Shown here: one piece after another, positions 1 to 64,000 of the stretch
Numbering within the stretch: the first letter of the stretch is position 1
How the letters are laid out: the number at the start of each line of letters is the position of its first letter
Source: Thermoanaerobaculia bacterium
GTDB taxonomy: Bacteria; Acidobacteriota; Thermoanaerobaculia; Multivoradales; Multivoraceae
Reading direction: 5' to 3'
Length of the DNA stretch: 64,000 nt
NCBI GenBank assembly: GCA_963666565.1
Contig: OY762911.1
Span: 2,144,001-2,208,000 of the forward strand
Program-made: the position numbers and the translations under genes
The notes under the pieces: generated by a model
Told to the model about the DNA's origin: nothing
What the model saw: the letters and a program-made list of their open reading frames with translations, nothing else
The model's database searches: none

Positions 1-750
1 GAGTTCGGACTGGCCCTTGCGGCTGTCGCGGACCGCGCGCAGCAGCGGCGGCTCGGCACCGTCTTCGTCCGGCGTCCACAGGGACGGCCGGATCAGGGTG
101 GCCAGCGCTCGCAGCGCGGGCGTTGGCGCGCCGTCGGCGAACCAGAGGTCGGCGTCCCACTCGCACCAGGCGTCGAAGTCGAGGCCGGCGAACAGCAGCC
201 GCCACTGGCGCCCGTTCGTGACCAGGGCGAGGCGCTCGGGGCCGGCGCGCAGCCAGCCGAGCACGCGGCTCGTCTCGCGCCGGCCGCGGCCGATGCCGAC
301 GCGCTTGTCGGCCGTGACGAAGACGGGCAGAGCGGCACCGTTCGGGCCGAGCCAGAGCTGGCGCGGGCGGACGCTCTCGCCGGTGAGGGCGCGACGGCGC
401 CAGTCGGCTGGGACGCGGGCGCCGCGCAGCCACGAGCCGGCGGTGGGGCTGCGGCCGGAGCCGCCATCGCCGCCGTCGCCGCCGTCCTTCCCGAAGCCGC
501 CCTCGTTCTCGAAGCTGCCCTGGTGCCCGAAGCCGCAGAGGCGTTCCAGCACGAAGGCGACGAAGTCCGGCGCTTCGCGGCGCAGCCGGGCGGAGTCCGC
601 GCCGCGCAGCAGTTCGGAGCGCCGCCGGAGTTCGCTCTGCAGCCAGGCGCCGGGTGGGGGAGGCGCCGGCAGGGCGGCGATCTCGCTCTGCCGCTGCGCG
701 TCGAGCAGCAGGCCGCCGTGGCGCAGGTCGTTCCAGCCCGGCAGGCTCAC
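1..750 (-). CDS. 5' part of a type IIG/Eco57I-like restriction-modification protein, probable DISARM DrmMI (runs off the window edge)
   Basis: Absent from the ORF track because it is open at the edge. The GTG at 750-748 overlaps the TGA of the upstream helicase (GTGA). Manual translation gives MSLPGWNDLRHGGLLLDAQRQ...LALVTNGRQWRLLFAGLDFDAWCEWD; TNG..WRL is typical of type IIG/HsdR-like N-terminal nuclease regions. Position directly after drmD matches class I DISARM order. Confidence 0.7.
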   Translation of the reverse strand, partial: MSLPGWNDLRHGGLLLDAQRQSEIAALPAPPPPGAWLQSELRRRSELLRGADSARLRREAPDFVAFVLERLCGFGHQGSFENEGGFGKDGGDGGDGGSGRSPTAGSWLRGARVPADWRRRALTGESVRPRQLWLGPNGAALPVFVTADKRVGIGRGRRETSRVLGWLRAGPERLALVTNGRQWRLLFAGLDFDAWCEWDADLWFADGAPTPALRALATLIRPSLWTPDEDGAEPPLLRAVRDSRKGQSEL

Positions 751-3700
751 GGCAGCCGCACCTCGGCGGTCACCGGGAACGCCTGCGCTTCGCCGGCGAG
801 GGCGTGCCGCTTCGGGAGCAGGTGCTCGACGATCCGCTTGCGCTCCCGCTCCAGTTGCTCGCGCGCCTCCTCGTAGTGGCGGCGGCGGCGCTCGATCTCG
901 CGCTCCTTCTCCTGGATCGAGTCGGCTATCCGGTCGAGGTCGCGGCGCTGGTCGAAGAGACGGCCCTGCGCGAGCGAGCGGCGGAGCGTCTCGATCTCGC
1001 GCCCGAGCCGCTTGACGCTCTGCTTCTCGATCAGCTCGGAGACCTCGCCCTGGCGACTGCGGTAGCGCTCGTTCGCGTCCTGCCGGGCCCTGTCGCCGTC
1101 GGCGCGCAACTGTGCGCGGAGCGAGCCGGTCAGTTCCCGGGCGTGGCGGGTGACCGCGGCTTCCAGGTCGGGCTCGACGTGGAGGAAGATCTCCCGCGCC
1201 CGTTCCCGTTCGGCCCGCGTCGGCGCCGGCGCCGACGGGCCGGTCGGTCCCTGCGCTGCCGGGCCGGCTGGCGCGCCGTGTGCGCTTTGCGCCAGGCGGC
1301 GGGCCGGCACGTGCGCCAGGGGCGCCTCCAGGGCGCCGCCTCTCACCGGAAGGGTCAGCGTCCGCACCCAGTGGTGGAAGGTCTCGCGCAGTTCGTTGAC
1401 CGCCAGTTCCTCCAGGCTGAGGAGGATGAGGGCGTCCAGGCCGCGCGGCACGCCGCCCCGCCGGACGGTCCAGCGCGGCGCTTCGGAGGATCCCGGCAGG
1501 CGGCGCAGGGTCAGGGTCCGCAGGGCGCGTTCGATCAACGGATGGGCCAGATGCAGCAGGGCGACTTCGGGGCGCGGCGAGAACACGGCGCGGCCGCCGA
1601 TTCGCTGCAGCAGGGAGTCCGCGTCGAAGGCGAGGCGTCGGGCGGGGCCGGTCGCGCCGCCGGGCGCCGGAATCCGCAGCGATTCGTCGATCGTGTCGCG
1701 CCAGCCGGGGAGGTCGGGGTGCAGAAGCCGCCAGAAGTCGCCGGCGCCGTTCGTCTCGCCGGCGGCGGGGCCTGGAACGCGGTCGAGTTGCGGCCGGCCG
1801 GCGCCGGGCGTCGTTGCCATCGCCGTCTCCAGCGTCTGCCTGAGGGCGGCCGGGTGGAAGTCGATCTCGCGAGCGAGTTGCCGGAGCAGGGCGCCCGGTT
1901 CGCCGTTGGACCGGCGTCCTGAGCCGGATGCGGCCGGGATGCCCGCGCTTGCGGCGTCGGAGGCGCCGCTGGCGGTTGCCGGGCCGTTGGCGCGCTCGGG
2001 GTCGGACGCGCTGCCGGAGCTTCCGGTCCCGGCGGCGCCGAAGAGGCCGGGGATTCCCTGGTCGCGGACGCGCTCCCGTTCCCGCGTGAGCCCGTGTTCC
2101 AGCTCGAACTCGACTCTCGCCGGATCCGCGCCCTCGACCAGCCGCCGGTGGGCGGCGGTGTCGAACAGTTCGTTCACCGATCCGAGGTCCTCGCGGATCT
2201 CGTTCGCCTTGCCGATGACGTAGTCGAGGAACTTCAGGTCCGGATCGTCGTCGCTCAGGAAGTGGTGCACGGTCACGTCGCGGGCCTGGCCGTAGCGGTC
2301 GAGGCGGCCGTTGCGCTGCTCCAGCCGGGAGGGGTTCCACGGGCAGTCGTAGTGCAGGAGATAGCGCGCGCTCCGGTGCAGGTTCAGTCCCTCCGACGCG
2401 GCGTCGGTTGCCACCAGGATGCGCACGGCGGAGTCGGGGTCGTTGAAGGCCTCGCGGACGCGGTCGCGCGCGGCGTCGTCCATGCCGCCCTTGCCGCCGG
2501 AACCGAACAGGGTCAACACGCGGGGTCCGGAGTCGCCGCCGGCGGCGTGGCCGGACGACTCGTACCGTTCCCGCAGCCGGCGCTCGAGGTAGTCGAGGGT
2601 CGTCTTGTACTCGGTGAAGACGACGAGACGTTCGTCGTCGCGGAAGGCTGGCGCTTCGCCGGGCGCGCCTGGGAGCGACGTCGCCGGTCCGGCCGTGCGG
2701 GAGGTGCGCGGCGCGTGGTCGGGCGCGCCGGGCAGAAGCAGGCGCCGCTCGACCAGGTCGGTCAGGGCGTCGAAGCGGGCGTCGACCGTCGGGTCCTGTT
2801 CGACCGCGGGCGGGCCGCCGGCAGCGAAGCCGAGATCGGCCAGAGCGGCGTCGATGGCGGTCATCTCGGCTTCCACCGAGTCCGCAACATTGCGCAGCCA
2901 GCCACCGACGACGCCGGCCGCCGTGCCGGTGCGCTGCTCGGTCTCGCGGTCGTCGGAGGTCTCGCGCTCGACGGAGCGCTTCGCCGCCGCGACATCCGCG
3001 TCCGTTGCGGCGTCCGCGGCCTGCCCGGCGCGCGCGTAGCCGTCGCGGGTCCGTCGCCAGGAATCGGCGAAGGCGGTCGGGCAGGAGAGCAGGCGCTTGC
3101 CGAGGATCTCGATCGCGAAGGTGCCTGCCCGCTCGCCGGCGTCGCCGGCCGCGATGGCGCCGCGGACCGCGGTGCGGAAGGCGTCGAAGGCGGCGGACAG
3201 AGCGTCCTCCCGCCGGTCGCGGTGGAGCAGCAGGGGCGCCGGCGGCTTGCGCTCGCAGAAGCGGGGCGAAGCGCTCCGGCGGTTCAGTTCGCGCTTGAGA
3301 CGGCGGACGACGAGCTGGCCGGCTCGGCGCCGCTGGACGTCGGTCAGTTCGTCGGTCTGGCTGAACCGCACGGGGTCGAGAATCTCCAGCAGGCCGGTGA
3401 ACGAGCGCGTGTGGCCGTTGTGCGGCGTGGCCGAGAGGAAGATCCGGTGCTCGAAGCACGGGGCGATGCGGCGCAGCATGTGGCACAGCTCGCTGTCGTC
3501 GCCGAAGGGCGAGGGCATCAGGTTGTGGCACTCGTCGACGATCAGGAGGTCCCAAGGCAGGTGAGGCGAGTCGTCGCGGGTGCGGCTGGCGGAAAGGAAC
3601 TGCTCCTGGATGTCGGGCTGGCGCAGGTAGTGGTACGAGGCGACGATGCGGCTGAACGAGCGCCAGGGGTTCGCGTCGATGCCCAGGTCGCGGCGCAGGC

Positions 3701-4376
3701 TCTCGGTGCGTGTGCGGTCGACAACCTCGAACGGCAGCGCGAACTTGTCGCGGAGCTCGTCCCGCCACTGCAGGCGCAGCGCCGCCGGCGCCAGCACGAG
3801 CACCCGGCGGATGCGCCGGCGCAGCAGGAGCTCCTTGAGGATGAGGCCCGCTTCGACCGTCTTGCCGAGGCCGACGTCGTCGGCGATCAGCAGGTTGACG
3901 CGGGGCATTTGCAGTGCCCGCAGGAGCGGTTCGAGCTGGTAGTCCTCGACCCGGATGCCGCTGTGCAGGGGGCTCGACACCGGCTGGCGGTCGAGCGGGC
4001 CCTCGCCGTCCGGGTCGAGGTACGGCATGAGCGCCGTCCAGCGCGCGGCCCGCAGCAGGGCGTCGAAGTCCTCGCCCGGCATCGGCTCGCCGTCGCGGAC
4101 CCGGGGCAGCCGGCTCGGTTCGAGCAGTTCGCGCCCCGGTTCGAGTTCCCAGAGGAGGCGCTCGCTGTGCGGCGCGTCGTGGTCCTTGTAGTCGACCTGC
4201 ACGAGGTGCAGCCGACCCGCGTCGTCGCCGTGGGGATTGTCGTACGGACTGACCGAAGCCACGATGCCGCGCCGGTTGCGAACCCTGGCCAGCATGCCGA
4301 CGCGGGGGATGGATGGCGGTGCTGGCGACGGCAGGTGCTCGCTCGCTTCCTGGCCGTCAGGCGTTGCGCAGGACAT
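747..4376 (-). CDS. drmD: SNF2-like helicase, DISARM DrmD type
   Basis: LLIADDVGLGKT Walker A, LIVDECH, LSATPHNG, ATDAASEGLNL and WNPSRLEQRNGRLDRYGQ motifs, plus a coiled-coil C-terminus. The true start may be slightly downstream. Confidence 0.85.
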   Translation of the reverse strand: MSCATPDGQEASEHLPSPAPPSIPRVGMLARVRNRRGIVASVSPYDNPHGDDAGRLHLVQVDYKDHDAPHSERLLWELEPGRELLEPSRLPRVRDGEPMPGEDFDALLRAARWTALMPYLDPDGEGPLDRQPVSSPLHSGIRVEDYQLEPLLRALQMPRVNLLIADDVGLGKTVEAGLILKELLLRRRIRRVLVLAPAALRLQWRDELRDKFALPFEVVDRTRTESLRRDLGIDANPWRSFSRIVASYHYLRQPDIQEQFLSASRTRDDSPHLPWDLLIVDECHNLMPSPFGDDSELCHMLRRIAPCFEHRIFLSATPHNGHTRSFTGLLEILDPVRFSQTDELTDVQRRRAGQLVVRRLKRELNRRSASPRFCERKPPAPLLLHRDRREDALSAAFDAFRTAVRGAIAAGDAGERAGTFAIEILGKRLLSCPTAFADSWRRTRDGYARAGQAADAATDADVAAAKRSVERETSDDRETEQRTGTAAGVVGGWLRNVADSVEAEMTAIDAALADLGFAAGGPPAVEQDPTVDARFDALTDLVERRLLLPGAPDHAPRTSRTAGPATSLPGAPGEAPAFRDDERLVVFTEYKTTLDYLERRLRERYESSGHAAGGDSGPRVLTLFGSGGKGGMDDAARDRVREAFNDPDSAVRILVATDAASEGLNLHRSARYLLHYDCPWNPSRLEQRNGRLDRYGQARDVTVHHFLSDDDPDLKFLDYVIGKANEIREDLGSVNELFDTAAHRRLVEGADPARVEFELEHGLTRERERVRDQGIPGLFGAAGTGSSGSASDPERANGPATASGASDAASAGIPAASGSGRRSNGEPGALLRQLAREIDFHPAALRQTLETAMATTPGAGRPQLDRVPGPAAGETNGAGDFWRLLHPDLPGWRDTIDESLRIPAPGGATGPARRLAFDADSLLQRIGGRAVFSPRPEVALLHLAHPLIERALRTLTLRRLPGSSEAPRWTVRRGGVPRGLDALILLSLEELAVNELRETFHHWVRTLTLPVRGGALEAPLAHVPARRLAQSAHGAPAGPAAQGPTGPSAPAPTRAERERAREIFLHVEPDLEAAVTRHARELTGSLRAQLRADGDRARQDANERYRSRQGEVSELIEKQSVKRLGREIETLRRSLAQGRLFDQRRDLDRIADSIQEKEREIERRRRHYEEAREQLERERKRIVEHLLPKRHALAGEAQAFPVTAEVRLP

Positions 4377-4641
4377 GGCCGGCGCCGGGCATCACGTCGT
4401 CTATCCCCTTGCCGGTGGCCTGGAGGTATAGGGCGTCGGGGCACAGTTCCACGTCATCCCCCCACACGATGGCGCCGTGCTCGGCTACGCGAACCGCTTT
4501 GAAGACGTCCGCGGCGTCCCAGCAGCGGAAGACGCCCCTTCCGGCAAGGCGGGAGAGGTCGACGACTCCCTCCGCACCGTCGGAGAAGCGGAGCCAGAGC
4601 CTGAAGCCGCTGCGCGGTCTGACTTCGATTGGTCGAGTCAT
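4357..4641 (-). CDS. DUF2442 domain protein (antitoxin-like)
   Basis: 94 aa with LWLRFSDGAEGVVDL...GVF...F..V.V..GAIVW...ELCPDALY, the DUF2442 pattern. Confidence 0.8.
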   Translation of the reverse strand: MTRPIEVRPRSGFRLWLRFSDGAEGVVDLSRLAGRGVFRCWDAADVFKAVRVAEHGAIVWGDDVELCPDALYLQATGKGIDDVMPGAGHVLRNA

Positions 4642-4672
4642 CGGTTGAGCGTCGCGATCCTATCGCCCGCGT

Positions 4673-6778
4673 TCAGCGCGCGGCTCGCCGGCCGAAGACG
4701 GCCACGCCGGTCGCCAGCACCGCCGCGGCGGCGTACGGCAGTGCCAGCAAGCGGATCATCACGGGCACGTGCGCCATCGTGTGGGCGAAGAAGACGGCGT
4801 ACCAGGCCGGGACGGACCAGCCGGCGGCGAGGATGCCGGCCCAGCGCCAGGGGTCTTCCAGGTTCCGCCAGCGGGGGAGGAGCCAGGCCGTGGCGGCGAT
4901 CAGCGCACCGGCCGCGGCACCGATCAGGACGAGGGCGACGACCGGCGAACCGAGACCGACCGTGCCGAGGTTGTCCCAGACCCTATCGAGGAACCGTTCC
5001 ACGGTGGGCCTGCCGGAGTAGAAGCCATCGATGTCCGGGTGAATCGAACTGCGGGGCGCGCCGTAGAGCCGGTGCGTCAACTGGTCCCAGAACTTGAACA
5101 GCACCGGTTCCCGGAACACGAACTCGGCGATGACGACGCGGAGCAGGAAGACGGCGCTCAGGCAGCCGACGTAGGCGCCGGCGCAGCGCAGCAGGAGGTC
5201 CCGCCGCCAGGCGCCGCGGTCCGCGACCAAGCCGCCGGCCGGGGACGGCGCCGCGGCGAGGACGAGAAGAACGCAGAGCAGGCCGATGGGCGCGCTGCCG
5301 AAGAGCAGCTCGTGCCAGGCGATCGCGGCGCCGAACCCGGCGAACAGGAGAACCTGGCGAGCCGGCGGCCAGTTCGCGACCCGAAGCGCCGGCACGGCGA
5401 TCAGCAGCGCGAGAGTCAGTACGTTCGAGGCCCCGGTGGTGAAGCTCCCGGCACGTCGCCCCAGGTCGAGGAAGAGGAACAGGCAGACAAAGAGCGCGCC
5501 GAGAGCCGCCGCCTGGAAGAGGTCCTCGCGCCAGCGCGCCGAGCTTTGCCTGGTGAACAGGAACGCCGCGCGCGCGACCGCGCCGGCGAACCCGAGCGCG
5601 AGGAGTCCGAAGGTCAGCGCCCGCAACGTGCGCCTCAGCCCGTCCACGCCGAGCGGCGGCAGCAGCCACTGCAGCATGACCCGCTGGCCGGCCCAGTACT
5701 GGTGGTAGAAGACGGTCAGGTAGTCCGAGTCGTCGACGGCGCCTTCGTCCAGGCGTTGCCGGAGCGCGTCGCAGGGGCGCTGGGGCCGGGTGTAGCGGTA
5801 CACGCGGCGGGGCGAGACGGTGCGTTCGAGCGTCGTGCCGCCGCGGTCGAGCGCCATCAGGCTCAGCAGGCAGTCGTTGAAGCGTTCGGCGGAGTCCTCG
5901 AGCGTGCGTTCCGGGTGGGCGTACGACGCGCGCAACGCCTCGGCCGCCGGTTCCGGATCGCCGCGGACGGCGAGCCAGTTCAGGCCCAGGAAGACGGCGG
6001 TGGCGAGCAGCGTCACGGCGGCGACGATGACCGCGGCCTGGAACGCGCCGAGGCGGCCGGCGCTTCCGGCGGCGGGCGACCAGAGCAACGTGCGCAGGAT
6101 GCGCAGGCCGTCGCGGAAGGCCCGCAGTTTGCTGGTCGATCCTTCGGGCCGGGCGAAGTAGGGGCAGTCGATCTCGTCCCAAGCCAGGCCGGCGGACGCC
6201 GCGAACAGGGTCATCTCGGTCTCGACCTCGAAGCCGTCCGAGCGCGCCGGGAACGACTCGACGAAGCGGCGCGAGAAGGCCCGGTAGCCCGAGAGCAGGT
6301 CGCGCACCCGGCGGCCGCAGCGCCAGCGGGCCAGGGCGCTGAACAGCCGGTTGCCGGCGCGCCGGAGCGGCGTGTAGGCGCCGGACACCGTGCTCCGGCG
6401 GGCGGCGACCACCATGTCGAGGTAGCGGTCGGACAGGGTCGAAACGAGACGGCCCACGCTGCGGGCGTCGTAGGTGCCGTCGCCGTCGGCCATCACGTAG
6501 ACGTCGGCGTCCACCTCGCGGAACAGGCGGCGGATGGCCCGGCCCTTGCCGCGTCGTTCCTCGACGATCACCGTCGCGCCCGCCTCCCGGGCCAGTTCCG
6601 CAGTCCGGTCGTCGGATCCGTTGTCGCAGACGTAGACCCGGGCGTTCGGCAGGGCGACCCGGAACTGCGACACGACGGCGCCGATCGTCGCCTCCTCGTT
6701 GAGGCACGGCAGCAGGACGGCGACCCGCCCGACGGGCCTGCTCGAGCGGACCTTCGCGCTGGATGATGCGGGGCTCAC
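4673..6778 (-). CDS. GT2 (GtrB/DPM synthase-like) glycosyltransferase fused to a polytopic membrane domain
   Basis: LLPCLNEE, CDNGSDD, MADGDGTY, DLLSGYRAFSRRFV and GFEVETE motifs in the first ~235 aa, followed by many hydrophobic helices. Confidence 0.85.
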   Translation of the reverse strand: MSPASSSAKVRSSRPVGRVAVLLPCLNEEATIGAVVSQFRVALPNARVYVCDNGSDDRTAELAREAGATVIVEERRGKGRAIRRLFREVDADVYVMADGDGTYDARSVGRLVSTLSDRYLDMVVAARRSTVSGAYTPLRRAGNRLFSALARWRCGRRVRDLLSGYRAFSRRFVESFPARSDGFEVETEMTLFAASAGLAWDEIDCPYFARPEGSTSKLRAFRDGLRILRTLLWSPAAGSAGRLGAFQAAVIVAAVTLLATAVFLGLNWLAVRGDPEPAAEALRASYAHPERTLEDSAERFNDCLLSLMALDRGGTTLERTVSPRRVYRYTRPQRPCDALRQRLDEGAVDDSDYLTVFYHQYWAGQRVMLQWLLPPLGVDGLRRTLRALTFGLLALGFAGAVARAAFLFTRQSSARWREDLFQAAALGALFVCLFLFLDLGRRAGSFTTGASNVLTLALLIAVPALRVANWPPARQVLLFAGFGAAIAWHELLFGSAPIGLLCVLLVLAAAPSPAGGLVADRGAWRRDLLLRCAGAYVGCLSAVFLLRVVIAEFVFREPVLFKFWDQLTHRLYGAPRSSIHPDIDGFYSGRPTVERFLDRVWDNLGTVGLGSPVVALVLIGAAAGALIAATAWLLPRWRNLEDPWRWAGILAAGWSVPAWYAVFFAHTMAHVPVMIRLLALPYAAAAVLATGVAVFGRRAAR

Positions 6779-6792
6779 ATCGCGCCGGCGGC

Positions 6793-8253
6793 TCAGGGTG
6801 CGTCGCTGCCGCTCTCCGTCGCCGCGCCGCCCGCGGCCTCGGCCGGCCCGAACGCGAACAGGTGCTCCCGGCCGCGAATGTAGAGCCGGTCGCCGGCGAT
6901 GGCGGGGGTCGCCCAGACCGGCTCGCCGACGGAGAAGCTGCCGAGGACCTCGTGCTCCCGGCCGGCCCGGAAGACCGCCGCGTCGCCGTCGGTGTTGACC
7001 ATCAGGATGCGGCCGCCGCCGCCGACCATGGAGGCGGAGTAGCGGCCGCGGATGGGCAGCCGCCCGCCTTCGTAGACGATCTCGCCGGTGCGTGCGTCGA
7101 GGCAGGTGATCACGCCGCCGTCGTTCGTCAGGTAGAGCAGGCCGTCGTAGAGCAGGTTGGAGGGCACGTAGCCGGTGCCCTTGCGGTAGGTCCAGACCCG
7201 GGAGTCGTTGCCGCCGGCGAGGTCGCCGCGGCCTTCGTCGGCCGCCTGGGCCTGGGCGCGCTCGAAATCCCGCGAGTCGTCGCTGCCGGTCAGGTCGCCG
7301 CGGCTGTCGAGCCGGATCGCGAAGGAGATCTTCGCCGGGTAGCCGGAGGTGAAGACGGCGAGGTCATCGACCGTCATCGGGATGTGGATCGCGTTGTTCT
7401 CCAGGCCCCTGGCGCGCCAGAGCTCGCTGCCGTCCGCCGGGTCGTAGGCGATGACGTACTCGTTGCCGCTCGTGAGCAACTGCTTGCCGCCGTCGTGCTC
7501 GACGACGACCGGCGTCGCCCAGCTTGCCTGCACCGGCCGCTCGCGCTTCCAGACCTCCTCGCCGGTCAGCGCGTCGAGCGCGACGATGAAGGAGTCGTCG
7601 CCGCTGTCCTCGTCGGCCAGGATGACGAGCAGGCCGTCCACGAGCACCGGCGAGGTGCCGACGCCGAGGCCGACGGTCTTGATGTCGCCGATGTCGCGCT
7701 CCCAGACCGGCTCGCCGTCGAGCGTGTATGCGTAGACGCCCTCGGAACCGAAGTACGCGTAAACCCGCTCGCCGTCTGTCACCGGAGTCGGCGAGGCGTA
7801 GGACGACTCGGAGTGGCGGTCGTCGTAGACCCGGCCTTCATAGGCCACGTGGGACCAGAGCAGGTCGCCGTGCTCGGCGTCGAGCGCGATCGTCTTCATC
7901 GTGTGGTGGCGGTTACCGTCGGTGGCCTGCGGGTGAACGAACGGCCGGCCCGCGACGGTGTGCTCGGGCGGCCCGGCGCCGGGAATCACGTCGCCGACAA
8001 TTGCCGTGGTCAGGAACACCTTGCCGTCGGAAACGACGGGCGAAGAATGGCCGCGGCCCTCGATCTTCGCCTTCCAGAGGAGGTGGCGGTCGAGGTCGAG
8101 GTCGGCCGCCGGGCCGGGGCCGGAACGGGCGATGCCGCTGCCATCCGCGCCGCGGAAGCCGGGCCAGTCGTTGGATTCGGCCGCCCCGGCGTGAGCGGCA
8201 AACGAGACCGCGAGGATCAGGGCCGCGGCCGGAGCGCGTGGGTTCAGGTACAT
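6793..8253 (-). CDS. Secreted PQQ-binding-like beta-propeller repeat protein
   Basis: Signal peptide after MYLNP (8253), then WPGFRG, GHSSPVV, ASPTPVTDG, SWATP and WATPAIAGDRLYIRG repeats. The ORF-track extension to 8520 runs through REP repeats. Confidence 0.85.
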   Translation of the reverse strand: MYLNPRAPAAALILAVSFAAHAGAAESNDWPGFRGADGSGIARSGPGPAADLDLDRHLLWKAKIEGRGHSSPVVSDGKVFLTTAIVGDVIPGAGPPEHTVAGRPFVHPQATDGNRHHTMKTIALDAEHGDLLWSHVAYEGRVYDDRHSESSYASPTPVTDGERVYAYFGSEGVYAYTLDGEPVWERDIGDIKTVGLGVGTSPVLVDGLLVILADEDSGDDSFIVALDALTGEEVWKRERPVQASWATPVVVEHDGGKQLLTSGNEYVIAYDPADGSELWRARGLENNAIHIPMTVDDLAVFTSGYPAKISFAIRLDSRGDLTGSDDSRDFERAQAQAADEGRGDLAGGNDSRVWTYRKGTGYVPSNLLYDGLLYLTNDGGVITCLDARTGEIVYEGGRLPIRGRYSASMVGGGGRILMVNTDGDAAVFRAGREHEVLGSFSVGEPVWATPAIAGDRLYIRGREHLFAFGPAEAAGGAATESGSDAP

Positions 8254-8311
8254 CGTGAGTCTCCTTGCTGCGGTCGGCAGCGTGGCGCTGCGTTGTCGCG
8301 AGGGGAACTGA

Positions 8312-8516
8312 CTTTCTGCTGGGTGCGCGGGTCTTCTGACCCGCTGGCGGCGTAGCCGGCCAGGAAGTGGCGCCGGCCGCCAGGCCGGCACCGCTCGGGC
8401 CGGCGCCTCGGTCGGCGCGGTCGCCGGCCTGCGCCCGGCGGCCCTGTTTTCCGGCCTGCACCGCTTCGCGGCGCCGCCCGCGGGCGGGTCAGAAGACCCG
8501 CGCACCCAGCAGAAAG
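8312..8516. repeat. Inverted pair of REP-like elements (REPIN-like doublet)
   Basis: CTTTCTGCTGGGTGCGCGGGTCTTCTGACCCGC at 8312-8344 and its exact reverse complement at 8484-8516. Internal hairpin GCGGGTC-N4-GACCCGC. Confidence 0.85.
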
Positions 8517-8548
8517 CCACCTCCGGCTACGGTCAGTTCCTTGCAAGC

Positions 8549-11500
8549 TCATGGCGTCTTGATCGGGTCGGCGGGACGGCCGGGGAGGGTCCGCGGATCT
8601 TCCGCGAGCTTCTCGAGCAGGAGCTCGACGGCTTTCGCGAGTTGCGGGTCCCGGCCCTCGAGGATGTCGCGGGGCAGGTTCGTGACCTCGATGTCCGGGT
8701 CGACGCCGTAGCCCTCGATCACCCAGTTGCCCTCCGGGTCGGCGGAGCCGGCCTCGGGCACGTTGACGGAACCGCCGTCGATCAGCGGCGCCCGGCCGTA
8801 GATGCCGACCACGCCGCCCCAGCTCCTCTTGCCGACGATCGGTCCCAGCCCGGCGCGGCGGAACTGGTACGCGAACTGGTCGCCGTCCGAGGCGGTGTCC
8901 TCGTCGATCACGCAGACGAGGTGGCCGTGGAAGACGCCGCCGGGCGACGTGTCGACGGAGTCCCGGTTGCGCTCGAAGTCGAGCATCAGCGTCTCGCGCC
9001 GCAACCGCTCGATGATCATCGGCGACACGTTGCCGCCGCCGTTCGAGCGGACGTCGACCACCATGGCGTCCTTGCGGACTTGGCCGTAGTACCACTTGAT
9101 CCACTCGCGGATGCCGCTCGCCGACATGTCGGGGATGTGGAGGTAGCCGATCCGGCCGCCGCCGAGTTCCTCGACGATCCGGCGGCTGCGTTCGGTCCAG
9201 GCGAGGTAGATCAGGGCGTCCTCGCTCGCGATCGGATCGACGAGGACGTTCCTCGCCTCGCCGCGGTCGGGGCTCGAACCGACGGTCAGCTCCAGCGGTC
9301 CCCGCCCGGCCTCGCGCAGGAGCTGAAACGGGTTCGTGTCCGGGGTCAGCTCGCGGCCCTGGATCGCGAACAGGTAGTCGCCCGCATCGATGCCGACGCC
9401 GATCTCGGTGAGCGGCGAGCGGTAGCGGGGCTCCTCGTTCTGGCCTTCGAAGATCCGGGCGATCCGGTAGCGGCCGGCGTCCTCGTCGAGCTCGAAGCGG
9501 GCGCCGAGCAGGGCGGCGCGCGGCCGGTCCGGCGCCTCGTAGTCGCCGCCGCTGACGTAGGCGTGGGACACGTTCAGCTCGGCGACCATCTCGCTCATCA
9601 GGTAGTTCAGGTCGCTGCGGTGCCCGACGTGGGCGAGCAGCGGGCGGTACTGCTCGCGCAGCGCCTTCCAGTCGTAGCCGTGCATGTTCGGGGCGTAGAA
9701 GAAGTCCCGGAAGCGTCGCCAGACCTCGTCGAAGATCTGGGCCCACTCCTCGTCCGGCACGCGGTCGACCGTCAGGCCGGCCAGGGAGAGGGTCTTCGCT
9801 TCGCCGCCGCCGACGTCGAGGAGCCGGAAGCTGCCGCGCTCGCTGACCAGCAGTTTCTTCCGGTCGCCCGAAAGCACCAGGCCGCCGATGCCCCTGGCCA
9901 GACTCTTGCTCTCTCGCTCCTTCAGGTCGTAGGAGAAGACCTCGGTCTGCACGTCGGAGGACCGGCCCAGGTAGCCGGCGCCGCCGCGGACGTAGAGCAG
10001 CTTGCCTTCGGCCGCGCCCAGGCCGAAGTAGTTGTCCGCGTCGACCGGGACGCGGGCGACGCGCTGCGCGATGCCGTCGAGGTCGATCCGGTCGCGGTCC
10101 TTGTCGTCTGCGTCGCTGTCGCCATCGTCGCCGTTCGTGCCGCTCTTGCCGCCGTCACCGTCGTCGTCGCCGTTCTTGCCGTTCGCGCCGGCGTCTCCTT
10201 CGTCTTCGCTGCCCTCCTCGCCGTCGTCCTCGCCTTCATCGTCCTCCTCGATCTCGACTTCGTCGCTTCGCGGCGGGAAGGGATGCGCCGTGTCCTCGCG
10301 CAGCGCGAGCGCGTAGATGTACGTCTCGCGGTCGGCGGCGTAGTTGTACTCGAAGCTGCCGATCTGGGGCTGGAACTGCCGGTCCGAGAGGAAGTAGAGG
10401 TAGTCGCCGCCCGGGTCGAAGACGGGGAAGAAGTCGTTCCACATCTCGGACGTCACGCGGGTGAGCGTCCGGCTCTCGACCTCGAACAGGTGGATCGAGC
10501 CGAAGGTGTTCTCGTCGCCGAGTTCGACCGCCAGGTAGTCGCCGTTCGGCGACCAGTCGTAGCTGGTGCCGAAGGGCCGGGAGTCGTCGGCGACCTCGAT
10601 GATCTCGCGCGGCCCGGTCGCCGCGCCGTCGCCACTCCGGTCGCCGGCGTCGACGATACCGAGCCGGCCCTGCTGGTCGATGAAGGCGATGCGGTCGCTG
10701 CCGGGCGACCACAGCAGGTTGTTGTAGTGGCGTCCGACGCTGCCCTCGGTGAGTTGCACCGGTTCGCCGTTGCCGTCCTGGGCGACCGCCCAGATCTCGG
10801 TTTCTCCGCTGCGATCGGAGGTGAAGGCGATCCGCCGGCCATCGGGCGACCAGGCGGGGTCGCGGTCGTTGGCGCCGGAGCTATGGGTCAGGTTGCGGGT
10901 CGGTCCGTGCTCGATCGGCACGCTGAAGATGTCGCCGCGGGCGGAGAAGGCCGCGCGCTTCGCCTTCGGGCTGAGCGAGTAGCCGGAGACCCGGTTCGCG
11001 GCGGAGACCCGGCTCGGCCGGCGGGCGAGCTGGTCCGTCGGCACGTGGACCGGGACCGGGCGCGCGCTGCCGGAGGCAAGGTCGAAGATCTCCAGCGAGC
11101 CGGCCTTCTCGTAGACGATGCGCCGGTTCGCCTTGTCGGCGCTGGGCCAGCGGATGTCCCAGCGGTCCTCGCGGGTGAGCTGGGCGAGGTCGCCCGAGGC
11201 GGTGTCGTACGCGTAGAGGTTCAGCGTGCCGTCCCGGTCGGACGAGAAGTAGATCGTGTCGCCGATCCACATCGGGTCCCGGTCGGAGCGCTTGTGGTCC
11301 GTGACCTGGATGGACTCCAGGCTGTCGATGTCGAGGATCCAGAGATCCTGCGCCCAGCCGCCCTCGTAGCGCTTCCAGTGCCGGAAGTCCCGGGTCACCG
11401 GCGAGTAGACGACGCGCTTGCCGTTGGGCGAGAGATCGCCGCCGCCCGACTCGGGCATCGGCAGCGCCCGCGGCAGGCCGCCGGAGACAGGGGCGAGGAA

Positions 11501-11971
11501 CAGCTTCGTATCGCCCAGGTCCCAGCCGTCGCGCAACGAACGGAACAGGACCTCCGAGCCGTCAGGCGACCAGCCGTAGACCTGGTAGTCGTAGCCCCAG
11601 CGCGGCGCCAGCGGCCCGGCGGCCGGGTAAAAGGTCAGTTGTCGGGGCGCGCCGCCGGCGGTCGGCACGACGTAGACCTGCTCGTCGCCGTCGTACTGTC
11701 CGGTGAAGGCGATCCACTGGCCGTCGGGCGAGAACTTGGCGAACAGCTCCAGGCCCGGGTGCGACGTGAGGCGGGTCGCCGTGCCGCCGGAGGCAGGCGC
11801 CAGCCAGATGTCGCCGGCGTAGGTGAAGGCGAAGCGGTCGCCGGACAGGTCCGGGAAGCGGAGGAGCCTGGTCGGCTCGCCGGACTGGGCGAAGGCGGGC
11901 GCGGCGAGCGACGCGACGGCCAGGGCCGTGGCGCACAGTCGGACGCGCGGGATGGGACGTTGGACGATCAT
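8549..11971 (-). CDS. Tricorn protease homolog (S41 peptidase)
   Basis: Signal peptide, LLRFPD...[10 protein letters not shown]40 repeats, PDZ domain, [22 protein letters not shown] catalytic Ser, [10 protein letters not shown] and EGYGVDPD. Confidence 0.95.
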
Positions 11972-12254
11972 GGGTTCCTCCCGTCGCGGGGCGGCGCTCC
12001 GAAGCGGCGGCGCGGCGGCATTGTCTCACGTCCGCGGCGAAGCGCCGCCGACTGGGGGGGCCGCTCACTGGGAGCGCCTCACACCGGGTGCGTCGGCGTC
12101 CCCGCCGGCATCCGGCGCGATAGCGCCGGAATCCGTGGCGCATTCGGTAAGCTGCCGCCGCTTCGCGGGACCGGGTCGACCCGCGTGGCGGATGGGCAGG
12201 TTGCAGAACGAGGATCGAGAAGCCGGCCGGGCGCCGGCGCCGGGAGAAGGCAGC

Positions 12255-13826
<1,572 letters not shown>

Positions 13827-13838
13827 ACCGGGTCTCTG

Positions 13839-14100
13839 CCGGGTGCGCGGGTCTTCTGACCCGCTCAAGGGCGAAGCCGCGGAAGCGGCGCAGCCCGGAC
13901 AATTAGGCCGCCGGCCGAAGGCCGGCGACGCCACTGACGCCGCCTTCGGCGGCAGCGGGTCAGAAGACCCGCGCACCCAGCGATTGACGCCGCCTTCGGC
14001 GGCAGCGGGTCAGAAGACCCGCGCACCCAGCGATTGACGCCGCCTTCGGCGGCAGCGGGTCGGAAGACCCGCGCACCCAGCGGGAAGACCCGCGCACCCG
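13839..14100. repeat. REP-like cluster: one inverted copy plus three tandem 50-bp units
   Basis: Unit TGACGCCGCCTTCGGCGGCAGCGGGTCAGAAGACCCGCGCACCCAGCGAT at 13935, 13985 and 14035; opposite-orientation copy at 13839-13864; partial copy at 14083-14100. Confidence 0.9.
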
Positions 14101-14137
14101 GTCGGGCCGGCGCCATCGCTGCGTTACGCTCGCGGCA

Positions 14138-15478
14138 ATGCAGCACGCGATCGATCTGGACGCGCTGCGAGGGGAGGTCGGCGCCGCGGCCGGGCCGATG
14201 GCGAACGCGGTTTCTGCCTGCGTTCACTGCGGTTTCTGCCTGCCGGCGTGCCCGACCTACATCGAGCTCGGCGAGGAGATGGATTCGCCGCGCGGGCGCA
14301 TCGTGCTGATGAAGGAGGTCCTCGAGGGCGGCCTCGACCTGGAGGAGGCGCTGGAGCACGTCGACCCGTGTCTCGGCTGCATGTCGTGCGTGACGGCCTG
14401 CCCGTCGGGCGTCGAGTACGGCGAACTGCTGGTGCCCTTCCGCGAACTGGCCGAGGGCGGCCGCAGCCGTTCGCGGTTCGACCGCTTCTGGCGCGGCCTG
14501 ATGCTCGACACGTTGGCGAGTCCGTCCAGGCTGCGCTGGATGCTCCGCCTCGGCCGGCTCGCGGCGCCGTTTCGGGCGCTCCTGCCGGCCCGGCTGGCCG
14601 CACCGCTCGACCTGTTGCCGCGGTCGGCGGACAGCGCCGAGCCCGGCTTCGGCGTCCGCGCGCTCGACGCCGGACGCGCGGTCGGCACGCAAACCGTCTT
14701 TCCGGCGGTGGGCGAGCGGCGGGCACGGGTCGCTCTCCTCGCCGGCTGCGCGCAGCAGGTCCTGGCGCCCCGCATCCACCGCGCGACGGTCGACGTGCTG
14801 ACGCGCTCCGGCGTCGAGGTCGTCGTTCCGAAGGAGGACATCTGCTGCGGTTCGCTGGCCTTCCACGCCGGCGACGCGCCGCGGGCGCGGGCTGCAGCCG
14901 GTTCGCTCCTCCGCGCGGTCGGGCCGGACGGACTCCTGCCGGACGTCGACGCGGTGCTCACAAACGCCGCCGGCTGCGGTTCCGGGCTCAGGGAGTACGG
15001 CCTCCTGTTCGCCGGTCGTCCCGAAGAGGAATCGGCGCGGGCCCTGGCAGCGAAGGTGCGCGACGTCTCCACGTTCCTCGCCGGGCTCGATGCGCCGGCG
15101 CCGCCGCCCCCGCCCGAGCCGCTCCGGGTCGTCTACCACGACGCCTGCCACCTCGCGCACGCCCAGAAGGAACGGACCGCGCCCCGCCGGCTGCTCGCGC
15201 AGGTCCCGGGCGTGACCCTGGTGGAGCCGCGCAACTGGGAGATCTGCTGCGGCTCGGCGGGGATCTACAACCTGGAAGAGCCGGAACTCGCGGCCCGGCT
15301 GGGACGGCGCAAGGCCATGGCGCTGCTGGAGGGCGAACCGGACGTCATCGCCACCGGCAACATCGGCTGCCTGACCCAGATCGAGAGCCACCTCCGGCGC
15401 TTGGGCAGCACGGTCCCGGTGCGGCACACGATGGAGATCCTCGCCTTGGCGGGCGGGACGCCTCGGCCGCGCCCGTGA
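14138..15478 (+). CDS. glcF: Glycolate oxidase iron-sulfur subunit-like (4Fe-4S dicluster + CCG domains)
   Basis: CVHCGFCLPACPTY, DSPRGRI, CLGCMSCVTACPSGVEY, CCG motifs and YHDACHLAHAQ. Confidence 0.85.
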   Translation: MQHAIDLDALRGEVGAAAGPMANAVSACVHCGFCLPACPTYIELGEEMDSPRGRIVLMKEVLEGGLDLEEALEHVDPCLGCMSCVTACPSGVEYGELLVPFRELAEGGRSRSRFDRFWRGLMLDTLASPSRLRWMLRLGRLAAPFRALLPARLAAPLDLLPRSADSAEPGFGVRALDAGRAVGTQTVFPAVGERRARVALLAGCAQQVLAPRIHRATVDVLTRSGVEVVVPKEDICCGSLAFHAGDAPRARAAAGSLLRAVGPDGLLPDVDAVLTNAAGCGSGLREYGLLFAGRPEEESARALAAKVRDVSTFLAGLDAPAPPPPPEPLRVVYHDACHLAHAQKERTAPRRLLAQVPGVTLVEPRNWEICCGSAGIYNLEEPELAARLGRRKAMALLEGEPDVIATGNIGCLTQIESHLRRLGSTVPVRHTMEILALAGGTPRPRP

Positions 15479-15554
15479 GCGGCACCGTTGCGACCGTCGC
15501 GGGTCGGGTATCCTCCGCCCGCCCGAAGTTGACGCCGCCCCGAGGACCGCTCGC

Positions 15555-16619
15555 ATGACCCCACCGACCCGCATCGGCATCATGGGCTTCGGCCTGCTTG
15601 GCCGCAGCCTGTTTCGTCTCTCTCTGGACCGGCCCGACATCGAGATCGGGGCCGTGGCCGACGTCGCGGACGCCGACATGCTGCGGTACCTGCTCCAGTT
15701 CTCGACCTTGCCGTGGCGGTTCGACGGTGAAGTGGCGCTGGACGACGGTAGTCTGAGCGTCAACGGCTTCAGCGCGCCCGTCGTTCGCGCCGGCAGCGCG
15801 GGGGAAGCGCCCTGGGGAGACTTGGGCGTCACGACCGTCGTGGACTTCCGGGACACGTCGCCGACGCGCGAGGAGCTCGAAGGCCACCTTGCTGCCGGCG
15901 CCGAGCGGGTCGTCCTGTGCGCCCCGCCCGGCGGGGAGCTGGACAGGACCGTGGTGGTAGGCCTGAACGACGACCGGATCGAACCGTCCGACCGCATCGT
16001 CTCCGCCGGCTCGTTCACCGCGCACTGCGCCGGCCCGCTGTTGCACATCCTCGACGGGGCGTTCGGCGTCGAACAGGCGTTCATCAGTTCCGTGCGCGCC
16101 TACGGGGCCGGTTCGCGGCTCGCCGACGTGCCGGCGCCGGAGCTCCGCAAGGGGCGGGCCGCCGGGGAGAACATCATCCCCGCCGCGACGGGCGCCGCGG
16201 AGGAACTCGCGGCCGTGCTGCCCGACCTCGGCGGCAGGCTCTCGGCCTCGGCGATGGACGTGCCGGTGTCGAATGGCTCGGTTGTCGATCTGGTGTGCTG
16301 GCACCGCGATGCGGTGACGGTCGACTCGGTCAACGACGCGGTGGCGACGGCCGCCGGCGGCGAGTGGACCGGGCGCATCCGCTTCGAACGGGAGGCGATC
16401 GTCTCGGCGGACACGGCGGGAAGCCGGGCGACCTGCATCTTCGACTCGCAGGCGACGATGGCCCTGGGCGACCGCGTCTCGAAGACGATCGCCTGGTTCG
16501 ACACCGGCTGGGGCTACCTGCACCGGCTGGTGGAACTCGTCGCCGCGCTCGAATGCGGGGTTACGGCCGGATGCTGTTGTGGCGCAGGAACCGCGGCCGC
16601 CGAAGGAGGCGCCTCATGA
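15555..16619 (+). CDS. GAPDH-family paralog lacking the canonical catalytic cysteine
   Basis: IGIMGFGLLGR, NIIPAATGAA, VPVSNGSVVDL and WFDTGWGY show the GAPDH fold, but SAGSFTAHC replaces SNASCTTNC. Confidence 0.8.
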   Translation: MTPPTRIGIMGFGLLGRSLFRLSLDRPDIEIGAVADVADADMLRYLLQFSTLPWRFDGEVALDDGSLSVNGFSAPVVRAGSAGEAPWGDLGVTTVVDFRDTSPTREELEGHLAAGAERVVLCAPPGGELDRTVVVGLNDDRIEPSDRIVSAGSFTAHCAGPLLHILDGAFGVEQAFISSVRAYGAGSRLADVPAPELRKGRAAGENIIPAATGAAEELAAVLPDLGGRLSASAMDVPVSNGSVVDLVCWHRDAVTVDSVNDAVATAAGGEWTGRIRFEREAIVSADTAGSRATCIFDSQATMALGDRVSKTIAWFDTGWGYLHRLVELVAALECGVTAGCCCGAGTAAAEGGAS

Positions 16620-16710
16620 TCCGCGTCGGTATCACTCCGGGGTTGCGGGGCCGCATGCGGCCGCCTGCGGCCGCTCGCCTCGAAACGGCACTGGCCCAGG
16701 GGGACGGCTC

Positions 16711-17727
16711 ATGATCCGCGTCGGCATCAACGGATTCGGCCGCATCGGCCGCAGCGTCTTTCGCATCCTCGCCGGCCGGCCGAACGTGGAGGTCGCCGGC
16801 ATCAACGACCTGTTCGACGCGGACCGCCTCGCGTACCTGCTGCGCTACGACACGGTGCAGGGCGTCTTCGACCAGGACGTCGAGGTGACGGCGAACGGTC
16901 TCCGCGTCGGCGGCCGGGACATCCGGCTCACCGCCGAGCGCGATCCGTCGCGGCTGCCTTGGAACGATCTCGGCGTCGACGTCGCGGTCGAGTCGACCGG
17001 CGTGTTCCGGACCCGCGCCCAGGTGGCCCAGCACCTCGACGCCGGCGCTCCGCGCGTGGTCCTCACGGTGCCGGCCAAGGACGAGATCGACGCGACGATC
17101 GTGCTCGGAGTGAACGACGACGATCTCGGTCCCGAACACCGCGTCGTCTCCAACGCCTCCTGCACGACGAACTGCCTGGCGCCCCTGGCGAAGACCCTGG
17201 ACGACGCGTTCGGCTTCGAGGAGGGCTTCATCACCACCGTCCACGCCTACACGAACGGCCAGCGCCTGGTCGACGCGCCGCACAGCGACCCGCGCCGCAG
17301 CCGCTCGGCGACCGCGAACATCATCCCGACGACCACCGGCGCCGCGCGCGCCGTCGGCCAGGTGTTGCCGCACCTGAACGGCAAGCTCGACGGCATGGCG
17401 ATGCGGGTGCCGGTGGCGGACGGTTCGATCGTCGACCTGACCTGCCGCCTGCGCGGCGCCCCCTCGGCGGAGGACGTGAACGCGGCCGCTGCCGAGGCCG
17501 CGGGCTCGAACCTTGCCGGTGTCCTCCAGTACTCGGAAGACCCCCTCGTCTCCAGCGACATCCTCGGCAATCCCCACTCGTCGATCTTCGACGCCCCCCT
17601 GACCCGTGCGACGCCGGCTGCGGGCGGCGGCGCGTACGTCCGCGTCGTCTCGTGGTACGACAACGAGTGGGGCTACTCGAACCGGGTCGCGGACCTGATC
17701 GAGCGGCTCGCCCAGTTCGAGTCCTGA
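16711..17727 (+). CDS. gap: Type I glyceraldehyde-3-phosphate dehydrogenase
   Basis: MIRVGINGFGRIGR, SNASCTTNCLAP, TVHAYT, NIIPTTTGAA and WYDNEWGYSNR. Confidence 0.95.
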   Translation: MIRVGINGFGRIGRSVFRILAGRPNVEVAGINDLFDADRLAYLLRYDTVQGVFDQDVEVTANGLRVGGRDIRLTAERDPSRLPWNDLGVDVAVESTGVFRTRAQVAQHLDAGAPRVVLTVPAKDEIDATIVLGVNDDDLGPEHRVVSNASCTTNCLAPLAKTLDDAFGFEEGFITTVHAYTNGQRLVDAPHSDPRRSRSATANIIPTTTGAARAVGQVLPHLNGKLDGMAMRVPVADGSIVDLTCRLRGAPSAEDVNAAAAEAAGSNLAGVLQYSEDPLVSSDILGNPHSSIFDAPLTRATPAAGGGAYVRVVSWYDNEWGYSNRVADLIERLAQFES

Positions 17728-17752
17728 GACCGGCAGAGGCGGGGACCGGATC

Positions 17753-19204
17753 GTGCAGCGTCGAGCCAAGATCGTCGCCACGATCGGCCCGGCCAGTTCG
17801 AGCGCCAGGACGCTGGCGCGGCTGATCCGGGCGGGGGTGAACGTCGTTCGGCTGAACCAGTCGCACGGCACCCGGGAGGAGCACCGCCGGCTGATCCGCC
17901 GGGTGCGCGAGGTCAGCGAGGAGGCCGGCCGGTCGGTGGGCGTGATGGTCGACCTGATGGGCCCTCGCCACCGGCTCGACCACTTCGAGGGCGCCCGGAT
18001 GCTGAAGGAGGGCGACGTCGTCAGCCTCGGGGCGGACGACGAATCCGATCTGCGGCTCCACCGCGACATGGTGGAGCACGTCGAACCGGGAGAGCGCATC
18101 CTGATCGACGACGGCCGGGTGCAGTTGGAGGTGCGGTCGAAGCAGCGGGGCGGGATCGAGGCGGAGGTCCAGATCGGCGGCGCTGTTTCGAGCCGGAAGG
18201 GCGTCAACCTCCCCGACAGCCGCTTGCCGTTCCGCATTTCGGAAAAGGACCTCGGCGACATCCGGATGGCGGTCGAGGAGGACGCGGACTTCCTGGCGGC
18301 GAGCTACATCGGCACGCCGGCGGACGTGGTCCAGGTACGGGAAGCGTCGCGCGAGGCGGGCCGGCCGCTGCAGATCATCGCCAAGCTCGAACGGCGGCGG
18401 GCGCTGGACCACCTCGACGAGATCGCGCTCGAGTCCGACGGGGTGATGGTGGCGCGCGGCGACTTGGGGGTCGAGATCCCCCTGCACCAGGTTCCGGTGG
18501 TCCAGAAGCGGATCATCGAGACCGGTTGGCGGCTCGCCCGTCCGGTGATCGTCGCGACCCAGATGCTGGAGTCGATGGTCGAGCACCCGCGCCCCACGCG
18601 CGCGGAGTCCTCGGACGTGGCGAACGCCGTGTTCGACGGCGCGGACGCGATGATGCTCTCCGGCGAGAGCGCGACCGGCCGTTATCCGCTCGAGGCGGTG
18701 CAGACGATGCACCGGATCATCACCGAGTCGGAGCGCTACAACCTCTCCAAGCACGCCTCCCAGCCGGTCGGCTTCCACACGATGGAGGTGGGCCCCTACG
18801 ACATCGAACCGCCGCACCGGCCGGGGACCCTGGAGATTCCGGAGACGGTCTCCGCCGCGGCCATCCTGTCGGCGCGCCACCTGACCGCGCAGGGCATCGT
18901 CGTTCTGAGCCAGGGCGGCTTCACGGCCCGCCAGGTCGCCTGCCGGCGGCCCTCGACGCCGGTGTTCGCGTTCACCCGCGAACCGCGGTCGATGCGGGAG
19001 CTCCAGCTCGTCTGGGGCGTCCACTCCGTGAAGATGGACCAGGAAGTCCACCACCACGACGAGGTCGTGGCGATGGTCGACCGGCAACTGCTCGCTGGCA
19101 GCCTGGCTTTGCCCGGCGACACGATCGTCCTGCTGATGGGCGACCCGATCCAGGACCGGCCGCCGACGAACCTGATGCGGATTCACCGGGTACGACCGCA
19201 GTAG
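17753..19204 (+). CDS. pyk: Pyruvate kinase
   Basis: KIVATIGPAS, RLNQSHG, MVARGDLGVE, ATQMLESM and DAMMLSGESA. Confidence 0.95.
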   Translation: MQRRAKIVATIGPASSSARTLARLIRAGVNVVRLNQSHGTREEHRRLIRRVREVSEEAGRSVGVMVDLMGPRHRLDHFEGARMLKEGDVVSLGADDESDLRLHRDMVEHVEPGERILIDDGRVQLEVRSKQRGGIEAEVQIGGAVSSRKGVNLPDSRLPFRISEKDLGDIRMAVEEDADFLAASYIGTPADVVQVREASREAGRPLQIIAKLERRRALDHLDEIALESDGVMVARGDLGVEIPLHQVPVVQKRIIETGWRLARPVIVATQMLESMVEHPRPTRAESSDVANAVFDGADAMMLSGESATGRYPLEAVQTMHRIITESERYNLSKHASQPVGFHTMEVGPYDIEPPHRPGTLEIPETVSAAAILSARHLTAQGIVVLSQGGFTARQVACRRPSTPVFAFTREPRSMRELQLVWGVHSVKMDQEVHHHDEVVAMVDRQLLAGSLALPGDTIVLLMGDPIQDRPPTNLMRIHRVRPQ

Positions 19205-19221
19205 CCGCCGGCATACCCGCA

Positions 19222-19400
19222 CTGGGTGCGCGGGTCTGCCATCCGGGCGCCCGATGACGGGCGCACGGACTGGTTCACGGGTGGCGCGGGCCGCGCCACC
19301 CGGGTGGCCGACCCGCCGCTGGGTGCGCGGGTCTTCCGACCCGCCGCTGGGTGCGCGGGTCTTCCGACCCGCCGCTGGGTGCGCGGGTCTTCTGACCCGC
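19222..19400. repeat. REP-like cluster: three tandem 28-bp units plus a partial copy
   Basis: CTGGGTGCGCGGGTCTTCYGACCCGCCG at 19319, 19347 and 19375; partial copy at 19222. Confidence 0.85.
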
Positions 19401-19470
19401 CTCTGCCGCAGGCGGCCGGAAGACGCGCCGCGAAGCGGCGACCACAGGCATGGCGCTACGATCACGCCCC

Positions 19471-20649
19471 ATGACCGACAGCGACCTCCACGTCTCCATC
19501 GAGAACGACTACGCCTTCCTCCGCGACCCGGTCCGGCGCATCTGCGAGCAGTTCCCGGGCGAGTACTGGCGGCGGCTCGACGCCGCCGCCGAGTACCCGA
19601 CGGAGTTCGTCCAGGCCCTGACCGAGCACGAGTATCTCGGCTGCCTGATTCCGGAGGAGTACGGCGGTTCCGGCCTGCCGCTGCGGGCCGCCTCCGTCGT
19701 GCTGGAGACGATCCACTCCAGCGGCTGCAACGCGGCCGCCTGCCACGCCCAGATGTACACGATGGGCACGGTGCTTCGCCACGGCAGCGACGAACAGAAG
19801 CAGCGGTATCTACCGAAGATCGCGAGTGGCGAGCTGCGCCTGCAGGCGTTCGGCGTGACCGAGCCGGTGACGGGCTCGGACACCACCCAGCTCAGGACGA
19901 CCGCCGTCCGCGACGGCGACACCTACGTCGTCAACGGCCAGAAGATCTGGACCAGCCGGGCGCTGCACTCGGACCTGATGATCCTGCTCGCCCGGACGAC
20001 GCCGGCGGACCAGGTGGAGAAGCGCTCACGCGGCCTGTCCGTGTTTCTCGTCGACCTCCGCGAGACCCGCGGCGCCGGCCTGGAGATCCAGCCGATCGAC
20101 ACGATGATCAACCACGGCACGACCCAGGTCTTCTTCGACAACCTGCGCATTCCAGCCAGCAGCCGGATCGGCGAGGAGGGCCACGGCTTCAGGTACATCC
20201 TGAGCGGCATGAACGCGGAGCGCATCCTGCTCGCCTCCGAGGCGATCGGCGACGCCCGCTACTTCATCCGGCGCGCCGTCGAGTACGCCAACGAGCGCGA
20301 GGTCTTCGGCAGGCCGATCGGCCAGAACCAGGGCATCCAGTTCCCGATCGCGCGCGCCCACGCCGAAACCGACGCGGCGGAGATGATCGTCCGCAAGGCC
20401 GCAGCCCTCTACGACGCCGGCCGTGAATGCGGCGCCGAAGCGAACAGCGCCAAGCTCCTCGCCTCCGAAGCCGCCTGGAAGGCCGGCGACACCTGCTTCC
20501 AGACCTTCGGCGGCTTCGCCTTCGCCACCGAGTACGACATCGAACGCAAGTGGCGCGAATGCCGCCTCTTCCAGACGGCACCCATTTCGACGAACCTCGT
20601 GCTCACGTACCTGGCCCAGCACGTCCTCGGACTGCCGCGCAGCTACTGA
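19471..20649 (+). CDS. Acyl-CoA dehydrogenase family protein
   Basis: IPEEYGGSG, FGVTEP..GSD, VNGQKIWTS, REVFGRPIGQNQGIQF and QTFGGFAF. Confidence 0.92.
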   Translation: MTDSDLHVSIENDYAFLRDPVRRICEQFPGEYWRRLDAAAEYPTEFVQALTEHEYLGCLIPEEYGGSGLPLRAASVVLETIHSSGCNAAACHAQMYTMGTVLRHGSDEQKQRYLPKIASGELRLQAFGVTEPVTGSDTTQLRTTAVRDGDTYVVNGQKIWTSRALHSDLMILLARTTPADQVEKRSRGLSVFLVDLRETRGAGLEIQPIDTMINHGTTQVFFDNLRIPASSRIGEEGHGFRYILSGMNAERILLASEAIGDARYFIRRAVEYANEREVFGRPIGQNQGIQFPIARAHAETDAAEMIVRKAAALYDAGRECGAEANSAKLLASEAAWKAGDTCFQTFGGFAFATEYDIERKWRECRLFQTAPISTNLVLTYLAQHVLGLPRSY

Positions 20650-20734
20650 GGCCGAGCCCGCCGCGGGACGCGGCTGCGCCGCGTCCCGGACGGCGGCGGG
20701 CACGACGTGGCGGCGGCTCGTCGGATGAGTGCCG

Positions 20735-20911
20735 CCAGCCGAGGGGCCGGGGGGAGGTTCCCATCGGCCGCTCGCGCTTTTCGGGCTCAGGGGGAGATTG
20801 CGCTCGCTTCGGTCGGCTGCGCTTCACGTCGGCGTCGGTCCATGGCAGGGCGTCGACCGTCGCTTGCCTCCAGCCCGCTGGGACCCTCCCCCCGGCCCCT
20901 CGGCAGGCTGG
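20735..20911. mobile_element. MITE-like element, copy 1
   Basis: Imperfect terminal inverted repeats GCCGAGGGGCCGGGGGGAGG / CCTCCCCCCGGCCCCTCGGC. The core at 20801-20839 matches the reverse complement of copy 2 at 38 of 39 nt. Confidence 0.65.
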
Positions 20912-21377
20912 AAGTCGTCGGGTTCCGAAGGGCGGCAACCCGCTGGAGCACGGACCAACAGGAGTCGTCGTTCAAGAGTCGCAGGTAGCGGTCGTTCGCC
21001 CGGTTCTGGGCGATAGCGCCCGTTTCCCAGCGCTTGATCGTGGCCTCGCCGAGTCCGGTGATTTCGGCGAACGAGGCGCGGCTCAATCCGTGGCGTTCGC
21101 GAATCGCTCGAATCTCCCACGGTGTCAACAGGCCGAGGTGGCGGTAGACCGCCTCGGTCCGAACGCGTTCGCCGACTTCATCGATGAAGTCGAAGTCGCA
21201 GGCCTTGCAGTGCCTCACCGGGTGTCGAACGTGGAGGTCCACCGCGGCTCTACCTGAGCCGTACGTGAGCGTGTCGTCCACGATTGTCGTGGTCGTCGGC
21301 CGCTCGCAGTACGGACAGGTCAGTTCATCGAGGGCCGCGGAGTCGATCCGGCCTTCGTCGCTGTTCTGCGTCTTCAT
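20787..21377 (-). CDS. MqsA-like antitoxin (Zn ribbon + XRE HTH)
   Basis: CPYC...CKAC, GLLTPWEIRAIRERHGLSRASFA and TIKRWETGAIAQ. The last ~40 codons read through the MITE-like repeat. Confidence 0.85.
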   Translation of the reverse strand: MKTQNSDEGRIDSAALDELTCPYCERPTTTTIVDDTLTYGSGRAAVDLHVRHPVRHCKACDFDFIDEVGERVRTEAVYRHLGLLTPWEIRAIRERHGLSRASFAEITGLGEATIKRWETGAIAQNRANDRYLRLLNDDSCWSVLQRVAALRNPTTSSLPRGRGEGPSGLEASDGRRPAMDRRRREAQPTEASAISP

Positions 21378-21787
21378 GAGTGGCCTCTCTCGCTTGTGTC
21401 GGTTCGCTGGCTGGGCGGGTCGGCGAGGTGGAAACTGCGGCCGACGATCTTGCTCGCCGTGAGTTCGAGCTTGACGTAGAGCTTGGGAGAGTTCGGGCTG
21501 ATTTCAAGCTTCATGACGTAGCCCGTGGCACCCGCGGGCCGGTCCATCTCGATCATCTCCACATGCTCTCCCTGTTCAAGTCTGCTCGCGATGAACTCCC
21601 AAGCCGAGACGTCGGTGAACTGCATGTCGAAGGGCGCTTCCGGGTTGGGCACCGTGAACGGGATCCAGCGACTGGGCCGCTTTGGGGGCGTACCCAGCCT
21701 TCGGGTCCGTGGGCTCTCTGCCAAGCGGACAAGCAGTCTCCTCGTGTCGTCGTCGATCCCGCCCTGGGTTCTCGCGCCAGCCATCAT
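21374..21787 (-). CDS. Putative MqsR-like toxin
   Basis: Directly upstream of the antitoxin with an ATGA overlap. LYVKLEL...RSFH C-terminal motif as in MqsR-like RNases. Confidence 0.6.
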   Translation of the reverse strand: MMAGARTQGGIDDDTRRLLVRLAESPRTRRLGTPPKRPSRWIPFTVPNPEAPFDMQFTDVSAWEFIASRLEQGEHVEMIEMDRPAGATGYVMKLEISPNSPKLYVKLELTASKIVGRSFHLADPPSQRTDTSERGHS

Positions 21788-21810
21788 GCTCTCTCAGGCT
21801 GGCCTTCGCA

Positions 21811-21826
21811 GGGATCATATGATCCC
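21811..21826. promoter_or_regulatory. Perfect 16-bp palindrome, putative toxin-antitoxin operator
   Basis: GGGATCATATGATCCC, about 25 bp upstream of the toxin start. Confidence 0.5.
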
Positions 21827-22015
21827 GCGGGCTCGCCCGGCAAGCCGGTCTGGGGATTTGTCGGAGTCCACATGATCTCGCCCGGCTGACCCGCTGCCGG
21901 TCTGTCGACCTGCGATGGAAGAAGAAGTGCGCGGCGTCAGAGCGGGCGCCTACTGACATAGACGAAGAACGTACCCGCGTTTCGGTTCCGAGCGGACGGT
22001 CAGGGCCGCCGCCGT

Positions 22016-22196
22016 CCAGCCTGCGGAGAGGCCGGGGGGAGGGTCCAGCGGGCTGGAGGCAAGCGACGTCCGACGTCGCTACGTTCAACCGACGTCGACG
22101 TGAAGCGCAGCCGACCGAAGCGAGCGCGTCCTTCCCATCCACCCAGAGAGCGCGAGCGTCCGCTGGGACCCTCCCCCCGGCCTCTCCGCAGGCGGG
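22016..22196. mobile_element. MITE-like element, copy 2 (inverted relative to copy 1)
   Basis: Terminal inverted repeats GCCTGCGGAGAGGCCGGGGGGAGGGTCC / GGACCCTCCCCCCGGCCTCTCCGCAGGC; core shared with copy 1. Confidence 0.65.
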
Positions 22197-22270
22197 TCCC
22201 AGCCTCGGCCGCCACAACGCGTCCCAAGGCGCGAGTCGCGAAGCGACGAGCCTACGAAGCGACGAGCCTG

Positions 22271-23113
22271 CTAGGCCCGATCCCGGGCCGCCGCCAGCGC
22301 TCGCTTGCCGTAGACCTTGCCGACGTGGACGCGGTAGTCGCCGCTGGCGAAGATGTCGCCGATGGGGTCTTCGGCTTCCAGGCCGGAGGCCGCGGCGGCG
22401 ATGGCGTCGTCGGAGAGGTCGCTGCCGACGAGGCTCGAGACGTCGACCGCGGTCGGCGTGGCGGAGACGCCGCCGACGACCAGGCCGGCGGCGGTGCAGC
22501 GGCCGTCCTGGACGGTGACGGAGGCCGCGGCGCCGACGACCGCGTAGCCGGAGGCGGGGTGCTCGAACTTGAGGTAGGCGGCGCCGGCGCCCGGGGCCGG
22601 GACGTCGACGTGGGTGAGGATCTCGTCCTCGCCGACGTCGGTCATCAGCAGGTCCTGGAAGAAGTCGACCGCGGCGACGGAGCGGGCGCCGGAGGGCGAC
22701 TGCAGGTGGACGGTGGCGCCGAGCAGGACGAGCACGGGCGGCAGGTCGGAGCCGGGGTCGGCGTGGGCGATGTTGCCGCCGATCGTGCCGCGGTTGCGGA
22801 CCTGGGCGTCGCCGATGTGGCCGGCCGCTTCGGCGAGCACCGGGCAGTGGGCGGCCAGCACGTCGGAAGCCGCGATCTCGGCGTGAGTGGTCAGCGAGCC
22901 GACGCGGACCGAGCCGTTCGCCTCGGAGATGCCCCTGAGCTCGTCGAGGCGGCCGATGTCGATGACGACGGGCGGCTGCGCGAGCCGCAACTTCATCATC
23001 GGGATCAGGCTGTGGCCGCCGGCCATCAGCTTCGCGTCCTCGTGCTCCTGCAGCAGGCCGAGGGCTTCATCGACCGATCCGGCGCGACGGTAATCGAATT
23101 GGGCTGGGTACAT
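22271..23113 (-). CDS. coxM: Molybdo-flavoprotein medium (FAD) subunit, CoxM-like
   Basis: MYPAQFDY, AGGHSLIPMMKLRLA and QVRNRGTIGGNIAHADP. Confidence 0.9.
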   Translation of the reverse strand: MYPAQFDYRRAGSVDEALGLLQEHEDAKLMAGGHSLIPMMKLRLAQPPVVIDIGRLDELRGISEANGSVRVGSLTTHAEIAASDVLAAHCPVLAEAAGHIGDAQVRNRGTIGGNIAHADPGSDLPPVLVLLGATVHLQSPSGARSVAAVDFFQDLLMTDVGEDEILTHVDVPAPGAGAAYLKFEHPASGYAVVGAAASVTVQDGRCTAAGLVVGGVSATPTAVDVSSLVGSDLSDDAIAAAASGLEAEDPIGDIFASGDYRVHVGKVYGKRALAAARDRA

Positions 23114-23254
23114 GTCGGTGCTCCTGATTCGGCAGCTTCGGTTGTTCGGCTGCGGGATTCTAGAAGACTGCGCGTCGGAACGATGCTGAATCGAGGTCGG
23201 TCGCTCGGTCTTCGAGGGCGGTAGGCGTTTGGGTGGCCTGGACGGACGAGGTGG

Positions 23255-25606
23255 TTAGCTGTTGACGGCCCGCCACACCTTCTCGGGCGTGAGCGGCATG
23301 TCGATGTGGTCGATCCCGAACGGCGCGAGCGCGTCGACCACGGCGTTGACCACCGCGGCCGGCGAGGCGATCGCGCCGGCCTCGCCGACGCCCTTGACGC
23401 CCAGCGGGTTGTGCGGGCAGGGAGTCGTCGTGCGGTCGAGCTCGAACGGGATCAGGTTGTGGATCTTGGGCACGGCGTAGTCCATCAGCGAGCCGGACAC
23501 GAGCTGGCCGCTCTCGTCGTAGACCGCGTTCTCCCACAGCGCCTGGCCGATGCCCTGGGCCAGACCCCCGTGGAGCTGGCCGTCGACGATCATCGGGTTG
23601 ATCACGTTGCCGACGTCGTCGACCGCCGCGTAGCGCAGCAGTTCGATCGAGCCGGTCTCCGTGTCGACCTCGACCACGCAGACGTGGGTGCCGAAGGGGT
23701 AGGTGAAGTTCGCCGGGTCGTAGAAGCTGGTGGCCGAGAGGCCGGGCTCCAGGTCGTCCGGGTAGTTGTGGGCCAGGTAGGCCTGGAGCGCCACGTCGCC
23801 GAGAGCGAGCGCGCGGTCCGGCGAGCCAGCCACGCGGAAACTGCCGTCCTCGTACTCCAGGTCCTCGGCGGACGCTTCGAGCAGGTGGGCGGCGATCTTC
23901 TTGCCCTTCTCGATGATCTTCTCGACGCTCCGCACGATCGCCGAACCGCCCACGGCGGCGCTGCGGCTGCCGTAGGTGCCCATCCCGAACTGGACGAGGT
24001 CCGTGTCGCCGTGGATCACCTCGACCGCGTCCGGGTCGATGCCCAGCTTGTCGGCGACGATCTGCGAGAAGGTCGTCTCGTGGCCCTGGCCGTGCGACGA
24101 GGAGCCGGTGTAGACGGTGACGGAGGCGGTCGGGTGGACGCGCACGTCGGCGCTCTCCCACTGGCCGGCCTGCGCGCCGAGCGAGCCGACGACCGCCGAC
24201 GGTGCCAGCCCGCACGCCTCGATGTAGGACGAGAAGCCGATGCCGATCTGCCGCCGGCCGGCGCCGTTGCCGCGGCGCGACGCCTGCTCGCTTCGCAGGT
24301 CGTCGTAGCCGATCATCTCCAGAGCCCGGTCCATCGCCGGCCCGTAGTTGCCGGAGTCGTAGGCCAGGGCGACCTGCGTCTGGTACGGGAAGGCGTCCGG
24401 CGGCACGAAGTTGCGCCGCCGCACCTCGACCGGACCCAGGCCGGTGGCCTCGCCGGCGAGATGCATCAGCCGCTCGACGACGTAGGTGGCCTCGGGCCGG
24501 CCGGCGCCGCGGTAGGCGTCGACCGGGGCCGTGTGGGTGAAGACGCCGGTGACGTGGCAGTGGATCGCCGGGATGTCGTACTGGCCGGACATCAGCGTGC
24601 CGTACAGGTAGGTCGGCACCGCCGGCGCGAAGGTCGAGAGGTAGGCGCCCATCGCGGCCTTCGTGTCGACGCGGAGCGCGGCGATGCGGCCGTCCGCGTC
24701 GAGCGCGAGTTCGCAGTGGCTCGAGTGGTCGCGGCCGTGGGCGTCGGTGAGGTTCGTCTCGGTGCGCGTGGCCGTCCACTTGACTGGCCGGTCGAGCTTC
24801 ATCGAGCAGAGGCCGACGATCGCCTCGTCGGCGTAGTGATGGATCTTGCTGCCGAAGCCGCCTCCCACTTCGGGGGCGACGATCCGCACCTTGTGCTCGG
24901 GCATGCCGAGCGACGCGAGCGTCATCAGCAGCCGGTGGACGTGCGGGTTCTGGCTCGTCATGTGGATCGTCATCTCGCCCGTCGACGAGTCGTACGAGGC
25001 GAGCACCGCGCGCGGCTCGATCGCGTGCGGGATCAGGCGGTTGTTGCGGAGGTCGAGTTCGACCGTGTGCGCGGCCTGCGCGAAGGCGGCGTCCACGGCC
25101 TCCCGGTCGCCGATCTCCCAGTCGAAGGCGACGTTGCCGGGCGCTTCCTCGTGGACTGCGGGCGCGCCGTCCTCGAGAGCGGCGACCACGTCGGCTACGG
25201 CGTCGAGCGGCTCGTAGTCGACGGCCACGCGGTCGGCGGCGTCGCGGGCGACGTAGCGATCCTCTGCGACGACGACGGCCACCGCGTCGCCGACGTGGCG
25301 GACCGTGTCGGCGGCGATCATCGGGTGGGCCGGCTGCTTCAGGTCGGGCAGCAGCCAGCCGACGGGGACCACGCCGGGAATGCCGGCGGCCGCCACGTCG
25401 CGCGCCGTGAGCACGGCGAGAACGCCGGGCAGGGCTTCGGCGGCGGAGGCGTCGATCCCGCGGATACGGGCGTGGGCGTAGGGACTGCGCACGATCGCGG
25501 CGTGCGCCATGCCTTCGACCTTCAGGTCGTCGGTGTACTTGCCGCGGCCGGTAATGAGCGCCGGGTCCTCCCGGCGCTTGATCGAGGTGCCGAGGACGCC
25601 CGCCAT
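23255..25606 (-). CDS. coxL: Molybdopterin large subunit, form II CoxL / xanthine dehydrogenase family
   Basis: [35 protein letters not shown] (form II signature), HGQGHET and GVKGVGE. Confidence 0.9.
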
Positions 25607-25607
25607 G

Positions 25608-26075
25608 TCAGCTCATCCTCTCGGCGGCGTACTTCACGGCCTCCACGATGTTGTGGTAGCCGGTGCAGCGGCAGATGTTGCCCTTGAGGCCCTCGCGGAT
25701 CTCCTCGTCGTTCGGGCTCGGGTTCTGCGCCAGCAAGTAGTTCGCGGAGAGGATCATGCCCGGCGTGCAGTAGCCGCACTGCAGGCCGTGCTTCTCCCAG
25801 AAGCCCTCCTGGAGCGGATGCAGCTCGCCGTTTTGGGCCAGTCCCTCGATCGTGGTCACCGAGGCGCCGTCGGCCTGCGCCGCGAGCATCGTGCAGGACT
25901 TGACCGCGTTGCCGTCGACCAGCACCGTGCAGGCGCCGCAGAGACTCGTCTCGCAGCCGATGTTGGCGCCGGTCAGGCCCAGGTCCTCGCGGAGGAAGTG
26001 GACCAGCAGGCGCCGCGGCTCGACCGCCGCCTGAACCGGCTTTCCGTTGACTTCGAGTTGAATGGACACGGTCAT
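25608..26075 (-). CDS. coxS: 2Fe-2S small subunit, CoxS-like
   Basis: [21 protein letters not shown] and GNICRCTGY. Confidence 0.92.
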
Positions 26076-26106
26076 CGGTGGTTCTCTCCTTCCAGATTGG
26101 GGGACG

Positions 26107-26694
26107 TCAGGAACAGGCTCGGAGCGAGATGGCGATGGCCGCCAGCACGACCAGCGCGCCGCCGGCCAGGTACGGCCAGAGTTCCCTGGCCAGTCCGGCG
26201 GCGAAGCGGCCGGCGAAGGCGGCCTGGGAGGGGGCCTCGGCGGCCGCCGCGGCCCGCGCCGCGAGCTGCGTCTCCAGGCCCTGCAGGCCTTGGCGGGTCA
26301 GCACTTTGGCCGAACTGTCGAGAAGCCGCTGGCCGACGGCGGCGATCCGGCCGCCGACCTGGGCGTCGATCTCGTAGTGGAGCAGGGTGCCGCCGCCGTC
26401 GGCGTCCTCCAGGCGGAGCGAACCCTTGCCGTTGACGAAACCGGGGGCGCCCTTGCCGTCCATCTTCAGGTCGTAGCCGTTCGGCGGATCGAGGTCGAGC
26501 AGTTCGACCCCGCCCTCGAACACGCCCTGCACGGGCCCGACCTTCATCTTCAGCTTGCCGCGGAACCGGTTGTCGCCGACCGGGGCCATGTCCTCGCAAC
26601 CCGGCAGCGTGCGCGACAGGACCTCCGGGTCGAGGATCGCTTCCCAGACGGTCTCGCGCGGCACGGCGAGGGGGTGCGAGCCCTTGATCTTCAC
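26107..26694 (-). CDS. coxG: CoxG (SRPBCC) accessory protein with C-terminal TM anchor
   Basis: [36 protein letters not shown] and a hydrophobic tail. Confidence 0.85.
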
Positions 26695-26792
26695 GTTCCG
26701 CGGCGGCTGCGTCGCCCGATGCGGGGCGAACCGGGATGGAGTGTGGGCGCGACGGTCGGCATGACGCGGGAACTGCGAGATCTACCACAGAG

Positions 26793-27848
26793 TCAGGCCC
26801 GGACGTAGCGGACCGCCGGGTCCTGCTCGGACTCCAGTTCGCCGACGTTCTCGGCCACGAGTTCGCCGCGCTGGTAGAGGTACTCGACGTGCGCTCCGGC
26901 TTCTTCCAGGGCGAGCAGCACGGTGTAGCCGCGGACGGCGCCGAAGAGCCGGCGGCTGATGTCGGCGGTGGTCTGCGGCGCTTGGCAGGTGTCGAGGATG
27001 ACGTCCAGCCGCCGGTCGTGAGACTCGCGGATCTCGCCGACTCGCGCGGTCACGTTCTCGATCGGCTCCTCGTGGCCGCCCAGGCCGACGCTTACGCCGT
27101 CCAGCTTCTCGACCTTGCCCAGCGCATCGAGGTAGTGGCCGAGGCCCATGTTCAGCGTCAGCGACTCGGGCGACTGGTGAGGCGTGATCCGCGCCAGCAC
27201 ATGGTCGGCGGTCAGGAGGATGTCGTCGACCCGCAGGCACACCTGGCCCGGGCAGTGGCCCGGGACGTGCAGGACCTCAAGGCCGAGATCCCCGCCGTCG
27301 GCGTCCGGCACGGGTTGACCCTCGTCCAGCAGGAACTGCACCGGCACCGATCCGTAGCGCGCCTTGGGCGCCGTGTACATCGTCATCAACTGCTCGCGCT
27401 TGCCTTCCGACAGACCGGCGCGATGCAGGAACACCCGGAGCTGCTGCGAGGCGACGACGACCCGCTCCTCGTAGTGGGTCAGCACGCGCCGGTCGAGCAC
27501 ATGGATTCCGACCGGCGCCTCCGTGTGGCGGCGCACGAACTGCAGGCCGCCGAAGTGGTCCATGTGCCCGTGCGTGATCAGGATGACGTCGATGTCCGCC
27601 AAGCCGATGCGGGCGCCGAAGCGGTCCCCGATCGACTCCAGGCCCCGCACCAGGTTCTCGTTGGAGAAGTCCATGCCCGAACCGCAATCCACCAGCGTGC
27701 GCCGGGCACCGTCGTCGATCACGTACACGTTGCCGAAGAAGTTCGGGAACACCTCGAAGTTCAGCGCATACACGACCCGCCCGACCGCGCTCACAAAGCG
27801 CCGCGGCGACTCCAACTGCTTCTTCGCGCTCGATGTACCTGCCCGCAT
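26793..27848 (-). CDS. MBL-fold metallo-hydrolase
   Basis: THGHMDHFGG, PGHCPG, ADHVL and GGHE motifs. Confidence 0.88.
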   Translation of the reverse strand: MRAGTSSAKKQLESPRRFVSAVGRVVYALNFEVFPNFFGNVYVIDDGARRTLVDCGSGMDFSNENLVRGLESIGDRFGARIGLADIDVILITHGHMDHFGGLQFVRRHTEAPVGIHVLDRRVLTHYEERVVVASQQLRVFLHRAGLSEGKREQLMTMYTAPKARYGSVPVQFLLDEGQPVPDADGGDLGLEVLHVPGHCPGQVCLRVDDILLTADHVLARITPHQSPESLTLNMGLGHYLDALGKVEKLDGVSVGLGGHEEPIENVTARVGEIRESHDRRLDVILDTCQAPQTTADISRRLFGAVRGYTVLLALEEAGAHVEYLYQRGELVAENVGELESEQDPAVRYVRA

Positions 27849-27892
27849 GAAACCCCTCCCGTGAACTCGCGCAGCCTAGCCCGATGTGTTCA

Positions 27893-28065
27893 GCCTTCGC
27901 CGAGGGCCGGGGGGCGGTATCCCTGCGGACTCGGAGCGAGCGACTCCCGGCGACCCCCCATTGACCGACGACGAACCGGAGCGAGCGGAGCGAGCGCCAG
28001 CTTCCCCTTTTCCGGAGGAGCGCGAGCGGCCGCTGGGAGACCGCCCCCCGGCCCTCCGCGAAGGC
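27893..28065. mobile_element. MITE-like element, diverged copy 3
   Basis: Terminal inverted repeats GCCTTCGCCGAGGGCCGGGGGGCGGT / ACCGCCCCCCGGCCCTCCGCGAAGGC. Internal GAGCGAGCG and GAGCGCGAGCG..CGCTGGGA blocks as in copy 2. Confidence 0.55.
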
Positions 28066-28094
28066 GGGTGCCCGCCCCCGGGCCGGCCCCGCCG

Positions 28095-28610
28095 TCAGTT
28101 CGTCAGCGCCGAAACCAGCGAGTCGACCGCCCGGTCGGCGATCTCCGCCATCTCGTCGTCGTTGCGGTCCTGGATCGGGTGCCGCACGTAGACGACCTCC
28201 GGCGAGGAACCGAGCGACTTCGACTGGGACTCGGCGGCGTCCTGGAACTCGCACGAGGCGACGAACACGGACGGCAGCCCCATCTCCTCCAACTGGGTCG
28301 TGTCGTGCACACTGCACGACGTGCAGGACCCTCAGTCGGCGAGCGCTTCGATCACCGCGTCGCAACGCTGGGCGATCTCGGCGCGCAGGTCGGCCGGGGC
28401 CACCTTGGAGAAGGTGGGCTTGGTGAAGCGCAGGACGTTGGCGCCCCGGCTGGCGATCCGCTCCTCGACGCGGTCGAGGAAGACATCGCCGCGCGCCTTG
28501 GAGATGTCGAGCAAGGCGATCGTCTTGCCGCCGATGGCGTCGAGGCGCGGCGCCGCGGTGCGGGCGGCCGGCGTGGCCTCGTTCGTCGGGTCGATCAGAG
28601 TCTGGACCAT
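28095..28610 (-). CDS. UGSC-family selenoprotein (in-frame UGA at 28334-28332 read as Sec)
   Basis: The two track ORFs 28332-28610 and 28095-28310 are in one frame: ...EALAD-UGA-GSCTSCSVHDTTQ, giving the U-G-S-C motif. A hairpin follows the UGA. Confidence 0.85.
28302..28320 (-). promoter_or_regulatory. Putative bacterial SECIS hairpin
   Basis: GTCGTGCA-GTG-TGCACGAC, an 8-bp stem with a G-led loop, separated from the UGA by 11 nt. Confidence 0.6.
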
Positions 28611-28667
28611 GGGTGTCTCCTCAGTGAGTCCCCGAACGATACATGACGGCTGGTAGGGTCGCCGGCC

Positions 28668-30125
28668 ATGACCGCGACATCGTCAGCCGCCGCTCCTGCT
28701 CCGCCGGGCTTCGACCAGGGCCTGGTCGCGGTGGTCAAGAAGGACTGCCCGACGTGCCTGATGGTCGAGCCGGTCCTGGCGGAGGTCCGCCGCCATCGCC
28801 CGGTCCTCGTTCTGACCCAGGACGACCCGGCATTCCCGTCCGCCGGAGATCCCGTTCACGACGCGGACCTGACCCTGTCGCACCGCCTGGGCATCGAGAT
28901 CGTGCCGACCCTGCTGGCGCGGGACGGCGGCGCCACCTCGGCCACCGCGATCGGCTGGAACCGCGAACAGTGGCGGGACGTGACCGGCATCGGCGAGCTG
29001 GGCGCCGACCTGCCGCCGAGCCGTCCGGGCTGCGGCGCGCTGAACGTCGAGCCGCCGCACGTCGAGCGGCTCGCCGCCCTCTTCGCCGGCGGCAGCGCGC
29101 GCCGGGTCGAGCTCGGCGATCAGGAGGACGACGTCGAGGCCTGCTTCGCCCGCGGCTGGACGGACGGCCTGCCGGTCGTGCCGCCGGTGCCGGAGCGGGT
29201 CGAGCGGATGCTCGCCGGTACCCGCCGCGACCGCGCCGAGGTCCTGGGGCGCGTGGCGCCGGACTACGGCGAGTGCACGGTCGAGAAGGTTGCGGTCAAC
29301 GCCGTGATGGCGGGCTGCCGGCCGGAGTACATGCCGGTCGTCCTGGCCGCCGTCGAGGCGGCGCTGACCGAGGAGTTCAACTGGCACGGCCTGGCGGCCA
29401 CGACCTACTTCGCCGGCCCGGTCGTCGTCGTCAACGGTCCGGTGACGTCCGCCCTCGGCATGAACGCGAAGATGAACGTGCTGGGCCAGGGCAACCGGGC
29501 GAACTCGACGATCGGCCGCGCCCTGCAGCTCGTGCTGCGCAACGTCGGCGGCGCCCGGCCGGGCGAGGTCGATCGGGCGACGCTCGGCAACCCCGGCAAG
29601 CTCGGCTTCTGCTTCCCCGAGCGGGAGGAGGACTCGCCGTGGACCTCCCTGGCCACGGAGCGCGGCGTTCCCGAGGGGGAGTCCGCCGTGACGCTGTTCG
29701 CCGGAGAGGGGCCGCGCGGCGTGGTGGACCAGTTGTCCCGCCAGCCGGAGTCGCTGGCCCGCTCTCTCGCCTCGGCGCTGCTGGCGGTCGCTCACCAGAA
29801 GCTGGTCGTCGGCTTCGATGCCATGCTCGTCGTGGGCTTCGAGCACGGCAACGTGTTCCGTCGCGCGGGCTGGGACAAGACCAGGTTGCGCCAGGCGCTC
29901 GACGCGGCCCTCGTCCGTTCCGGCGCGAGTCTGGTGCGCGGCGCGGGCGCCATCGCCGAGGGCCTCCCGGAGAAGATGGCCAGCGCCCAGGTCCCGAAGT
30001 TCCGGCCCGGCGGGCTGCAGATCGTCCACGCCGGCGGCAACGCGGGCCTGTTCTCCGCCGTCATCGGCGGTTGGGTGAGCGGTCCGGTCGGCAGCCAGCC
30101 GGTCACCCGGGTCGTGGGGGACTGA
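28668..30125 (+). CDS. Thioredoxin-like CxxC domain fused to an uncharacterised GWTDGLPVVPP domain
   Basis: KKDCPTC, IEIVPTL, PGCGA, GWTDGLPVVPP, TVEKVAVNAVMAGC and GNRANSTIGRA. Divergent from the UGSC gene. Confidence 0.75.
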   Translation: MTATSSAAAPAPPGFDQGLVAVVKKDCPTCLMVEPVLAEVRRHRPVLVLTQDDPAFPSAGDPVHDADLTLSHRLGIEIVPTLLARDGGATSATAIGWNREQWRDVTGIGELGADLPPSRPGCGALNVEPPHVERLAALFAGGSARRVELGDQEDDVEACFARGWTDGLPVVPPVPERVERMLAGTRRDRAEVLGRVAPDYGECTVEKVAVNAVMAGCRPEYMPVVLAAVEAALTEEFNWHGLAATTYFAGPVVVVNGPVTSALGMNAKMNVLGQGNRANSTIGRALQLVLRNVGGARPGEVDRATLGNPGKLGFCFPEREEDSPWTSLATERGVPEGESAVTLFAGEGPRGVVDQLSRQPESLARSLASALLAVAHQKLVVGFDAMLVVGFEHGNVFRRAGWDKTRLRQALDAALVRSGASLVRGAGAIAEGLPEKMASAQVPKFRPGGLQIVHAGGNAGLFSAVIGGWVSGPVGSQPVTRVVGD

Positions 30126-30295
30126 GGCGGCCGCCTCCGCGCCGCGCGCGGTTGCGTTCCCGGCGGGTGGACTCCTAGAATCAAGGGTCCGATCATGAAA
30201 CCAGGCGCCCGCCGCCGGATCGCGCGAGACGGTCGGAATGGCGCGCCGCTTCGACGCCCCGAGGTCGCTGGACGATGGACGATGGAGAACCCGAC

Positions 30296-31657
30296 GTGAA
30301 CGACTTCCGTACTCGAACCTTTGCGCTGCTGGGAGGGCTGTGCCTGCTGGTCACCGCGAGCTGCGGCCCCGAAGTTCCGACCGTCAACTTCTCGGTCATC
30401 CTGCCGATGACCGGCCCGGCGGGGATCTACGGCGAGGAGATCGCCAACGGGGTCCAGTTGCGACACGATCGCCTCCTGAACGGAGACGAGGAACTCCCTT
30501 ACAACGTCGTCATCGAGGTGATCGACACCGAAGGCGAACCCCAGCAGGCCGCGTCGGCGCTCGACGCCGCCTTCTCGACCTCGCTGGCGGCCATCGGCGG
30601 CGCCACGAGCGGCGAGGCTCTCGCGATGGTGCCGGTCGCCGACGACGCGGGGCGCGTCCTCGTTTCTCCGTCCGCCTCGAGCCCCGAGCTGAGCGGCGCG
30701 TCGGAGTACTTCTACCGCCTGTTCCCCAGCGCGGAGATCGAGGCGTCGACGATGGCGACCTTCCTTCGCGACCGGGTGAACGTCCAGCGGCTCGCCCTGG
30801 TCGTGGAGGACTCGGCCTTCGGCACGTCGCTGGCCGACTCGGTCGAAGCGGTGTGGGGCACCGAACTGGCCGGCCGGGCGACCTTCACTCCCGCCTCGGA
30901 TCAGAACGCGATGGTGGAGGAGGCCATGAGCTTCGAGGCGGACGGGATCTACGTCGCGGCTTCCGGGGCGGCGCTGGCCGAGGCGATCCAGGCGTTGCGG
31001 CTTGCGGGTTTCGAGGGCCGCGACAAGCGACTGGCGACGAGTTCGTCTCTGAGCATCGAGGCGGTGCTCGACGCCGCCGGACCCGCGGCGAACGGCGTCT
31101 ATCTGACGGCGCCCGTGTTCGACGTCGAGAGTCCGGACGAACCGACGGCTTCCTTCGTCGCGAGCTACCGTGAGAAGTTCACGGATCCGGCCGCCTGGAC
31201 CGCCTACCAGGAGGCAGTGGCGGAGGACGAGCGCGCAAGGACCGCGCTGGAGGGCATGGACCTCGGCAATCCGGGCCTCGCGGCAGCGAGGACGGAAGCC
31301 GAAGCGGCGGTGGAGGCCCTGGCGGCGGCGGGGGATGCGCTGAATACGCCGAGCTACTACGCCGGCCTCGGTTACGACTCGATGGGGGTACTGATTGCCG
31401 CCCTTTCCCAGCTTGAGGCGATCAACGTGCCGAGCGATTTCCTCAAGGGCATGCGGGCCATTCGGGAACTTCCGGGAGTCACCGGCAATGTCCAGTTCCG
31501 CGAGACCGGCGACGTGCAGAAGTTCACCCGCATCTACGAGATCGTCGACGGCAAGGCGGTCGACTTCGAGAAGTACTGGGAAGCGATTCGCCAGGCACGG
31601 CTGCAGGAACTGGAGAGACTCCAGCAGCAGATCGAGCGGATGAACCGGAACCAGTAG
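30296..31657 (+). CDS. Type I periplasmic binding (Leu/Ile/Val-like) lipoprotein
   Basis: Lipobox LVTASC, ILPMTGPAGIYG, GGATSG, SPSASSPELS, GYDSM and PGVTGNVQF. Confidence 0.8.
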   Translation: MNDFRTRTFALLGGLCLLVTASCGPEVPTVNFSVILPMTGPAGIYGEEIANGVQLRHDRLLNGDEELPYNVVIEVIDTEGEPQQAASALDAAFSTSLAAIGGATSGEALAMVPVADDAGRVLVSPSASSPELSGASEYFYRLFPSAEIEASTMATFLRDRVNVQRLALVVEDSAFGTSLADSVEAVWGTELAGRATFTPASDQNAMVEEAMSFEADGIYVAASGAALAEAIQALRLAGFEGRDKRLATSSSLSIEAVLDAAGPAANGVYLTAPVFDVESPDEPTASFVASYREKFTDPAAWTAYQEAVAEDERARTALEGMDLGNPGLAAARTEAEAAVEALAAAGDALNTPSYYAGLGYDSMGVLIAALSQLEAINVPSDFLKGMRAIRELPGVTGNVQFRETGDVQKFTRIYEIVDGKAVDFEKYWEAIRQARLQELERLQQQIERMNRNQ

Positions 31658-31753
31658 CGGTTCGACGGTCCGGCGCCGGTCGCTATACTGGCCCACCGAA
31701 CCTACCGAACGGTCGGCAGAGAGCCCATCCCGTCAACCAGGAGAACCGTTCCC

Positions 31754-33151
31754 ATGTCCGGAATCGTCCGCTACGGCAGCTACGTACCCTTCAACCGCAT
31801 CCAGCGGTCGGCAATGGGCTTCGGCCGCGGCGAGCGCGCTGCCGCCAGCTACGACGAAGACTCCGCCTCGATGGCGGTCGAAGCCTCGCGCGAGGCGCTG
31901 CGCGAACTGCCGGAAGGCGCCGAAGTCGACACGGTGGCCTTCGCCTCGACCAGCGCTCCCTACTCGGAGAAGCTGAACGCGGCCACCCTGCAGGCGGCGA
32001 CGAACCTCCCCAAGTCGGTCACGGCGCTCGACTTCGGCGGTTCGACCCGCTCCGGCCTCTCGGCCCTGCTGGCCGGCCTCGACATGGCGTCGGCGGGGCG
32101 CACGGTCCTGGTCGCCGCCAGCGACGTGGTCGTCGGCGCGCCGAGCGGCCCGCGCGAGTCGGGCGGCGGCGACGCGGCGGCGGCCTTCGTCCTCGGCGGC
32201 AACGGCACGGAACCGGTCGCCCGGCTGATCGGCCGCGCTTCCTGCACGGAGGAGGTGCTCGACGTCTGGAAGAGCCCGGGGATGCCCTTCGCCAAGCAGT
32301 GGGAGGAGCGTTTCGGCGCCGACGTCTACACGCCGCTGCTGGTCGAGACGTTCGGCCGAGCCCTGGCGGACGCCGGCGTTTCCGCCTCCGACCTCTCGAA
32401 GGTCGTCCTCGACGGCACGAACGCCCGCGTCTTCCGCGGTTTCGCGCGGCCCGCGGGGGTCGCTCCCGAGCAGGTCCTGGACGGCCTGGCCGGAACGGTG
32501 GGGCGCGCCGGCGCCGCCCACGCCGGCCTGGTGCTGGCGAGCGCGCTGGACGGCGCGTCGGCGGGCGACCGGATCGCGGTCGCCGTCGTCGCCGACGGCG
32601 TCGACGTCGCCGTGTTCGAGGTCGCCGACGCGATCGACGGCGGCCGCCCGAAGCACTCCGTGGCCTCCTGGGTCGAGTCCAAGCGGGACGACCTGGCCTA
32701 CACGACCTACCTCAAGTGGCGCGAGGTGCTGCCGTTCGAGCCGCCGCGCCGCCCGGACCCGGACCGGCCGGCCGCTCCGCCCATGCAGCGCGCCGAGCGC
32801 TGGAAGTTCGGCTTCCTGGGCTCGCGCTGCAACCGCTGCGGCAACACGAACCTGCCGCCGCAGCGCGTCTGCGTCGTCTGCCAGGCGGTCGACGACTCGA
32901 CGGTCGAGCCCTACGCCGACGGCGAGTGCCGGATCAGCACCTACACCCTGGACCGGCTCGCCTACTCGCTGCAGCCGCCGGTGATCGGCGCCGTGGTCGA
33001 CTTCGACAAGGGCGGCAGGATGCTCTGCCAGCTCACCGACGTCGATCCGGACAAGGTGGGGATCGGCGACGAGTTGGAAATGACGTTCCGCCGCCTGTAC
33101 ACTGCGGGCGGCGTCCACAACTACTTCTGGAAGGCGCGTCCGAAGCGCTGA
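31754..33151 (+). CDS. HMG-CoA synthase-like domain fused to DUF35 Zn-ribbon/OB-fold
   Basis: YGSYVP, DEDSASMAVEA and GDAAAA in the N-terminal part; C-terminal CNRCG..PP..C.VC, LTD and MTFRR. Confidence 0.85.
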   Translation: MSGIVRYGSYVPFNRIQRSAMGFGRGERAAASYDEDSASMAVEASREALRELPEGAEVDTVAFASTSAPYSEKLNAATLQAATNLPKSVTALDFGGSTRSGLSALLAGLDMASAGRTVLVAASDVVVGAPSGPRESGGGDAAAAFVLGGNGTEPVARLIGRASCTEEVLDVWKSPGMPFAKQWEERFGADVYTPLLVETFGRALADAGVSASDLSKVVLDGTNARVFRGFARPAGVAPEQVLDGLAGTVGRAGAAHAGLVLASALDGASAGDRIAVAVVADGVDVAVFEVADAIDGGRPKHSVASWVESKRDDLAYTTYLKWREVLPFEPPRRPDPDRPAAPPMQRAERWKFGFLGSRCNRCGNTNLPPQRVCVVCQAVDDSTVEPYADGECRISTYTLDRLAYSLQPPVIGAVVDFDKGGRMLCQLTDVDPDKVGIGDELEMTFRRLYTAGGVHNYFWKARPKR

Positions 33152-33199
33152 GTCGATCGAGGAGATCGGCGTCGTCAGGGAAACGACGAAGGAGAACCT

Positions 33200-34375
33200 A
33201 TGGCCAGCAAGGGAATCTGTGATCGCGTAGCCATCGTCGGCATGGGCTGCACCAAGTTCGGAGAACACTGGAACCGCAGCGCCAGCGACCTGCTGGTCGA
33301 TGCCGTCCAGGAGGCCTACGGCTCCGCCGGGATCGAGCCGGACAACGTCGACGCCTACTGGCTCGGCACCACCGGCAGCGGCATCTCCGGCCTGACCCTC
33401 TCCGAGCCGCTGAAGATCCAGTACAAGCCGGTCACCCGGCTTGAGAACATGTGCGCCACCGGCAGCGAGGCGATCCGCAACGCCGCCTACGCGGTGGCGT
33501 CCGGCGCCTACGACCTCGTCATGGCGGTCGGCGTCGAGAAGCTGAAGGACTCCGGGTTCTCCGGCCTCACCGGCAGCGCCCCTCCGGGCGACGGCACCGA
33601 GTCCGGCATGACCGCGCCGGCGAACTTCTCCCTGTTGGCGCCCGCCTACGCCGAGAAGTACGGCGTCGATCTGGAGACGATGCGCGACGTCCTCACCAAG
33701 ATCGCCTACAAGAACCACTACAACGGCGCCCGCAACGAGAAGGCGCAGTTCCAGCGCGAGGTGCCGGTCGAGAAGATCAACGCGTCGCCGAAGGTGGCGG
33801 GGATGCTCGGCATCATGGACTGCTCCGGCGTCTCCGACGGCGCCGCCGCGGCGGTCATCTGCCGCGCCGAGGACGCCCACAAGTACAACGACGACCCGAT
33901 CTTCATCAAGGCGCTGTCGTTCGTGGCCGGTCCGTCCGAGGGCGCCAAGCGCCAGGACTACGACTTCACGACCTTCCCCGAGGTCGTGGAGAGCGCTCGC
34001 GACGCCTACGAGCAGGCGGGCATCGAGGAACCGCGCGAGCAGATCAGCATGGCGGAGGTCCACGACTGCTTCACGCCGACCGAGCTCGTGCTGATGGAGG
34101 ACCTCGGGTTCTCGCCGCGCGGCCAGGCGTGGAAGGACACGATGGACGGCCGCTTCGACCTCGACGGCGACCAGCCGGTCAACCCCGACGGCGGCCTGAA
34201 GAGCTTCGGCCATCCGATCGGCGCCTCCGGCCTGCGGATGATGTACGAGATGTGGCTCCAGCTCCGCGGCGAGGCCGGCGAGCGCCAGATCGCCGATCCC
34301 AAGCTCGGCCTGACCCACAACCTCGGCGGCGCCCCGGGCCGCTGCGTCAGCTTCGTGTCGGTCGTCGGCCTGTAG
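33200..34375 (+). CDS. Thiolase family (SCP-x/Ltp2-like acetyl-CoA acetyltransferase)
   Basis: ENMCATGS, DCSGVSDGAAA, EVHDCF and GGLKSFGHPIGASG. Confidence 0.92.
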   Translation: MASKGICDRVAIVGMGCTKFGEHWNRSASDLLVDAVQEAYGSAGIEPDNVDAYWLGTTGSGISGLTLSEPLKIQYKPVTRLENMCATGSEAIRNAAYAVASGAYDLVMAVGVEKLKDSGFSGLTGSAPPGDGTESGMTAPANFSLLAPAYAEKYGVDLETMRDVLTKIAYKNHYNGARNEKAQFQREVPVEKINASPKVAGMLGIMDCSGVSDGAAAAVICRAEDAHKYNDDPIFIKALSFVAGPSEGAKRQDYDFTTFPEVVESARDAYEQAGIEEPREQISMAEVHDCFTPTELVLMEDLGFSPRGQAWKDTMDGRFDLDGDQPVNPDGGLKSFGHPIGASGLRMMYEMWLQLRGEAGERQIADPKLGLTHNLGGAPGRCVSFVSVVGL

Positions 34376-34401
34376 GCCCCGGCTGAAGCGCTGATGCACT
34401 G

Positions 34402-34434
34402 CGACCCCGCTGGGAGACCCGGCGGGGTCGTTTC
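34402..34434. terminator. Hairpin, probably the ancestral terminator between convergent thiolase and aminotransferase genes
   Basis: CGACCCCGCTGG-N-CCGGCGGGGTCG followed by TTT. Confidence 0.55.
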
Positions 34435-34435
34435 G

Positions 34436-34479
34436 TCAGTGCGCTGCCCGCGTCAGCGCCTCGTCCATCGCCGCCAGCG
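34436..34479 (-). pseudogene. Relic 3' end of the class III aminotransferase gene
   Basis: Encodes LAAMDEALTRAAH*, versus LAAMDEALTRAAS* at 42592. Positions 34455-34479 are identical to 42611-42635. Confidence 0.8.
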
Positions 34480-34677
34480 GGCGCCCGGACTGTGACGCTC
34501 GTGGCGCTGGGACGCGCCACGAGGGTGCCGGCCGGCATCGGGCGATGCCGCGCCGTCGGCGGGTGGCCTCGAGGAGGTGCGGCGTAAGGCGCGCCGCCAA
34601 CCGTCCTCAGCCGCTCCGCGAAGGCCTTGGTTCTACCTGACGAGCGCTCCGCTCCGGTGCTGACGTAGGATCGCGTC

Positions 34678-35187
34678 GTGAGCCGTCCCGAGATCCAGTT
34701 CCCTCGGTCCCGTTGCCCTGTCGACCCCGTTGGCGACTCAGGGCATTCCCGCGACCCTGGAGCGCCGAGCGCCGCACCGCACCGATCCCCGGTCAAGCCC
34801 CTGCGCGTCTTCCTCAGCTACGCCAGCGCGCACAAGCCCCTCGTCGACCGCTTCCGCGAAGAGGCGGCGGCCAGCCCTTCCTACCCTTGGTTTCGCGGCA
34901 GCTCTCTCGACGAGCCCATAGTCGACTGGCAGCGGCACGCAGAGCGCCTCATCCGTCGTTCGGCAGCCACCATTTGCCTGGTCGGCGACACCACTTGGCG
35001 CAGCGAACCGGTCAATTGGGAGATCCGCCGCGCCGCGAGTTTCGGGAAGCCGATCCTGGCGATCTCCCTGTACTCCAGTGGGGTCCGTCTGCCCGCCGCG
35101 CTGCTGGATCTCGGCATTCACTCCGTCGCCTTCAATCCGAACTCCTTCTTGCGGAACCTGAGTCATGACAGTTATCGATCCACTTGA
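34678..35187 (+). CDS. TIR domain protein (DUF1863/ThsB-like)
   Basis: RVFLSY, IRRSAATICLVGDTTWRSEPVNWEIRRA (catalytic Glu) and GKPILAI. Start uncertain. Confidence 0.8.
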   Translation: MSRPEIQFPRSRCPVDPVGDSGHSRDPGAPSAAPHRSPVKPLRVFLSYASAHKPLVDRFREEAAASPSYPWFRGSSLDEPIVDWQRHAERLIRRSAATICLVGDTTWRSEPVNWEIRRAASFGKPILAISLYSSGVRLPAALLDLGIHSVAFNPNSFLRNLSHDSYRST

Positions 35188-35686
35188 CGAGGACCTCTTC
35201 GCGGGGCGCGAGCCTGAGGAGGGGCAGGCGCAAGCGCTCCTGGAACAGTACAAGCTGTTCGTCAACACGTCCGAGGCCCTCGTGCAGCGGCGGCAGGGCG
35301 TGAACACCTTCTTCCTTTCCGTAAACTCCCTGCTCCTTGCCGCGGCCGGGCTGATCGTGCGCGACGGTTCGTTGGGCGGCGTGGAGTCCCTGATCCTGAT
35401 CTCACTGAGCGTCAGCGGTGGCGTCCTGTGTCTGGTCTGGCGTAGCTTGATCTCGTCGTTCAGGCAGTTGAGCGCGGGCAAGTTCAGGATCATCCATGCT
35501 CTCGAACAGCGACTTCCCGCCCGGATTTTCAGTGCCGAATGGGTCGCGCTCGGAAAAGGGAAGGACCCGAAGATCTACAAGCCCTTCACGGGCACGGAGT
35601 CGACGACTCCTATCGCCTTCTTGGTGCTTCACTTGGCTCTGCTGGTGGCCGGTGCGTCGAGGGCGCTCACCCCTCTGGCCTCCTGA
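35165..35686 (+). CDS. Small 3-TM membrane protein, resembles the RipA-type octameric membrane protein family
   Basis: LLEQYKLFV....RRQGVNTFFLSVN, two TM helices, W..LI.SFRQL..GKF.II..LEQRLP..IF..EW and a C-terminal TM. Overlaps the TIR1 stop by 23 nt. Confidence 0.7.
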   Translation: MTVIDPLDEDLFAGREPEEGQAQALLEQYKLFVNTSEALVQRRQGVNTFFLSVNSLLLAAAGLIVRDGSLGGVESLILISLSVSGGVLCLVWRSLISSFRQLSAGKFRIIHALEQRLPARIFSAEWVALGKGKDPKIYKPFTGTESTTPIAFLVLHLALLVAGASRALTPLAS

Positions 35687-35704
35687 GGAGGTTCGACCAA
35701 GGTC

Positions 35705-36145
35705 ATGAGCACGCGACGGATCCACCTCTTCATCAGCCACTCGTGGGCGTACTCGGGGCACTACGACACGCTCTGTTCGTGGGTTTTCGAGAGGAGTTGG
35801 TCGGTAGGGCAAGCGTCGCTCGAGTTCTTCGACTTCTCCGTGCCCAAGTACGATCCGATCCACGACGCGGGATCCGACCGGGCGCTCCAGGCAGCGATTC
35901 TCAGGAAGATCGATCGGAGTCACGTCGTTGTCTGCCCGACGGGCATGTATGCGAACCACAGCAAGTGGATCCGGAAGGAGCTGGCGGGAGCGAGGGCGAA
36001 GAGCAAACCGGTCCTGGGTGTCGATCCTTGGGGCCAGCAACGGCGTTCGTCGGTCGTAGGCGGTGCCGCGCGAGAGACGGTCGGCTGGAACGGAAAAAGC
36101 GTTGTGCAGGGCATCTGGAGGTGTTACCTGGACAGAGGCTACTGA
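35705..36145 (+). CDS. TIR domain protein (DUF1863/ThsB-like), second copy
   Basis: LFISHSWAYS, DFSVPKYDPIH, SHVVVCPTGMYANHSKWIRKEL (catalytic Glu), KPVLGVDPWG and VGWN. GAGGAGG upstream. Confidence 0.85.
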   Translation: MSTRRIHLFISHSWAYSGHYDTLCSWVFERSWSVGQASLEFFDFSVPKYDPIHDAGSDRALQAAILRKIDRSHVVVCPTGMYANHSKWIRKELAGARAKSKPVLGVDPWGQQRRSSVVGGAARETVGWNGKSVVQGIWRCYLDRGY

Positions 36146-36317
36146 CGTCGATCAGTACAACCCGCCAACTCTCCCGTTCCCGTGGTCTCGCCAACTACAG
36201 CTGCCCCGGCGGCCCGATTCAGAGAGCGATGTCGGCCACGTTGGCCACGCCGTCAACGGACGCACGTGCGACTCGGTACTGAGGCCGACTTGCCTGCGAC
36301 TCGATCTTCCCCGGGAC

Positions 36318-36359
36318 CTGCGACCTCATGTCCTTGCCGTCGATGACCTTCTCGACGAC
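36318..36359 (-). pseudogene. Relic 3' segment of the type III res gene
   Basis: CTGCGACCTCATGTCCTTGCCGTCGATGACCTTCTCGACGAC versus 38374-38415; VVEKVIDGKDMRSQ versus VVQKVMDGNDMRSQ. Confidence 0.7.
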
Positions 36360-36784
36360 TGCTCGGGCGTTTCTGACGGCTCCGCCGCGGCGGCCATCTA
36401 CCGCACCGAGGACGCCCACAAGTACAACGACGACCCGATCTTCATCAAGGCGCTGTCGTTCGTAGCGGGTCCCTCCGAGGGCCCCAAGCGTCAGGACGGC
36501 CGCTTCGACCTCGACGGCGACCAGCCGGTCGACCCGGACGGCGAGCTGAAGAGCTTCGGCCATCCGATTGGAACCTCCGGCCTGCGGATGATGTACGAGA
36601 TGTGGCTCCAGCTCCGCGGCGAGGCCGGCGAGCGCCAGATCGCCGATCCCAAGCTCGGCCTGACCGACAATCTCGGCGGCGCCCCGGGCCGCTGCGTCAG
36701 CTTCGTCTCGGTCGTCGGCCTGTAGGCCCTGACTGAAGCGCTAGTGCACTGCGACCCCGCTGGCTTCCCGGCGGCGTGGTTTCG
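36357..36784 (+). pseudogene. Duplicated 3' part of the thiolase gene plus downstream flank, with an internal 189-nt deletion
   Basis: Copies 33818-33958 joined to 34148-34434 across a GGAC microhomology; scattered substitutions; no start codon. Confidence 0.9.
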
Positions 36785-37030
36785 CTTCCAATGTCGGTGC
36801 GCCGGCCTTCTGGCCGGTACCGGGCGGTGTTGCGCCGGTGTACTTGTAGCCTCAGCGGCGAGAGTGGCTGCGGTCCAGCCCATAAGTCGAACGACGATTC
36901 GACTGGCGCGGGGCGTGTCCCCGCCATCGGGGAAGCTACAGTGAACCAGATCGTCGCCTCGCGCCTGCCGGACGGGGCGAACGAGCCGCGTAGGGTCCAG
37001 CGACGGTCGAAGATCGCGAGGCCATTACCC

Positions 37031-38182
37031 ATGTCACGTCCCTACATCCTGTTCTGTCCCTATCTTCCCATCATGGAGGCGGTGACTTTCGCTGGTTGGG
37101 AACTCGCGCCGCTGGACTTCTTCCAGGACCGCTGGGCTGACCCTCGGTTCAAGGACACGGCCATCGCGTTTATGGACAGGTTCCTCGACTTGGACCACAA
37201 GCCGATCCAAAGCCCGACCCTCCTGTGCAGGGAAGGGCGGCAACTGGACGGCGAGAAGCCTCCACTGGAGGTGGTCAGGGCACTCCAGCTCGCGTTGGTC
37301 TTCGCGTTCGTCGACGGCAACCCCAGGTGCCAGCCCGGGAACAAGGACCGGGGTTCGGCCATGATGACGGCCGAGAATGCTGACTTGCACGTATGGCCTA
37401 TCAATCTGGAGAACAAGAGCGTCGTCAAGCGTACGGGCTACTTGGTCGAGACGCACACTGCCCAGTACGGTGCCGGCGGTGGCCGCCTGACCCTGAGTCC
37501 GCCGCTCGACCTCCACCTGCCCTCGATGGCGCAGGGCCCGGACCCCTTGGTCTTGGTGGGCCTCTACGAGACGATCCTGCGCTCGCTGCAGTTCCCTGGC
37601 GCGAACCGTGATGGCGAAGCGATTCGAGTCGCTGTTGATTGGTTCGCGAGAGCTTGGCAGAACACCGCCCTGGTCGGATACCCGGAGCGGCTCGTGTACC
37701 TGAAGATCGCTTTCGAGGCGCTGACCGGTACCAGCAATAGCTGGAAGAGTGGCCGCAGGCTGCGAGAGATGTTCGAAGCGGTGCCAGACACAAGGCGTGA
37801 GGATTCGGAACGCCTCGTTTGGTCTCCGGAGGAGAAGCCCGTTCACGAGCGATGCTGGAAGAACAGGCGTGGCCACGCTCGGTCCACACGCATGACGGAT
37901 CTGGAACACTGGTTCATGGAGTTCAGTGATGCGCGGAACCGTATCGTTCACGAAGGCGCGACGCCAGAGCTCACCTACACCGGTCCGAGCCCCAGCTATG
38001 CCGGTCCGTTCTTCTGGACCGCCGAGTTCCTGCTCCGCAGTGCCATCAAGGTGAAATTGTCGGAGATCGGGTATGACAACGTTTGGCGCGGCCAGCTTTG
38101 GAGGCTTATCAGGGAGATCGTGGAGGAGCCGACGGTCGAGACCGTAGAACCTCAGCCTCGATCTGAGGACGACGCGAGCTAG
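37031..38182 (+). CDS. HEPN-domain protein (ApeA/RiboL-PSP-like architecture)
   Basis: C-terminal YLKIAFEAL...DARNRIVHEG (RxxxxH). ATG at 37031; island location. Confidence 0.65.
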   Translation: MSRPYILFCPYLPIMEAVTFAGWELAPLDFFQDRWADPRFKDTAIAFMDRFLDLDHKPIQSPTLLCREGRQLDGEKPPLEVVRALQLALVFAFVDGNPRCQPGNKDRGSAMMTAENADLHVWPINLENKSVVKRTGYLVETHTAQYGAGGGRLTLSPPLDLHLPSMAQGPDPLVLVGLYETILRSLQFPGANRDGEAIRVAVDWFARAWQNTALVGYPERLVYLKIAFEALTGTSNSWKSGRRLREMFEAVPDTRREDSERLVWSPEEKPVHERCWKNRRGHARSTRMTDLEHWFMEFSDARNRIVHEGATPELTYTGPSPSYAGPFFWTAEFLLRSAIKVKLSEIGYDNVWRGQLWRLIREIVEEPTVETVEPQPRSEDDAS

Positions 38183-38348
38183 GCGAGCCTCAGACAATCT
38201 CGGCAGTCAGTTGCTGCCAAGCAGCCGAGACGGGCCGAGAACCGGCGAATCACGGTGCAGGCACTTGCGCCGGGCCGGTCGTTGAGGTGCCCGGGGACGA
38301 GACGCTTCCCGCGGTCCGCGTCCCCGTTTCAGTCGACGTGGTCCGCGG

Positions 38349-40979
38349 CTATTGCCCGATACTCTCCAGGAGCTGCGACCTCATGTCATTGCCGTCCATG
38401 ACCTTCTGGACGACGAGGAACAGACACTTTCCGGCGCTCTCCCGCTCCCACAGATCACCGATTGCGCGTTTCTCGGCCGTGTCGGCACCTTCGGCGAGGT
38501 GGGCGCCCTTGTACTCGACGACGAGCAGACGGTCGTCCTTCAACCGGGCAACGAAGTCGGGGTAGAAGCGGCCGCCTGCCGTGGGCAGCCAGAACGAGTC
38601 GGGGTGGTTCGCGACGTTGCGGACCCAGTACGTCACTGTCGGCAGACTGTCGATCGCCTGCGCGCACTGGAACTCTTCGCCGTCGGAGGAGCCGTCGAAG
38701 GCGGGTACCTGGTCGGGCCCGAGGAAGTGGCGGTTCGGCTTCCAGGGGCCGCGATAACGACGCTGCCCGTGGTACATCCCGTCCCGGAACGCGAAGGCGT
38801 CGTCGAAGGAAACGCCAACTTTGGCCGTGGGCGCGAACAGGAACTGCTGGTAGGCGGACTCCCTCTCCCTTCGGCGAATGGCCGCGATCTTTCCGCGCAC
38901 CTTGCGCGTCAGGATGAACTTGCACCGCATCAGCGCCGCGATGTGAAGCCCGCGGGCGACGAGCAGGTGGTTGACCAGCTCGCTCAGCCAGCGCAGGAGC
39001 TCTCCCTGTCCGATGTCGGGCTGACGGACCTGCCGGTCGAGCCAGCGCACTAGCGCCTGCGGCGTCCAGCCTTCGACGTCGACGTCGAGGGTCAGTTGCT
39101 CCTCTTCGGAGGCGAAGCGGTAGGTCACGCGCTGGCCGTCCAGGTCGATCTCGAAGCCGCGCGCGGTCTCGCGGACGGTGAACTCCTCCTTCGCGAGCTT
39201 TGGCGAATGATCCAGTAGGGACCAGTCGCGGCACTCCATGAACAGCTCCGTGTCGGCGAAGACGATCTCGCCCTGCACGGCCGCGGTGAGGCGCGGCGCG
39301 GAGAGTCGTCGTCCGCGTTGCGCCGGCGAGAGCCGGCGGTATCGTTCCGCCCTGTACTCGTCGACAGAACGGACAAACTCGGCTCGTTCGTCTTCGGGCA
39401 GAGCGTCGCGGACGGCGTCCACCACATCCGGGTCGAGTTCGACTTCGGAGGCGATCTCGATCTTCCCGGTCTCCGACGTCCTCAGCGTGAACCCTCTGGC
39501 GCCCTTGAGAACCGCCAGAAGGTCGTCGGAGACGGTCGCGATGTGACTGAGCGTCGGGGGCGTCTGGTCGTGAGGCGCGGAGAGCGTCTCGTTGGGAAGC
39601 AGGTCCCGCTGAGCGGCCTCGACGTGTTCTTCAGCCTCCTCCTCCTCGAAGCCCATCGAGACCAGCTTGTCGACCAGCGCCCGCGCGGCGTGGCCGAAAG
39701 ACGGCTCGGAAAGGAAAGCGTAGGCGCGGTTCAGAGCGTCGTCTTTGCGGCGCTCCGCGAAGGGCATTCGCAGGACGCGACCGAGGAGCTGCTCGACGTC
39801 CCGGCCGTCCTGGATCCGGGAGACGGAACAGAAGACGTAGGCGAAGGAGCAGTCCCAGCCTTCCTTCAGCGCTTCGACGGTGATCACGTGCTCGATGGGG
39901 CACTCCGGGTCGAACAGGTCGAGCCCGTCGAGTTCCCTCTGTTTGCCGGTGGCTACGGCGATCTTCTCCTCCGCGATCTGCTCGACCTCGACGAGGTGCT
40001 CCTTGAGCGCTGCCGCGGTCACTTCGCGGTTCCTCGGCTGCGCCTGGAAGAGGACGATGGGCCGCATTGGCCGCGGGTCGTCGGCTGCCGTCCGGGACAG
40101 CGAGGACCGCGTCGCGACAGCGCCGTTCACCGCGTTCTGCCACGTGTCGTGCTCCGAGAGCATGACGGGCAGCTTGATCATGTCCTCGGCCTTCAGTTCG
40201 CTCGCGGTCACGCTATGCAGGATGTTCGACTTCGTTCGCGGCGTCGCCGTGAACTCGACGATGGCGCAGGGGTTCACGCGCGCCTGCATCTCCCGCGTGA
40301 GGCCAGTCACGGCATTGTGCGCTTCGTCGACGATCATCAGCGGCCGATGGAGATGGAGCAGGTTGGCGAACGAGAACTTCGGCTTCCCGTTGTCGAGCGT
40401 CTCCAGTCCCTCCGGTGCGCCGACGAGGCTGCCGAAATGGGGTTCGAGGTTCTCGTTGTGCGCGTAGACCTTGCGCCCCTCGGTGTTCGTCACCCGCAGC
40501 GCCTGGATCGTGCCGACGACGATGCAGCAGTGATCGCGGAGGTTGTGGGGGCGGACGTGGGCGAAGTCCGCGATGTCGAACACGCGCACCCTGCCGTCGA
40601 ACGCTTCGTCGAGCGCCTTCCGGTAGGGATGCCGCGTGTCCTTGAGCGCCTCCGCGGTCTGTGTGCGGATCGTCTTCGTGGGAACGAGCCACAGAACGAG
40701 CGGCCAGTCCTTCTCGATCCACGCGTCGCGAGCGAGCGGGACGGCGTGAGCCGCAAGGATCGTCTTGCCGCCGCCGGTCGGCAGGCGAAGGCACACGTAG
40801 GGGACGCCGGGAAGCCCGGCCAGGGCCTTGTAGTTCTCCGCGTAGCCGCGCAGCCGGCCCGCTTGCTCCGGAGCGCCCGTGATTCTCTCGTACGCCGCCT
40901 TCGGCCCGGCGACGCGGGCTTCTTCGAGGAACGTGCGGAGAATCGCGAGCGTGTCGGCCTGATAGCGCTTCAGTTCCAC
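38349..40979 (-). CDS. res: Type III restriction subunit (DEAH helicase + PD-(D/E)xK nuclease)
   Basis: LPTGGGKT, IVDEAH, TATP, ALKEGWD, QLLGRVLRMP and FYPDF...VVEYKG. Confidence 0.88.
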   Translation of the reverse strand: MELKRYQADTLAILRTFLEEARVAGPKAAYERITGAPEQAGRLRGYAENYKALAGLPGVPYVCLRLPTGGGKTILAAHAVPLARDAWIEKDWPLVLWLVPTKTIRTQTAEALKDTRHPYRKALDEAFDGRVRVFDIADFAHVRPHNLRDHCCIVVGTIQALRVTNTEGRKVYAHNENLEPHFGSLVGAPEGLETLDNGKPKFSFANLLHLHRPLMIVDEAHNAVTGLTREMQARVNPCAIVEFTATPRTKSNILHSVTASELKAEDMIKLPVMLSEHDTWQNAVNGAVATRSSLSRTAADDPRPMRPIVLFQAQPRNREVTAAALKEHLVEVEQIAEEKIAVATGKQRELDGLDLFDPECPIEHVITVEALKEGWDCSFAYVFCSVSRIQDGRDVEQLLGRVLRMPFAERRKDDALNRAYAFLSEPSFGHAARALVDKLVSMGFEEEEAEEHVEAAQRDLLPNETLSAPHDQTPPTLSHIATVSDDLLAVLKGARGFTLRTSETGKIEIASEVELDPDVVDAVRDALPEDERAEFVRSVDEYRAERYRRLSPAQRGRRLSAPRLTAAVQGEIVFADTELFMECRDWSLLDHSPKLAKEEFTVRETARGFEIDLDGQRVTYRFASEEEQLTLDVDVEGWTPQALVRWLDRQVRQPDIGQGELLRWLSELVNHLLVARGLHIAALMRCKFILTRKVRGKIAAIRRRERESAYQQFLFAPTAKVGVSFDDAFAFRDGMYHGQRRYRGPWKPNRHFLGPDQVPAFDGSSDGEEFQCAQAIDSLPTVTYWVRNVANHPDSFWLPTAGGRFYPDFVARLKDDRLLVVEYKGAHLAEGADTAEKRAIGDLWERESAGKCLFLVVQKVMDGNDMRSQLLESIGQ

Positions 40980-40988
40980 GCAGCGGCC

Positions 40989-42545
40989 TCAGGCCCGCGC
41001 CTTGACGTCGTACGGCGTCTGTCTGAACGCCACGCGCTCGCGCTCCAGGGTTGCCGGCATCAATCGCGAGCGCTCGCCGTAGACCGTGAGCGATCCGTCG
41101 AACCCCTGGGCCGTCTCCGCGACTCGCTCGCGGATGAGGCGGAGCGTCGCGTGCGTGAGCACGTTGCCGCCGCCGGGCCGGCGGTCGCCCAGCACGCCGT
41201 TGAAGAGCAGTGCGACGGCCTCGCCGTCGTGGACGCCGAGCAGGGGCGACGCCGCATCCCGCTTCCAGGCGATTCCGGTCTCCGAGAACCAGACGTGAGC
41301 CGCCAGCACGTCGTACCGGACGTCCGGGCGAAGGCGGCCGTCCGCGTCGAAGGCTGGCGGGCCGAGCCGATGGAAGCGGAAGCCGCCGCCGCCCCGCCAC
41401 CCCACCGATTTCGAGATTCCGCCCTGTTCGCCTTCGATGACCTTCCGGAGTCGCGGTGCGCAGTGCGTGACCGCGTGGTCCCCCATCTCAATCCCGATCC
41501 AGCGCCGGCCCATCTTGTGCGCGACCGCCGCCGTGGTTCCGGAGCCGAGGAAGGAGTCGAGGACGAGGTCGCCGGGGTTCGTGCAGGACTCGAAGATGGT
41601 GTGAACCAGGCCTTCCGGTTTCGGAAACGAGAACTTGTCGCTCAGGCCGAACAGCGCCATGCTCTCGTAGGAGCCATGCTGCGTGTAGTGGCCAGAGATG
41701 ATCGTCGTCGGCTTCCGGCCGCGTACGTTGCCCGACTCGTCCCTGAAGTACTGCTTGTACGACACCACACGCTTGCCCGATCTTCGGGCGGATACGACCA
41801 GTTCGTCATTCAGCAGGGCCTTCTTGACCCGCTCTTCTGACCACTGCCACTGCTTTTCGGGCCAGATCTCGTCGCCGTTCGGCAGGACGATCGGGAATCT
41901 GAGGTTGGGCCTCTCGTCCATGCTCGTCGTTGCCAGAGGCTGAAGCCTGTAAGGCCCTCTCGCATCGAACTTGTCGTCTTTGTACTTGTAGTACTTCTTC
42001 AAGGCCTTGGGGTCGGGCGGCAGCCAGAGTTCGGGAAGCCGGGACATGTCCGCCGCGTAGCAGAGGACGTTCTCGTGGAGGCCGAGGAACCACTTCGCCT
42101 TGGAGCCGCCTCCGTAGCTCTTCTGCCAGACGAAGTTGGTCAAGAAGTTGGAGCGTCCGAAGATCTCGTCCATCACTACCTTGAGGTAGTGCACCTCATG
42201 GTCGTCGATCGAAACCCAGATCGAGCCGTCCTCCGCGAGCAACTCCCGCAGCAGTTCCAGCCGGGGCCACATCATCGCCAGCCACTGCGAGTGCTCCAGG
42301 TTGTCGTCGTAGTGCTCGAACGCGGAGCGCGTGTTGTAGGGCGGATCGATGTAGATGCACTTGACCCGTCCAGCGTAGAACGGCAGCAGTGCCTTCAGGG
42401 CCTCGAGGTTGTCGCCCTGGATCAGCAGGTTCCCCGCTGCCGCGTCGCCGGCCGACAGGTCGGGCAGCTCTTCCAGCAGGCGGTACGGGACGCGCCGAGC
42501 GGCGCCCACGTCCTCGTTCCGGGTCAGCCAGTGGAGGGTGGGCAT
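40989..42545 (-). CDS. mod: Type III modification methyltransferase (beta-class amino-MTase)
   Basis: LIQGDNLEAL, IYIDPPYN, FPKPEGL and DSFLGSGTT. Confidence 0.9.
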   Translation of the reverse strand: MPTLHWLTRNEDVGAARRVPYRLLEELPDLSAGDAAAGNLLIQGDNLEALKALLPFYAGRVKCIYIDPPYNTRSAFEHYDDNLEHSQWLAMMWPRLELLRELLAEDGSIWVSIDDHEVHYLKVVMDEIFGRSNFLTNFVWQKSYGGGSKAKWFLGLHENVLCYAADMSRLPELWLPPDPKALKKYYKYKDDKFDARGPYRLQPLATTSMDERPNLRFPIVLPNGDEIWPEKQWQWSEERVKKALLNDELVVSARRSGKRVVSYKQYFRDESGNVRGRKPTTIISGHYTQHGSYESMALFGLSDKFSFPKPEGLVHTIFESCTNPGDLVLDSFLGSGTTAAVAHKMGRRWIGIEMGDHAVTHCAPRLRKVIEGEQGGISKSVGWRGGGGFRFHRLGPPAFDADGRLRPDVRYDVLAAHVWFSETGIAWKRDAASPLLGVHDGEAVALLFNGVLGDRRPGGGNVLTHATLRLIRERVAETAQGFDGSLTVYGERSRLMPATLERERVAFRQTPYDVKARA

Positions 42546-42591
42546 TCGCCGTTCTGGACTTCCTCGCTATGCGGAAGCAGGCAGTGGAGCC

Positions 42592-43974
42592 TCAGCTTGC
42601 CGCTCTCGTAAGCGCCTCGTCCATCGCCGCCAGCGCGAACTCGACGTCGGCCTCCGTCAGCACGAGCGGCGGCTTGACCCGCAGCACGTTGCCGTAGAGC
42701 CCGCCCTTGCCGACGATGGCGCCCAGGTCCTTCAACTCGTCGAGCACCCGGCCGGTCAGGGCGGTTCCCGGCGTCTTCGCGGCCCGGTCGGCGACCAGTT
42801 CGATGCCGATCATCAGCCCCTGGCCGCGGACGTTGCCGATGCCTTCGTGGCGTTCTGCGAGGTCGCGGAAGCCCTGCAGGAGCCGGTTGCCCTGGATCTG
42901 CGCGTTCCGCTGCAAGCCCTCCTCCTCGATCACCTCCAGCACGGCCAGGCCGGCCGCCGAAACGAGCGGATTGCCGCCGAACGTGTTGATGTGGAGTCTC
43001 TGCGCCAGCGCCGCGGCGATCTCGGAGGTGGTCGCGACGGCCGCCAGCGGCAGGCCGTTGCCGATGCCCTTGGCCATCGTGACGATCTCGGGGACGACGC
43101 CGGAGCGCTCGAAGCCCCAGAAGTTGTCGCCGGTGCGGCCGAAGCCGGTCTGGACCTCGTCGGCGATGCAGACGCCGCCGTGGGCCCGGACGATCTCGTA
43201 GACCTCGGGGAGGTAGTTGGGCGCGCCCATCGTCACGCCGCCGGCGCCCTGGATGGGCTCCGAGATGAAGGCGGCGACTTGGCCGGGCGTGGAGTACCGG
43301 ATGAGTTCGGCCACGTCCTCCGCGGAGCGGCTGGCGATCTCTTCGGGCGTTCCGGCGAACGGATTGCGGTACGGATCCGGGTTGAGCGCGTGGTGCACCG
43401 GCCCGCCGCGCTGCACGCCGGACTTCCAGGTGTGGATGCCGGTCAGCGCCCCGGTCGGCGCGCTGCCGCCGTGGTAGGCGTTGCGGATGCCGACGACGTC
43501 GGCGTTGCCCGTGTGGAGCCGGGCCATCTGGATGGCCAGGTCGTTCGCCTCGCTGCCGCTGTTCACGAAGTAGATCCGGTCGATGCTCGGCGGCAGCTTG
43601 GCCAGCAGCGCCTCGGCGAAGCGCGGCATGTTCGGGTGCAGGAAGGCGGTCGAGCCGTGGGCCAGGAGCGCCATCTGCTGCTGGACGGCGGCGACGATCT
43701 TCGGGTGGGAGTGGCCGCAGGCGACGGTGCAGATGCCGGCGAACAGATCGAGGTAGCGGCGCCCCGTCTCGTCCCAGACGTATTGCCCGCGGCCTTCGAC
43801 CAGCATCACGGGCTCGCTGTAGAGGGTGAACAGGGCCGGGTTCACGTGCTGCCGGCGCAGTTCCAGGATCTTCTCGCGGCCCGGTCCCAGGTAGGGCGCC
43901 GGCCGGTGGCTGCACGGCGGCAGCTCCAGGGCGCGGGATCGGGAAGGGGTCGCGACGTCGAGTGCCACGGTCAT
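42592..43974 (-). CDS. Class III aminotransferase (AGXT2-like)
   Basis: YLDLFAGI, NSGSEAN, AYHG, EPIQG, DEVQTGFGRTG and MAKGIGNG (PLP Lys). Confidence 0.92.
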   Translation of the reverse strand: MTVALDVATPSRSRALELPPCSHRPAPYLGPGREKILELRRQHVNPALFTLYSEPVMLVEGRGQYVWDETGRRYLDLFAGICTVACGHSHPKIVAAVQQQMALLAHGSTAFLHPNMPRFAEALLAKLPPSIDRIYFVNSGSEANDLAIQMARLHTGNADVVGIRNAYHGGSAPTGALTGIHTWKSGVQRGGPVHHALNPDPYRNPFAGTPEEIASRSAEDVAELIRYSTPGQVAAFISEPIQGAGGVTMGAPNYLPEVYEIVRAHGGVCIADEVQTGFGRTGDNFWGFERSGVVPEIVTMAKGIGNGLPLAAVATTSEIAAALAQRLHINTFGGNPLVSAAGLAVLEVIEEEGLQRNAQIQGNRLLQGFRDLAERHEGIGNVRGQGLMIGIELVADRAAKTPGTALTGRVLDELKDLGAIVGKGGLYGNVLRVKPPLVLTEADVEFALAAMDEALTRAAS

Positions 43975-44120
43975 GTCGGTGTTCCTCGTGGCCCGCTTGC
44001 GGGGCCGTTCAGGTCGTTTCGCTGTCGGGGCCGCGTGGGGGCGCGGCGGCGTGGAAGGGAACACTAGCAGTCGGGAGAGACTCCTGGGGCACGACTCCGC
44101 TGCGCCTCGTTTCCCGAAAT

Positions 44121-44160
44121 GCGGGTCGGAAGACCCGCACACCCAGCCCCGCGCACCCGG
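44121..44160. repeat. Single REP-like copy plus partial
   Basis: GCGGGTCGGAAGACCCGCACACCCAG. Confidence 0.75.
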
Positions 44161-44163
44161 TGT

Positions 44164-45480
44164 TCAACTCAGGAGATCGACGATCGTCAGCGCCATCGCC
44201 TGGGTCGACCGGGTGATGTCGGCGAGCAGGCAGCGTTCGTCGGGCTGGTGGGCCTGCTCCAGCTCGCCCGGTCCGTAGGCGACGCACTGTCCGATGCCGC
44301 CGATGCGCTGGAAGTGCTTGTGATCGTAGGTGCCGGGGCTCGCCACGAGATCGGCGGCGTTCCCGGTCGCCGTTTCGATGGCGCGGGAGAGCGATTCGAC
44401 CAGGCGGCAATCGCCCGCGGTCCGGGTCGGCAGCACGCTCAGCAACTCCTCGACCTCGAACCGGATGCCGGGCCGGCGGGCCTCCACCGCGTCGAGGACT
44501 TCCCTGACCTCGGCCCGAACCGCGTCCGGTCCCTCCTCGAGCAGGTAGCGCCGGTCGACGACGAGCTCGCACTGGTCGGCGACGCAGGGCGACGGCAGTC
44601 CCTGGCCGTGGCCGTCCAGCGCGGCCGAGGAGTCGAGCCCCTCGATGACCTGGCCGCCGGCGATCGAGTTGACGTTGACCGTGGGCCGGCGCGCTCCTTC
44701 CGGCACGACGGGCAGCTCGGTGACCAGGTCGCCGATCGCCTCCCGGAGACCGAGCGCCGCCTCGGCCGCCGCGTCGATGGCCGAGACGCCGAGGAAGGGC
44801 ATCGAGCCGTGCGCGATGCGGCCGCGGGCCACGATCCGGAACCAGAGCACTCCGCGATGCCCGATGCAGATCCGGTTGGGGCCGAAGGGCTCGGGAATGA
44901 TCACGTAGTCCGTCGTGCGGCCGGTGACCCGGCCGGTCGCCGCGAGATGGGCGACGCCGGCGAGCCCGCCGCTCTCCTCGTCCACCGTGCCGCTGATCTC
45001 GACCGTTCCGCGCAGCCCGATGCCGGCGCGCCGCACCGCCTCGGCGGCGAACACGGCCGCGGCCAGGCCGGCCTTCATGTCGGCCGCGCCGCGTCCGTGA
45101 AGCCAGCCGTCCCGGATCTCGCCGCCGAAGGGGTCGACGGTCCAGCCCTCGCCGGGCGGCACGACGTCGAGGTGGCCGTTCAGGTGCAGCGACGGCCGCG
45201 CCTCGCGACCGCGTCGCCGGCCCAGCACGTTGACCTTCGGCCGCTTCGGATCGTCTCCGGGACCCTGGACGTACTCGGTCTCGAAGCCGCCCGCCTCGAG
45301 CCGGACGCCCAGCAACTCCGCGCATTCCCGGTAGGCGTCGCCGGGAGGGTTGACGCTCGGAATGCGGATCAGCTCCGCCGCGAAGTTCGCCGCCTCCTCG
45401 CCGCAGACGGCGGCTTCGGAGAGGACGCGGTCGAGCACGTCGTCGGGGGGCCGGGCGGGGGCGTTGACGGTGGGAGTCAT
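44164..45480 (-). CDS. M20 family ArgE/DapE-like deacylase
   Basis: NGHLDVVP, GRGAADMK, DEESGG, PEP, HGS and AHQPDE. Confidence 0.9.
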   Translation of the reverse strand: MTPTVNAPARPPDDVLDRVLSEAAVCGEEAANFAAELIRIPSVNPPGDAYRECAELLGVRLEAGGFETEYVQGPGDDPKRPKVNVLGRRRGREARPSLHLNGHLDVVPPGEGWTVDPFGGEIRDGWLHGRGAADMKAGLAAAVFAAEAVRRAGIGLRGTVEISGTVDEESGGLAGVAHLAATGRVTGRTTDYVIIPEPFGPNRICIGHRGVLWFRIVARGRIAHGSMPFLGVSAIDAAAEAALGLREAIGDLVTELPVVPEGARRPTVNVNSIAGGQVIEGLDSSAALDGHGQGLPSPCVADQCELVVDRRYLLEEGPDAVRAEVREVLDAVEARRPGIRFEVEELLSVLPTRTAGDCRLVESLSRAIETATGNAADLVASPGTYDHKHFQRIGGIGQCVAYGPGELEQAHQPDERCLLADITRSTQAMALTIVDLLS

Positions 45481-45603
45481 GGGGCCTTGAGGGTCGCCGT
45501 CGGCTGCTCGTTTTGCGGGCGGAGCGACTCCTGCCACAATAGCGGGCGTCGGCGTTCAGGGAGATTGACGGGACAGGCCCGCTGGTGACAGGAGAAGTTT
45601 CGT

Positions 45604-46728
45604 ATGGCGAGAATCCTAGGAGATTGCGCCGTGGCGCGCGGCCGCGACAGCGCGCCGCGTACGGTGGCGCTGGCCGCGTTGCTGATCGTCGCGGGGAGCC
45701 CCGGCGTGGCTGAAGACGCGGCGGCCGACCCTGGCCTGACGGCGGTCGAGGGGTTGAAGGTCGGCCAGTTCACCTACGAGGAGCGCCCGACGGGCTGCAC
45801 CGTCGTGCTGGCGATGGACGGCGCGGTCGGCGCGGTCGACGTCCGGGGCGGCGCGCCGGCGACGCGGGAAACCGCGCTGCTGAGTCCGCACAACATGATC
45901 CAGGAACTCCACGCGGTGGTCCTGACCGGCGGCAGCGCCTACGGTCTCGACGCCTCCGGGGGCGTGATGCGCTACCTTGAGGAGCAGGACACGGGCTACC
46001 GGGTCGGCGCCGGGGTGGTGCCGATCGTCGTCGCCGCGTCGCTGATGGACCTCGGCATGGGCGGCGCCAGCAAGCCGCGGCCGGACGCGGAATGCGGCTA
46101 CCGTGCCGCCGCGGCCGCCGGTACCGGCCCGGTGGCCCAGGGCAACGTGGGCGCCGGCGCCGGCGCCACGGTGGGCAAGATGGGCGGCCGTGGATCGCGG
46201 ATGAAGGGCGGCCTCGGCAGCGCCTCGATCAGGCTGGAACAGGGTTCCTCGGCCGGCCTCACGGTGGCGGCGCTGGTCGCGGTCAACGCGGTCGGCGACG
46301 TGATCGACCCGGCCACCGGCCAAGTCGTCGCGGGGGTGCGCGGCCCGAACGACGAACTGCTCGACGCCCGCAAGCTGCTGCGGAGCGGCCTCGGCCGCGA
46401 CCGCCGCGCCGCCCGGCGGGAGGCGGAGAACCGGGAGAACACGACCATCGCCGTGGTTGCGACGAACGCGACCCTGAACCAGGCCGAGGCCACCCGCGTG
46501 GCGCAGATGGCGCACGACGGTCTGGCCCGCTCGATCGTTCCCTCGCATACGCCGGGCGACGGCGACACCGTGTTTGCGATCGCCACCGGCGTGCTTGAAG
46601 GGCCGGCGGACGTGAGCCGCATCGGCGCGCTCGCCGCCGAGGCGCTGGCCGACGCGGTGCTCAACAGCGTACGGCACGCGGAGTCGCTTCCCGGCGTCCT
46701 CGCCGTCCGCGACCTGCCGAAGCCGTGA
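45604..46728 (+). CDS. P1/S58 (DmpA-like) peptidase with signal peptide
   Basis: TGCTVV, DVRGGAPATRE, GGSAYGL, GNVGAGAG, ENTT and HTPGDGD. Confidence 0.9.
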   Translation: MARILGDCAVARGRDSAPRTVALAALLIVAGSPGVAEDAAADPGLTAVEGLKVGQFTYEERPTGCTVVLAMDGAVGAVDVRGGAPATRETALLSPHNMIQELHAVVLTGGSAYGLDASGGVMRYLEEQDTGYRVGAGVVPIVVAASLMDLGMGGASKPRPDAECGYRAAAAAGTGPVAQGNVGAGAGATVGKMGGRGSRMKGGLGSASIRLEQGSSAGLTVAALVAVNAVGDVIDPATGQVVAGVRGPNDELLDARKLLRSGLGRDRRAARREAENRENTTIAVVATNATLNQAEATRVAQMAHDGLARSIVPSHTPGDGDTVFAIATGVLEGPADVSRIGALAAEALADAVLNSVRHAESLPGVLAVRDLPKP

Positions 46729-47510
46729 CTGCGCCCCGGGATCCGTTTCGTCTCGACGGCCGGACGGTTGCCGTCATCGGCGCCGGCTCAGGCATCGGCG
46801 AGGGCGCGGCCGAGGCCTGCGCCCGCCAGGGAGCGCACGTCGCCTGTTTCGACCTGAACCTCATCGCCGCCAGGGCGACGGCCGACCGGATCGTCGCCGC
46901 GGGCGGCAGCGCGGAGGCGGCCGAACTCGACGTGCTCGATTCGGAAGCGATGACGTCGGCGCTTGGCGCGCTGGACGATCTTCAGGGCGTCGTGGCGACT
47001 CCGGGCGTCAACGTCCGCAAGCGCCTGCTCGACTACCAGCCCGACGAGTTCGACCGGGTGGTGACGCTCAACCTCCGCGGAGCGATGTGCGTGCTCCAGG
47101 TCGCTGGAGGGCTGCTCAGCGACGCCGGCGGCGGCAGCATCGTGCTGCTGTCCTCCATCCGCTCCCAGGTCGTCGAGCCGGGGCAGGGCGTCTACGCCGC
47201 GACCAAGGCCGGCATCGTCCAGCTCGCGCGAACGGCCGCGGCCGAACTCGGCGGCGCCGGCATCCGCGTCAACGCGCTGGCGCCCGGCGTCGTCGACACG
47301 CCGCTGACGAAGCCGATTCAGCAGAACGAGGCGTGGAACCGGGCCTACGCCGGCAAGACCGCGCTGGGCCGGTGGGGAAGGCCGGACGAGATCGGCGCCG
47401 CGGCGGCGTTCCTCGTCTCCGACGCCTCGAGCTACATGACCGGCGCCGTGCTCTTCGTCGACGGCGGCTGGACCGCCATCGACGGCCGCTTCGATCCTCC
47501 GGCGGGCTGA
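46725..47510 (+). CDS. SDR oxidoreductase
   Basis: GAGSGIG, YAATK and VDGG. Confidence 0.9.
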   Translation: MTAPRDPFRLDGRTVAVIGAGSGIGEGAAEACARQGAHVACFDLNLIAARATADRIVAAGGSAEAAELDVLDSEAMTSALGALDDLQGVVATPGVNVRKRLLDYQPDEFDRVVTLNLRGAMCVLQVAGGLLSDAGGGSIVLLSSIRSQVVEPGQGVYAATKAGIVQLARTAAAELGGAGIRVNALAPGVVDTPLTKPIQQNEAWNRAYAGKTALGRWGRPDEIGAAAAFLVSDASSYMTGAVLFVDGGWTAIDGRFDPPAG

Positions 47511-47524
47511 GCGGGAGACCGGAG

Positions 47525-48883
47525 ATGGGACCCGACGACTGGACTCCCGGGTCCGGGCGGACGCTGCGGGAGCTCCTGCGGAACGCTCGCATCTCGAACG
47601 AGCAGGCGGCGGAGCTGGCGGCGGTGGACCGCACGACGATCTACCGCTGGCTCAGCGGTCGCCAGAGTCCGCTGCGGCCGCAGAGCTGGAAGACGGGCGG
47701 CCTGGAGAGACTGGGCCGCCACCTCGGCTTCGAGACGCTGGAGGCGTTTGTGGAGGCCCTGAGCCTCGGCAGCGCGGACGCCGAAACCCCGCCGGGGCCG
47801 GCGAGCCCGGACGCCTCCGCGCTCGGCGAACCCGGGCGGCTCGCGCAGCAGTACGTGTTCCTTCGGGGCGCCGTCTCTTGGGAGAACCTCTCCTCGGCGC
47901 TCGGCGACAAGGCGACTTCCGGCGTCGATGCGTGCCTGCGCGAGGGCATCGTGGTGGGCCGCTACGTCGCCGGTCAGCGGTACTTCCTGGAGCCCGGCCT
48001 GGCGCTGGCGGCGGCCATCGCGTACCGGCCCGTCAAGCTGCCTCTGCTCGCGGCCGAACTTGGCCTGGACGTCGCCGGGATCGATAAACTCCTGCGCCAG
48101 CGGTCCGAGGACCTGGAGCAAGGGTCGGACGGTGCCGTGCGCCTCGCCGCCCACGACTACCGCGTCGTGATCTTCGACTGGAGCGAGACGCTCGTGGACG
48201 AAGCGAACTACGACTACGAGATCTGCGAGTCCCTGGCCTCGATCTGCGGCCACGACGCGTTTCGGACTCTCCTGAATCGGCTCGAAGCGGACCACGACCC
48301 CAGATGGTGGGACTACTTCTTCCTGGCCGCCCAGTTCGGGATCTCGGGATCGCAGGTCGTCGACGCCCACACGCGGCACCGGAGCATGATGGCCTGGATT
48401 CCGGGAGCGGAGGCGGTTGTCGCCCATGCCCGCGAGAAATCGGAAGCCGTGCTGGCAACCAACTGGCACGCGGACAACGTCCGGCTTCGGATGGAGTTGC
48501 TCGGTCTGGCGCCGGAGACCTTCTCGCGCATCGTGACGAGCGACGAGTTCGACAGCGTTCGGTCCAAGCGGGACATGTACGCCAGGATTCTCGCGGAGTT
48601 CGATGTTGCCGCGGAGGACGTACTCGTCATCAGCAACACGTACGACCAGAATGTCCTGCCGGCCCTGACGCTCGGCTGCCAGGCCGTCTGGTTCGCCCGG
48701 CCGCGCTCCCGCTTCCTGTGGCTCAGGAGGGCGCCGCGAACGGGCGCCGGTTTCTTCTACCTGCTGAGGAACTCGGCGAAGTTCCGACTTCCGGGCTTCG
48801 TCGCGTTCGACCATCGCGAGACGCTTTCGTGGCTCCAGGGCACGCCACGGGCTCGCCACGGGAGCGCCACGCCCGGAATCTGA
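47525..48883 (+). CDS. XRE-type HTH fused to a degenerate HAD-like domain
   Basis: ATG at 47525 after a GGAG RBS. EQAAELAAVDRTTIYRWLSG HTH; VVIFDWSETLVD, LATN, K and LVISNTYDQNV align with HAD motifs I-IV but are altered. Confidence 0.65.
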   Translation: MGPDDWTPGSGRTLRELLRNARISNEQAAELAAVDRTTIYRWLSGRQSPLRPQSWKTGGLERLGRHLGFETLEAFVEALSLGSADAETPPGPASPDASALGEPGRLAQQYVFLRGAVSWENLSSALGDKATSGVDACLREGIVVGRYVAGQRYFLEPGLALAAAIAYRPVKLPLLAAELGLDVAGIDKLLRQRSEDLEQGSDGAVRLAAHDYRVVIFDWSETLVDEANYDYEICESLASICGHDAFRTLLNRLEADHDPRWWDYFFLAAQFGISGSQVVDAHTRHRSMMAWIPGAEAVVAHAREKSEAVLATNWHADNVRLRMELLGLAPETFSRIVTSDEFDSVRSKRDMYARILAEFDVAAEDVLVISNTYDQNVLPALTLGCQAVWFARPRSRFLWLRRAPRTGAGFFYLLRNSAKFRLPGFVAFDHRETLSWLQGTPRARHGSATPGI

Positions 48884-49303
48884 CGCGCAGTGGACTCGCC
48901 ACCATCCCCCTGCCTAACGTTGAGCGGTGCTCCCGGCAAGGACGAGATCGAAACGAAAGGCGGCGGTCGGTGGCCTCGGCGTCGGAGGCGCGGGCAGAGC
49001 CAGAAGCAGACGGGCGCCGCGGCGAGCGAACGCAAGGCGGTTCTGCCTGGACCATCTGGTCGCTGCCGTCCGGCAGACAGGACACCGTCGCCGAGATGTA
49101 CGCCGGCTACATGCCCATGGTCACCGTCTCGATCCGGGAGAGCTCTGTTTCCGACAACGACTCGTAGTACGGGGACGGAGCGTTCTTGCTCCGACCGTAC
49201 GAGTCTGTGTCGCGCATGGCGCCAGACCACGCCATCTTCACCATCAATCCGGAAAAGCCGCCTATAGGTCCTGCAGAGGGCGCCATTTGGAACGGTCGCC
49301 AGT

Positions 49304-50485
49304 ATGAGAGAGCCATGGGTCGATGAGATTCATCGTGCTGCCGAACGGGGCGATGCCGACGAGCAGAGCAAGCTCGGTACGCTCTACAACGTCGGCACGG
49401 GTGTGCAGCAGGACGCCACGGAGGCGGTTCGCTGGTACCGCTTGGCCGCACAGCAGGGCCACGCCGAAGGGCAGATGCACCTCGGTATGTGCTACTTGCA
49501 CGGGCATGGCGTGCGTCAGGACCCCACCGAGGGGATTCGCTGGCTTCGCCTTGCCGCCGAGCAGGGCGACGCCCGCGCGCAGACGTACCTTGGCGCTTGC
49601 TACATGGACGGCGACGGCGTCCGGCAAGAGGCCACCGAGGCGGTCCGCTGGTATCGCCTTGCCGCCGAGCAGGGCGACGCCGACGCGCAGGTAAGCCTCG
49701 GAATCTGCCACATGGGCGGCGACGGCGTCCGCCAGGACGTCTTCGAGGCGGTTCGCTGGTTTCGCCTTGCGGCGGAGCAGGGTAACGCCGACGGGCAGAC
49801 AAACCTGGGAATCTGCCACATGCGCGGCGACGGCGTCCGTCAGGACGTCTTCGAGGCGATTCGCTGGTTTCGCCCTGCGGCAGAGCAGGGTAATGCCGCC
49901 GCGCAGACAAGCCTCGGAATCTGCTACGCGAACGGCGACGGCGTCCAGCAGGACGCCGCCGAGGCGGTTCGCTGGCTTCGCCTCGGCGCGGAGCAAGGCG
50001 ACGTGGACGCGCAGGAGGCGTTGGCAACGCTTGAGCCTCAAGGCGAGCACGGGCGCGATTCGCATGGACCAGGAAAGGCAGCGGAGGAACTGATTGTCAG
50101 TCTGGTGCGGAGATGGCCCAAGGCGACGAAGCTGGTGCGAAAGTTGAGCAGTCTGTTGCGGAAGTGGCCCGGGCTGCCGAAGTGGAAGAAGCGGCTGATC
50201 GGATTGGCGGCTTTTGTTGTCCTGATGTTGTTTGTGAGGTTGATTTACGGCCCATGGGTCGCCGGAGTACTGGTCCTGGTCATCTTCTTGTTGGCCGTGT
50301 CGGTCTTCGCGATTTGGTTTGGTTGGATTTACTTCATTACGGGCTGGAACATTGTCGAATGCCGAGGCTGCGGTCGGTCGATGTTGCTGCACCACTTCAG
50401 AAAGCAGCGCGGCTGCCTGAGCTGCGGCACGTCCCTGGAGCCGGTGCCAACCGGAGAACGCGGGTCTTTCTTTGATCGCTTCTAG
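49304..50485 (+). CDS. Sel1-repeat protein with C-terminal TM helices and Zn ribbon
   Basis: About six 36-aa AAEQG.A.AQ..LG.CY..G.GV.QD..EA.RW repeats, two hydrophobic segments and CRGC...CLSC. Confidence 0.88.
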   Translation: MREPWVDEIHRAAERGDADEQSKLGTLYNVGTGVQQDATEAVRWYRLAAQQGHAEGQMHLGMCYLHGHGVRQDPTEGIRWLRLAAEQGDARAQTYLGACYMDGDGVRQEATEAVRWYRLAAEQGDADAQVSLGICHMGGDGVRQDVFEAVRWFRLAAEQGNADGQTNLGICHMRGDGVRQDVFEAIRWFRPAAEQGNAAAQTSLGICYANGDGVQQDAAEAVRWLRLGAEQGDVDAQEALATLEPQGEHGRDSHGPGKAAEELIVSLVRRWPKATKLVRKLSSLLRKWPGLPKWKKRLIGLAAFVVLMLFVRLIYGPWVAGVLVLVIFLLAVSVFAIWFGWIYFITGWNIVECRGCGRSMLLHHFRKQRGCLSCGTSLEPVPTGERGSFFDRF

Positions 50486-52356
50486 ACTCCTTGAACAAGG
50501 GGCGTCTTAACAGTTGAGTCAAGTTTGGTTCGGGGTGTCCGTGTCGATTCGGCGTGACGGAGGTCGGCCTCAGGCTGCGAGTCGCTGTCCTCGCCAAGCT
50601 CTTTGGACCTCGCGGTCGTAGCTGGCGACGGTTCTTCGTAGCCGGGCGTTGGCTTCCGGGTCGAGGGTGGCGGACATGACGGGGCCGAGCACTCGGGCGT
50701 GGGTCCGGTGGTAGGCGAACGCTACGCGCAGTCCCCAGTCGGTGATCCGGTAGCGGTGGGTGCGCGGAACCCGTTCGACGATTCCCCGCAGTCGCAGTCG
50801 GCGCAGGTCGTAGGTCATGCGGGAGGGTCCGTAGCGGTCCGGCGTGAGTCCGCACAGACTGGCGACCGCGGGCCGCAGGTCGCGGTTGCGGAAGCCGTTG
50901 GGCAGGAGGCTGAAGCGCAGCAGGGCGGCGAAGAGACTCTGCACCCTGCGGTCTCCGAAGCGAAGCGCCGAAGCGCGCTGACCCGAGATGCACCGCGGAC
51001 GGTGCAGATCGTCGAGCGTTTCGGCTCCGAGCAGACAGTCGTGGCTGAGAGTTTGGACGCCGAGCAGGCGTCGGTTGGCGGCGAAGCCGACCTTCTTGAG
51101 GTCATCGAGGTTTCTCAGCAAACGACCGACATCGAAGTCGTAGGTGTCGTTGATCACCGTCTCGGTGCGCAGGGCGCGCCCTTCCTTGTGGTACTGCTTG
51201 ATGCGCGAGTGCTTGTAGTCGACGTGCAGCGACGGGGAGACCCCGTCGGTAATGACGCGGGTGCGATACCGCGAGGGGGTGCGTCGCGTGACGCGGCGCT
51301 TGAAGATCAACTGCACGTGCTCGGGCCGTCCCATGTCGAGGTGCTCGCGCAGCACCTCCTCGAAGAAGACCCGACCCTGCACCGGGCGGTCGAAGACCTG
51401 GGTCAGGGCGAATTCGGCCTGGAGGATCGAGACGGCGTAGCGGATGCCCCGCCGCCGGTCGCCGGCGGAGAACGGATGCGGCAGGCGAGCCAGCCACTTG
51501 CGCAGCAGCGCGTCGATCTTGTCCGCGTCGAGGCCGTCGGCGAGCCGCTGCATCGCCTCCGGGTCCGAGCAGCGCAGGATGCCGTTGTCCAGCGCCTCGT
51601 ACTCGATCCCCCGCTTGCTCAACTGGCGCTTGAGGTACTCGTGTCCGTTGATGCACAGCTTGGCGTTGTAGGGGAAGTACGAGCAGAACTTCAGGAAGAA
51701 CGGACCGAAGTCGTCGTCGAACACGTAGAAGTAGTACTGGTTGACCATCGCCGTCGAGTGCACCAGCCACGGATAGCCCGCGTCGGTCGCCGAGTCGTAA
51801 CGACGCTCGGTACGCAGCACCCGAGCCTTCTCCTGCGCCTTGCCGACGTACAGCACCCCCTCGCCTCCATGCCACCGGCGAAGGTACTCGCGGGTGCGGT
51901 CGTCCTTGCGCTCGCCGCGCCGAAACGGGACGATGTCGATCCGATGCTGCCGCGCGTAGCCCTTGATCGCGGCCACGAACCGCCTCGTCATCGGCGCCAT
52001 CAGCACCGACGACGGCACCTGCGCGCCCCGCACCTCCCGGAAGAACCAGGCCGCGCCCGCGCCACGCTGAAGCACCGGTACGTAGACGTTGAGGTACATC
52101 CGATCGACGCACTCCAGCGTCAACGACACATGCTCCTCAAGAACCTCGGCTGCCGTGCGTGCTACCTTCATCAGCGGACTCCGGTCGATGGGCTTCTCAC
52201 CGGCCAGCTTAAGGCCACCTTCGCCGCAGAGCGACAATACGGCGGATTCACTCCGCAGCTGAAGCAGCGACCGGAGTCCGATCGACGCCAAGGCCGAGGC
52301 CGACCACCGCCGCGAACATGCTCGTCGGTCTGAGGCGAAGCCTCGTTAGAGGCTTG
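50482..52356 (-). mobile_element. Putative single-gene mobile element without terminal inverted repeats
   Basis: Minus-strand CAAGCCTCTAA in a hairpin (AAGCCTC-TAAC-GAGGCTT, 52338-52355) upstream of the ORF, and CAAGGAGTCTAG (50493-50482) downstream. Confidence 0.45.
50570..52171 (-). CDS. Uncharacterised ~533-aa protein with a Rep_trans-like motif and C-terminal winged helix; putative transposase
   Basis: LECVDRMYLN, YYFYVFDDDFGPFFLKFCSYFPY, SRIKQYHKEGRALRTE and MTYDLRRLRLRGIVERVPRTHRYRIT (wHTH-like). No DDE or recombinase motif recognised. Confidence 0.6.
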   Translation of the reverse strand: MKVARTAAEVLEEHVSLTLECVDRMYLNVYVPVLQRGAGAAWFFREVRGAQVPSSVLMAPMTRRFVAAIKGYARQHRIDIVPFRRGERKDDRTREYLRRWHGGEGVLYVGKAQEKARVLRTERRYDSATDAGYPWLVHSTAMVNQYYFYVFDDDFGPFFLKFCSYFPYNAKLCINGHEYLKRQLSKRGIEYEALDNGILRCSDPEAMQRLADGLDADKIDALLRKWLARLPHPFSAGDRRRGIRYAVSILQAEFALTQVFDRPVQGRVFFEEVLREHLDMGRPEHVQLIFKRRVTRRTPSRYRTRVITDGVSPSLHVDYKHSRIKQYHKEGRALRTETVINDTYDFDVGRLLRNLDDLKKVGFAANRRLLGVQTLSHDCLLGAETLDDLHRPRCISGQRASALRFGDRRVQSLFAALLRFSLLPNGFRNRDLRPAVASLCGLTPDRYGPSRMTYDLRRLRLRGIVERVPRTHRYRITDWGLRVAFAYHRTHARVLGPVMSATLDPEANARLRRTVASYDREVQRAWRGQRLAA

Positions 52357-52524
52357 CCGTAAGGGGCAGCGCCTCGGCGCGGTCCCGGGTCTCCCACATC
52401 ATCATCGGCAACTCCTTCAAGTGCCAGCAGCGGGCCGTCCTGGACGTGCCGTCGAGCGGCTCCTTGAAGCAAGGCCGTCGGTGCTCCGGCATCCGGTCAG
52501 GGTGGGGGTAGACTCTGCGCTGCC

Positions 52525-53301
52525 ATGCTCGGCTACGACGACCTTTTCCGACTCGACGGCAGGACGGCCGTCGTCACCGGCGCGTCGTCCGGCCTCGGCG
52601 TCGTCTTCGCGCGGGCGCTGGCCGCGGCTGGGGCTTCCGTCGTCGTCTCGGCGCGGCGGCTCGACCGGCTGGAGCAGCTTGCCGCGGAGATCGAGGCCGG
52701 CGGCGGGCAGGCCCTCGCCGTCACCTGCGACGTTGCGAGCGAGCAGGACGTCGACGCGCTCGCGGCGAGGGCGGTCGACCGTTTCGGACGCGTCGACGTG
52801 CTGGTCGCGAACGCCGGCGTCTCCGACCCGCGCCCGGCCGAGCAGGAACCGCTCGACGTGTGGCGGCGGGTCGTGGCGGTCAACCTGACCGGCGTCTTCC
52901 TGTGCAACCGCCGGTTCGGCGCCCTGATGCTGGAGCGGGGATCGGGCTCGATCGTCAACATCGCGTCGGTGCTCGGTGTCGTCGGCGCCGGCCAGATTCC
53001 GCAGGCGTCCTACGCGGCGTCCAAGGGCGGCGTGGTCAACATGACGCGCGAGCTCGCGGCCCAGTGGGCCCGGCGGGGCGTGCGGGTGAACGCGATCGGC
53101 CCGGCCTGGTTCGAGTCCGAGATGACCGAGGAGATGTTCGCGTCGGACCAGGGCGTGCGCTGGATCCGCCGCAAGACGCCGATGGGCCGCCCCGGCCGCG
53201 GCGAGGAACTGGCCGGCCCCGTCGTGTTCCTGGCCTCCGACGCGTCGAGCTACGTCACCGGCCAGACGCTGCTCGTCGACGGCGGCTGGACCGCGATCTA
53301 G
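52525..53301 (+). CDS. SDR oxidoreductase
   Basis: TGASSGLG, ANAG, YAASK and VDGG. Confidence 0.92.
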   Translation: MLGYDDLFRLDGRTAVVTGASSGLGVVFARALAAAGASVVVSARRLDRLEQLAAEIEAGGGQALAVTCDVASEQDVDALAARAVDRFGRVDVLVANAGVSDPRPAEQEPLDVWRRVVAVNLTGVFLCNRRFGALMLERGSGSIVNIASVLGVVGAGQIPQASYAASKGGVVNMTRELAAQWARRGVRVNAIGPAWFESEMTEEMFASDQGVRWIRRKTPMGRPGRGEELAGPVVFLASDASSYVTGQTLLVDGGWTAI

Positions 53302-53329
53302 CGCTGGCGCCCGCTCGGTCGCAGCCGCG

Positions 53330-55675
53330 ATGACTCTCGAGATCGCCTTCCTGCTGGTCGTCCTGGCGGCCATGGTCGGGCTGTTCCTGACCGAGAAGCT
53401 GCCGATCGACCTGACGGCGTTCCTCGGCCTGACGCTGCTCATCTTCACGGGCTACGTCGCGGTGCCCGACGCCTTCTCCGGCTTCGCGTCGTCGGCGGTG
53501 ATCACGATGCTGTCGATCTTCATCGTCAGCGCGGGACTGATGCAGACCGGCGTGGCGGACCTGGTCGGCGGGGCGATCCACCGCTTCGTCGGCAGCCGCG
53601 AGGTTCCGCTGATCGTCGCCGTCATGCTGGTGGCGGGCGTCCTCTCGATGTTCATGAACAACATCGCGGCGACGGCGGTGCTGATGCCGGCGGTGGCGAG
53701 CCTCGCGCGGCGGGCGCACCTCGCGCCGGCGCGGCTGTTCATGCCGCTGGCGTTCGGGGCGATCCTCGGGGGGACGGCCACCCTGGTGGGGACGCCGCCG
53801 AACATCCTGGCGGGGGCGATGCTGCGGGACCGGGGACTCGAACCGTTCGGGCTCTTCGACTTCACGCCGTTCGGCGCGGTGCTGCTCCTGGGCGGCGTCG
53901 TCTTCATGCTGACTCTGGGACGCCGCCTGTTGCCGGGCCGGCGCGACGCTCCTCCCGGCCGCGGCGAATCGGAGCTGGCCGACCTCTACGGCCTGCACGA
54001 GGGGCTGTTCTCCATCCGCATTCCCTCCGGCTCCGACCTCGACGGCGCCACGCTGCGCGAAACGCGCCTCGGCACCACCCTCGGCGTGCAGCTTCTCGGG
54101 GTGGCGCGCGGCGAGGAGTGGCAGTTGGCGCCCGGCAACGACACGCGGCTCCTGGCCGGCGACGAACTGGTGGTGCAGGGGGACGCCGAGAAGGTGGAGC
54201 AGACGCTGCGCCTCCAGGGCGTCGATCTCGGCGCGGCGACGACGCTCGGCACGGCCACGACCGGCGAGATCGGCGCGCCGGACGCGGGCGTCACCGCGCT
54301 CCGGGCGCGGGTTCCCGCTGGGTCGCCCCTGGCCGGCAGCACGCTGGCCGCGACGGACTTCCGCGAGCGCTGGCGGGTGTTCGTGATCGCGGTGGAACGC
54401 GGCGGTGAAGTGCATGTCGACCGGCTGGGCGATCTGCCGCTCGAGCGGGGCGACGTGCTGTACGGCCTGTTCGGGGACGACGCGCCGGAGATCGACCCGG
54501 AGGTGCTCGCCGTCGAAGAGAGCGGTCCGGGCGCGCTCGACCGCTTGGAGGATCAGCCGCTGCTGGTGATCCGGGTGCCGGAGAACTCGTCCCTTCTCGC
54601 CAGCGGCGCCGGCGTCGAGTGGATGGGCCGGCTGATGGAGCTGACCGTCGTCGCGGTCGAACGGGAGGGCGAGGCGATCTGGGGGCCCGGCCCGCGGGTC
54701 GGCTTCGAGGCTGGCGACCGGCTGTTCGTCAAGGGCAGGGAGCGGCGGCTGCGGGCCCTGTTGCGGATGGGCGGCGTCGAGCTGACTTCGGGCGTCGCCG
54801 CGCCCGCGTTCGAGTCGGAGGAGGTGGGCATGGCCGAGGCGACGTTGGCGCCGCGGTCCGGCCTTGCCGGCAAGAGCCTGGCGGAGACCGAGTTCCGCGA
54901 CCGCTACGGCGTGCAGGTGCTGGCGATCTGGCGCGAGGGCCGGGCGATCCGCAGCGGTCTGGCGCAACTCGCGCTGCGGGTCGGCGACGCGCTGCTGCTC
55001 CAGGGCCGCCGGGGCCGACTGGGCCTGCTCTCGCGCGAACGGGACCTGGTCGTGCTGTCGGACGTGGCGGACGAGCCGCGCCGCCTGAACAGGGCGCCGT
55101 ACGCGGTCGGCTGTCTCGCCTTGATGGTTGTCCTGGTGGTGACCGGGCTGGCGCCGATCCAGGTCGCCGCGTTCGCCGCCGCGAGCCTCATCGTGCTCTG
55201 CGGCGCGCTGACGATGGAGGAGGCCTACCGCGCGATCGAATGGCGGGTCATCTTCCTGGTGGCGGCGATCCTGCCCGTGGGTTCCGCGATGGAGAGCAGC
55301 GGCACGGCGGCGCTCCTGGCCGGCAGCGTGATGGAACTCGCCGGCCCGGCCGGACCCTACGCCGTGCTGGCGGCTCTGGTCCTGCTCTCGAGCCTGCTCA
55401 GCCAGGGTCTCGACGGCGCGCCCGCGGTCGTCCTGCTGACGCCGGTCGTGCTCGAGGCGGCTTCGGGTCTCGGCCTCTCGCCCTACCCGCTGATGATGGG
55501 CGTGGCCCTGGCGGCGTCGGCGGCGTTCATGACGCCGTTCAGCCACAAGGCGAACCTGCTGGTCATGGGCGCCGGCGGCTACCGCAGCGTGGACTACCTG
55601 CGAGTCGGCACGCCGCTGACCGTGGTGCTGCTGGCCGTCATCGTGTGGATGGTGCCGCTCGTCTTTCCTTTCTGA
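53330..55675 (+). CDS. SLC13/CitM-like permease with TrkA-C (RCK_C) domains
   Basis: SMFMNN, GGTATLVGTPPN, repeated S.L.G.TL RCK_C units and FMTPFSHKANLLV. Confidence 0.9.
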   Translation: MTLEIAFLLVVLAAMVGLFLTEKLPIDLTAFLGLTLLIFTGYVAVPDAFSGFASSAVITMLSIFIVSAGLMQTGVADLVGGAIHRFVGSREVPLIVAVMLVAGVLSMFMNNIAATAVLMPAVASLARRAHLAPARLFMPLAFGAILGGTATLVGTPPNILAGAMLRDRGLEPFGLFDFTPFGAVLLLGGVVFMLTLGRRLLPGRRDAPPGRGESELADLYGLHEGLFSIRIPSGSDLDGATLRETRLGTTLGVQLLGVARGEEWQLAPGNDTRLLAGDELVVQGDAEKVEQTLRLQGVDLGAATTLGTATTGEIGAPDAGVTALRARVPAGSPLAGSTLAATDFRERWRVFVIAVERGGEVHVDRLGDLPLERGDVLYGLFGDDAPEIDPEVLAVEESGPGALDRLEDQPLLVIRVPENSSLLASGAGVEWMGRLMELTVVAVEREGEAIWGPGPRVGFEAGDRLFVKGRERRLRALLRMGGVELTSGVAAPAFESEEVGMAEATLAPRSGLAGKSLAETEFRDRYGVQVLAIWREGRAIRSGLAQLALRVGDALLLQGRRGRLGLLSRERDLVVLSDVADEPRRLNRAPYAVGCLALMVVLVVTGLAPIQVAAFAAASLIVLCGALTMEEAYRAIEWRVIFLVAAILPVGSAMESSGTAALLAGSVMELAGPAGPYAVLAALVLLSSLLSQGLDGAPAVVLLTPVVLEAASGLGLSPYPLMMGVALAASAAFMTPFSHKANLLVMGAGGYRSVDYLRVGTPLTVVLLAVIVWMVPLVFPF

Positions 55676-55804
55676 CCGAGGTTCGCGGTCTCTCCCGCGC
55701 GGCCTGCTCGCGGCCGCGCACCGGGAAAACGCGGATCCGGCTAGTATCCGGGGCCTGAGTTCATGAAGGCGTGCGAAGAAGTCGCCGCCAAGGAGGATTT
55801 GACG

Positions 55805-58579
55805 ATGTCCGAACGGCAACCCTGGACCCGCTGCGTTCCGGTTCTTCTCGCGTCCGGCCTCGTGCTCGCGGCGTCGGCAGTCGCCCAGACCACGGGCGAC
55901 ATCCGCGGCCAGGTCCGCGACGCCAACGGCGACGGCCTGCCCGGCGTCACCGTGTCGGCCACGATCGAGGATCGCGGCGTGTCGCGGACCACGATCGCCG
56001 GCGTGGGCGGGAACTTCGTCATCTCGTCTCTTCAGGTGGACGACTACGTCGTGACCGCGTCGCTGGACGGCTTCCGGGACCACCGGGTCGAGGGCGTGCG
56101 GGTCGGCATCTCGACGACGGTCAACCTGGAGATCGTGCTGTCGCTGGAGGCCGTGGAGGAGGAGGTCACGGTGACCGCGTCGCCGATCCTCGACGTGACG
56201 AGTTCCAGCGTCGGCACCAGTTTCACGGCGGACTTCATCGACGATCTGCCGACCGACCGGAACTTCTGGGACCTGGTCGCGGTTTCGCCCGGGATCAGCC
56301 AGGCTTCGGAAGGCAGCACCTCGCTGAGCGCCTTCGGTTCGAGCGTGGCCTCGAACTCCTGGCGCATCGATGGCCTGGACACGACCTCCTCGGACACCGG
56401 CCGCGCCTTCTGGTGGACGAACCCGGCGATCATCGAGGAGGTGCAGGTGCTGGGGATCGGCGCTCCGGCGGAGTACGGCAGCATGTCGGGGGCCGCGATC
56501 AACATCGTGACGAAGTCCGGCACGAACGAGTTCGCCGGCACTCTCGACTGGTACCACATGAACGAGGGTCTGACGGAAGAGAACGCCGAGCTCGACGGCC
56601 TTCCGTTCCATCGCGAGGAGTTCGACGACCTCACGGGCACTCTCGGCGGTCCGCTGGCGCGCGACAGGGCCTGGTTCTTCGCTTCCATCCAGAACACCGA
56701 GGACGCGTACGCCGAGCCGGGAGTCGATCCGTCCTTCCCGACCGCCTATCCGACGGTGCGTTCCGACATCAAGTTCAACGCGGCGTTCAACGACAGCAAC
56801 CTGATGGAGGCGAAGTACCACTACGAGGACTACGACTTCATCTTCGCGGCGCCCAACACGACGCCGGACGCCATCGCGACGGAGTTCGGCAACAACCCGG
56901 CTTGGGGCCTCCAGTTCCAGTCGGTCCTGACCCCGGACGACTACCTGGAGGTCATGTACACCGGCTACAGCAGCGACGACAACCTGCTCTCGGCCACGGG
57001 CAGCACCGCCGCGCCCTACACGGACTACTCGCCGGCCGGCGGCGGTCCCCCTCAGTCCAGCGGCAGCCCCGGCTACACCTACATCTGGCTGCTCGGCCGC
57101 GACCAGTTGGACGTCAAGCTCTCGCACCACGCCGACGATCTCCTGGGCGGCGACCACGACTTCAAGTTCGGCATCTCCTACGGCACGGGACACGGCGATA
57201 CCCGGACCGGCGGCGGCCCGAACGGCGTCTACTTCTACCGCTACGAGTACTACCCGGGCTATCCCTACTACTACCGGGTCACGGCGCGGCCGTTCTACTA
57301 CGGCGCCGAGACGGCGGCGGTCTCGGCCTTCGTCGACGATTCCTGGCAGGTGAACTCGAACCTGACGCTCAACGTCGGCGTGCGGTACGACAAGCACAAC
57401 GGCGACATTCCGGACTATGCGTCGCTGAACCAGGACTGGAGCCCCACCTCCGAGATCATCCCCGGAGTCCAGGACGTCGTCGATTGGTCGCACGTGTCGC
57501 CGCGGATCGGTATGGCCTGGCAGCTCGGCGACAGCCAGGTGCTGCGCGCCTTCTACGGCAAGTTCTACGACGCGGACGTAACCGGCCACTGGTACGCGCC
57601 GCCGCCGAACCCGCCCGAGTACATCTACGAGTACGGGCCCTCGCTGGACGGCCCCTGGACGTACTCGTCCAGCTTCGAGTACCACGGCAACCTCTTCCAC
57701 CCCGACCTGAAGGCGCCCGAAACCGACCAGTTCACCCTGGGCTGGGAGCGTCGCCTGGGGGACAACTTCACCCTCGGCGTCCAGGGCGTCTACAAGGAGG
57801 CGAAGAACCTGATCGGCTGGGAGATCCTGAACGACGGCGTCTACGAGGAGGTGCCGTGGACGAATCCGTTCACTGGCGAGACGGAGCAGTTGTACAGCAT
57901 TCTGGAGCAGCCGACGACGCGCAAGGGCAACCGGCCGGGCGACGGCTCGAAGGCGCCGCCGGGCATCAGTTACCACCAGGAGTACGAGGGAGTCGTGCTC
58001 ACCTTCAACAGGCGCTACAGCGACGGCTGGAGCATGCAGTCGTCCTATACCTGGTCCAACTCCACCGGCTTCATTCCGCGGCCGCTGCTGCAGTCCCAGG
58101 GCAATCCGTTCTACGCCTCGACCGACGGCCGCGATCCGAACAACTGGATCAACGCCGACCAGGCGCTGCAGAACGACCGCGAGCACGTCCTCCAGTTCCA
58201 GGGCAGTTTCGAGCTGCCGTGGAAGCTGATCGGCACGGCGACCTACAGCTACATGACGGGCAAGCCCTACAGCCGTCAATTGGTGATCGGCGGCCGGAGT
58301 TCGGCCGCGCCGCTCGCTCAGGGCGGCCAGCGGGTGATCGCCGTTCCGGCCAGCGACGACAACCGGCTGCCGGACCAGAACAACTTCGATCTGTCCGTCG
58401 GCCGGCGCTTCGATGTTGGCGGGGTTCAGCTCAAGCTCGACGTCCAGCTTCTCAACGTGTTCAACGAGGACACATGGGACTGGTGGGACACCCTGCAGGT
58501 ACCGCCGGACGAAGAGTACGTGCCGGACGGCTACCTCTTCCCGCGTCGCGTCATGATCCGCTTCGGGCTTCAGTTCTAA
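55805..58579 (+). CDS. TonB-dependent receptor with N-terminal carboxypeptidase-regulatory-like domain
   Basis: AAGGAGG RBS, signal peptide, GQVRD..G.GLPGVTV, AEYG..SGAAINIVTKSG, LNVGVRYD and a terminal Phe. Confidence 0.9.
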   Translation: MSERQPWTRCVPVLLASGLVLAASAVAQTTGDIRGQVRDANGDGLPGVTVSATIEDRGVSRTTIAGVGGNFVISSLQVDDYVVTASLDGFRDHRVEGVRVGISTTVNLEIVLSLEAVEEEVTVTASPILDVTSSSVGTSFTADFIDDLPTDRNFWDLVAVSPGISQASEGSTSLSAFGSSVASNSWRIDGLDTTSSDTGRAFWWTNPAIIEEVQVLGIGAPAEYGSMSGAAINIVTKSGTNEFAGTLDWYHMNEGLTEENAELDGLPFHREEFDDLTGTLGGPLARDRAWFFASIQNTEDAYAEPGVDPSFPTAYPTVRSDIKFNAAFNDSNLMEAKYHYEDYDFIFAAPNTTPDAIATEFGNNPAWGLQFQSVLTPDDYLEVMYTGYSSDDNLLSATGSTAAPYTDYSPAGGGPPQSSGSPGYTYIWLLGRDQLDVKLSHHADDLLGGDHDFKFGISYGTGHGDTRTGGGPNGVYFYRYEYYPGYPYYYRVTARPFYYGAETAAVSAFVDDSWQVNSNLTLNVGVRYDKHNGDIPDYASLNQDWSPTSEIIPGVQDVVDWSHVSPRIGMAWQLGDSQVLRAFYGKFYDADVTGHWYAPPPNPPEYIYEYGPSLDGPWTYSSSFEYHGNLFHPDLKAPETDQFTLGWERRLGDNFTLGVQGVYKEAKNLIGWEILNDGVYEEVPWTNPFTGETEQLYSILEQPTTRKGNRPGDGSKAPPGISYHQEYEGVVLTFNRRYSDGWSMQSSYTWSNSTGFIPRPLLQSQGNPFYASTDGRDPNNWINADQALQNDREHVLQFQGSFELPWKLIGTATYSYMTGKPYSRQLVIGGRSSAAPLAQGGQRVIAVPASDDNRLPDQNNFDLSVGRRFDVGGVQLKLDVQLLNVFNEDTWDWWDTLQVPPDEEYVPDGYLFPRRVMIRFGLQF

Positions 58580-58628
58580 GGACTGGCGCGCGGTGCCGGC
58601 GGCGCCGCACCCGGCAGACGTCTTTCGG

Positions 58629-58668
58629 CCGCCTTCGGCGGCAGCGGGTCAGAAGACCCGCGCACCCG
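58629..58668. repeat. Single REP-like copy between convergent genes
   Basis: CCGCCTTCGGCGGCAGCGGGTCAGAAGACCCGCGCACCC, the same as the 13935 unit. Confidence 0.85.
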
Positions 58669-58689
58669 GCGGACGGGTTCTGCCGGTCG

Positions 58690-59184
58690 CTACCGTCCGT
58701 GGTAGAGCGTCGCGTCCTCGGTGTGCAGGCCACGGGGATCGTCGCGGTTCGACTCGTACAGCCGGCCCTCGGCATCCACCAGGTCGTCCCGGAAGATCGC
58801 TTCGTCGACGGCGACGTCGCCGGGGCACGAGATCTCGATCAGGTTGCCGGCCGGGTCGCGAATGAACATCTGCATCGCGCCGTCGGGCAGCCGTCGCACC
58901 TTGCCCCAGGGCGAGGTGTCGATGGCGCCGAGTTCGCGCATCCGGAAGAAGATCGAGTCGAAGTCGTCCACCTGCAGGCAGAGGTGGCCGCGGAACGACG
59001 CCTGGTCCTCCCACTCGGTGACGTGAAGCTGCTGCTCCTCGTTGATCTTGAAGAACTGGGCCGGGAAATCGAGGTTGAACGTCGGCAGCGGTTCGAGCCC
59101 GAGCTCGCGCTCGTAGAAGGCGCAGGCCTTCTCCAGGTCGTCGACGACGACCGTCGCGTGTTGGATCTGCAGCACGTTCGCCAT
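58690..59184 (-). CDS. VOC/glyoxalase family protein
   Basis: QHATVVVDDLEKA.AFY, GHLCLQV and FIRDPAGNLIE. Confidence 0.88.
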   Translation of the reverse strand: MANVLQIQHATVVVDDLEKACAFYERELGLEPLPTFNLDFPAQFFKINEEQQLHVTEWEDQASFRGHLCLQVDDFDSIFFRMRELGAIDTSPWGKVRRLPDGAMQMFIRDPAGNLIEISCPGDVAVDEAIFRDDLVDAEGRLYESNRDDPRGLHTEDATLYHGR

Positions 59185-59207
59185 GTCGTTCTCCCTCGAT
59201 GCCGGGG

Positions 59208-60095
59208 TCAGCGGATGAGCGGCAGCAACTTCTCCGCCGATCGGCGCGTGAGCATCGTGTAGAACTCGTCGCTCAGCAGGTTGCTGCCGTGGTCCTCGAT
59301 GAACTTCTTCTGTTCCGGTGTGATGTCGGTCGGTTCCGTCTCGACCGCGCTCGGGTGCCGGTTGGCCGGCGTGCGGTCGATCGAGGCCACGAACTCGACG
59401 GTCAGGGCTCCGTCGTAGCCGACGTCGCCTAGCGTCTGGACGATCGCCGTCCAGTCGAGCGCGCCCATGCCGGCGGCCATCCGGTTGCTGTCGGCGACGT
59501 GGAAGTCGACGAGTCGGCTGCCGGCCTGGCGGATCGAGCCGAGCAGGTCACGGTCCTCCATGTTCATGTGGAAGGCGTCGAGGCAGACGCCGCAGTCGGG
59601 ACCCGTCGCCTCGGCCAGCGCCAGCGCCTGGGCGCCGCGGTTGATGAAGTAGGTCTCGAAACGGTTGATCGGCTCGATGGCGAGCAGCACGCCCGCGGCC
59701 TGGCCGTGCTCGTAGATCTCCCGCATGCTCTCGACCGCCCAGCGCCACTCGTTCCCGGGCGTCGAATCGGGATCGACCTTGCCGACGGTGCCCGGCACGA
59801 TCGAGATCTCGTGGCCGTCGAGCTCCTCGACCATCGTGATGCAGTCCTTGACGTACTGGACGGAACTCGCGCGCTCGGCCTCGTCCCTGGCGATCAGGCT
59901 GCGGCCTTCCATCATCAGGGTGACGGAGCCCCAGCAGCGAATGCCGTACCGCCGGAGCAGTTCGCGCACCTCCGCCGTGTCGTAGAGCTCCGGCTCGCCG
60001 CTGATCTCAAGCGACTCGTAGCCGAACTTCCTGAGCCGCGCGAGCGTCTTCTCCAGCGGCTCGGCGCGCATCCAGTTGTGCATCGACAGGTGCAT
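59208..60095 (-). CDS. Sugar phosphate isomerase/epimerase (ketose 3-epimerase-like TIM barrel)
   Basis: IEPINRFE, LDAFHMNME, FHVADSNR and TVEF. Confidence 0.88.
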   Translation of the reverse strand: MHLSMHNWMRAEPLEKTLARLRKFGYESLEISGEPELYDTAEVRELLRRYGIRCWGSVTLMMEGRSLIARDEAERASSVQYVKDCITMVEELDGHEISIVPGTVGKVDPDSTPGNEWRWAVESMREIYEHGQAAGVLLAIEPINRFETYFINRGAQALALAEATGPDCGVCLDAFHMNMEDRDLLGSIRQAGSRLVDFHVADSNRMAAGMGALDWTAIVQTLGDVGYDGALTVEFVASIDRTPANRHPSAVETEPTDITPEQKKFIEDHGSNLLSDEFYTMLTRRSAEKLLPLIR

Positions 60096-60184
60096 GGGCT
60101 TGGACCTCCAGGTTGCCGCGGGAAGATAGCAGGGTCGCGGCGCCAAGGATTCGGCGTTCTCATGCGTCATACCGATGAGTTGGG

Positions 60185-60796
60185 ATGGCAGAAGCGGTTC
60201 AGCACGTCGTCGCGGCCAGGTGGGCATCCGCCGGGCGGTGCTCTAGTGTGACGGGCGTGCCGGCGAGAGACGAGGAGTTGGTTCGGGCTGCCGCCGGGGG
60301 CGACCGGGAGGCATTCGCGGAGCTCCTCGACCTTCACTACGACCGGATTTTCCGGTTCTGCTTCCGGCTGACCGGCCGGCGGGAGGAGGCGGAGGACCTG
60401 ACGCAGGACATCTGTCTCGCCTTGCCGGGAAAGCTGAGCGGCTTCCGGGGCCAAGCTCGCGTGACGACCTGGCTGTACCGGATCGCGGTGAACGCGGTGC
60501 ATGACCGGCGGCGGCGGGACTCCAGCCGGGCGAAGGCGGCGGAGGGATGGGGAGACTGGGAAACGAATCGCCGGGCGACGGCGAGTGAGACGGCCGCCGA
60601 CCTCGATTGGCTGCGACGGGCCATGGGCGCCTTGCCGAGCGACCTGCGCGACACGGTCGCGCTCACGGTCGATGGCGAGATGACCCACCGTGACGCTGCG
60701 GAAGTGCTTGGGGTCTCCGAGGGCACCGTGAGTTGGCGGCTGTCGGAGGTACGCAAACGGCTGCGGGCCATGTGGCAGGAGGAAACAGGACGATGA
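60185..60796 (+). CDS. ECF sigma factor
   Basis: GDREAF..L, AEDLTQD, TWLYRIAVN and AEVLGVSEGTVSWRL. The start may be the GTG at 60248. Confidence 0.9.
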   Translation: MAEAVQHVVAARWASAGRCSSVTGVPARDEELVRAAAGGDREAFAELLDLHYDRIFRFCFRLTGRREEAEDLTQDICLALPGKLSGFRGQARVTTWLYRIAVNAVHDRRRRDSSRAKAAEGWGDWETNRRATASETAADLDWLRRAMGALPSDLRDTVALTVDGEMTHRDAAEVLGVSEGTVSWRLSEVRKRLRAMWQEETGR

Positions 60797-63042
60797 CCGA
60801 TCCACTCGACGATCTGAAACGCGCATTCGAGGACGCGACGCCTGAGCCGGATGCCGAGAGGCGGAAGGCGACGCTGGCCCGCGCGATGGAGTCGTTCGAC
60901 CGTGCCGAGAACTCGACGGCGGAGTCGCCTCGCACGGATAACCGCCTCGGTGCCTGGGGCGCTTTCGGACGCGAAGCGCGACATCTGCTTGCCGCCCTGA
61001 CCTCCCGGCCCGCGGTGGCCGTGGCCGCCGGCCTGGCCGCGGTCGGGCTGGCCGTTCTCTTCGTGTTCCTGGGCCGCGACGCGACGTCCCAGCCTGGAGT
61101 GGTCGTCGCTGACGCTGGCGGTGGCGAGAACGAGCGGGAGTGGGCGTCGCCGGATCCCTTGACCGGAGAACCTCGGGTGCGCGAGTTGGAGCGGTCGACG
61201 GACGCGCCTCCCTCGTCTCCGGACAAAGCGGCTGTTGCGGAACCCCTTGCGCAGAGGTTGGAACCGGCGGTCGCACGGCCTGGGTCCGAAGCTCCGCTGG
61301 CCGACTCTGGCGAGTCCGAGTCGGCGACGGTGCGCGAGGAAGCGAGCCTCGCTGAAGCGGAACCCGGGCCGGTGCCGGAACCGGCTACCGGCCGGGCTTC
61401 CGAGACCTACTGGCGCGAAAGAACCGAGGAACTCGGGCGGGAGATGGAGCGGACAATGGTCGCGATCGAGCGCGCGAGGGAACGGCAAGCCGGCGCGGTC
61501 GAGAGTGCCCGCCTGCAAGGGGCCGTCACGGTGGCTTCGGAGCCGCCTCTCGTTGCCAGCTTCGCGGCTTCGAGCCGCTCCCTGCCCGACGTCGTGGTCC
61601 AGCGGCCGCCGAACACGGAGGCCTTCGCCAACGAAGACGCCAGTCCGGTCAAGCTCGCGAGCGAGGAACCCGTCTCGACCTTCTCGATCGACGTCGACAC
61701 CGCGAGTTACTCCGTCGTCCGCTCTTCCCTGACGAACGGCCGTCTGCCCGCGCCGGAGTCGGTGCGGATCGAGGAACTCGTCAACTACTTCCCGTACGCC
61801 TATCCGCCGCCCGGCGAGGGCGGAGCGCCGTTCCGGCCGACGGTCACCGTCTCGGAGACGCCGTGGAACCCGGACACGCTGCTCATGCACCTCGGCATCC
61901 AGGGACGGCTGCCGGCGACCGACGACCGCCCGCCGCTCAACCTCGTCTTCCTGATCGACACGTCGGGTTCGATGGGCTGGCCGAACAAGCTGCCTCTGCT
62001 CGTGCAGTCGTTCCGGCTGATGATCGGCCAGCTCGATCCTGCCGACGAAGTCGCGATGGTCGCCTACGCCGGCAGCGCGGGCCGCGTGCTGGATCCGACC
62101 CCCGCCGCCGATCGCGGCGCGATTCTGGAAGCTCTCGACCGACTGAGCGCTGGCGGCTCGACCGCCGGAGCGGCGGGCATCCGGTTGGCCTACCGGGTCG
62201 CCGGGGACATGGCGGCCGACGGCGAGGGCGAGGTCACGCGGGTCATTCTGGCCACGGACGGCGACTTCAACGTCGGTATCTCGGAACCCGGTCAGCTCGA
62301 GAGCTTCATCGCGCGCCAGCGGGAGAGCGGCGTCTACCTGTCCGTGCTCGGCTTCGGGCGCGGCAACCTGGACGACGCGACGATGCAGGCGCTCGCCCAG
62401 CACGGCAACGGTCAGGCGGCCTACATCGACACGCTCGCGGAGGCGCGGAAGGTGCTCGTCGATCAACTCGTCGGCACGCTGTTCCCGATCGCGAACGACG
62501 TGAAGATCCAGGTCGAGTTCAACCCGGCCGAGGTCGCCGAGTACCGGCTGATCGGCTACGAGACGCGGGCGCTGCGGCGCGAGGACTTCAACAACGACCG
62601 GGTCGACGCCGGCGAGATCGGCGCCGGGCACGCGGTGACCGCCATCTACGAGGTGACGCCGGTGGGGTCGCCTGCCGTCCTGCACGACGCTCTGCGCTAT
62701 GCCGCCCGCGCGGCGGAACCGCCGGCGGCCGCGGAGGACCGTGCCGGGTCCCGGGAGCTCGCGTTCCTGCGGCTGCGCTACAAGGCGCCGGGCGAGGACA
62801 CGAGCGAACTCGTCGAACTGCCGATCGCCCGCGACGCGGGCGAGGCCGGCGCCGATCAGCGCTTCGCCGCGGCCGTTGCCGGGTTCGGGCAACTCCTGCG
62901 GGACGGCGCCTACACCGGCGGCTGGACCTGGGCCGACGCGATCGCGCTGGCCGAGGCGAACGCCGGCGACGACCGGTTCGGCTACCGCCGCGAGGCCGTG
63001 ACCCTGATGCGCCTCGCGGAGAGCCTGGCCGTGGCCCGGTAG
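60793..63042 (+). CDS. Membrane-anchored YfbK-like VWA protein (vWF_A + DUF3520)
   Basis: ATGA overlap with the sigma gene; one TM helix; PVSTFSIDVDTASY, LIDTSGSM MIDAS, ATDGDFNVG, EYRLIGYE and DAGEIGAGH. Confidence 0.88.
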   Translation: MTDPLDDLKRAFEDATPEPDAERRKATLARAMESFDRAENSTAESPRTDNRLGAWGAFGREARHLLAALTSRPAVAVAAGLAAVGLAVLFVFLGRDATSQPGVVVADAGGGENEREWASPDPLTGEPRVRELERSTDAPPSSPDKAAVAEPLAQRLEPAVARPGSEAPLADSGESESATVREEASLAEAEPGPVPEPATGRASETYWRERTEELGREMERTMVAIERARERQAGAVESARLQGAVTVASEPPLVASFAASSRSLPDVVVQRPPNTEAFANEDASPVKLASEEPVSTFSIDVDTASYSVVRSSLTNGRLPAPESVRIEELVNYFPYAYPPPGEGGAPFRPTVTVSETPWNPDTLLMHLGIQGRLPATDDRPPLNLVFLIDTSGSMGWPNKLPLLVQSFRLMIGQLDPADEVAMVAYAGSAGRVLDPTPAADRGAILEALDRLSAGGSTAGAAGIRLAYRVAGDMAADGEGEVTRVILATDGDFNVGISEPGQLESFIARQRESGVYLSVLGFGRGNLDDATMQALAQHGNGQAAYIDTLAEARKVLVDQLVGTLFPIANDVKIQVEFNPAEVAEYRLIGYETRALRREDFNNDRVDAGEIGAGHAVTAIYEVTPVGSPAVLHDALRYAARAAEPPAAAEDRAGSRELAFLRLRYKAPGEDTSELVELPIARDAGEAGADQRFAAAVAGFGQLLRDGAYTGGWTWADAIALAEANAGDDRFGYRREAVTLMRLAESLAVAR

Positions 63043-63129
63043 GTCGCTGGCCGGCCGGCGACCGACGGACCGTCTGCGGGCGGTCCTTGGTGGCCGGACG
63101 GCGACTGACGTGCCTCCTGTGGCCGGTCC

Positions 63130-63954
63130 TCAGTTGGCGCCCAGGAAGCCCCGCAGGCAGCGGGTGACGGCGCCTGGCGCCTCGGCCATCAGCATGTGGC
63201 CGGCGTCCGCGACCGTCACGAAGCCGGCGCCGCCGTCGGTGGAGCGGATGCGGTCGGCGAGCGCGCGGCCGGCCCTCGGCGGCGTCATCCGGTCCTTCGC
63301 GCCGGCCACGACGAGCGTGGGGCACGCGACGCCCGGCGCGCTCTCGCTGCCCTCCCACTCGTTGCAGGCGGCGAAGTCGCGGTGGAGCACCTCCGGCTCG
63401 CAGCGGTCGAGCAGCGCCATCGTCGATCCGAGCATCCAGAGTCCCGGGGACTCGGCGCCGCCGAAGTGGGCGCCGGAGCCGTGCCCGAAGGCGGCGATGA
63501 ACCGGTGGGCATCGAGCGGCCGCTTCAGGGTGTCCGCCAGCAGGCCGGGGTTGACCCGGAGCGTCTCGCCGGCGCCGAGCAGGGCCAGCCGGTTCACGCG
63601 GCCGTTCAGCCGGGACGCCGCGTCGACCGCGATGCAGGCGCCCATCGAGTGGCCGACGAGCGCGATGTCCTGGCTGCCCGCTCGTTCCGCCGCCGCTTCC
63701 GCGAAGTCGACGGTCCAGGCGGCGTAGTCGGCGATCGTTGCGATGCCGTCCAGATCCTCGGACGCTCCGTGACCCGGCAGGTCGGACGCGGCGACGTTCC
63801 AGCCGTGCTGGGCCAGCGACCGGGCCTGCAGCGCCCACACCGTGTGGTCGCTGCCGGCGCCGTGGAGAAGCAGGGCCAGCGGTTGCCCCTCCCGCCAGGC
63901 GGCGCCGCCCGTGCCGCAGTACGCCTCGCGGCCCTGGATCTCCAGTTCGGTCAT
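63130..63954 (-). CDS. Alpha/beta hydrolase
   Basis: HGAG, DLPGHG, GHSMG, D.MTP and AGH. Confidence 0.9.
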   Translation of the reverse strand: MTELEIQGREAYCGTGGAAWREGQPLALLLHGAGSDHTVWALQARSLAQHGWNVAASDLPGHGASEDLDGIATIADYAAWTVDFAEAAAERAGSQDIALVGHSMGACIAVDAASRLNGRVNRLALLGAGETLRVNPGLLADTLKRPLDAHRFIAAFGHGSGAHFGGAESPGLWMLGSTMALLDRCEPEVLHRDFAACNEWEGSESAPGVACPTLVVAGAKDRMTPPRAGRALADRIRSTDGGAGFVTVADAGHMLMAEAPGAVTRCLRGFLGAN

Positions 63955-63964
63955 CGGTGTGGGC

Positions 63965-64000
63965 TCAGTCGTCGGGACGGGTCAGGAGATCGTCGGCGTG
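63965..64000 (-). CDS. Probable 3' end of a gene entering from the right edge
   Basis: Reads HADDLLTRPDD* and stops 10 nt before the hydrolase start; too short to identify. Confidence 0.35.
   Translation of the reverse strand, partial: HADDLLTRPDD

Follow-up and report, generated by a model that had tools for sequence, protein, structure and literature searches.

In Thoeris, TIR proteins of the ThsB kind make NAD-derived signals that activate an effector, and the locus studied here raises the question of what a small membrane protein does between two TIR genes. The three genes occupy positions 34678-36145, all on the forward strand in the ORF list, of a 64,000-nucleotide stretch of DNA from a Thermoanaerobaculia bacterium (hereafter the window). 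The initial annotation had proposed them as an undescribed anti-phage system resembling Thoeris. Judged from sequence comparisons, the cassette is most likely a relative of the Thoeris anti-phage systems. More specifically, we give a probability of roughly one half to the reading that it is a horizontally acquired anti-phage cassette of the Thoeris kind, in which the ring of the membrane protein (8xMP) would be the membrane effector and the TIRs would be the sensors or signal makers.

The three genes and their products

The genes, here called TIR1, 8xMP and TIR2 (Table 1), are as tightly packed and co-directional as first described. The TIR1 and 8xMP reading frames overlap by 23 nt, with overlaps of a similar kind in orthologous loci, and a gap of 18 nt separates 8xMP from TIR2. 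The dN/dS values of the cassette genes, calculated against three orthologues, are 0.12-0.46, which indicates that the ORFs are real genes. A scan for promoters and terminators found none. The start of TIR1 is uncertain: the sole in-frame start is a GTG at 34678, 42 codons ahead of the TIR domain, which begins at about residue 43.

Table 1. Features of the cassette and of the flanking thiolase sequences, in window coordinates.
Feature	Coordinates	Strand	Description
Thiolase 3' end, left copy	33818..34413	+	Part of the intact gene 33200-34375; bounds the cassette
TIR1	34678..35187	+	169 aa; ThsB-type TIR, PF08937 and PF13676
8xMP membrane gene	35165..35686	+	173 aa; PF24838
TIR2	35705..36145	+	146 aa; ThsB-type TIR, PF08937
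Thiolase 3' end, right copy	36357..36763	+	Remnant with internal deletion, left by the insertion

The family assignments first made for the three proteins hold, as all of the Pfam matches exceed the curated cut-offs. TIR1 matches ThsB_TIR (2.4e-8, 34.7 bits against a cut-off of 21.2) and also TIR_2 (1.5e-7), and TIR2 matches ThsB_TIR at 6.4e-14 (52.6 bits against the same cut-off of 21.2). Both TIRs had been described as keeping the catalytic glutamate, and the orthologues agree. The candidate residue of TIR1, E115 in the motif VNWEI, is the same in 27 of 27 orthologues, and that of TIR2, E92 in IRKEL, is present in 22 of 23, with a lysine in the remaining locus (L032). The two residues pair with each other in a profile-profile alignment (hhalign probability 92%). 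TIR1 could also be aligned to the solved TIR 8fz9_A, glutamate matched to glutamate (E 2.6e-4), and the candidate residues line up with a glutamate of the ThsB structure 9uv0_A in a weak match (E 0.59). We take the matched glutamates of these two structures to be the catalytic ones.

TIR1 and TIR2 are mutually homologous and represent two distinct lineages of the ThsB family. Of the three genes, TIR1 varies most among the orthologues (mean pairwise identity 0.53, minimum 0.31). TIR2 belongs to a separate, highly conserved lineage that forms its own clade in the tree (support 100/100), and this clade takes in the TIRs encoded just ahead of 8xMP on plasmids of Synechococcus, Halorubrum and Haladaptatus.

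The protein encoded between the TIRs is a member of the 8xMP family (E 1.8e-33). The match scores 115.7 bits, the curated threshold being 30, and spans positions 1-133 of the 136 in the profile. 8xMP was the sole domain that Pfam recognised in this protein; no ligand-binding domain, such as SLOG or Macro, was recognised. Hydropathy analysis places hydrophobic segments at residues 46-66, 70-96 and 146-171, and the AF2 model is all-helical (pLDDT 76.5; helices at 19-66, 72-116, 119-129 and 143-172), both in accordance with the three transmembrane (TM) segments counted initially. The loop at residues 96-145 contains nine lysine or arginine residues, and the loop at 67-74 contains none. The predicted topology starts with an N-terminal helix in the cytoplasm; TM1 and TM2 follow, joined by a short loop on the outer side, and a basic, helical loop in the cytoplasm leads to TM3. 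Invariant across the family are Y29, R42, R43, W92, K106, E114, E125, W126, Y138, E145 and P149. The charged residues R42, R43, K106, E114, E125 and E145 are equally conserved in TIR-fused, DUF7701-fused and short stand-alone 8xMP proteins; they are thus not specific to the TIR-linked members and single out no pocket dedicated to a TIR product.

The family is large, with 3399 representatives at E<=1e-3 and 50% identity. NCBI names one relative (P0105) a 'RipA family octameric membrane protein', and clusters in the Atlas are named likewise, which bears out the RipA-like label first given to the protein. The presumed octameric state of 8xMP is taken from this family name. We identified no solved relative by sequence or by a fold search of the PDB (best E 0.29), and no relative among viral structure models (best E 0.64). 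No model of NCBIfam release 20.0 matches P0105 or the window protein, and with PF24838 left out the Atlas returned only sub-threshold leads (<=0.81). Literature searches on octameric membrane proteins, 8xMP and RipA found nothing on the family, and among the matches listed there was no mention of the RipA family, PF24838, DUF7701 or PF24792.

Linkage, fusions and genomic setting

We surveyed the gene neighbourhoods of 41 genome loci, which were found via peptide patterns typical of the clade to which the window belongs and are related rather than independent events. A TIR1-type gene lies directly upstream of 8xMP in 36 of them, TIR2 is full length in 24, and the trio is intact, adjacent and uninterrupted in 21. 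The record titles of the 41 loci name Acidobacteriota, Gammaproteobacteria, Rhodothermales, Binatia, Thermodesulfobacteriota, Longimicrobiales and Palauibacter. Plasmids carry more distant 8xMP genes (23-40% identity); in six of ten such neighbourhoods, two haloarchaeal ones included, a gene annotated as TIR stands immediately 5'. The linkage of TIR and membrane genes that had been suspected from this single locus therefore recurs, in genomes as well as on plasmids. The trio keeps together in genomes of different phyla, the linkage is found in both bacteria and archaea, and elsewhere a TIR of either lineage can be the single TIR partner of an 8xMP gene. The distance matrices of the three proteins are correlated (Mantel r 0.39-0.67, 0/2000 permutations), which is a sign of common descent only.

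In ten of the 41 loci the cassette has decayed or is interrupted (L002, L009, L013, L015, L022, L033, L034 and L038-L040); in L013, an insertion sequence lies between the membrane gene and TIR2. Genes located 3' of 8xMP on Novosphingobium and Streptomyces plasmids were considered as possible TIR2 genes and were rejected, being unrelated to TIR2. In Rhizobium, an NB-ARC gene is located upstream of 8xMP. The only match in a search of a phage collection was a plasmid record.

Natural fusions join TIR and membrane domains in a single chain. Among 51 8xMP representatives longer than 210 aa, Pfam places a TIR at the N-terminus of 16, and our own TIR1 profile detects one in 23. DUF7701 is the N-terminal partner in 10 of the 51 and is unrelated to TIR1 or TIR2 (hhalign probability <1%). 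The fused TIRs are nearer to TIR1 by profile scores only, and the tree gave no firm placement because of long branches. We accepted the TIR-8xMP fusions as real, with the TIR at the cytoplasmic N-terminus, and they would favour a physical assembly of TIR and ring. Two joins in the opposite order were rejected. In P0005, an in-frame deletion removes TM3 and the start of TIR2, and in L002 the membrane gene lacks its stop codon and reads into TIR2. Since the predicted location of the 8xMP C-terminus is outside the cell, we regard such 8xMP-TIR2 joins as decay or assembly errors.

The flanks of the cassette record its insertion. Two repeats on the right side (D1 and D2) are 89-95% identical to positions 33818-33967 and 34144-34413, and the ORF in the right remnant matches Thiolase_C_1 at 9.1e-15. 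The same thiolase duplication flanks the cassette in loci L001 and L002. The GC content at third codon positions (GC3) is 0.78-0.81 in the cassette, compared with 0.92-0.96 in the flanking genes. Foreign GC3 together with the flanking duplication suggests that the cassette was horizontally acquired.

A type III restriction-modification system adjoins the cassette (REase_III, 1.8e-176; MTase_III, 6e-161), which substantiates one part of the defence island that the initial annotation had drawn. The other part, a HEPN gene, stays unconfirmed and has the motif as its only sign. In the candidate at 37031-38182, the motif R302-N303-x3-H307 is located in a helix and shows no variation among 30 sequences; the candidate gave no Pfam match at E<=1 and no PADLOC match, and its best Foldseek hit in the PDB has an E of 0.41. 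The known Thoeris effectors had been reported as missing from the window, and our scan of 44 window ORFs likewise detected no SIR2, SLOG or Macro effector. Around 34 loci, 12 of 96 flanking ORFs, in 10 loci, match PADLOC models at E<=1e-5 and 84 do not, counts that carry no background control. The matching neighbours include IetA/IetS, DrmMI or type IIG, JetC, a CBASS cyclase, PDC-S01 and others. Plasmid copies adjoin genes for a type I R subunit, PIN, HEPN, Fic and toxin-antitoxin proteins. In L008, the cassette is located between leucine-biosynthesis and CoA-transferase genes.

Comparison with described systems

A feature of Thoeris, a conserved operon of a TIR gene and one non-TIR partner, is present in the cassette. 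In PADLOC-DB 2.0.0 (2023), no one described system accounts for all three genes: the membrane protein has 0 matches at E<=0.1, and the TIRs give weak matches to ThsB and PDC-M50B only, those of TIR1 including ThsB. The undescribed character claimed for the locus thus holds as far as these libraries reach, in that the membrane protein matches neither PADLOC nor DUF2270 models.

TIR domains are joined to oligomerising partners in TIR-STING, in TIR-SAVED and among the TIR partners of short Argonautes, where the TIR is an NADase effector activated by oligomerisation. The TIR-8xMP fusions are alike in joining a TIR to an oligomerising partner, but that partner is an integral membrane ring and not a soluble sensor, and in the window the genes are separate. 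TIR fusions of such kinds were discarded from the survey in bioRxiv 10.64898/2025.12.03.692087 (Yirmiya et al.), according to the accessible part of that preprint.

The most similar described system is type V Thoeris, in which a ThsB-type TIR gene likewise adjoins a small three-TM protein. As presented in the accessible part of bioRxiv 10.64898/2025.12.03.692087, type V consists of ThsB and ThsF (DUF2270/PF10028); ThsF is a three-helix protein, modelled as a circular heptamer with a channel and triggered by 3'cADPR, and the system is presumed to kill via the membrane. In contrast, the window membrane protein belongs to PF24838 and not to PF10028, its family is named octameric whereas ThsF is modelled as a heptamer, the window cassette contains two TIR lineages, and 8xMP also occurs fused to a TIR. 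PF10028 had no match among 11 8xMP proteins (that of the window, scanned at E<=0.1, and ten from plasmids, at E<=10), a result in which a very remote kinship of 8xMP and DUF2270 could escape, since the HMMER filters discard most matches above ~0.1. In our literature searches, DUF2270 was found only in the Yirmiya et al. preprint.

Membrane effectors also occur in Thoeris types II, VII and X, according to the same preprint (December 2025), which catalogues 29 putative TIR-linked effectors in its Figure 1C and Table S1; the pairing of TIR with PF24838 may be among them. Type II (ThsB with Macro-TM) resembles the cassette in combining a TIR with a membrane-spanning effector, and some type II loci place two ThsB genes (PF13676 and PF08937) around the effector, as described in the accessible part of bioRxiv 10.64898/2026.01.22.701046. 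Unlike the type II effector, the window membrane protein has no Macro or other recognised ligand-binding domain. Type VII Thoeris, CBASS SLATT and Pycsar PycTM share with the cassette the use of small, oligomerising membrane proteins, theirs being effectors triggered by nucleotide signals. However, the 11 8xMP proteins scanned have no Pfam match to SLATT or PycTM, and in the Atlas PycTM came up only below the threshold (score 0.76), carried by 11% of the cluster members.

Francisella RipA shares a family name with the 8xMP relatives in NCBI and the Atlas, a link that consists of names. It is a small cytoplasmic-membrane protein (accessible part of PMC2767360) that has been tied to LpxA and to intracellular growth (accessible part of PMC12444477), and it differs from the window protein in being described as required for that growth and as a partner of LpxA, with no reported TIR context in these sources.

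Proposed function and alternatives

If the cassette is an anti-phage system with 8xMP as its effector, the TIRs would sense infection, the fast-evolving TIR1 being the likelier sensor, and would convert NAD+ into an ADP-ribose-derived product. This product may act on an 8xMP ring that carries the TIR or lies nearby, and the ring would then breach or depolarise the inner membrane, so that the infection is aborted. The TIR-8xMP fusions lead us to anticipate local signalling by a TIR that docks at the cytoplasmic face of the ring, rather than by a free messenger. Both the effector role of the membrane protein and the pore are what we infer from these comparisons. The effector role is made less secure by the lack of a recognised ligand-binding domain in 8xMP, and by the covalent fusion of signal maker and effector, which is unusual for diffusible signalling and suits a scaffold too. 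A defence role as such is weakened by the presence of PADLOC neighbours in only 10 of 34 loci, by the 10 of 41 loci that are decayed or interrupted, and by the namesake RipA, which the accessible part of PMC12444477 ties to LpxA and intracellular growth and not to defence.

A bolder form of this proposal, which we hold to be possible but doubtful, is that a membrane platform of 8xMP bearing separate or fused TIRs on its cytoplasmic face produces an NAD+-derived signal and uses it up in cis to open its own oligomeric pore. The cassette would then be a new Thoeris type in which two TIR lineages each arm one effector, from bacteria to haloarchaea, and RipA would be a domesticated immune pore.

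Should the proposal of an 8xMP effector be true, TIR-based immunity in bacteria would gain a large family of effectors. It would also provide a first hint of function for the 8xMP/RipA family, in which a single member, known for an intracellular growth phenotype in a pathogen, has been studied. The natural single-chain TIR-8xMP proteins would be handy for structures of pore gating by a TIR product or by the TIR itself. Two TIR lineages in one cassette also offer a direct test of whether additional TIRs broaden the range of phages sensed.

Alternatively, the roles may be reversed, which we consider unlikely and yet a serious rival. The 8xMP ring would then serve as a scaffold anchored in the membrane, or as a sensor of, for instance, envelope disturbance when a phage enters or lyses the cell, and the TIRs would be effectors that deplete NAD+ once the ring sets an active TIR-TIR geometry. 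The high frequency of TIR-8xMP fusions (16 to 23 of the 51 long representatives) speaks for this arrangement, as does the NADase effector role of the TIR in the known defence fusions named above. Small oligomeric membrane proteins beside TIR, cyclase or CD-NTase genes are nevertheless the effectors in described systems, and a membrane location is unneeded for NAD+ depletion. The other partners of 8xMP, DUF7701 in fusions and the NB-ARC gene in Rhizobium, would fit a shared scaffold; the variability of TIR1, the highest of the three components, fits a sensor instead. For unverified Thoeris types, the accessible part of bioRxiv 10.64898/2025.12.03.692087 cautions that the TIR may itself be the effector, a caveat to be set against the membership of both window TIRs in PF08937, whose characterised members are mostly signal makers.

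It is improbable, in our estimate, that a ring-bound TIR, on recognition of a phage protein, opens the pore directly, through a conformational change and with no enzymatic product. The fusions and the overlapping TIR1 and 8xMP frames point to a stoichiometric complex of the kind that such gating would use, but the conservation of the glutamate in both TIRs argues that catalysis matters. Most improbable of all is a role outside defence, in which the membrane protein would serve an envelope or housekeeping function as proposed for Francisella RipA and the TIRs would take part in NAD-linked regulation. The tie of the namesake to LpxA in the RipA literature, the location of some loci among metabolic genes and the 84 flanking ORFs that had no PADLOC match are consistent with such a role. 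They are opposed by the patchy distribution across phyla and the plasmid copies, by the foreign codon composition, by the frequent decay of copies, by adjacent restriction, CBASS, Wadjet, Ietis and toxin-antitoxin genes, and by the nature of the cassette as an insertion beside an intact thiolase gene.

The cassette and its protein families

We identified three co-directional, tightly packed open reading frames (ORFs), as proposed in the initial annotation, with a 23 nt overlap between TIR1 and the membrane-protein ORF and a gap of 18 nt before TIR2. Both outer proteins match the Pfam family ThsB_TIR (PF08937) above its curated cut-off, TIR1 at 2.4e-8 (with a further match to TIR_2 at 1.5e-7, also above cut-off) and TIR2 at 6.4e-14, which agrees with the earlier description of two ThsB-like TIRs around a membrane protein. 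The middle protein matches PF24838 (8xMP, the 'octameric membrane protein family') at 1.8e-33, likewise above the curated cut-off. All three ORFs are under coding-sequence evolution, with dN/dS values of 0.12-0.46 against three orthologues. It is uncertain where TIR1 begins: GTG at 34678, 42 codons ahead of the TIR domain, is its sole in-frame start codon, and the N-terminal extension is common to the nearest relatives only.

Features of the window (positions in nucleotides)
Feature	Position	Strand	Remarks
TIR1	34678-35187	+	169 aa ORF
Membrane protein (8xMP)	35165-35686	+	173 aa ORF
TIR2	35705-36145	+	146 aa ORF
Thiolase 3'-end direct repeats	33818-34413 and remnant 36357-36763		bracket the cassette
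Aminotransferase 3'-end remnant	34436-34479 vs 42592-42635		44 nt, 84%
res 3'-end remnant	36302-36359 vs 38357-38414		58 nt, 86%
ORF matching the 383-aa protein P0121	36776-38182		468 aa as listed; real gene probably 37031-38182
DrmD-like SNF2 helicase	747-4376	-	1209 aa; DISARM DrmD model 3e-185
Local GC dip (0.64)	20787-21787	-	small HTH protein and adjoining 137-aa ORF without family
Second lower-GC stretch (0.63-0.67)	47087-52291		598-aa and 573-aa ORFs without Pfam or PADLOC match
Sel1-repeat protein	49304-50485		inside the second lower-GC stretch

The Glu that both TIRs had been said to keep is indeed conserved: E115 of TIR1 (in VNWEI) is invariant in 27 of 27 orthologues, and E92 of TIR2 (in IRKEL) is kept in 22 of 23, with Lys in locus L032. 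A profile comparison with hhalign (92%, E 5e-7) shows TIR1 and TIR2 to be homologous families whose conserved Glu residues align. The solved TIR 8fz9_A aligns to TIR1 with the Glu matched, and TIR2 aligns weakly to ThsB 9uv0_A and MTH538; the Glu aligned in these structures is presumably the catalytic one.

The RipA-like resemblance noted for the membrane protein was correct: NCBI calls the relative P0105 a 'RipA family octameric membrane protein', a name that Atlas clusters share. The three transmembrane helices claimed for this protein are borne out by hydrophobic segments at 46-66, 70-96 and 146-171. With a basic loop at 96-145 and no Lys or Arg in loop 67-74, the protein is predicted to have its N-terminus and long loop on the cytoplasmic side and its short C-terminus on the outside. 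The AF2 model (pLDDT 76.5) consists of long helices throughout.

Recurrence in genomes and on plasmids

A scan of one genome per species revealed 41 loci encoding a relative of the membrane protein, all in metagenome-assembled genomes, with record titles naming Acidobacteriota, Gammaproteobacteria, Rhodothermales, Binatia, Thermodesulfobacteriota, Longimicrobiales, Palauibacter, Solirubrobacterales and one Acetobacteraceae. The scan patterns were peptides from the window's own clade, so these loci are relatives and not independent events. Gene content was read from six-frame scans with profiles of the three proteins, with which tblastn agrees. In 36 of 41 loci the membrane gene is directly preceded by a TIR1-type gene in the same orientation; 24 loci have a full-length TIR2, four a partial one (L009, L015, L033, L034) and 13 none, including L003, tallied as absent because its contig ends at that point. 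The trio is uninterrupted and adjacent in 21 of 41 loci, and three more hold all three genes with one defect each: an IS-type DDE transposase (DUF4372 and DDE_Tnp_1; 5681-6847) between the membrane gene and TIR2 in L013, an in-frame stop within the membrane gene in L022, and a membrane gene lacking its stop in L002. Elsewhere, in L035-L037 a TIR1-type gene converges on the membrane gene (L035 also has a DUF7701 gene), L038-L040 have truncated membrane genes, and L041 is a weak match without a TIR.

The trio is co-inherited, as shown by the correlated distance matrices of the three proteins (Mantel r 0.39-0.67, 0 of 2000 permutations; window and 23 loci). Mean identity is 0.53 for TIR1 (minimum 0.31), 0.58 for the membrane protein and 0.63 for TIR2. 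Just upstream of the trio in three Gammaproteobacteria (L008 3913-4555, L013 3928-4537, L014 3890-4361) lie a TIR1-type gene fragment and a second 8xMP gene, a divergent paralogue with 24-28% identity (Pfam match 7e-15 in L008); they look like a tandem second pair, decaying or diverging.

Plasmids provide a more independent sample: 19 records hold matches 23-40% identical to the membrane protein, and the neighbourhoods of 10 were covered; of the other nine, three are near-identical records from Leptolyngbya. Each of the 10 proteins belongs to PF24838 (1e-26 to 1e-43), and an annotated TIR gene lies directly upstream in six (Synechococcus, Polaromonas, Novosphingobium, Halorubrum, Haematospirillum and Haladaptatus). 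In Leptolyngbya the upstream gene encodes a protein of 449 aa that matches TIR_2 below threshold, and in Rhizobium an NB-ARC protein; in the two remaining neighbourhoods, of Streptomyces and Acaryochloris, no TIR adjoins the 8xMP gene. Profile scores and the tree place the lone TIRs of Synechococcus, Halorubrum and Haladaptatus in a tight TIR2 clade (100/100 support), and those of Polaromonas, Haematospirillum, Novosphingobium and Solirubrobacterales with TIR1. Thus, either lineage can pair singly with an 8xMP gene, and the window cassette has both.

Searching 1.84 billion representatives in full with HMMER returned 3399 family members at E<=1e-3. Among the best 150 of these, 51 exceed 210 aa, and Pfam places a TIR N-terminal to the 8xMP domain in 16 of the 51 and DUF7701 (PF24792) in 10. 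At domain E<=1e-5, with E-values computed for a set of only 59 sequences, the TIR1 profile hits 23 of the 51 and in every case outscores the TIR2 profile; in the tree the fused TIRs form long, unresolved branches. The N-terminal position fits the predicted topology, which would place the TIR in the cytoplasm. Joins in the order 8xMP then TIR (P0005; L002) were not counted as fusions, being deletions or read-through. DUF7701 is a second recurrent partner, fused in representatives including P0248, P0252, P0256-P0260, P0270 and P0319 and encoded by a stand-alone gene beside the TIR and 8xMP genes in L035 (5453-5890, minus strand); hhalign found no relation between DUF7701 and TIR.

Relation to described systems and proposed mechanism

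In PADLOC-DB 2.0.0 the membrane protein has no match and the TIRs match only ThsB and PDC-M50B, weakly. Of the systems described, type V Thoeris comes closest: there ThsB acts with ThsF (DUF2270, PF10028), a three-helix protein triggered by 3'cADPR and modelled as a circular homo-heptamer whose inter-protomer pockets are basic (Yirmiya et al., bioRxiv 10.64898/2025.12.03.692087). PF10028 matches none of the 11 8xMP proteins scanned; thus, by family criterion, the cassette is not type V. The passages of that preprint covered here neither describe nor test a TIR-8xMP pairing and leave the type IX effector unnamed; its annotation used Pfam v32, which is older than PF24838; the pairing may already be catalogued among the effectors listed in its Figure 1C and Table S1. 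The names of the 8xMP/RipA octameric membrane protein family were not found in our literature search. The cassette is best filed as a Thoeris-like TIR system whose effector family, 8xMP/RipA, is uncharacterized in the literature searched.

We propose that the TIRs, of which TIR1 is the most variable part, would sense infection and turn NAD+ into an ADP-ribose-derived product that triggers inner-membrane damage by an 8xMP ring. Given how often TIR and 8xMP are fused into a single chain, we expect the TIR to be seated on the ring and signalling to be local. Eleven residues are invariant across the 8xMP family (Y29, R42, R43, W92, K106, E114, E125, W126, Y138, E145 and P149) and are equally kept in TIR-fused, DUF7701-fused and short members, which argues against a dedicated signal pocket in 8xMP. 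In the main rival reading the roles are swapped: the ring would be a scaffold or sensor and the TIR an NADase effector, a reading that the TIR-8xMP fusions fit equally well. The original reading is partly supported: the families, the kept Glu and the lack of a known effector (no SIR2, SLOG or Macro domain in 36 further window ORFs) stand, the linkage recurs, and the membrane protein is the proposed effector.

Putative insertion site and neighbouring genes

The genome is GC-rich (about 0.70), with a lower-GC stretch from ~34.4 to 42.6 kb; GC3 is 0.78-0.81 in the cassette vs 0.92-0.96 in the thiolase and aminotransferase genes that flank it. The repeat-bracketed arrangement recurs in L001-L003 (copies at 3107-4280 and 5978-6481 in L001), where the neighbouring OB-fold and thiolase proteins share 92-99% identity with those of the window, and the cassette DNA 88-92%. 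The insertion looks like a single crossover (Campbell-type) with duplication of the target, suggesting a circular element carrying a thiolase fragment; no integrase lies nearby. Remnants of the aminotransferase and res 3' ends stand on either side of the cassette, and the thiolase-aminotransferase interval is a mosaic hotspot shaped by repeated recombination.

Downstream lie a 383-aa protein without family and type III res and mod (REase_III 1.8e-176, MTase_III 6e-161), the restriction-modification genes noted earlier; in L001 an Ietis pair (IetA/IetS) occupies the same hotspot between cassette and res. PADLOC matches (E<=1e-5) were found for 12 of 96 flanking ORFs (>= 200 aa) in 10 of 34 loci, a raw count, uncorrected for background, from a set that leaves out the 50 farthest ORFs, those of L002 and L003 and one of L037. 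The context of the cassette is mobile and appears defence-flavoured.

The 383-aa protein has 128 homologues and belongs to no Pfam family; neither profile nor fold searches gave a match (best Foldseek PDB E 0.41), and its family has an invariant, HEPN-like R302-N303-x3-H307 within a helix. The DrmD-like helicase gene, the single PADLOC match among the 36 further window ORFs, adjoins a glycosyltransferase gene, with no other DISARM component among the ORFs scanned. The local GC dip may mark a small regulatory or toxin-antitoxin-like pair, and the second lower-GC stretch may be another acquired region.

Follow-up and report, generated by a model that had tools for sequence, protein, structure and literature searches.

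Which enzyme moves the short unit at 50482-52345 of this stretch, and to which class of transposons does it belong? The window, meaning the whole 64,000-nt stretch of Thermoanaerobaculia DNA that was analysed, had been read in the first-pass annotation as containing a rolling-circle-type element that codes for a Rep_trans-like protein. The unit is mobile, and its exact ends, its CTAG context and its miniature and tandem forms can be read directly from its relatives. These occur as 2-8 identical copies per genome, at different places, in many bacterial phyla. In nine genomes the copies are 1810-1867 bp long, differ by 0-3 bases, and lie at different sites with unrelated flanks. At least 526 relatives are present in reference genomes of Acidobacteriota, Pseudomonadota, Actinomycetota, Planctomycetota, Verrucomicrobiota, and Gemmatimonadota, and the protein family comprises at least 11,019 relative clusters at 50% identity.

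The boundaries were set by comparing copy with copy in multi-copy genomes and from 66 unique insertions. The whole element occupies 50482-52345 on the minus strand (1864 bp); its first base is the C of CGAGGC and its last the G of a terminal CTAG. Of the span 50482..52356 given earlier, the right end is exact, whereas the left end lies 7-11 bp too far out; the true end at 52345 is followed outward by the junction tetranucleotide CTAA (52346..52349, minus strand). Among the 66 insertions, 37 have CTAG here and 29 have CTAA, so that every one has CTA(G/A), and the tetranucleotide is uniform among identical copies of one genome. Its CTA is probably derived from the target, and the fourth base probably travels with the element. 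The right end closes with ...CAAGGNNTCTAG; its terminal CTAG (50482..50485, minus strand) is present in 63/66 insertions, the other three being wrong picks of a loose search pattern, and contigs L055 and L067 stop exactly there. In 63-66 of 66 insertions, homologues have their boundaries at the CTA(G) motifs, as the proposal of motif-bounded ends implied. Both ends are sharp and asymmetric, and do not resemble each other beyond CTAG. Terminal inverted repeats, already reported missing, are absent from the window copy and from all 66 insertions; no target duplication beyond CTA was found across these insertions, and their flanks show no conservation apart from the junction letters. On the plus strand, the CTAG at 50482..50485 also gives the TAG stop of a Sel1-repeat gene (49304-50485).

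The left end carries a conserved block, CGAGGCTTCGCCTCAGACCGACGAG (52321..52345, minus strand), which hardly varies among 39 element lineages with protein identities of only 58-92%, and is recognisable also in Caballeronia, Rhodococcus, and Mycobacterium plasmid copies. It includes the hairpin GAGGC-TTC-GCCTC (52332..52344, minus strand) with a 5-bp stem and a variable 3-nt loop. Over 17 sequences, 85/85 cells are paired, with one compensatory change from A-T to G-C (Rhodococcus) and one wobble; covariation support is modest (the observed value was reached by 49/500 shuffles) because four of the five pairs never vary. This family-conserved hairpin sits one step inside the 7-bp hairpin AAGCCTC/GTTA/GAGGCTT described earlier at 52338-52355. 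The latter is present (-13.8 kcal/mol, z = -3.2), but its outer arm, 52350-52356, is flanking DNA. The proposed left motif CAAGCCTCTAAC is likewise in the sequence; its CTA(G/A) is conserved in 66/66 insertions, whereas its 'CAAGCC' part is unconserved flank. Pairing of more than 4 bp between flank and end occurs in 1/62 insertions, namely in the window copy alone, and both the left 'CAAG' and the 7-bp hairpin are chance features of the window insertion site.

On the right side, a conserved box, AAACTTGACTCAACTGT (50510..50526, minus strand), is kept in most of 32 right ends and begins at or just 3' of the stop codon in many copies. The motif CAAGGAGTCTAG was found at 50493-50482 where it had been reported, overlapping the inverted repeat CCTTG-AA-CAAGG at 50489-50500, and its terminal CTAG is a family feature (63/66). 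On the minus strand this sub-terminal palindrome reads CCTTG-TT-CAAGG (50489..50500), with the CAAGG half as its conserved part. As single-stranded DNA it folds no better than shuffles and is not a stable hairpin. The right ends' own stems average 3.53 bp versus 2.94 bp for shuffled 5' segments (0/2000 shuffles reach the value), and are not better than stems with swapped 3' arms (3.61). RNAalifold gave no consensus structure for the 32 right ends because the short stems shift register. Between the left-end block and the ATG lies a 5' leader (52172..52320, minus strand), and every copy has its left end ~170-183 nt before the start codon. A promoter scan detected no sigma-70-like promoter, and an Rfam scan of the element gave nothing above threshold. 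A sub-threshold Rfam match to a eukaryotic scaRNA was taken as chance, and a 20-nt likeness of 52460-52479 to the right-end palindrome was not significant in blastn.

Miniature elements of 97-134 nt, consisting of a left end and a right end (cis parts of about 30 nt and 67 nt), stand in tandem with full copies. At miniature and tandem junctions, neighbouring units have one common CTAG/CTAA between them, and the miniature-to-full junction of locus L003 reads CTAA. The single tetranucleotide suggests that the cut in the CTAG target falls 5' of the last base; the nick probably lies within or before CTA/R and not in the hairpin loop. In the window, CTAG is 12-fold depleted (15 observed versus 177 expected). 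Targeting of stop codons was considered and dropped; the reconstructed CTAG ends an open frame of at least 100 codons in 23/56 sites, a count that may include the long spurious frames of GC-rich DNA.

Such ends recall two known groups. IS91 has unlike ends without inverted repeats or duplication, a tetranucleotide target abutting one end, and tandem arrangements. The present element resembles IS91/ISCR and Helitrons in its unlike ends, lack of inverted repeats and duplication, tetranucleotide target at one end, and tandems; in contrast to these HUH Y2 systems, its enzyme has an unrelated fold. Neither the window protein nor the family members match an HUH Y2 transposase (Y2_Tnp, Zn_Tnp_IS91), and one-ended read-through products were not seen among 80 loci. 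With IS200/IS605 (HUH Y1) the element has in common a sub-terminal hairpin, a short fixed cleavage-site sequence, no duplication, and precise right-to-left-end junctions. However, its enzyme of 533 aa is non-HUH and does not match the Y1 HUH TnpA of ~150 aa, its hairpin is invariant and not element-specific, and no strand bias was detected in what is a weak test (insertion orientation against local GC skew in ~6 kb flanks, 25 vs 33 of 58, p = 0.36). The earlier failure to place the element in a known IS family is upheld, with no family match, inverted repeats, or target duplication found.

The single gene, a putative transposase gene (50570..52171, minus strand, stop codon included), codes for 533 aa, the approximate length given in the first reading, from an ATG start (MKVAR...). 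A 573-aa form with a TTG start is not supported because all homologues begin with M-x-V-A-R. An open frame of at least 520 codons is kept in 60/63 delimited relatives. Two longer fused proteins were found and are probably gene-calling artefacts: one has a featureless 700-aa tail without a Pfam match, and the other matches 23% of the query and has unrelated Pfam domains. Pfam, NCBIfam, PHROG, and PADLOC assign no family to the 533-aa protein. The ESM Atlas has unnamed clusters only, the nearest named cluster having HTH_5 in 12% of its members, and family proteins are labelled 'hypothetical protein' wherever they are named, with the exception of one distant relative called ArsR. A winged helix-turn-helix domain is predicted at residues ~400-480 (50732..50974, minus strand), with weak matches to MarR, PadR, and iron repressors. 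The window protein's own score in this region is weak (E = 0.03), a relative of 25% identity scores above the HTH_5 cut-off (27.3 vs 22 bits), and the helix and wing pattern is visible in the AlphaFold model, in agreement with the wHTH-like segment suggested at the outset.

The candidate catalytic segment is SRIKQYHKEGRALRTE, residues 322-337 (51161..51208, minus strand), with the Tyr327 codon at 51191-51193. Tyr327 is accompanied by K325, K329, R335, and E337 on a beta-hairpin (strands 322-329 and 333-340 in the model). In an alignment reaching 29% identity, K325, Y327, and R335 never vary, and conservation of K329 and E337 is at least 90%; among 24 genome copies, Y327 is not invariant and at least 90% conserved.

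Besides these conserved residues, the protein has a fold resemblance to a known group. Its confident AlphaFold model (pLDDT 87) consists of two beta-alpha-beta4-alpha repeats; a model of residues 1-350 alone has a pLDDT of 66.8, which falls below 50 for residues 250-350, catalytic hairpin included. The structural likeness to Rep_trans that had been predicted is recovered by Foldseek, in which all four chains of the Rep_trans initiator 4CIJ take the first four places among PDB matches (E = 2e-3 to 5e-3, probability 0.69-0.96), at low TM-scores (0.16-0.34) and modest E-values. The HUH relaxase TrwC appears among the PDB fold matches at a probability of 0.08 only. Among BFVD viral models, TBP-fold proteins and inovirus Reps were matched, seven of them at E <= 1e-3. 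These matches include A0A345MNV4 and A0A2N9QVX7, which PMC13107129 gives as an inovirus PF02486 Rep and a viral TBP. By sequence, the relation is not visible. PF02486 gave no match at E <= 1 for the window protein or for five more distant relatives, and none at E <= 0.1 for 31 family members; in the same scan the control RepC scored 41.7 bits vs the 29.6-bit cut-off. Alignment of the family with two Rep_trans alignments in hhalign gave a probability of 0.1 (E = 0.46-0.68), the Rep_trans profiles being shallow (Neff 1.3 and 2.4) and built from Firmicutes plasmids only.

Rep_trans proteins have the motifs N' (D), I (RxD), II (T/SxY/ExG), III (YxKxxE), and IV (W/LxRxE) (PMC5714925). Possible counterparts, placed by eye and without support from an alignment program, are D23 in the first strand, D152-x-D154, S314-x-H-x-D318, Y327-x-K329, and L334-R335-x-E337; their order is as in Rep_trans and their spacing is different. 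The motif III-like segment has its E at +3 and not at +5, and the motif IV-like segment reads L-R-x-E and not W/L-x-R-x-E. The protein looks like one that works as Rep_trans enzymes do, but is not a member by sequence.

The best structural match is thus the Rep_trans/MOBT group (PF02486: pT181 RepC, pC221 RepD, pSTK1 Rep/4CIJ, ICEBs1 NicK, Tn916 Orf20, and CTXphi RstA). As in these proteins, the candidate Tyr is on a beta-strand and an R-x-E strand comes next, the candidate acidic residues are ordered like their Rep_trans counterparts, a hairpin adjoins the presumed nick, and CT-A-R is part of the site, as it is of the pT181 origin core, which was located at L081 4363-4378. Rep_trans enzymes nick at a hairpin in a reaction that depends on Mg or Mn and forms a 5'-phosphotyrosine link. 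In contrast to pT181, the presumed nick of the element lies beside the conserved hairpin and not in its loop. Further differences from Rep_trans are the lack of detectable sequence homology, a protein twice as long with ~150 extra residues between motifs I and II, an added winged helix and C-terminal helices, and a spacing of 8 residues from Tyr to R-x-E versus 21. The element is also a multi-copy chromosomal insertion element, a role that was not found for Rep_trans in the literature.

Rep-Arvir is a close parallel. According to its description, it has a Rep_trans-like domain and a MarR-like winged helix, likewise escapes detection by sequence, and has been confirmed through mutagenesis (PMC13107129). 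As far as that description and a Pfam scan allow the comparison, Rep-Arvir (DUF7845, PF25227) and the element protein both have an N-terminal TBP-like nuclease followed by a winged helix, a link to Rep_trans through structure only, and the same BFVD entries. In the same source, however, Rep-Arvir is archaeal (viruses and plasmids), resides in replicons, and is not known to transpose, unlike the element. DUF7845/PF25227 gave no match at E <= 1, in a Pfam copy whose neighbouring accessions indicate that the model is included.

The same fold evidence (4CIJ and BFVD matches) would suit an initiator of a very small rolling-circle replicon, in the form of a plasmid- or satellite-like circle that integrates at CTAG and is copied from there. 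The tandem and head-to-tail junctions resemble replicon multimers or circle junctions, and the known fold relatives are replication initiators and relaxases (PMC5714925). This explanation is nevertheless unlikely. Each of the 80 loci lies in a chromosome or on a large replicon, the plasmid matches listed with most of the protein are on replicons of 56 kb to 1.95 Mb, and 50,697 phage records contain no match. Many family members sit on contigs of 1.76-2.1 kb, and such short contigs end at element boundaries and do not close on themselves. The element has no second-strand origin and no other gene.

The junction letters also fit cut-and-paste transposition of the IS630/Tc1-mariner kind, with insertion at CTAG, a TA duplication, and a DDE site unrecognisable by sequence. 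The junctions can be read as C-TA-[element]-TA-G in 63-66 of 66 insertions, CTAG is the classic IS630 target, and the protein contains Asp and Glu residues that do not vary. Insertions of some copies lie at the CTAG beside IS630-type (DDE_3) elements; the element next to L004 matches DDE_3, and the '...GACACACCA/CTAG' flank checked there is the end of an IS630-type element. No second family gene was found beside copies with this common flank. A nick inside CTAG explains the letters equally, and the TA duplication is excluded solely by the missing inverted repeats and DDE fold: the ends are unrelated beyond CTAG, no DDE Pfam model (DDE_3 included) matches, and no RNase-H-like transposase or integrase is among the listed fold matches. 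A conserved hairpin at one end and asymmetric ends are typical of single-strand nucleases, and an IS630-like mechanism is unlikely.

It is similarly improbable that the protein is merely a DNA-binding or regulatory TBP-fold protein, or has some other chemistry, with the element being moved by another enzyme. Half of the fold matches in BFVD are non-catalytic TBP-like transcription factors, and no sequence link to any nuclease exists. However, the unit has one gene only, intact in 60/63 copies, and has spread in phyla without an obvious common helper; moreover, its Tyr, Lys, Arg, and acidic residues are invariant down to 29% identity, which a pure DNA binder would not need. Finally, an ordinary immobile chromosomal gene with chance motifs nearby, which the one copy in the window might suggest, is already refuted because identical copies lie at unrelated sites in nine genomes and 66 insertions have been delimited, and miniature derivatives exist.

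In the preferred reading, which has a probability of roughly 60%, the element belongs to a large unnamed family of autonomous insertion sequences, and its protein has an N-terminal TBP-fold, Rep_trans-like nuclease domain, in the sense of initiators such as pT181 RepC and pSTK1 Rep, MOBT relaxases, and inovirus Reps, and a C-terminal winged helix. In the mechanism proposed, the winged helix and the nuclease domain would recognise the hairpin block on the left and the conserved box on the right. Tyr327, aided by a divalent metal to which conserved acidic residues would bind (candidates D23, D152/D154, E253, and E337), would nick one strand within or just before CTA/R at the left end and become covalently joined to the 5' phosphate. 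The strand would then be displaced or copied as far as the identical CTA/G at the right end, where a second transesterification would free it, probably as a single-stranded circle, and the freed strand would be joined into a CTAG target elsewhere. The expected outcome is a left junction CTA+R and a right junction CTAG without true target duplication, with a stop codon preserved on either side. We infer the tyrosine chemistry, the strand that is cut, the nick position, and copy-out versus peel-and-paste.

A literature search gave no published description of this element, and the abstract of a 2022 preprint has only HUH-based groups among Rep-mobilised transposons (10.1101/2022.12.15.520654). 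With somewhat better than even odds, the family comprises the first transposons driven by a Rep_trans/TBP-fold tyrosine nuclease, a class apart from DDE, DEDD, HUH, serine, tyrosine-recombinase, and Cas1 systems. If so, transposition has made use of the Rep_trans fold just as it has of the unrelated HUH fold, and rolling-circle initiators would have been recruited a second time, independently and in parallel to the HUH enzymes of Helitrons, IS91, and IS200/IS605. With its strict 4-bp palindromic target, small cis requirements, and one protein, the element is attractive for studies, and perhaps use, of site-directed single-strand DNA insertion. The family has thousands of members in at least eight phyla. 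It is abundant in bacteria of soil and sediment, cultured strains of Rhodococcus, Mycobacterium, and the Burkholderia group among them, and has gone without annotation there. A name for it would put right the labels in thousands of genomes and account for many assembly breaks of about 1.8 kb.

The element lies on the minus strand at 50482-52345 (1864 bp), with its left end, 5' of the gene, at the high coordinates. It holds one gene (50570-52171, minus strand) for a putative transposase of 533 aa with the N-terminus MKVAR; a 573-aa reading from a TTG start was dropped, since the homologues all begin at the MKVAR start point. The genes around it are ordinary chromosomal genes, including a Sel1-repeat gene (49304-50485), a short-chain dehydrogenase gene (52525-53301), a CitMHS/TrkA-C transporter gene, and a TonB-dependent receptor gene. 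In the Sel1-repeat protein, a hydrophobic segment is accompanied by a CxxC...CxxC motif at the C-terminus; the dehydrogenase gene forms a paralogous pair with another at 46725-47510, the two standing ~5 kb apart and flanking the region. The G+C content of the window is 70%, and an open frame of 544 codons antisense to the transposase gene (50699-52333, plus strand) was rejected as a second gene, being the usual artefact of DNA of this composition.

One scan of the reference genomes found 526 relatives, from which 80 loci were retained, and nine genomes hold 2-8 of these apiece. Copies within a genome differ by 0-3 bases across ~1.8 kb, and their identity breaks off abruptly ~170-183 nt 5' of the ATG and ~50-95 nt 3' of the stop codon, which bears out the mobile element proposed in the first-pass annotation. 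The reading frame is intact in 60 of 63 delimited elements. Among 66 unique insertions, CGAGGC-NNN-GCCTCAGACCGACGAG at the left end is preceded by CTAG in 37 and by CTAA in 29, and the right end reads AAACTTGACTCAACTGT...CAAGGNNTCTAG with a terminal CTAG in 63; the other three are wrong picks by a loose pattern, and two short contigs stop exactly at the right-end CTAG. CTAG is the sole sequence common to both ends, so terminal inverted repeats are absent, as had been claimed. The flanks show no conservation otherwise, except for a weak upstream preference for A. In the window, the left junction is CTAA (52346-52349); the right boundary first placed at 50482 is exact, whereas the left one (52356) lay 7-11 bp too far out.

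The strings quoted in the first-pass annotation are all found in the window sequence. They include CAAGGAGTCTAG at 50493-50482, which overlaps CCTTG-AA-CAAGG (50489-50500), and the hairpin AAGCCTC/GTTA/GAGGCTT (52338-52355). The CAAG motif and 7-bp hairpin once assigned to the left end are not family features: CAAGCC and the outer arm of that hairpin (52350-52356) belong to the flank, and pairing of flank to end over more than 4 bp occurs in one of 62 insertions, namely the window itself. The hairpin whose loop contains CTAAC is thus an accident of the window site. The family-wide left feature is an inner hairpin, GAGGC-N3-GCCTC (52344-52332 in the window), whose stem is fully paired (85 of 85 cells, 17 sequences) and whose loop varies. 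One compensatory change (GGGGC/GCCCC, Rhodococcus) and one wobble were found, and the covariation evidence is modest because four of the five pairs are invariant. The right-end inverted repeat stands in part: short stems pairing with CAAGG are more frequent than shuffling predicts (mean 3.53 bp, against 2.94 bp for the shuffles, none of 2000 as high), but their register shifts among lineages, and the window palindrome has no stable fold as single-stranded DNA. The right-end palindrome is a weaker feature than the left hairpin. Some copies have the right-end motif in tandem duplicate (reference-genome loci L021 4657-4682, L023 ~4672-4693, and L033 ~4669-4694, each in its own coordinates), for example ...CTCAAGGAATCTG and then CTCAAGGAATCTAG, and slipped termination or abortive insertion may have left these duplications as footprints. 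Beyond the left end of the window copy, 52460-52479 resembles the right-end palindrome (16/20), and a TAGACTC word lies at 52505-52515; as an element end these were rejected for their wrong order and a non-significant blastn result, and the likeness is probably due to chance.

The family is very large and widespread. A word-indexed search gave at least 8000 matches, the best 120 of which show 62-100% identity and are mostly 531-537 aa long, and an exhaustive search of cluster representatives gave 11,019 at E ≤ 1e-3, 5,414 at ≤ 1e-10, and 1,236 at ≤ 1e-30. Wherever the relatives have a source-given name it is 'hypothetical protein', except for one relative at 25% identity, whose C-terminal winged helix passes HTH_5 and which is named ArsR regulator on that account. 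Many members occupy contigs of 1.76-2.1 kb, which is the signature of an assembly-breaking repeat. Metagenome-assembled genomes (MAGs) with the family belong to Acidobacteriota (Vicinamibacterales, Thermoanaerobaculia, Bryobacterales, Terriglobia), Alpha-, Gamma-, and 'Delta'-proteobacteria, Acidimicrobiia, Planctomycetota, Verrucomicrobiota, Gemmatimonadota, and Binatia, with one named member in a Chloroflexi MAG. The loci nearest to the window copy are in a Candidatus Multivorans MAG (92% protein identity) and a Thermoanaerobaculia MAG (91%). Large plasmids of cultured Rhodococcus, Burkholderia, Caballeronia, Paraburkholderia, Mycolicibacterium, and Mycobacterium also carry the family, and the end architecture is kept at 60% (Caballeronia), 51% (Rhodococcus koreensis), and 38% (M. 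riyadhense) protein identity. An integrating mini-replicon is an unlikely reading of these occurrences: no free form was seen, no match was found among 50,697 phage records, and among the plasmid matches listed, those covering most of the protein sit on replicons between 56 kb and 1.95 Mb in size.

Junctions between copies point to the target. Miniature derivatives of 97-134 nt join ~30 nt of left end to ~67-100 nt of right end with the gene deleted, and have the look of non-autonomous elements of this family. They stand head-to-tail with a full copy in L027/L028 (2740-2836), L020 (2692-2825), and L003 (2707-2826), one CTAG or CTAA being common to both; in L003 it is CTAA. In L019 and L040, a right end directly adjoins a left end. 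The fourth base is constant among identical same-genome copies (CTAA in 7/7 in one genome, CTAG in 5/5 in each of two), and right ends next to ordinary DNA have CTAG without exception. These junctions are most simply read as a fourth base (G or A) that moves with the 5' end of the element; the target would therefore be the palindrome CTAG, with cleavage at some point 5' of the moving base. The window has very few CTAG sites: 15, against 177 expected from base composition. In L033 (4682-4710), the right flank repeats, inverted, the final 13 nt of the right end, and one palindromic CTAG serves both; this tail-to-tail arrangement also supports a CTAG target.

The junction letters fit duplication of TA at CTAG by an IS630-type transposase equally well, and yet ends without inverted repeats and the lack of a DDE signal in sequence or fold make that origin distinctly improbable. 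CTAG beside IS630-type ends is the insertion site in four loci with a common flank, DDE_3 being confirmed in one, and these neighbours are further support for CTAG as the target of the family. The copies in L004 and, judged by their left flanks, L023, L032, and L033 follow directly after ...GACACA(C/A)CA|CTAG; in L004 (1726-2831), that sequence is the terminus of a frameshifted IS630-type element with DDE_3 and HTH domains, and L023 has the matching inverted repeat. As copies abut such ends, IS630-type elements and the present family use common CTAG sites. CTAG-rich short repeats in the left flanks of L001, L002, and L056 and the right flank of L089 (TAGCTATAG..., CTACCTAGCTACCTAG) may be insertion hot spots, or else scars left by repeated insertion. 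The right flank of L028 (4647-4710) is a long near-perfect REP-like palindrome, its first 30 nt common to L027. In L003 and L014 the gene is broken at ~residue 444-454 and resumes ~1.5 kb on, presumably with another insertion inside.

The 533-aa protein has no family match in Pfam, NCBIfam, PHROG, or PADLOC, and a sequence search for a solved structure found none; with no DDE signal either, the earlier failure to place the element in a standard IS family holds. An AlphaFold model from a 31-sequence alignment reaching down to 29% identity is confident, with a pLDDT of 87 and a pTM of 0.75. Residues 1-345 form two beta-alpha-beta4-alpha units, which is the TBP-like arrangement, with ~50 residues inserted between, followed by a long helix, a winged helix (~400-480), and two C-terminal helices. 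In a PDB fold search, ranks 1-4 are the four chains of 4CIJ, the Rep_trans initiator of rolling-circle plasmid pSTK1 (E 2e-3 to 5e-3, probability 0.69-0.96, TM 0.16-0.34), and the others up to rank 29 have probabilities of at most 0.47. Lower down are a MarR-like regulator on the winged helix (0.96, rank 30), in agreement with the C-terminal wHTH first described, and an archaeal TBP (0.51, rank 48). A BFVD search gave seven matches at E ≤ 1e-3 (best 4e-6), including viral TBPs, VETF-like factors, and several uncharacterised entries. Two of them, A0A345MNV4 (inovirus PF02486 Rep) and A0A2N9QVX7 (phycodnavirus TBP), are used in PMC13107129 to tie archaeal Rep-Arvir to Rep_trans.

Invariant or nearly invariant residues fall, by eye and in part, where the Rep_trans motifs do, as these are defined in PMC5714925, with RepC residues from a RepC alignment. 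Motif N' is F-D46-A-M in RepC and I-D23-R-M in the first strand of the family; motif I is R-L-D142-L-A-F-D and D152-x-D154-F-G; motif II in the family is S314-x-H-x-D318; motif III is S-x-R-x-I-R-x-Y191-N-K and S322-R-I-K-Q-Y327-H-K329; and motif IV is W-R-x-E214 and L-R335-x-E337, in the next strand. However, the motif III E is at +3 in the family and +5 in Rep_trans, and Tyr-to-Arg spacing is 8 against 21. Searches of family proteins with the PF02486 and DUF7845 profiles gave no match, profile-profile comparison with two shallow Rep_trans alignments found nothing, and residues 1-350 modelled alone are poor over the catalytic hairpin. The Rep_trans likeness first suggested thus survives in fold but not in profile searches, and the model points to a protein of Rep_trans fold and Rep_trans-like working, not a member by sequence. 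That it is instead a non-catalytic TBP-fold protein of an element moved in trans is quite doubtful, given a one-gene unit with its frame kept in 60/63 copies and conserved Tyr, Lys, Arg, and acidic residues.

The proposed mechanism acts on single strands in the manner of rolling-circle initiators, and strand, nick position, circle, and tyrosine chemistry are all part of the proposal. The candidate catalytic tyrosine, Y327, would nick CTA|R adjoining the left-end hairpin, one strand would be displaced or copied, a second transesterification would follow at the right end, where the site is identical, and the released strand would be joined into a CTAG target. A circle junction, right end to left end, would read ...CAAGGNNTCTA|R CGAGGC.... 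Such a mechanism would account for unlike ends without inverted repeats, the absence of a real target duplication, the fourth base inherited with the element, the common tetranucleotides in tandem and miniature arrays, the small cis requirements, and the near-identical copy families. Orientation relative to local GC skew, a weak test, showed no bias (25 against 33 of 58, p = 0.36). A full-text literature search that included the end sequences, mostly of papers outside subscription journals, found no account of the element or of any Rep_trans-type transposon, and the element may have been named earlier in such journals or in ISfinder. A 2017 review of rolling-circle initiators assigns Rep_trans to plasmids, phages, and conjugative elements (PMC5714925), and the abstract of a 2022 preprint gives only HUH-based transposon groups (10.1101/2022.12.15.520654).

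After insertion, one side of the element has CTA-R (TAG or TAA) and the opposite side CTAG. In the window, the TAG stop of the Sel1-repeat gene falls within the terminal CTAG of the element, and the reconstructed empty site yields an identical stop. Because of the junctions left behind, stop codons inside the target would survive insertion on either strand.
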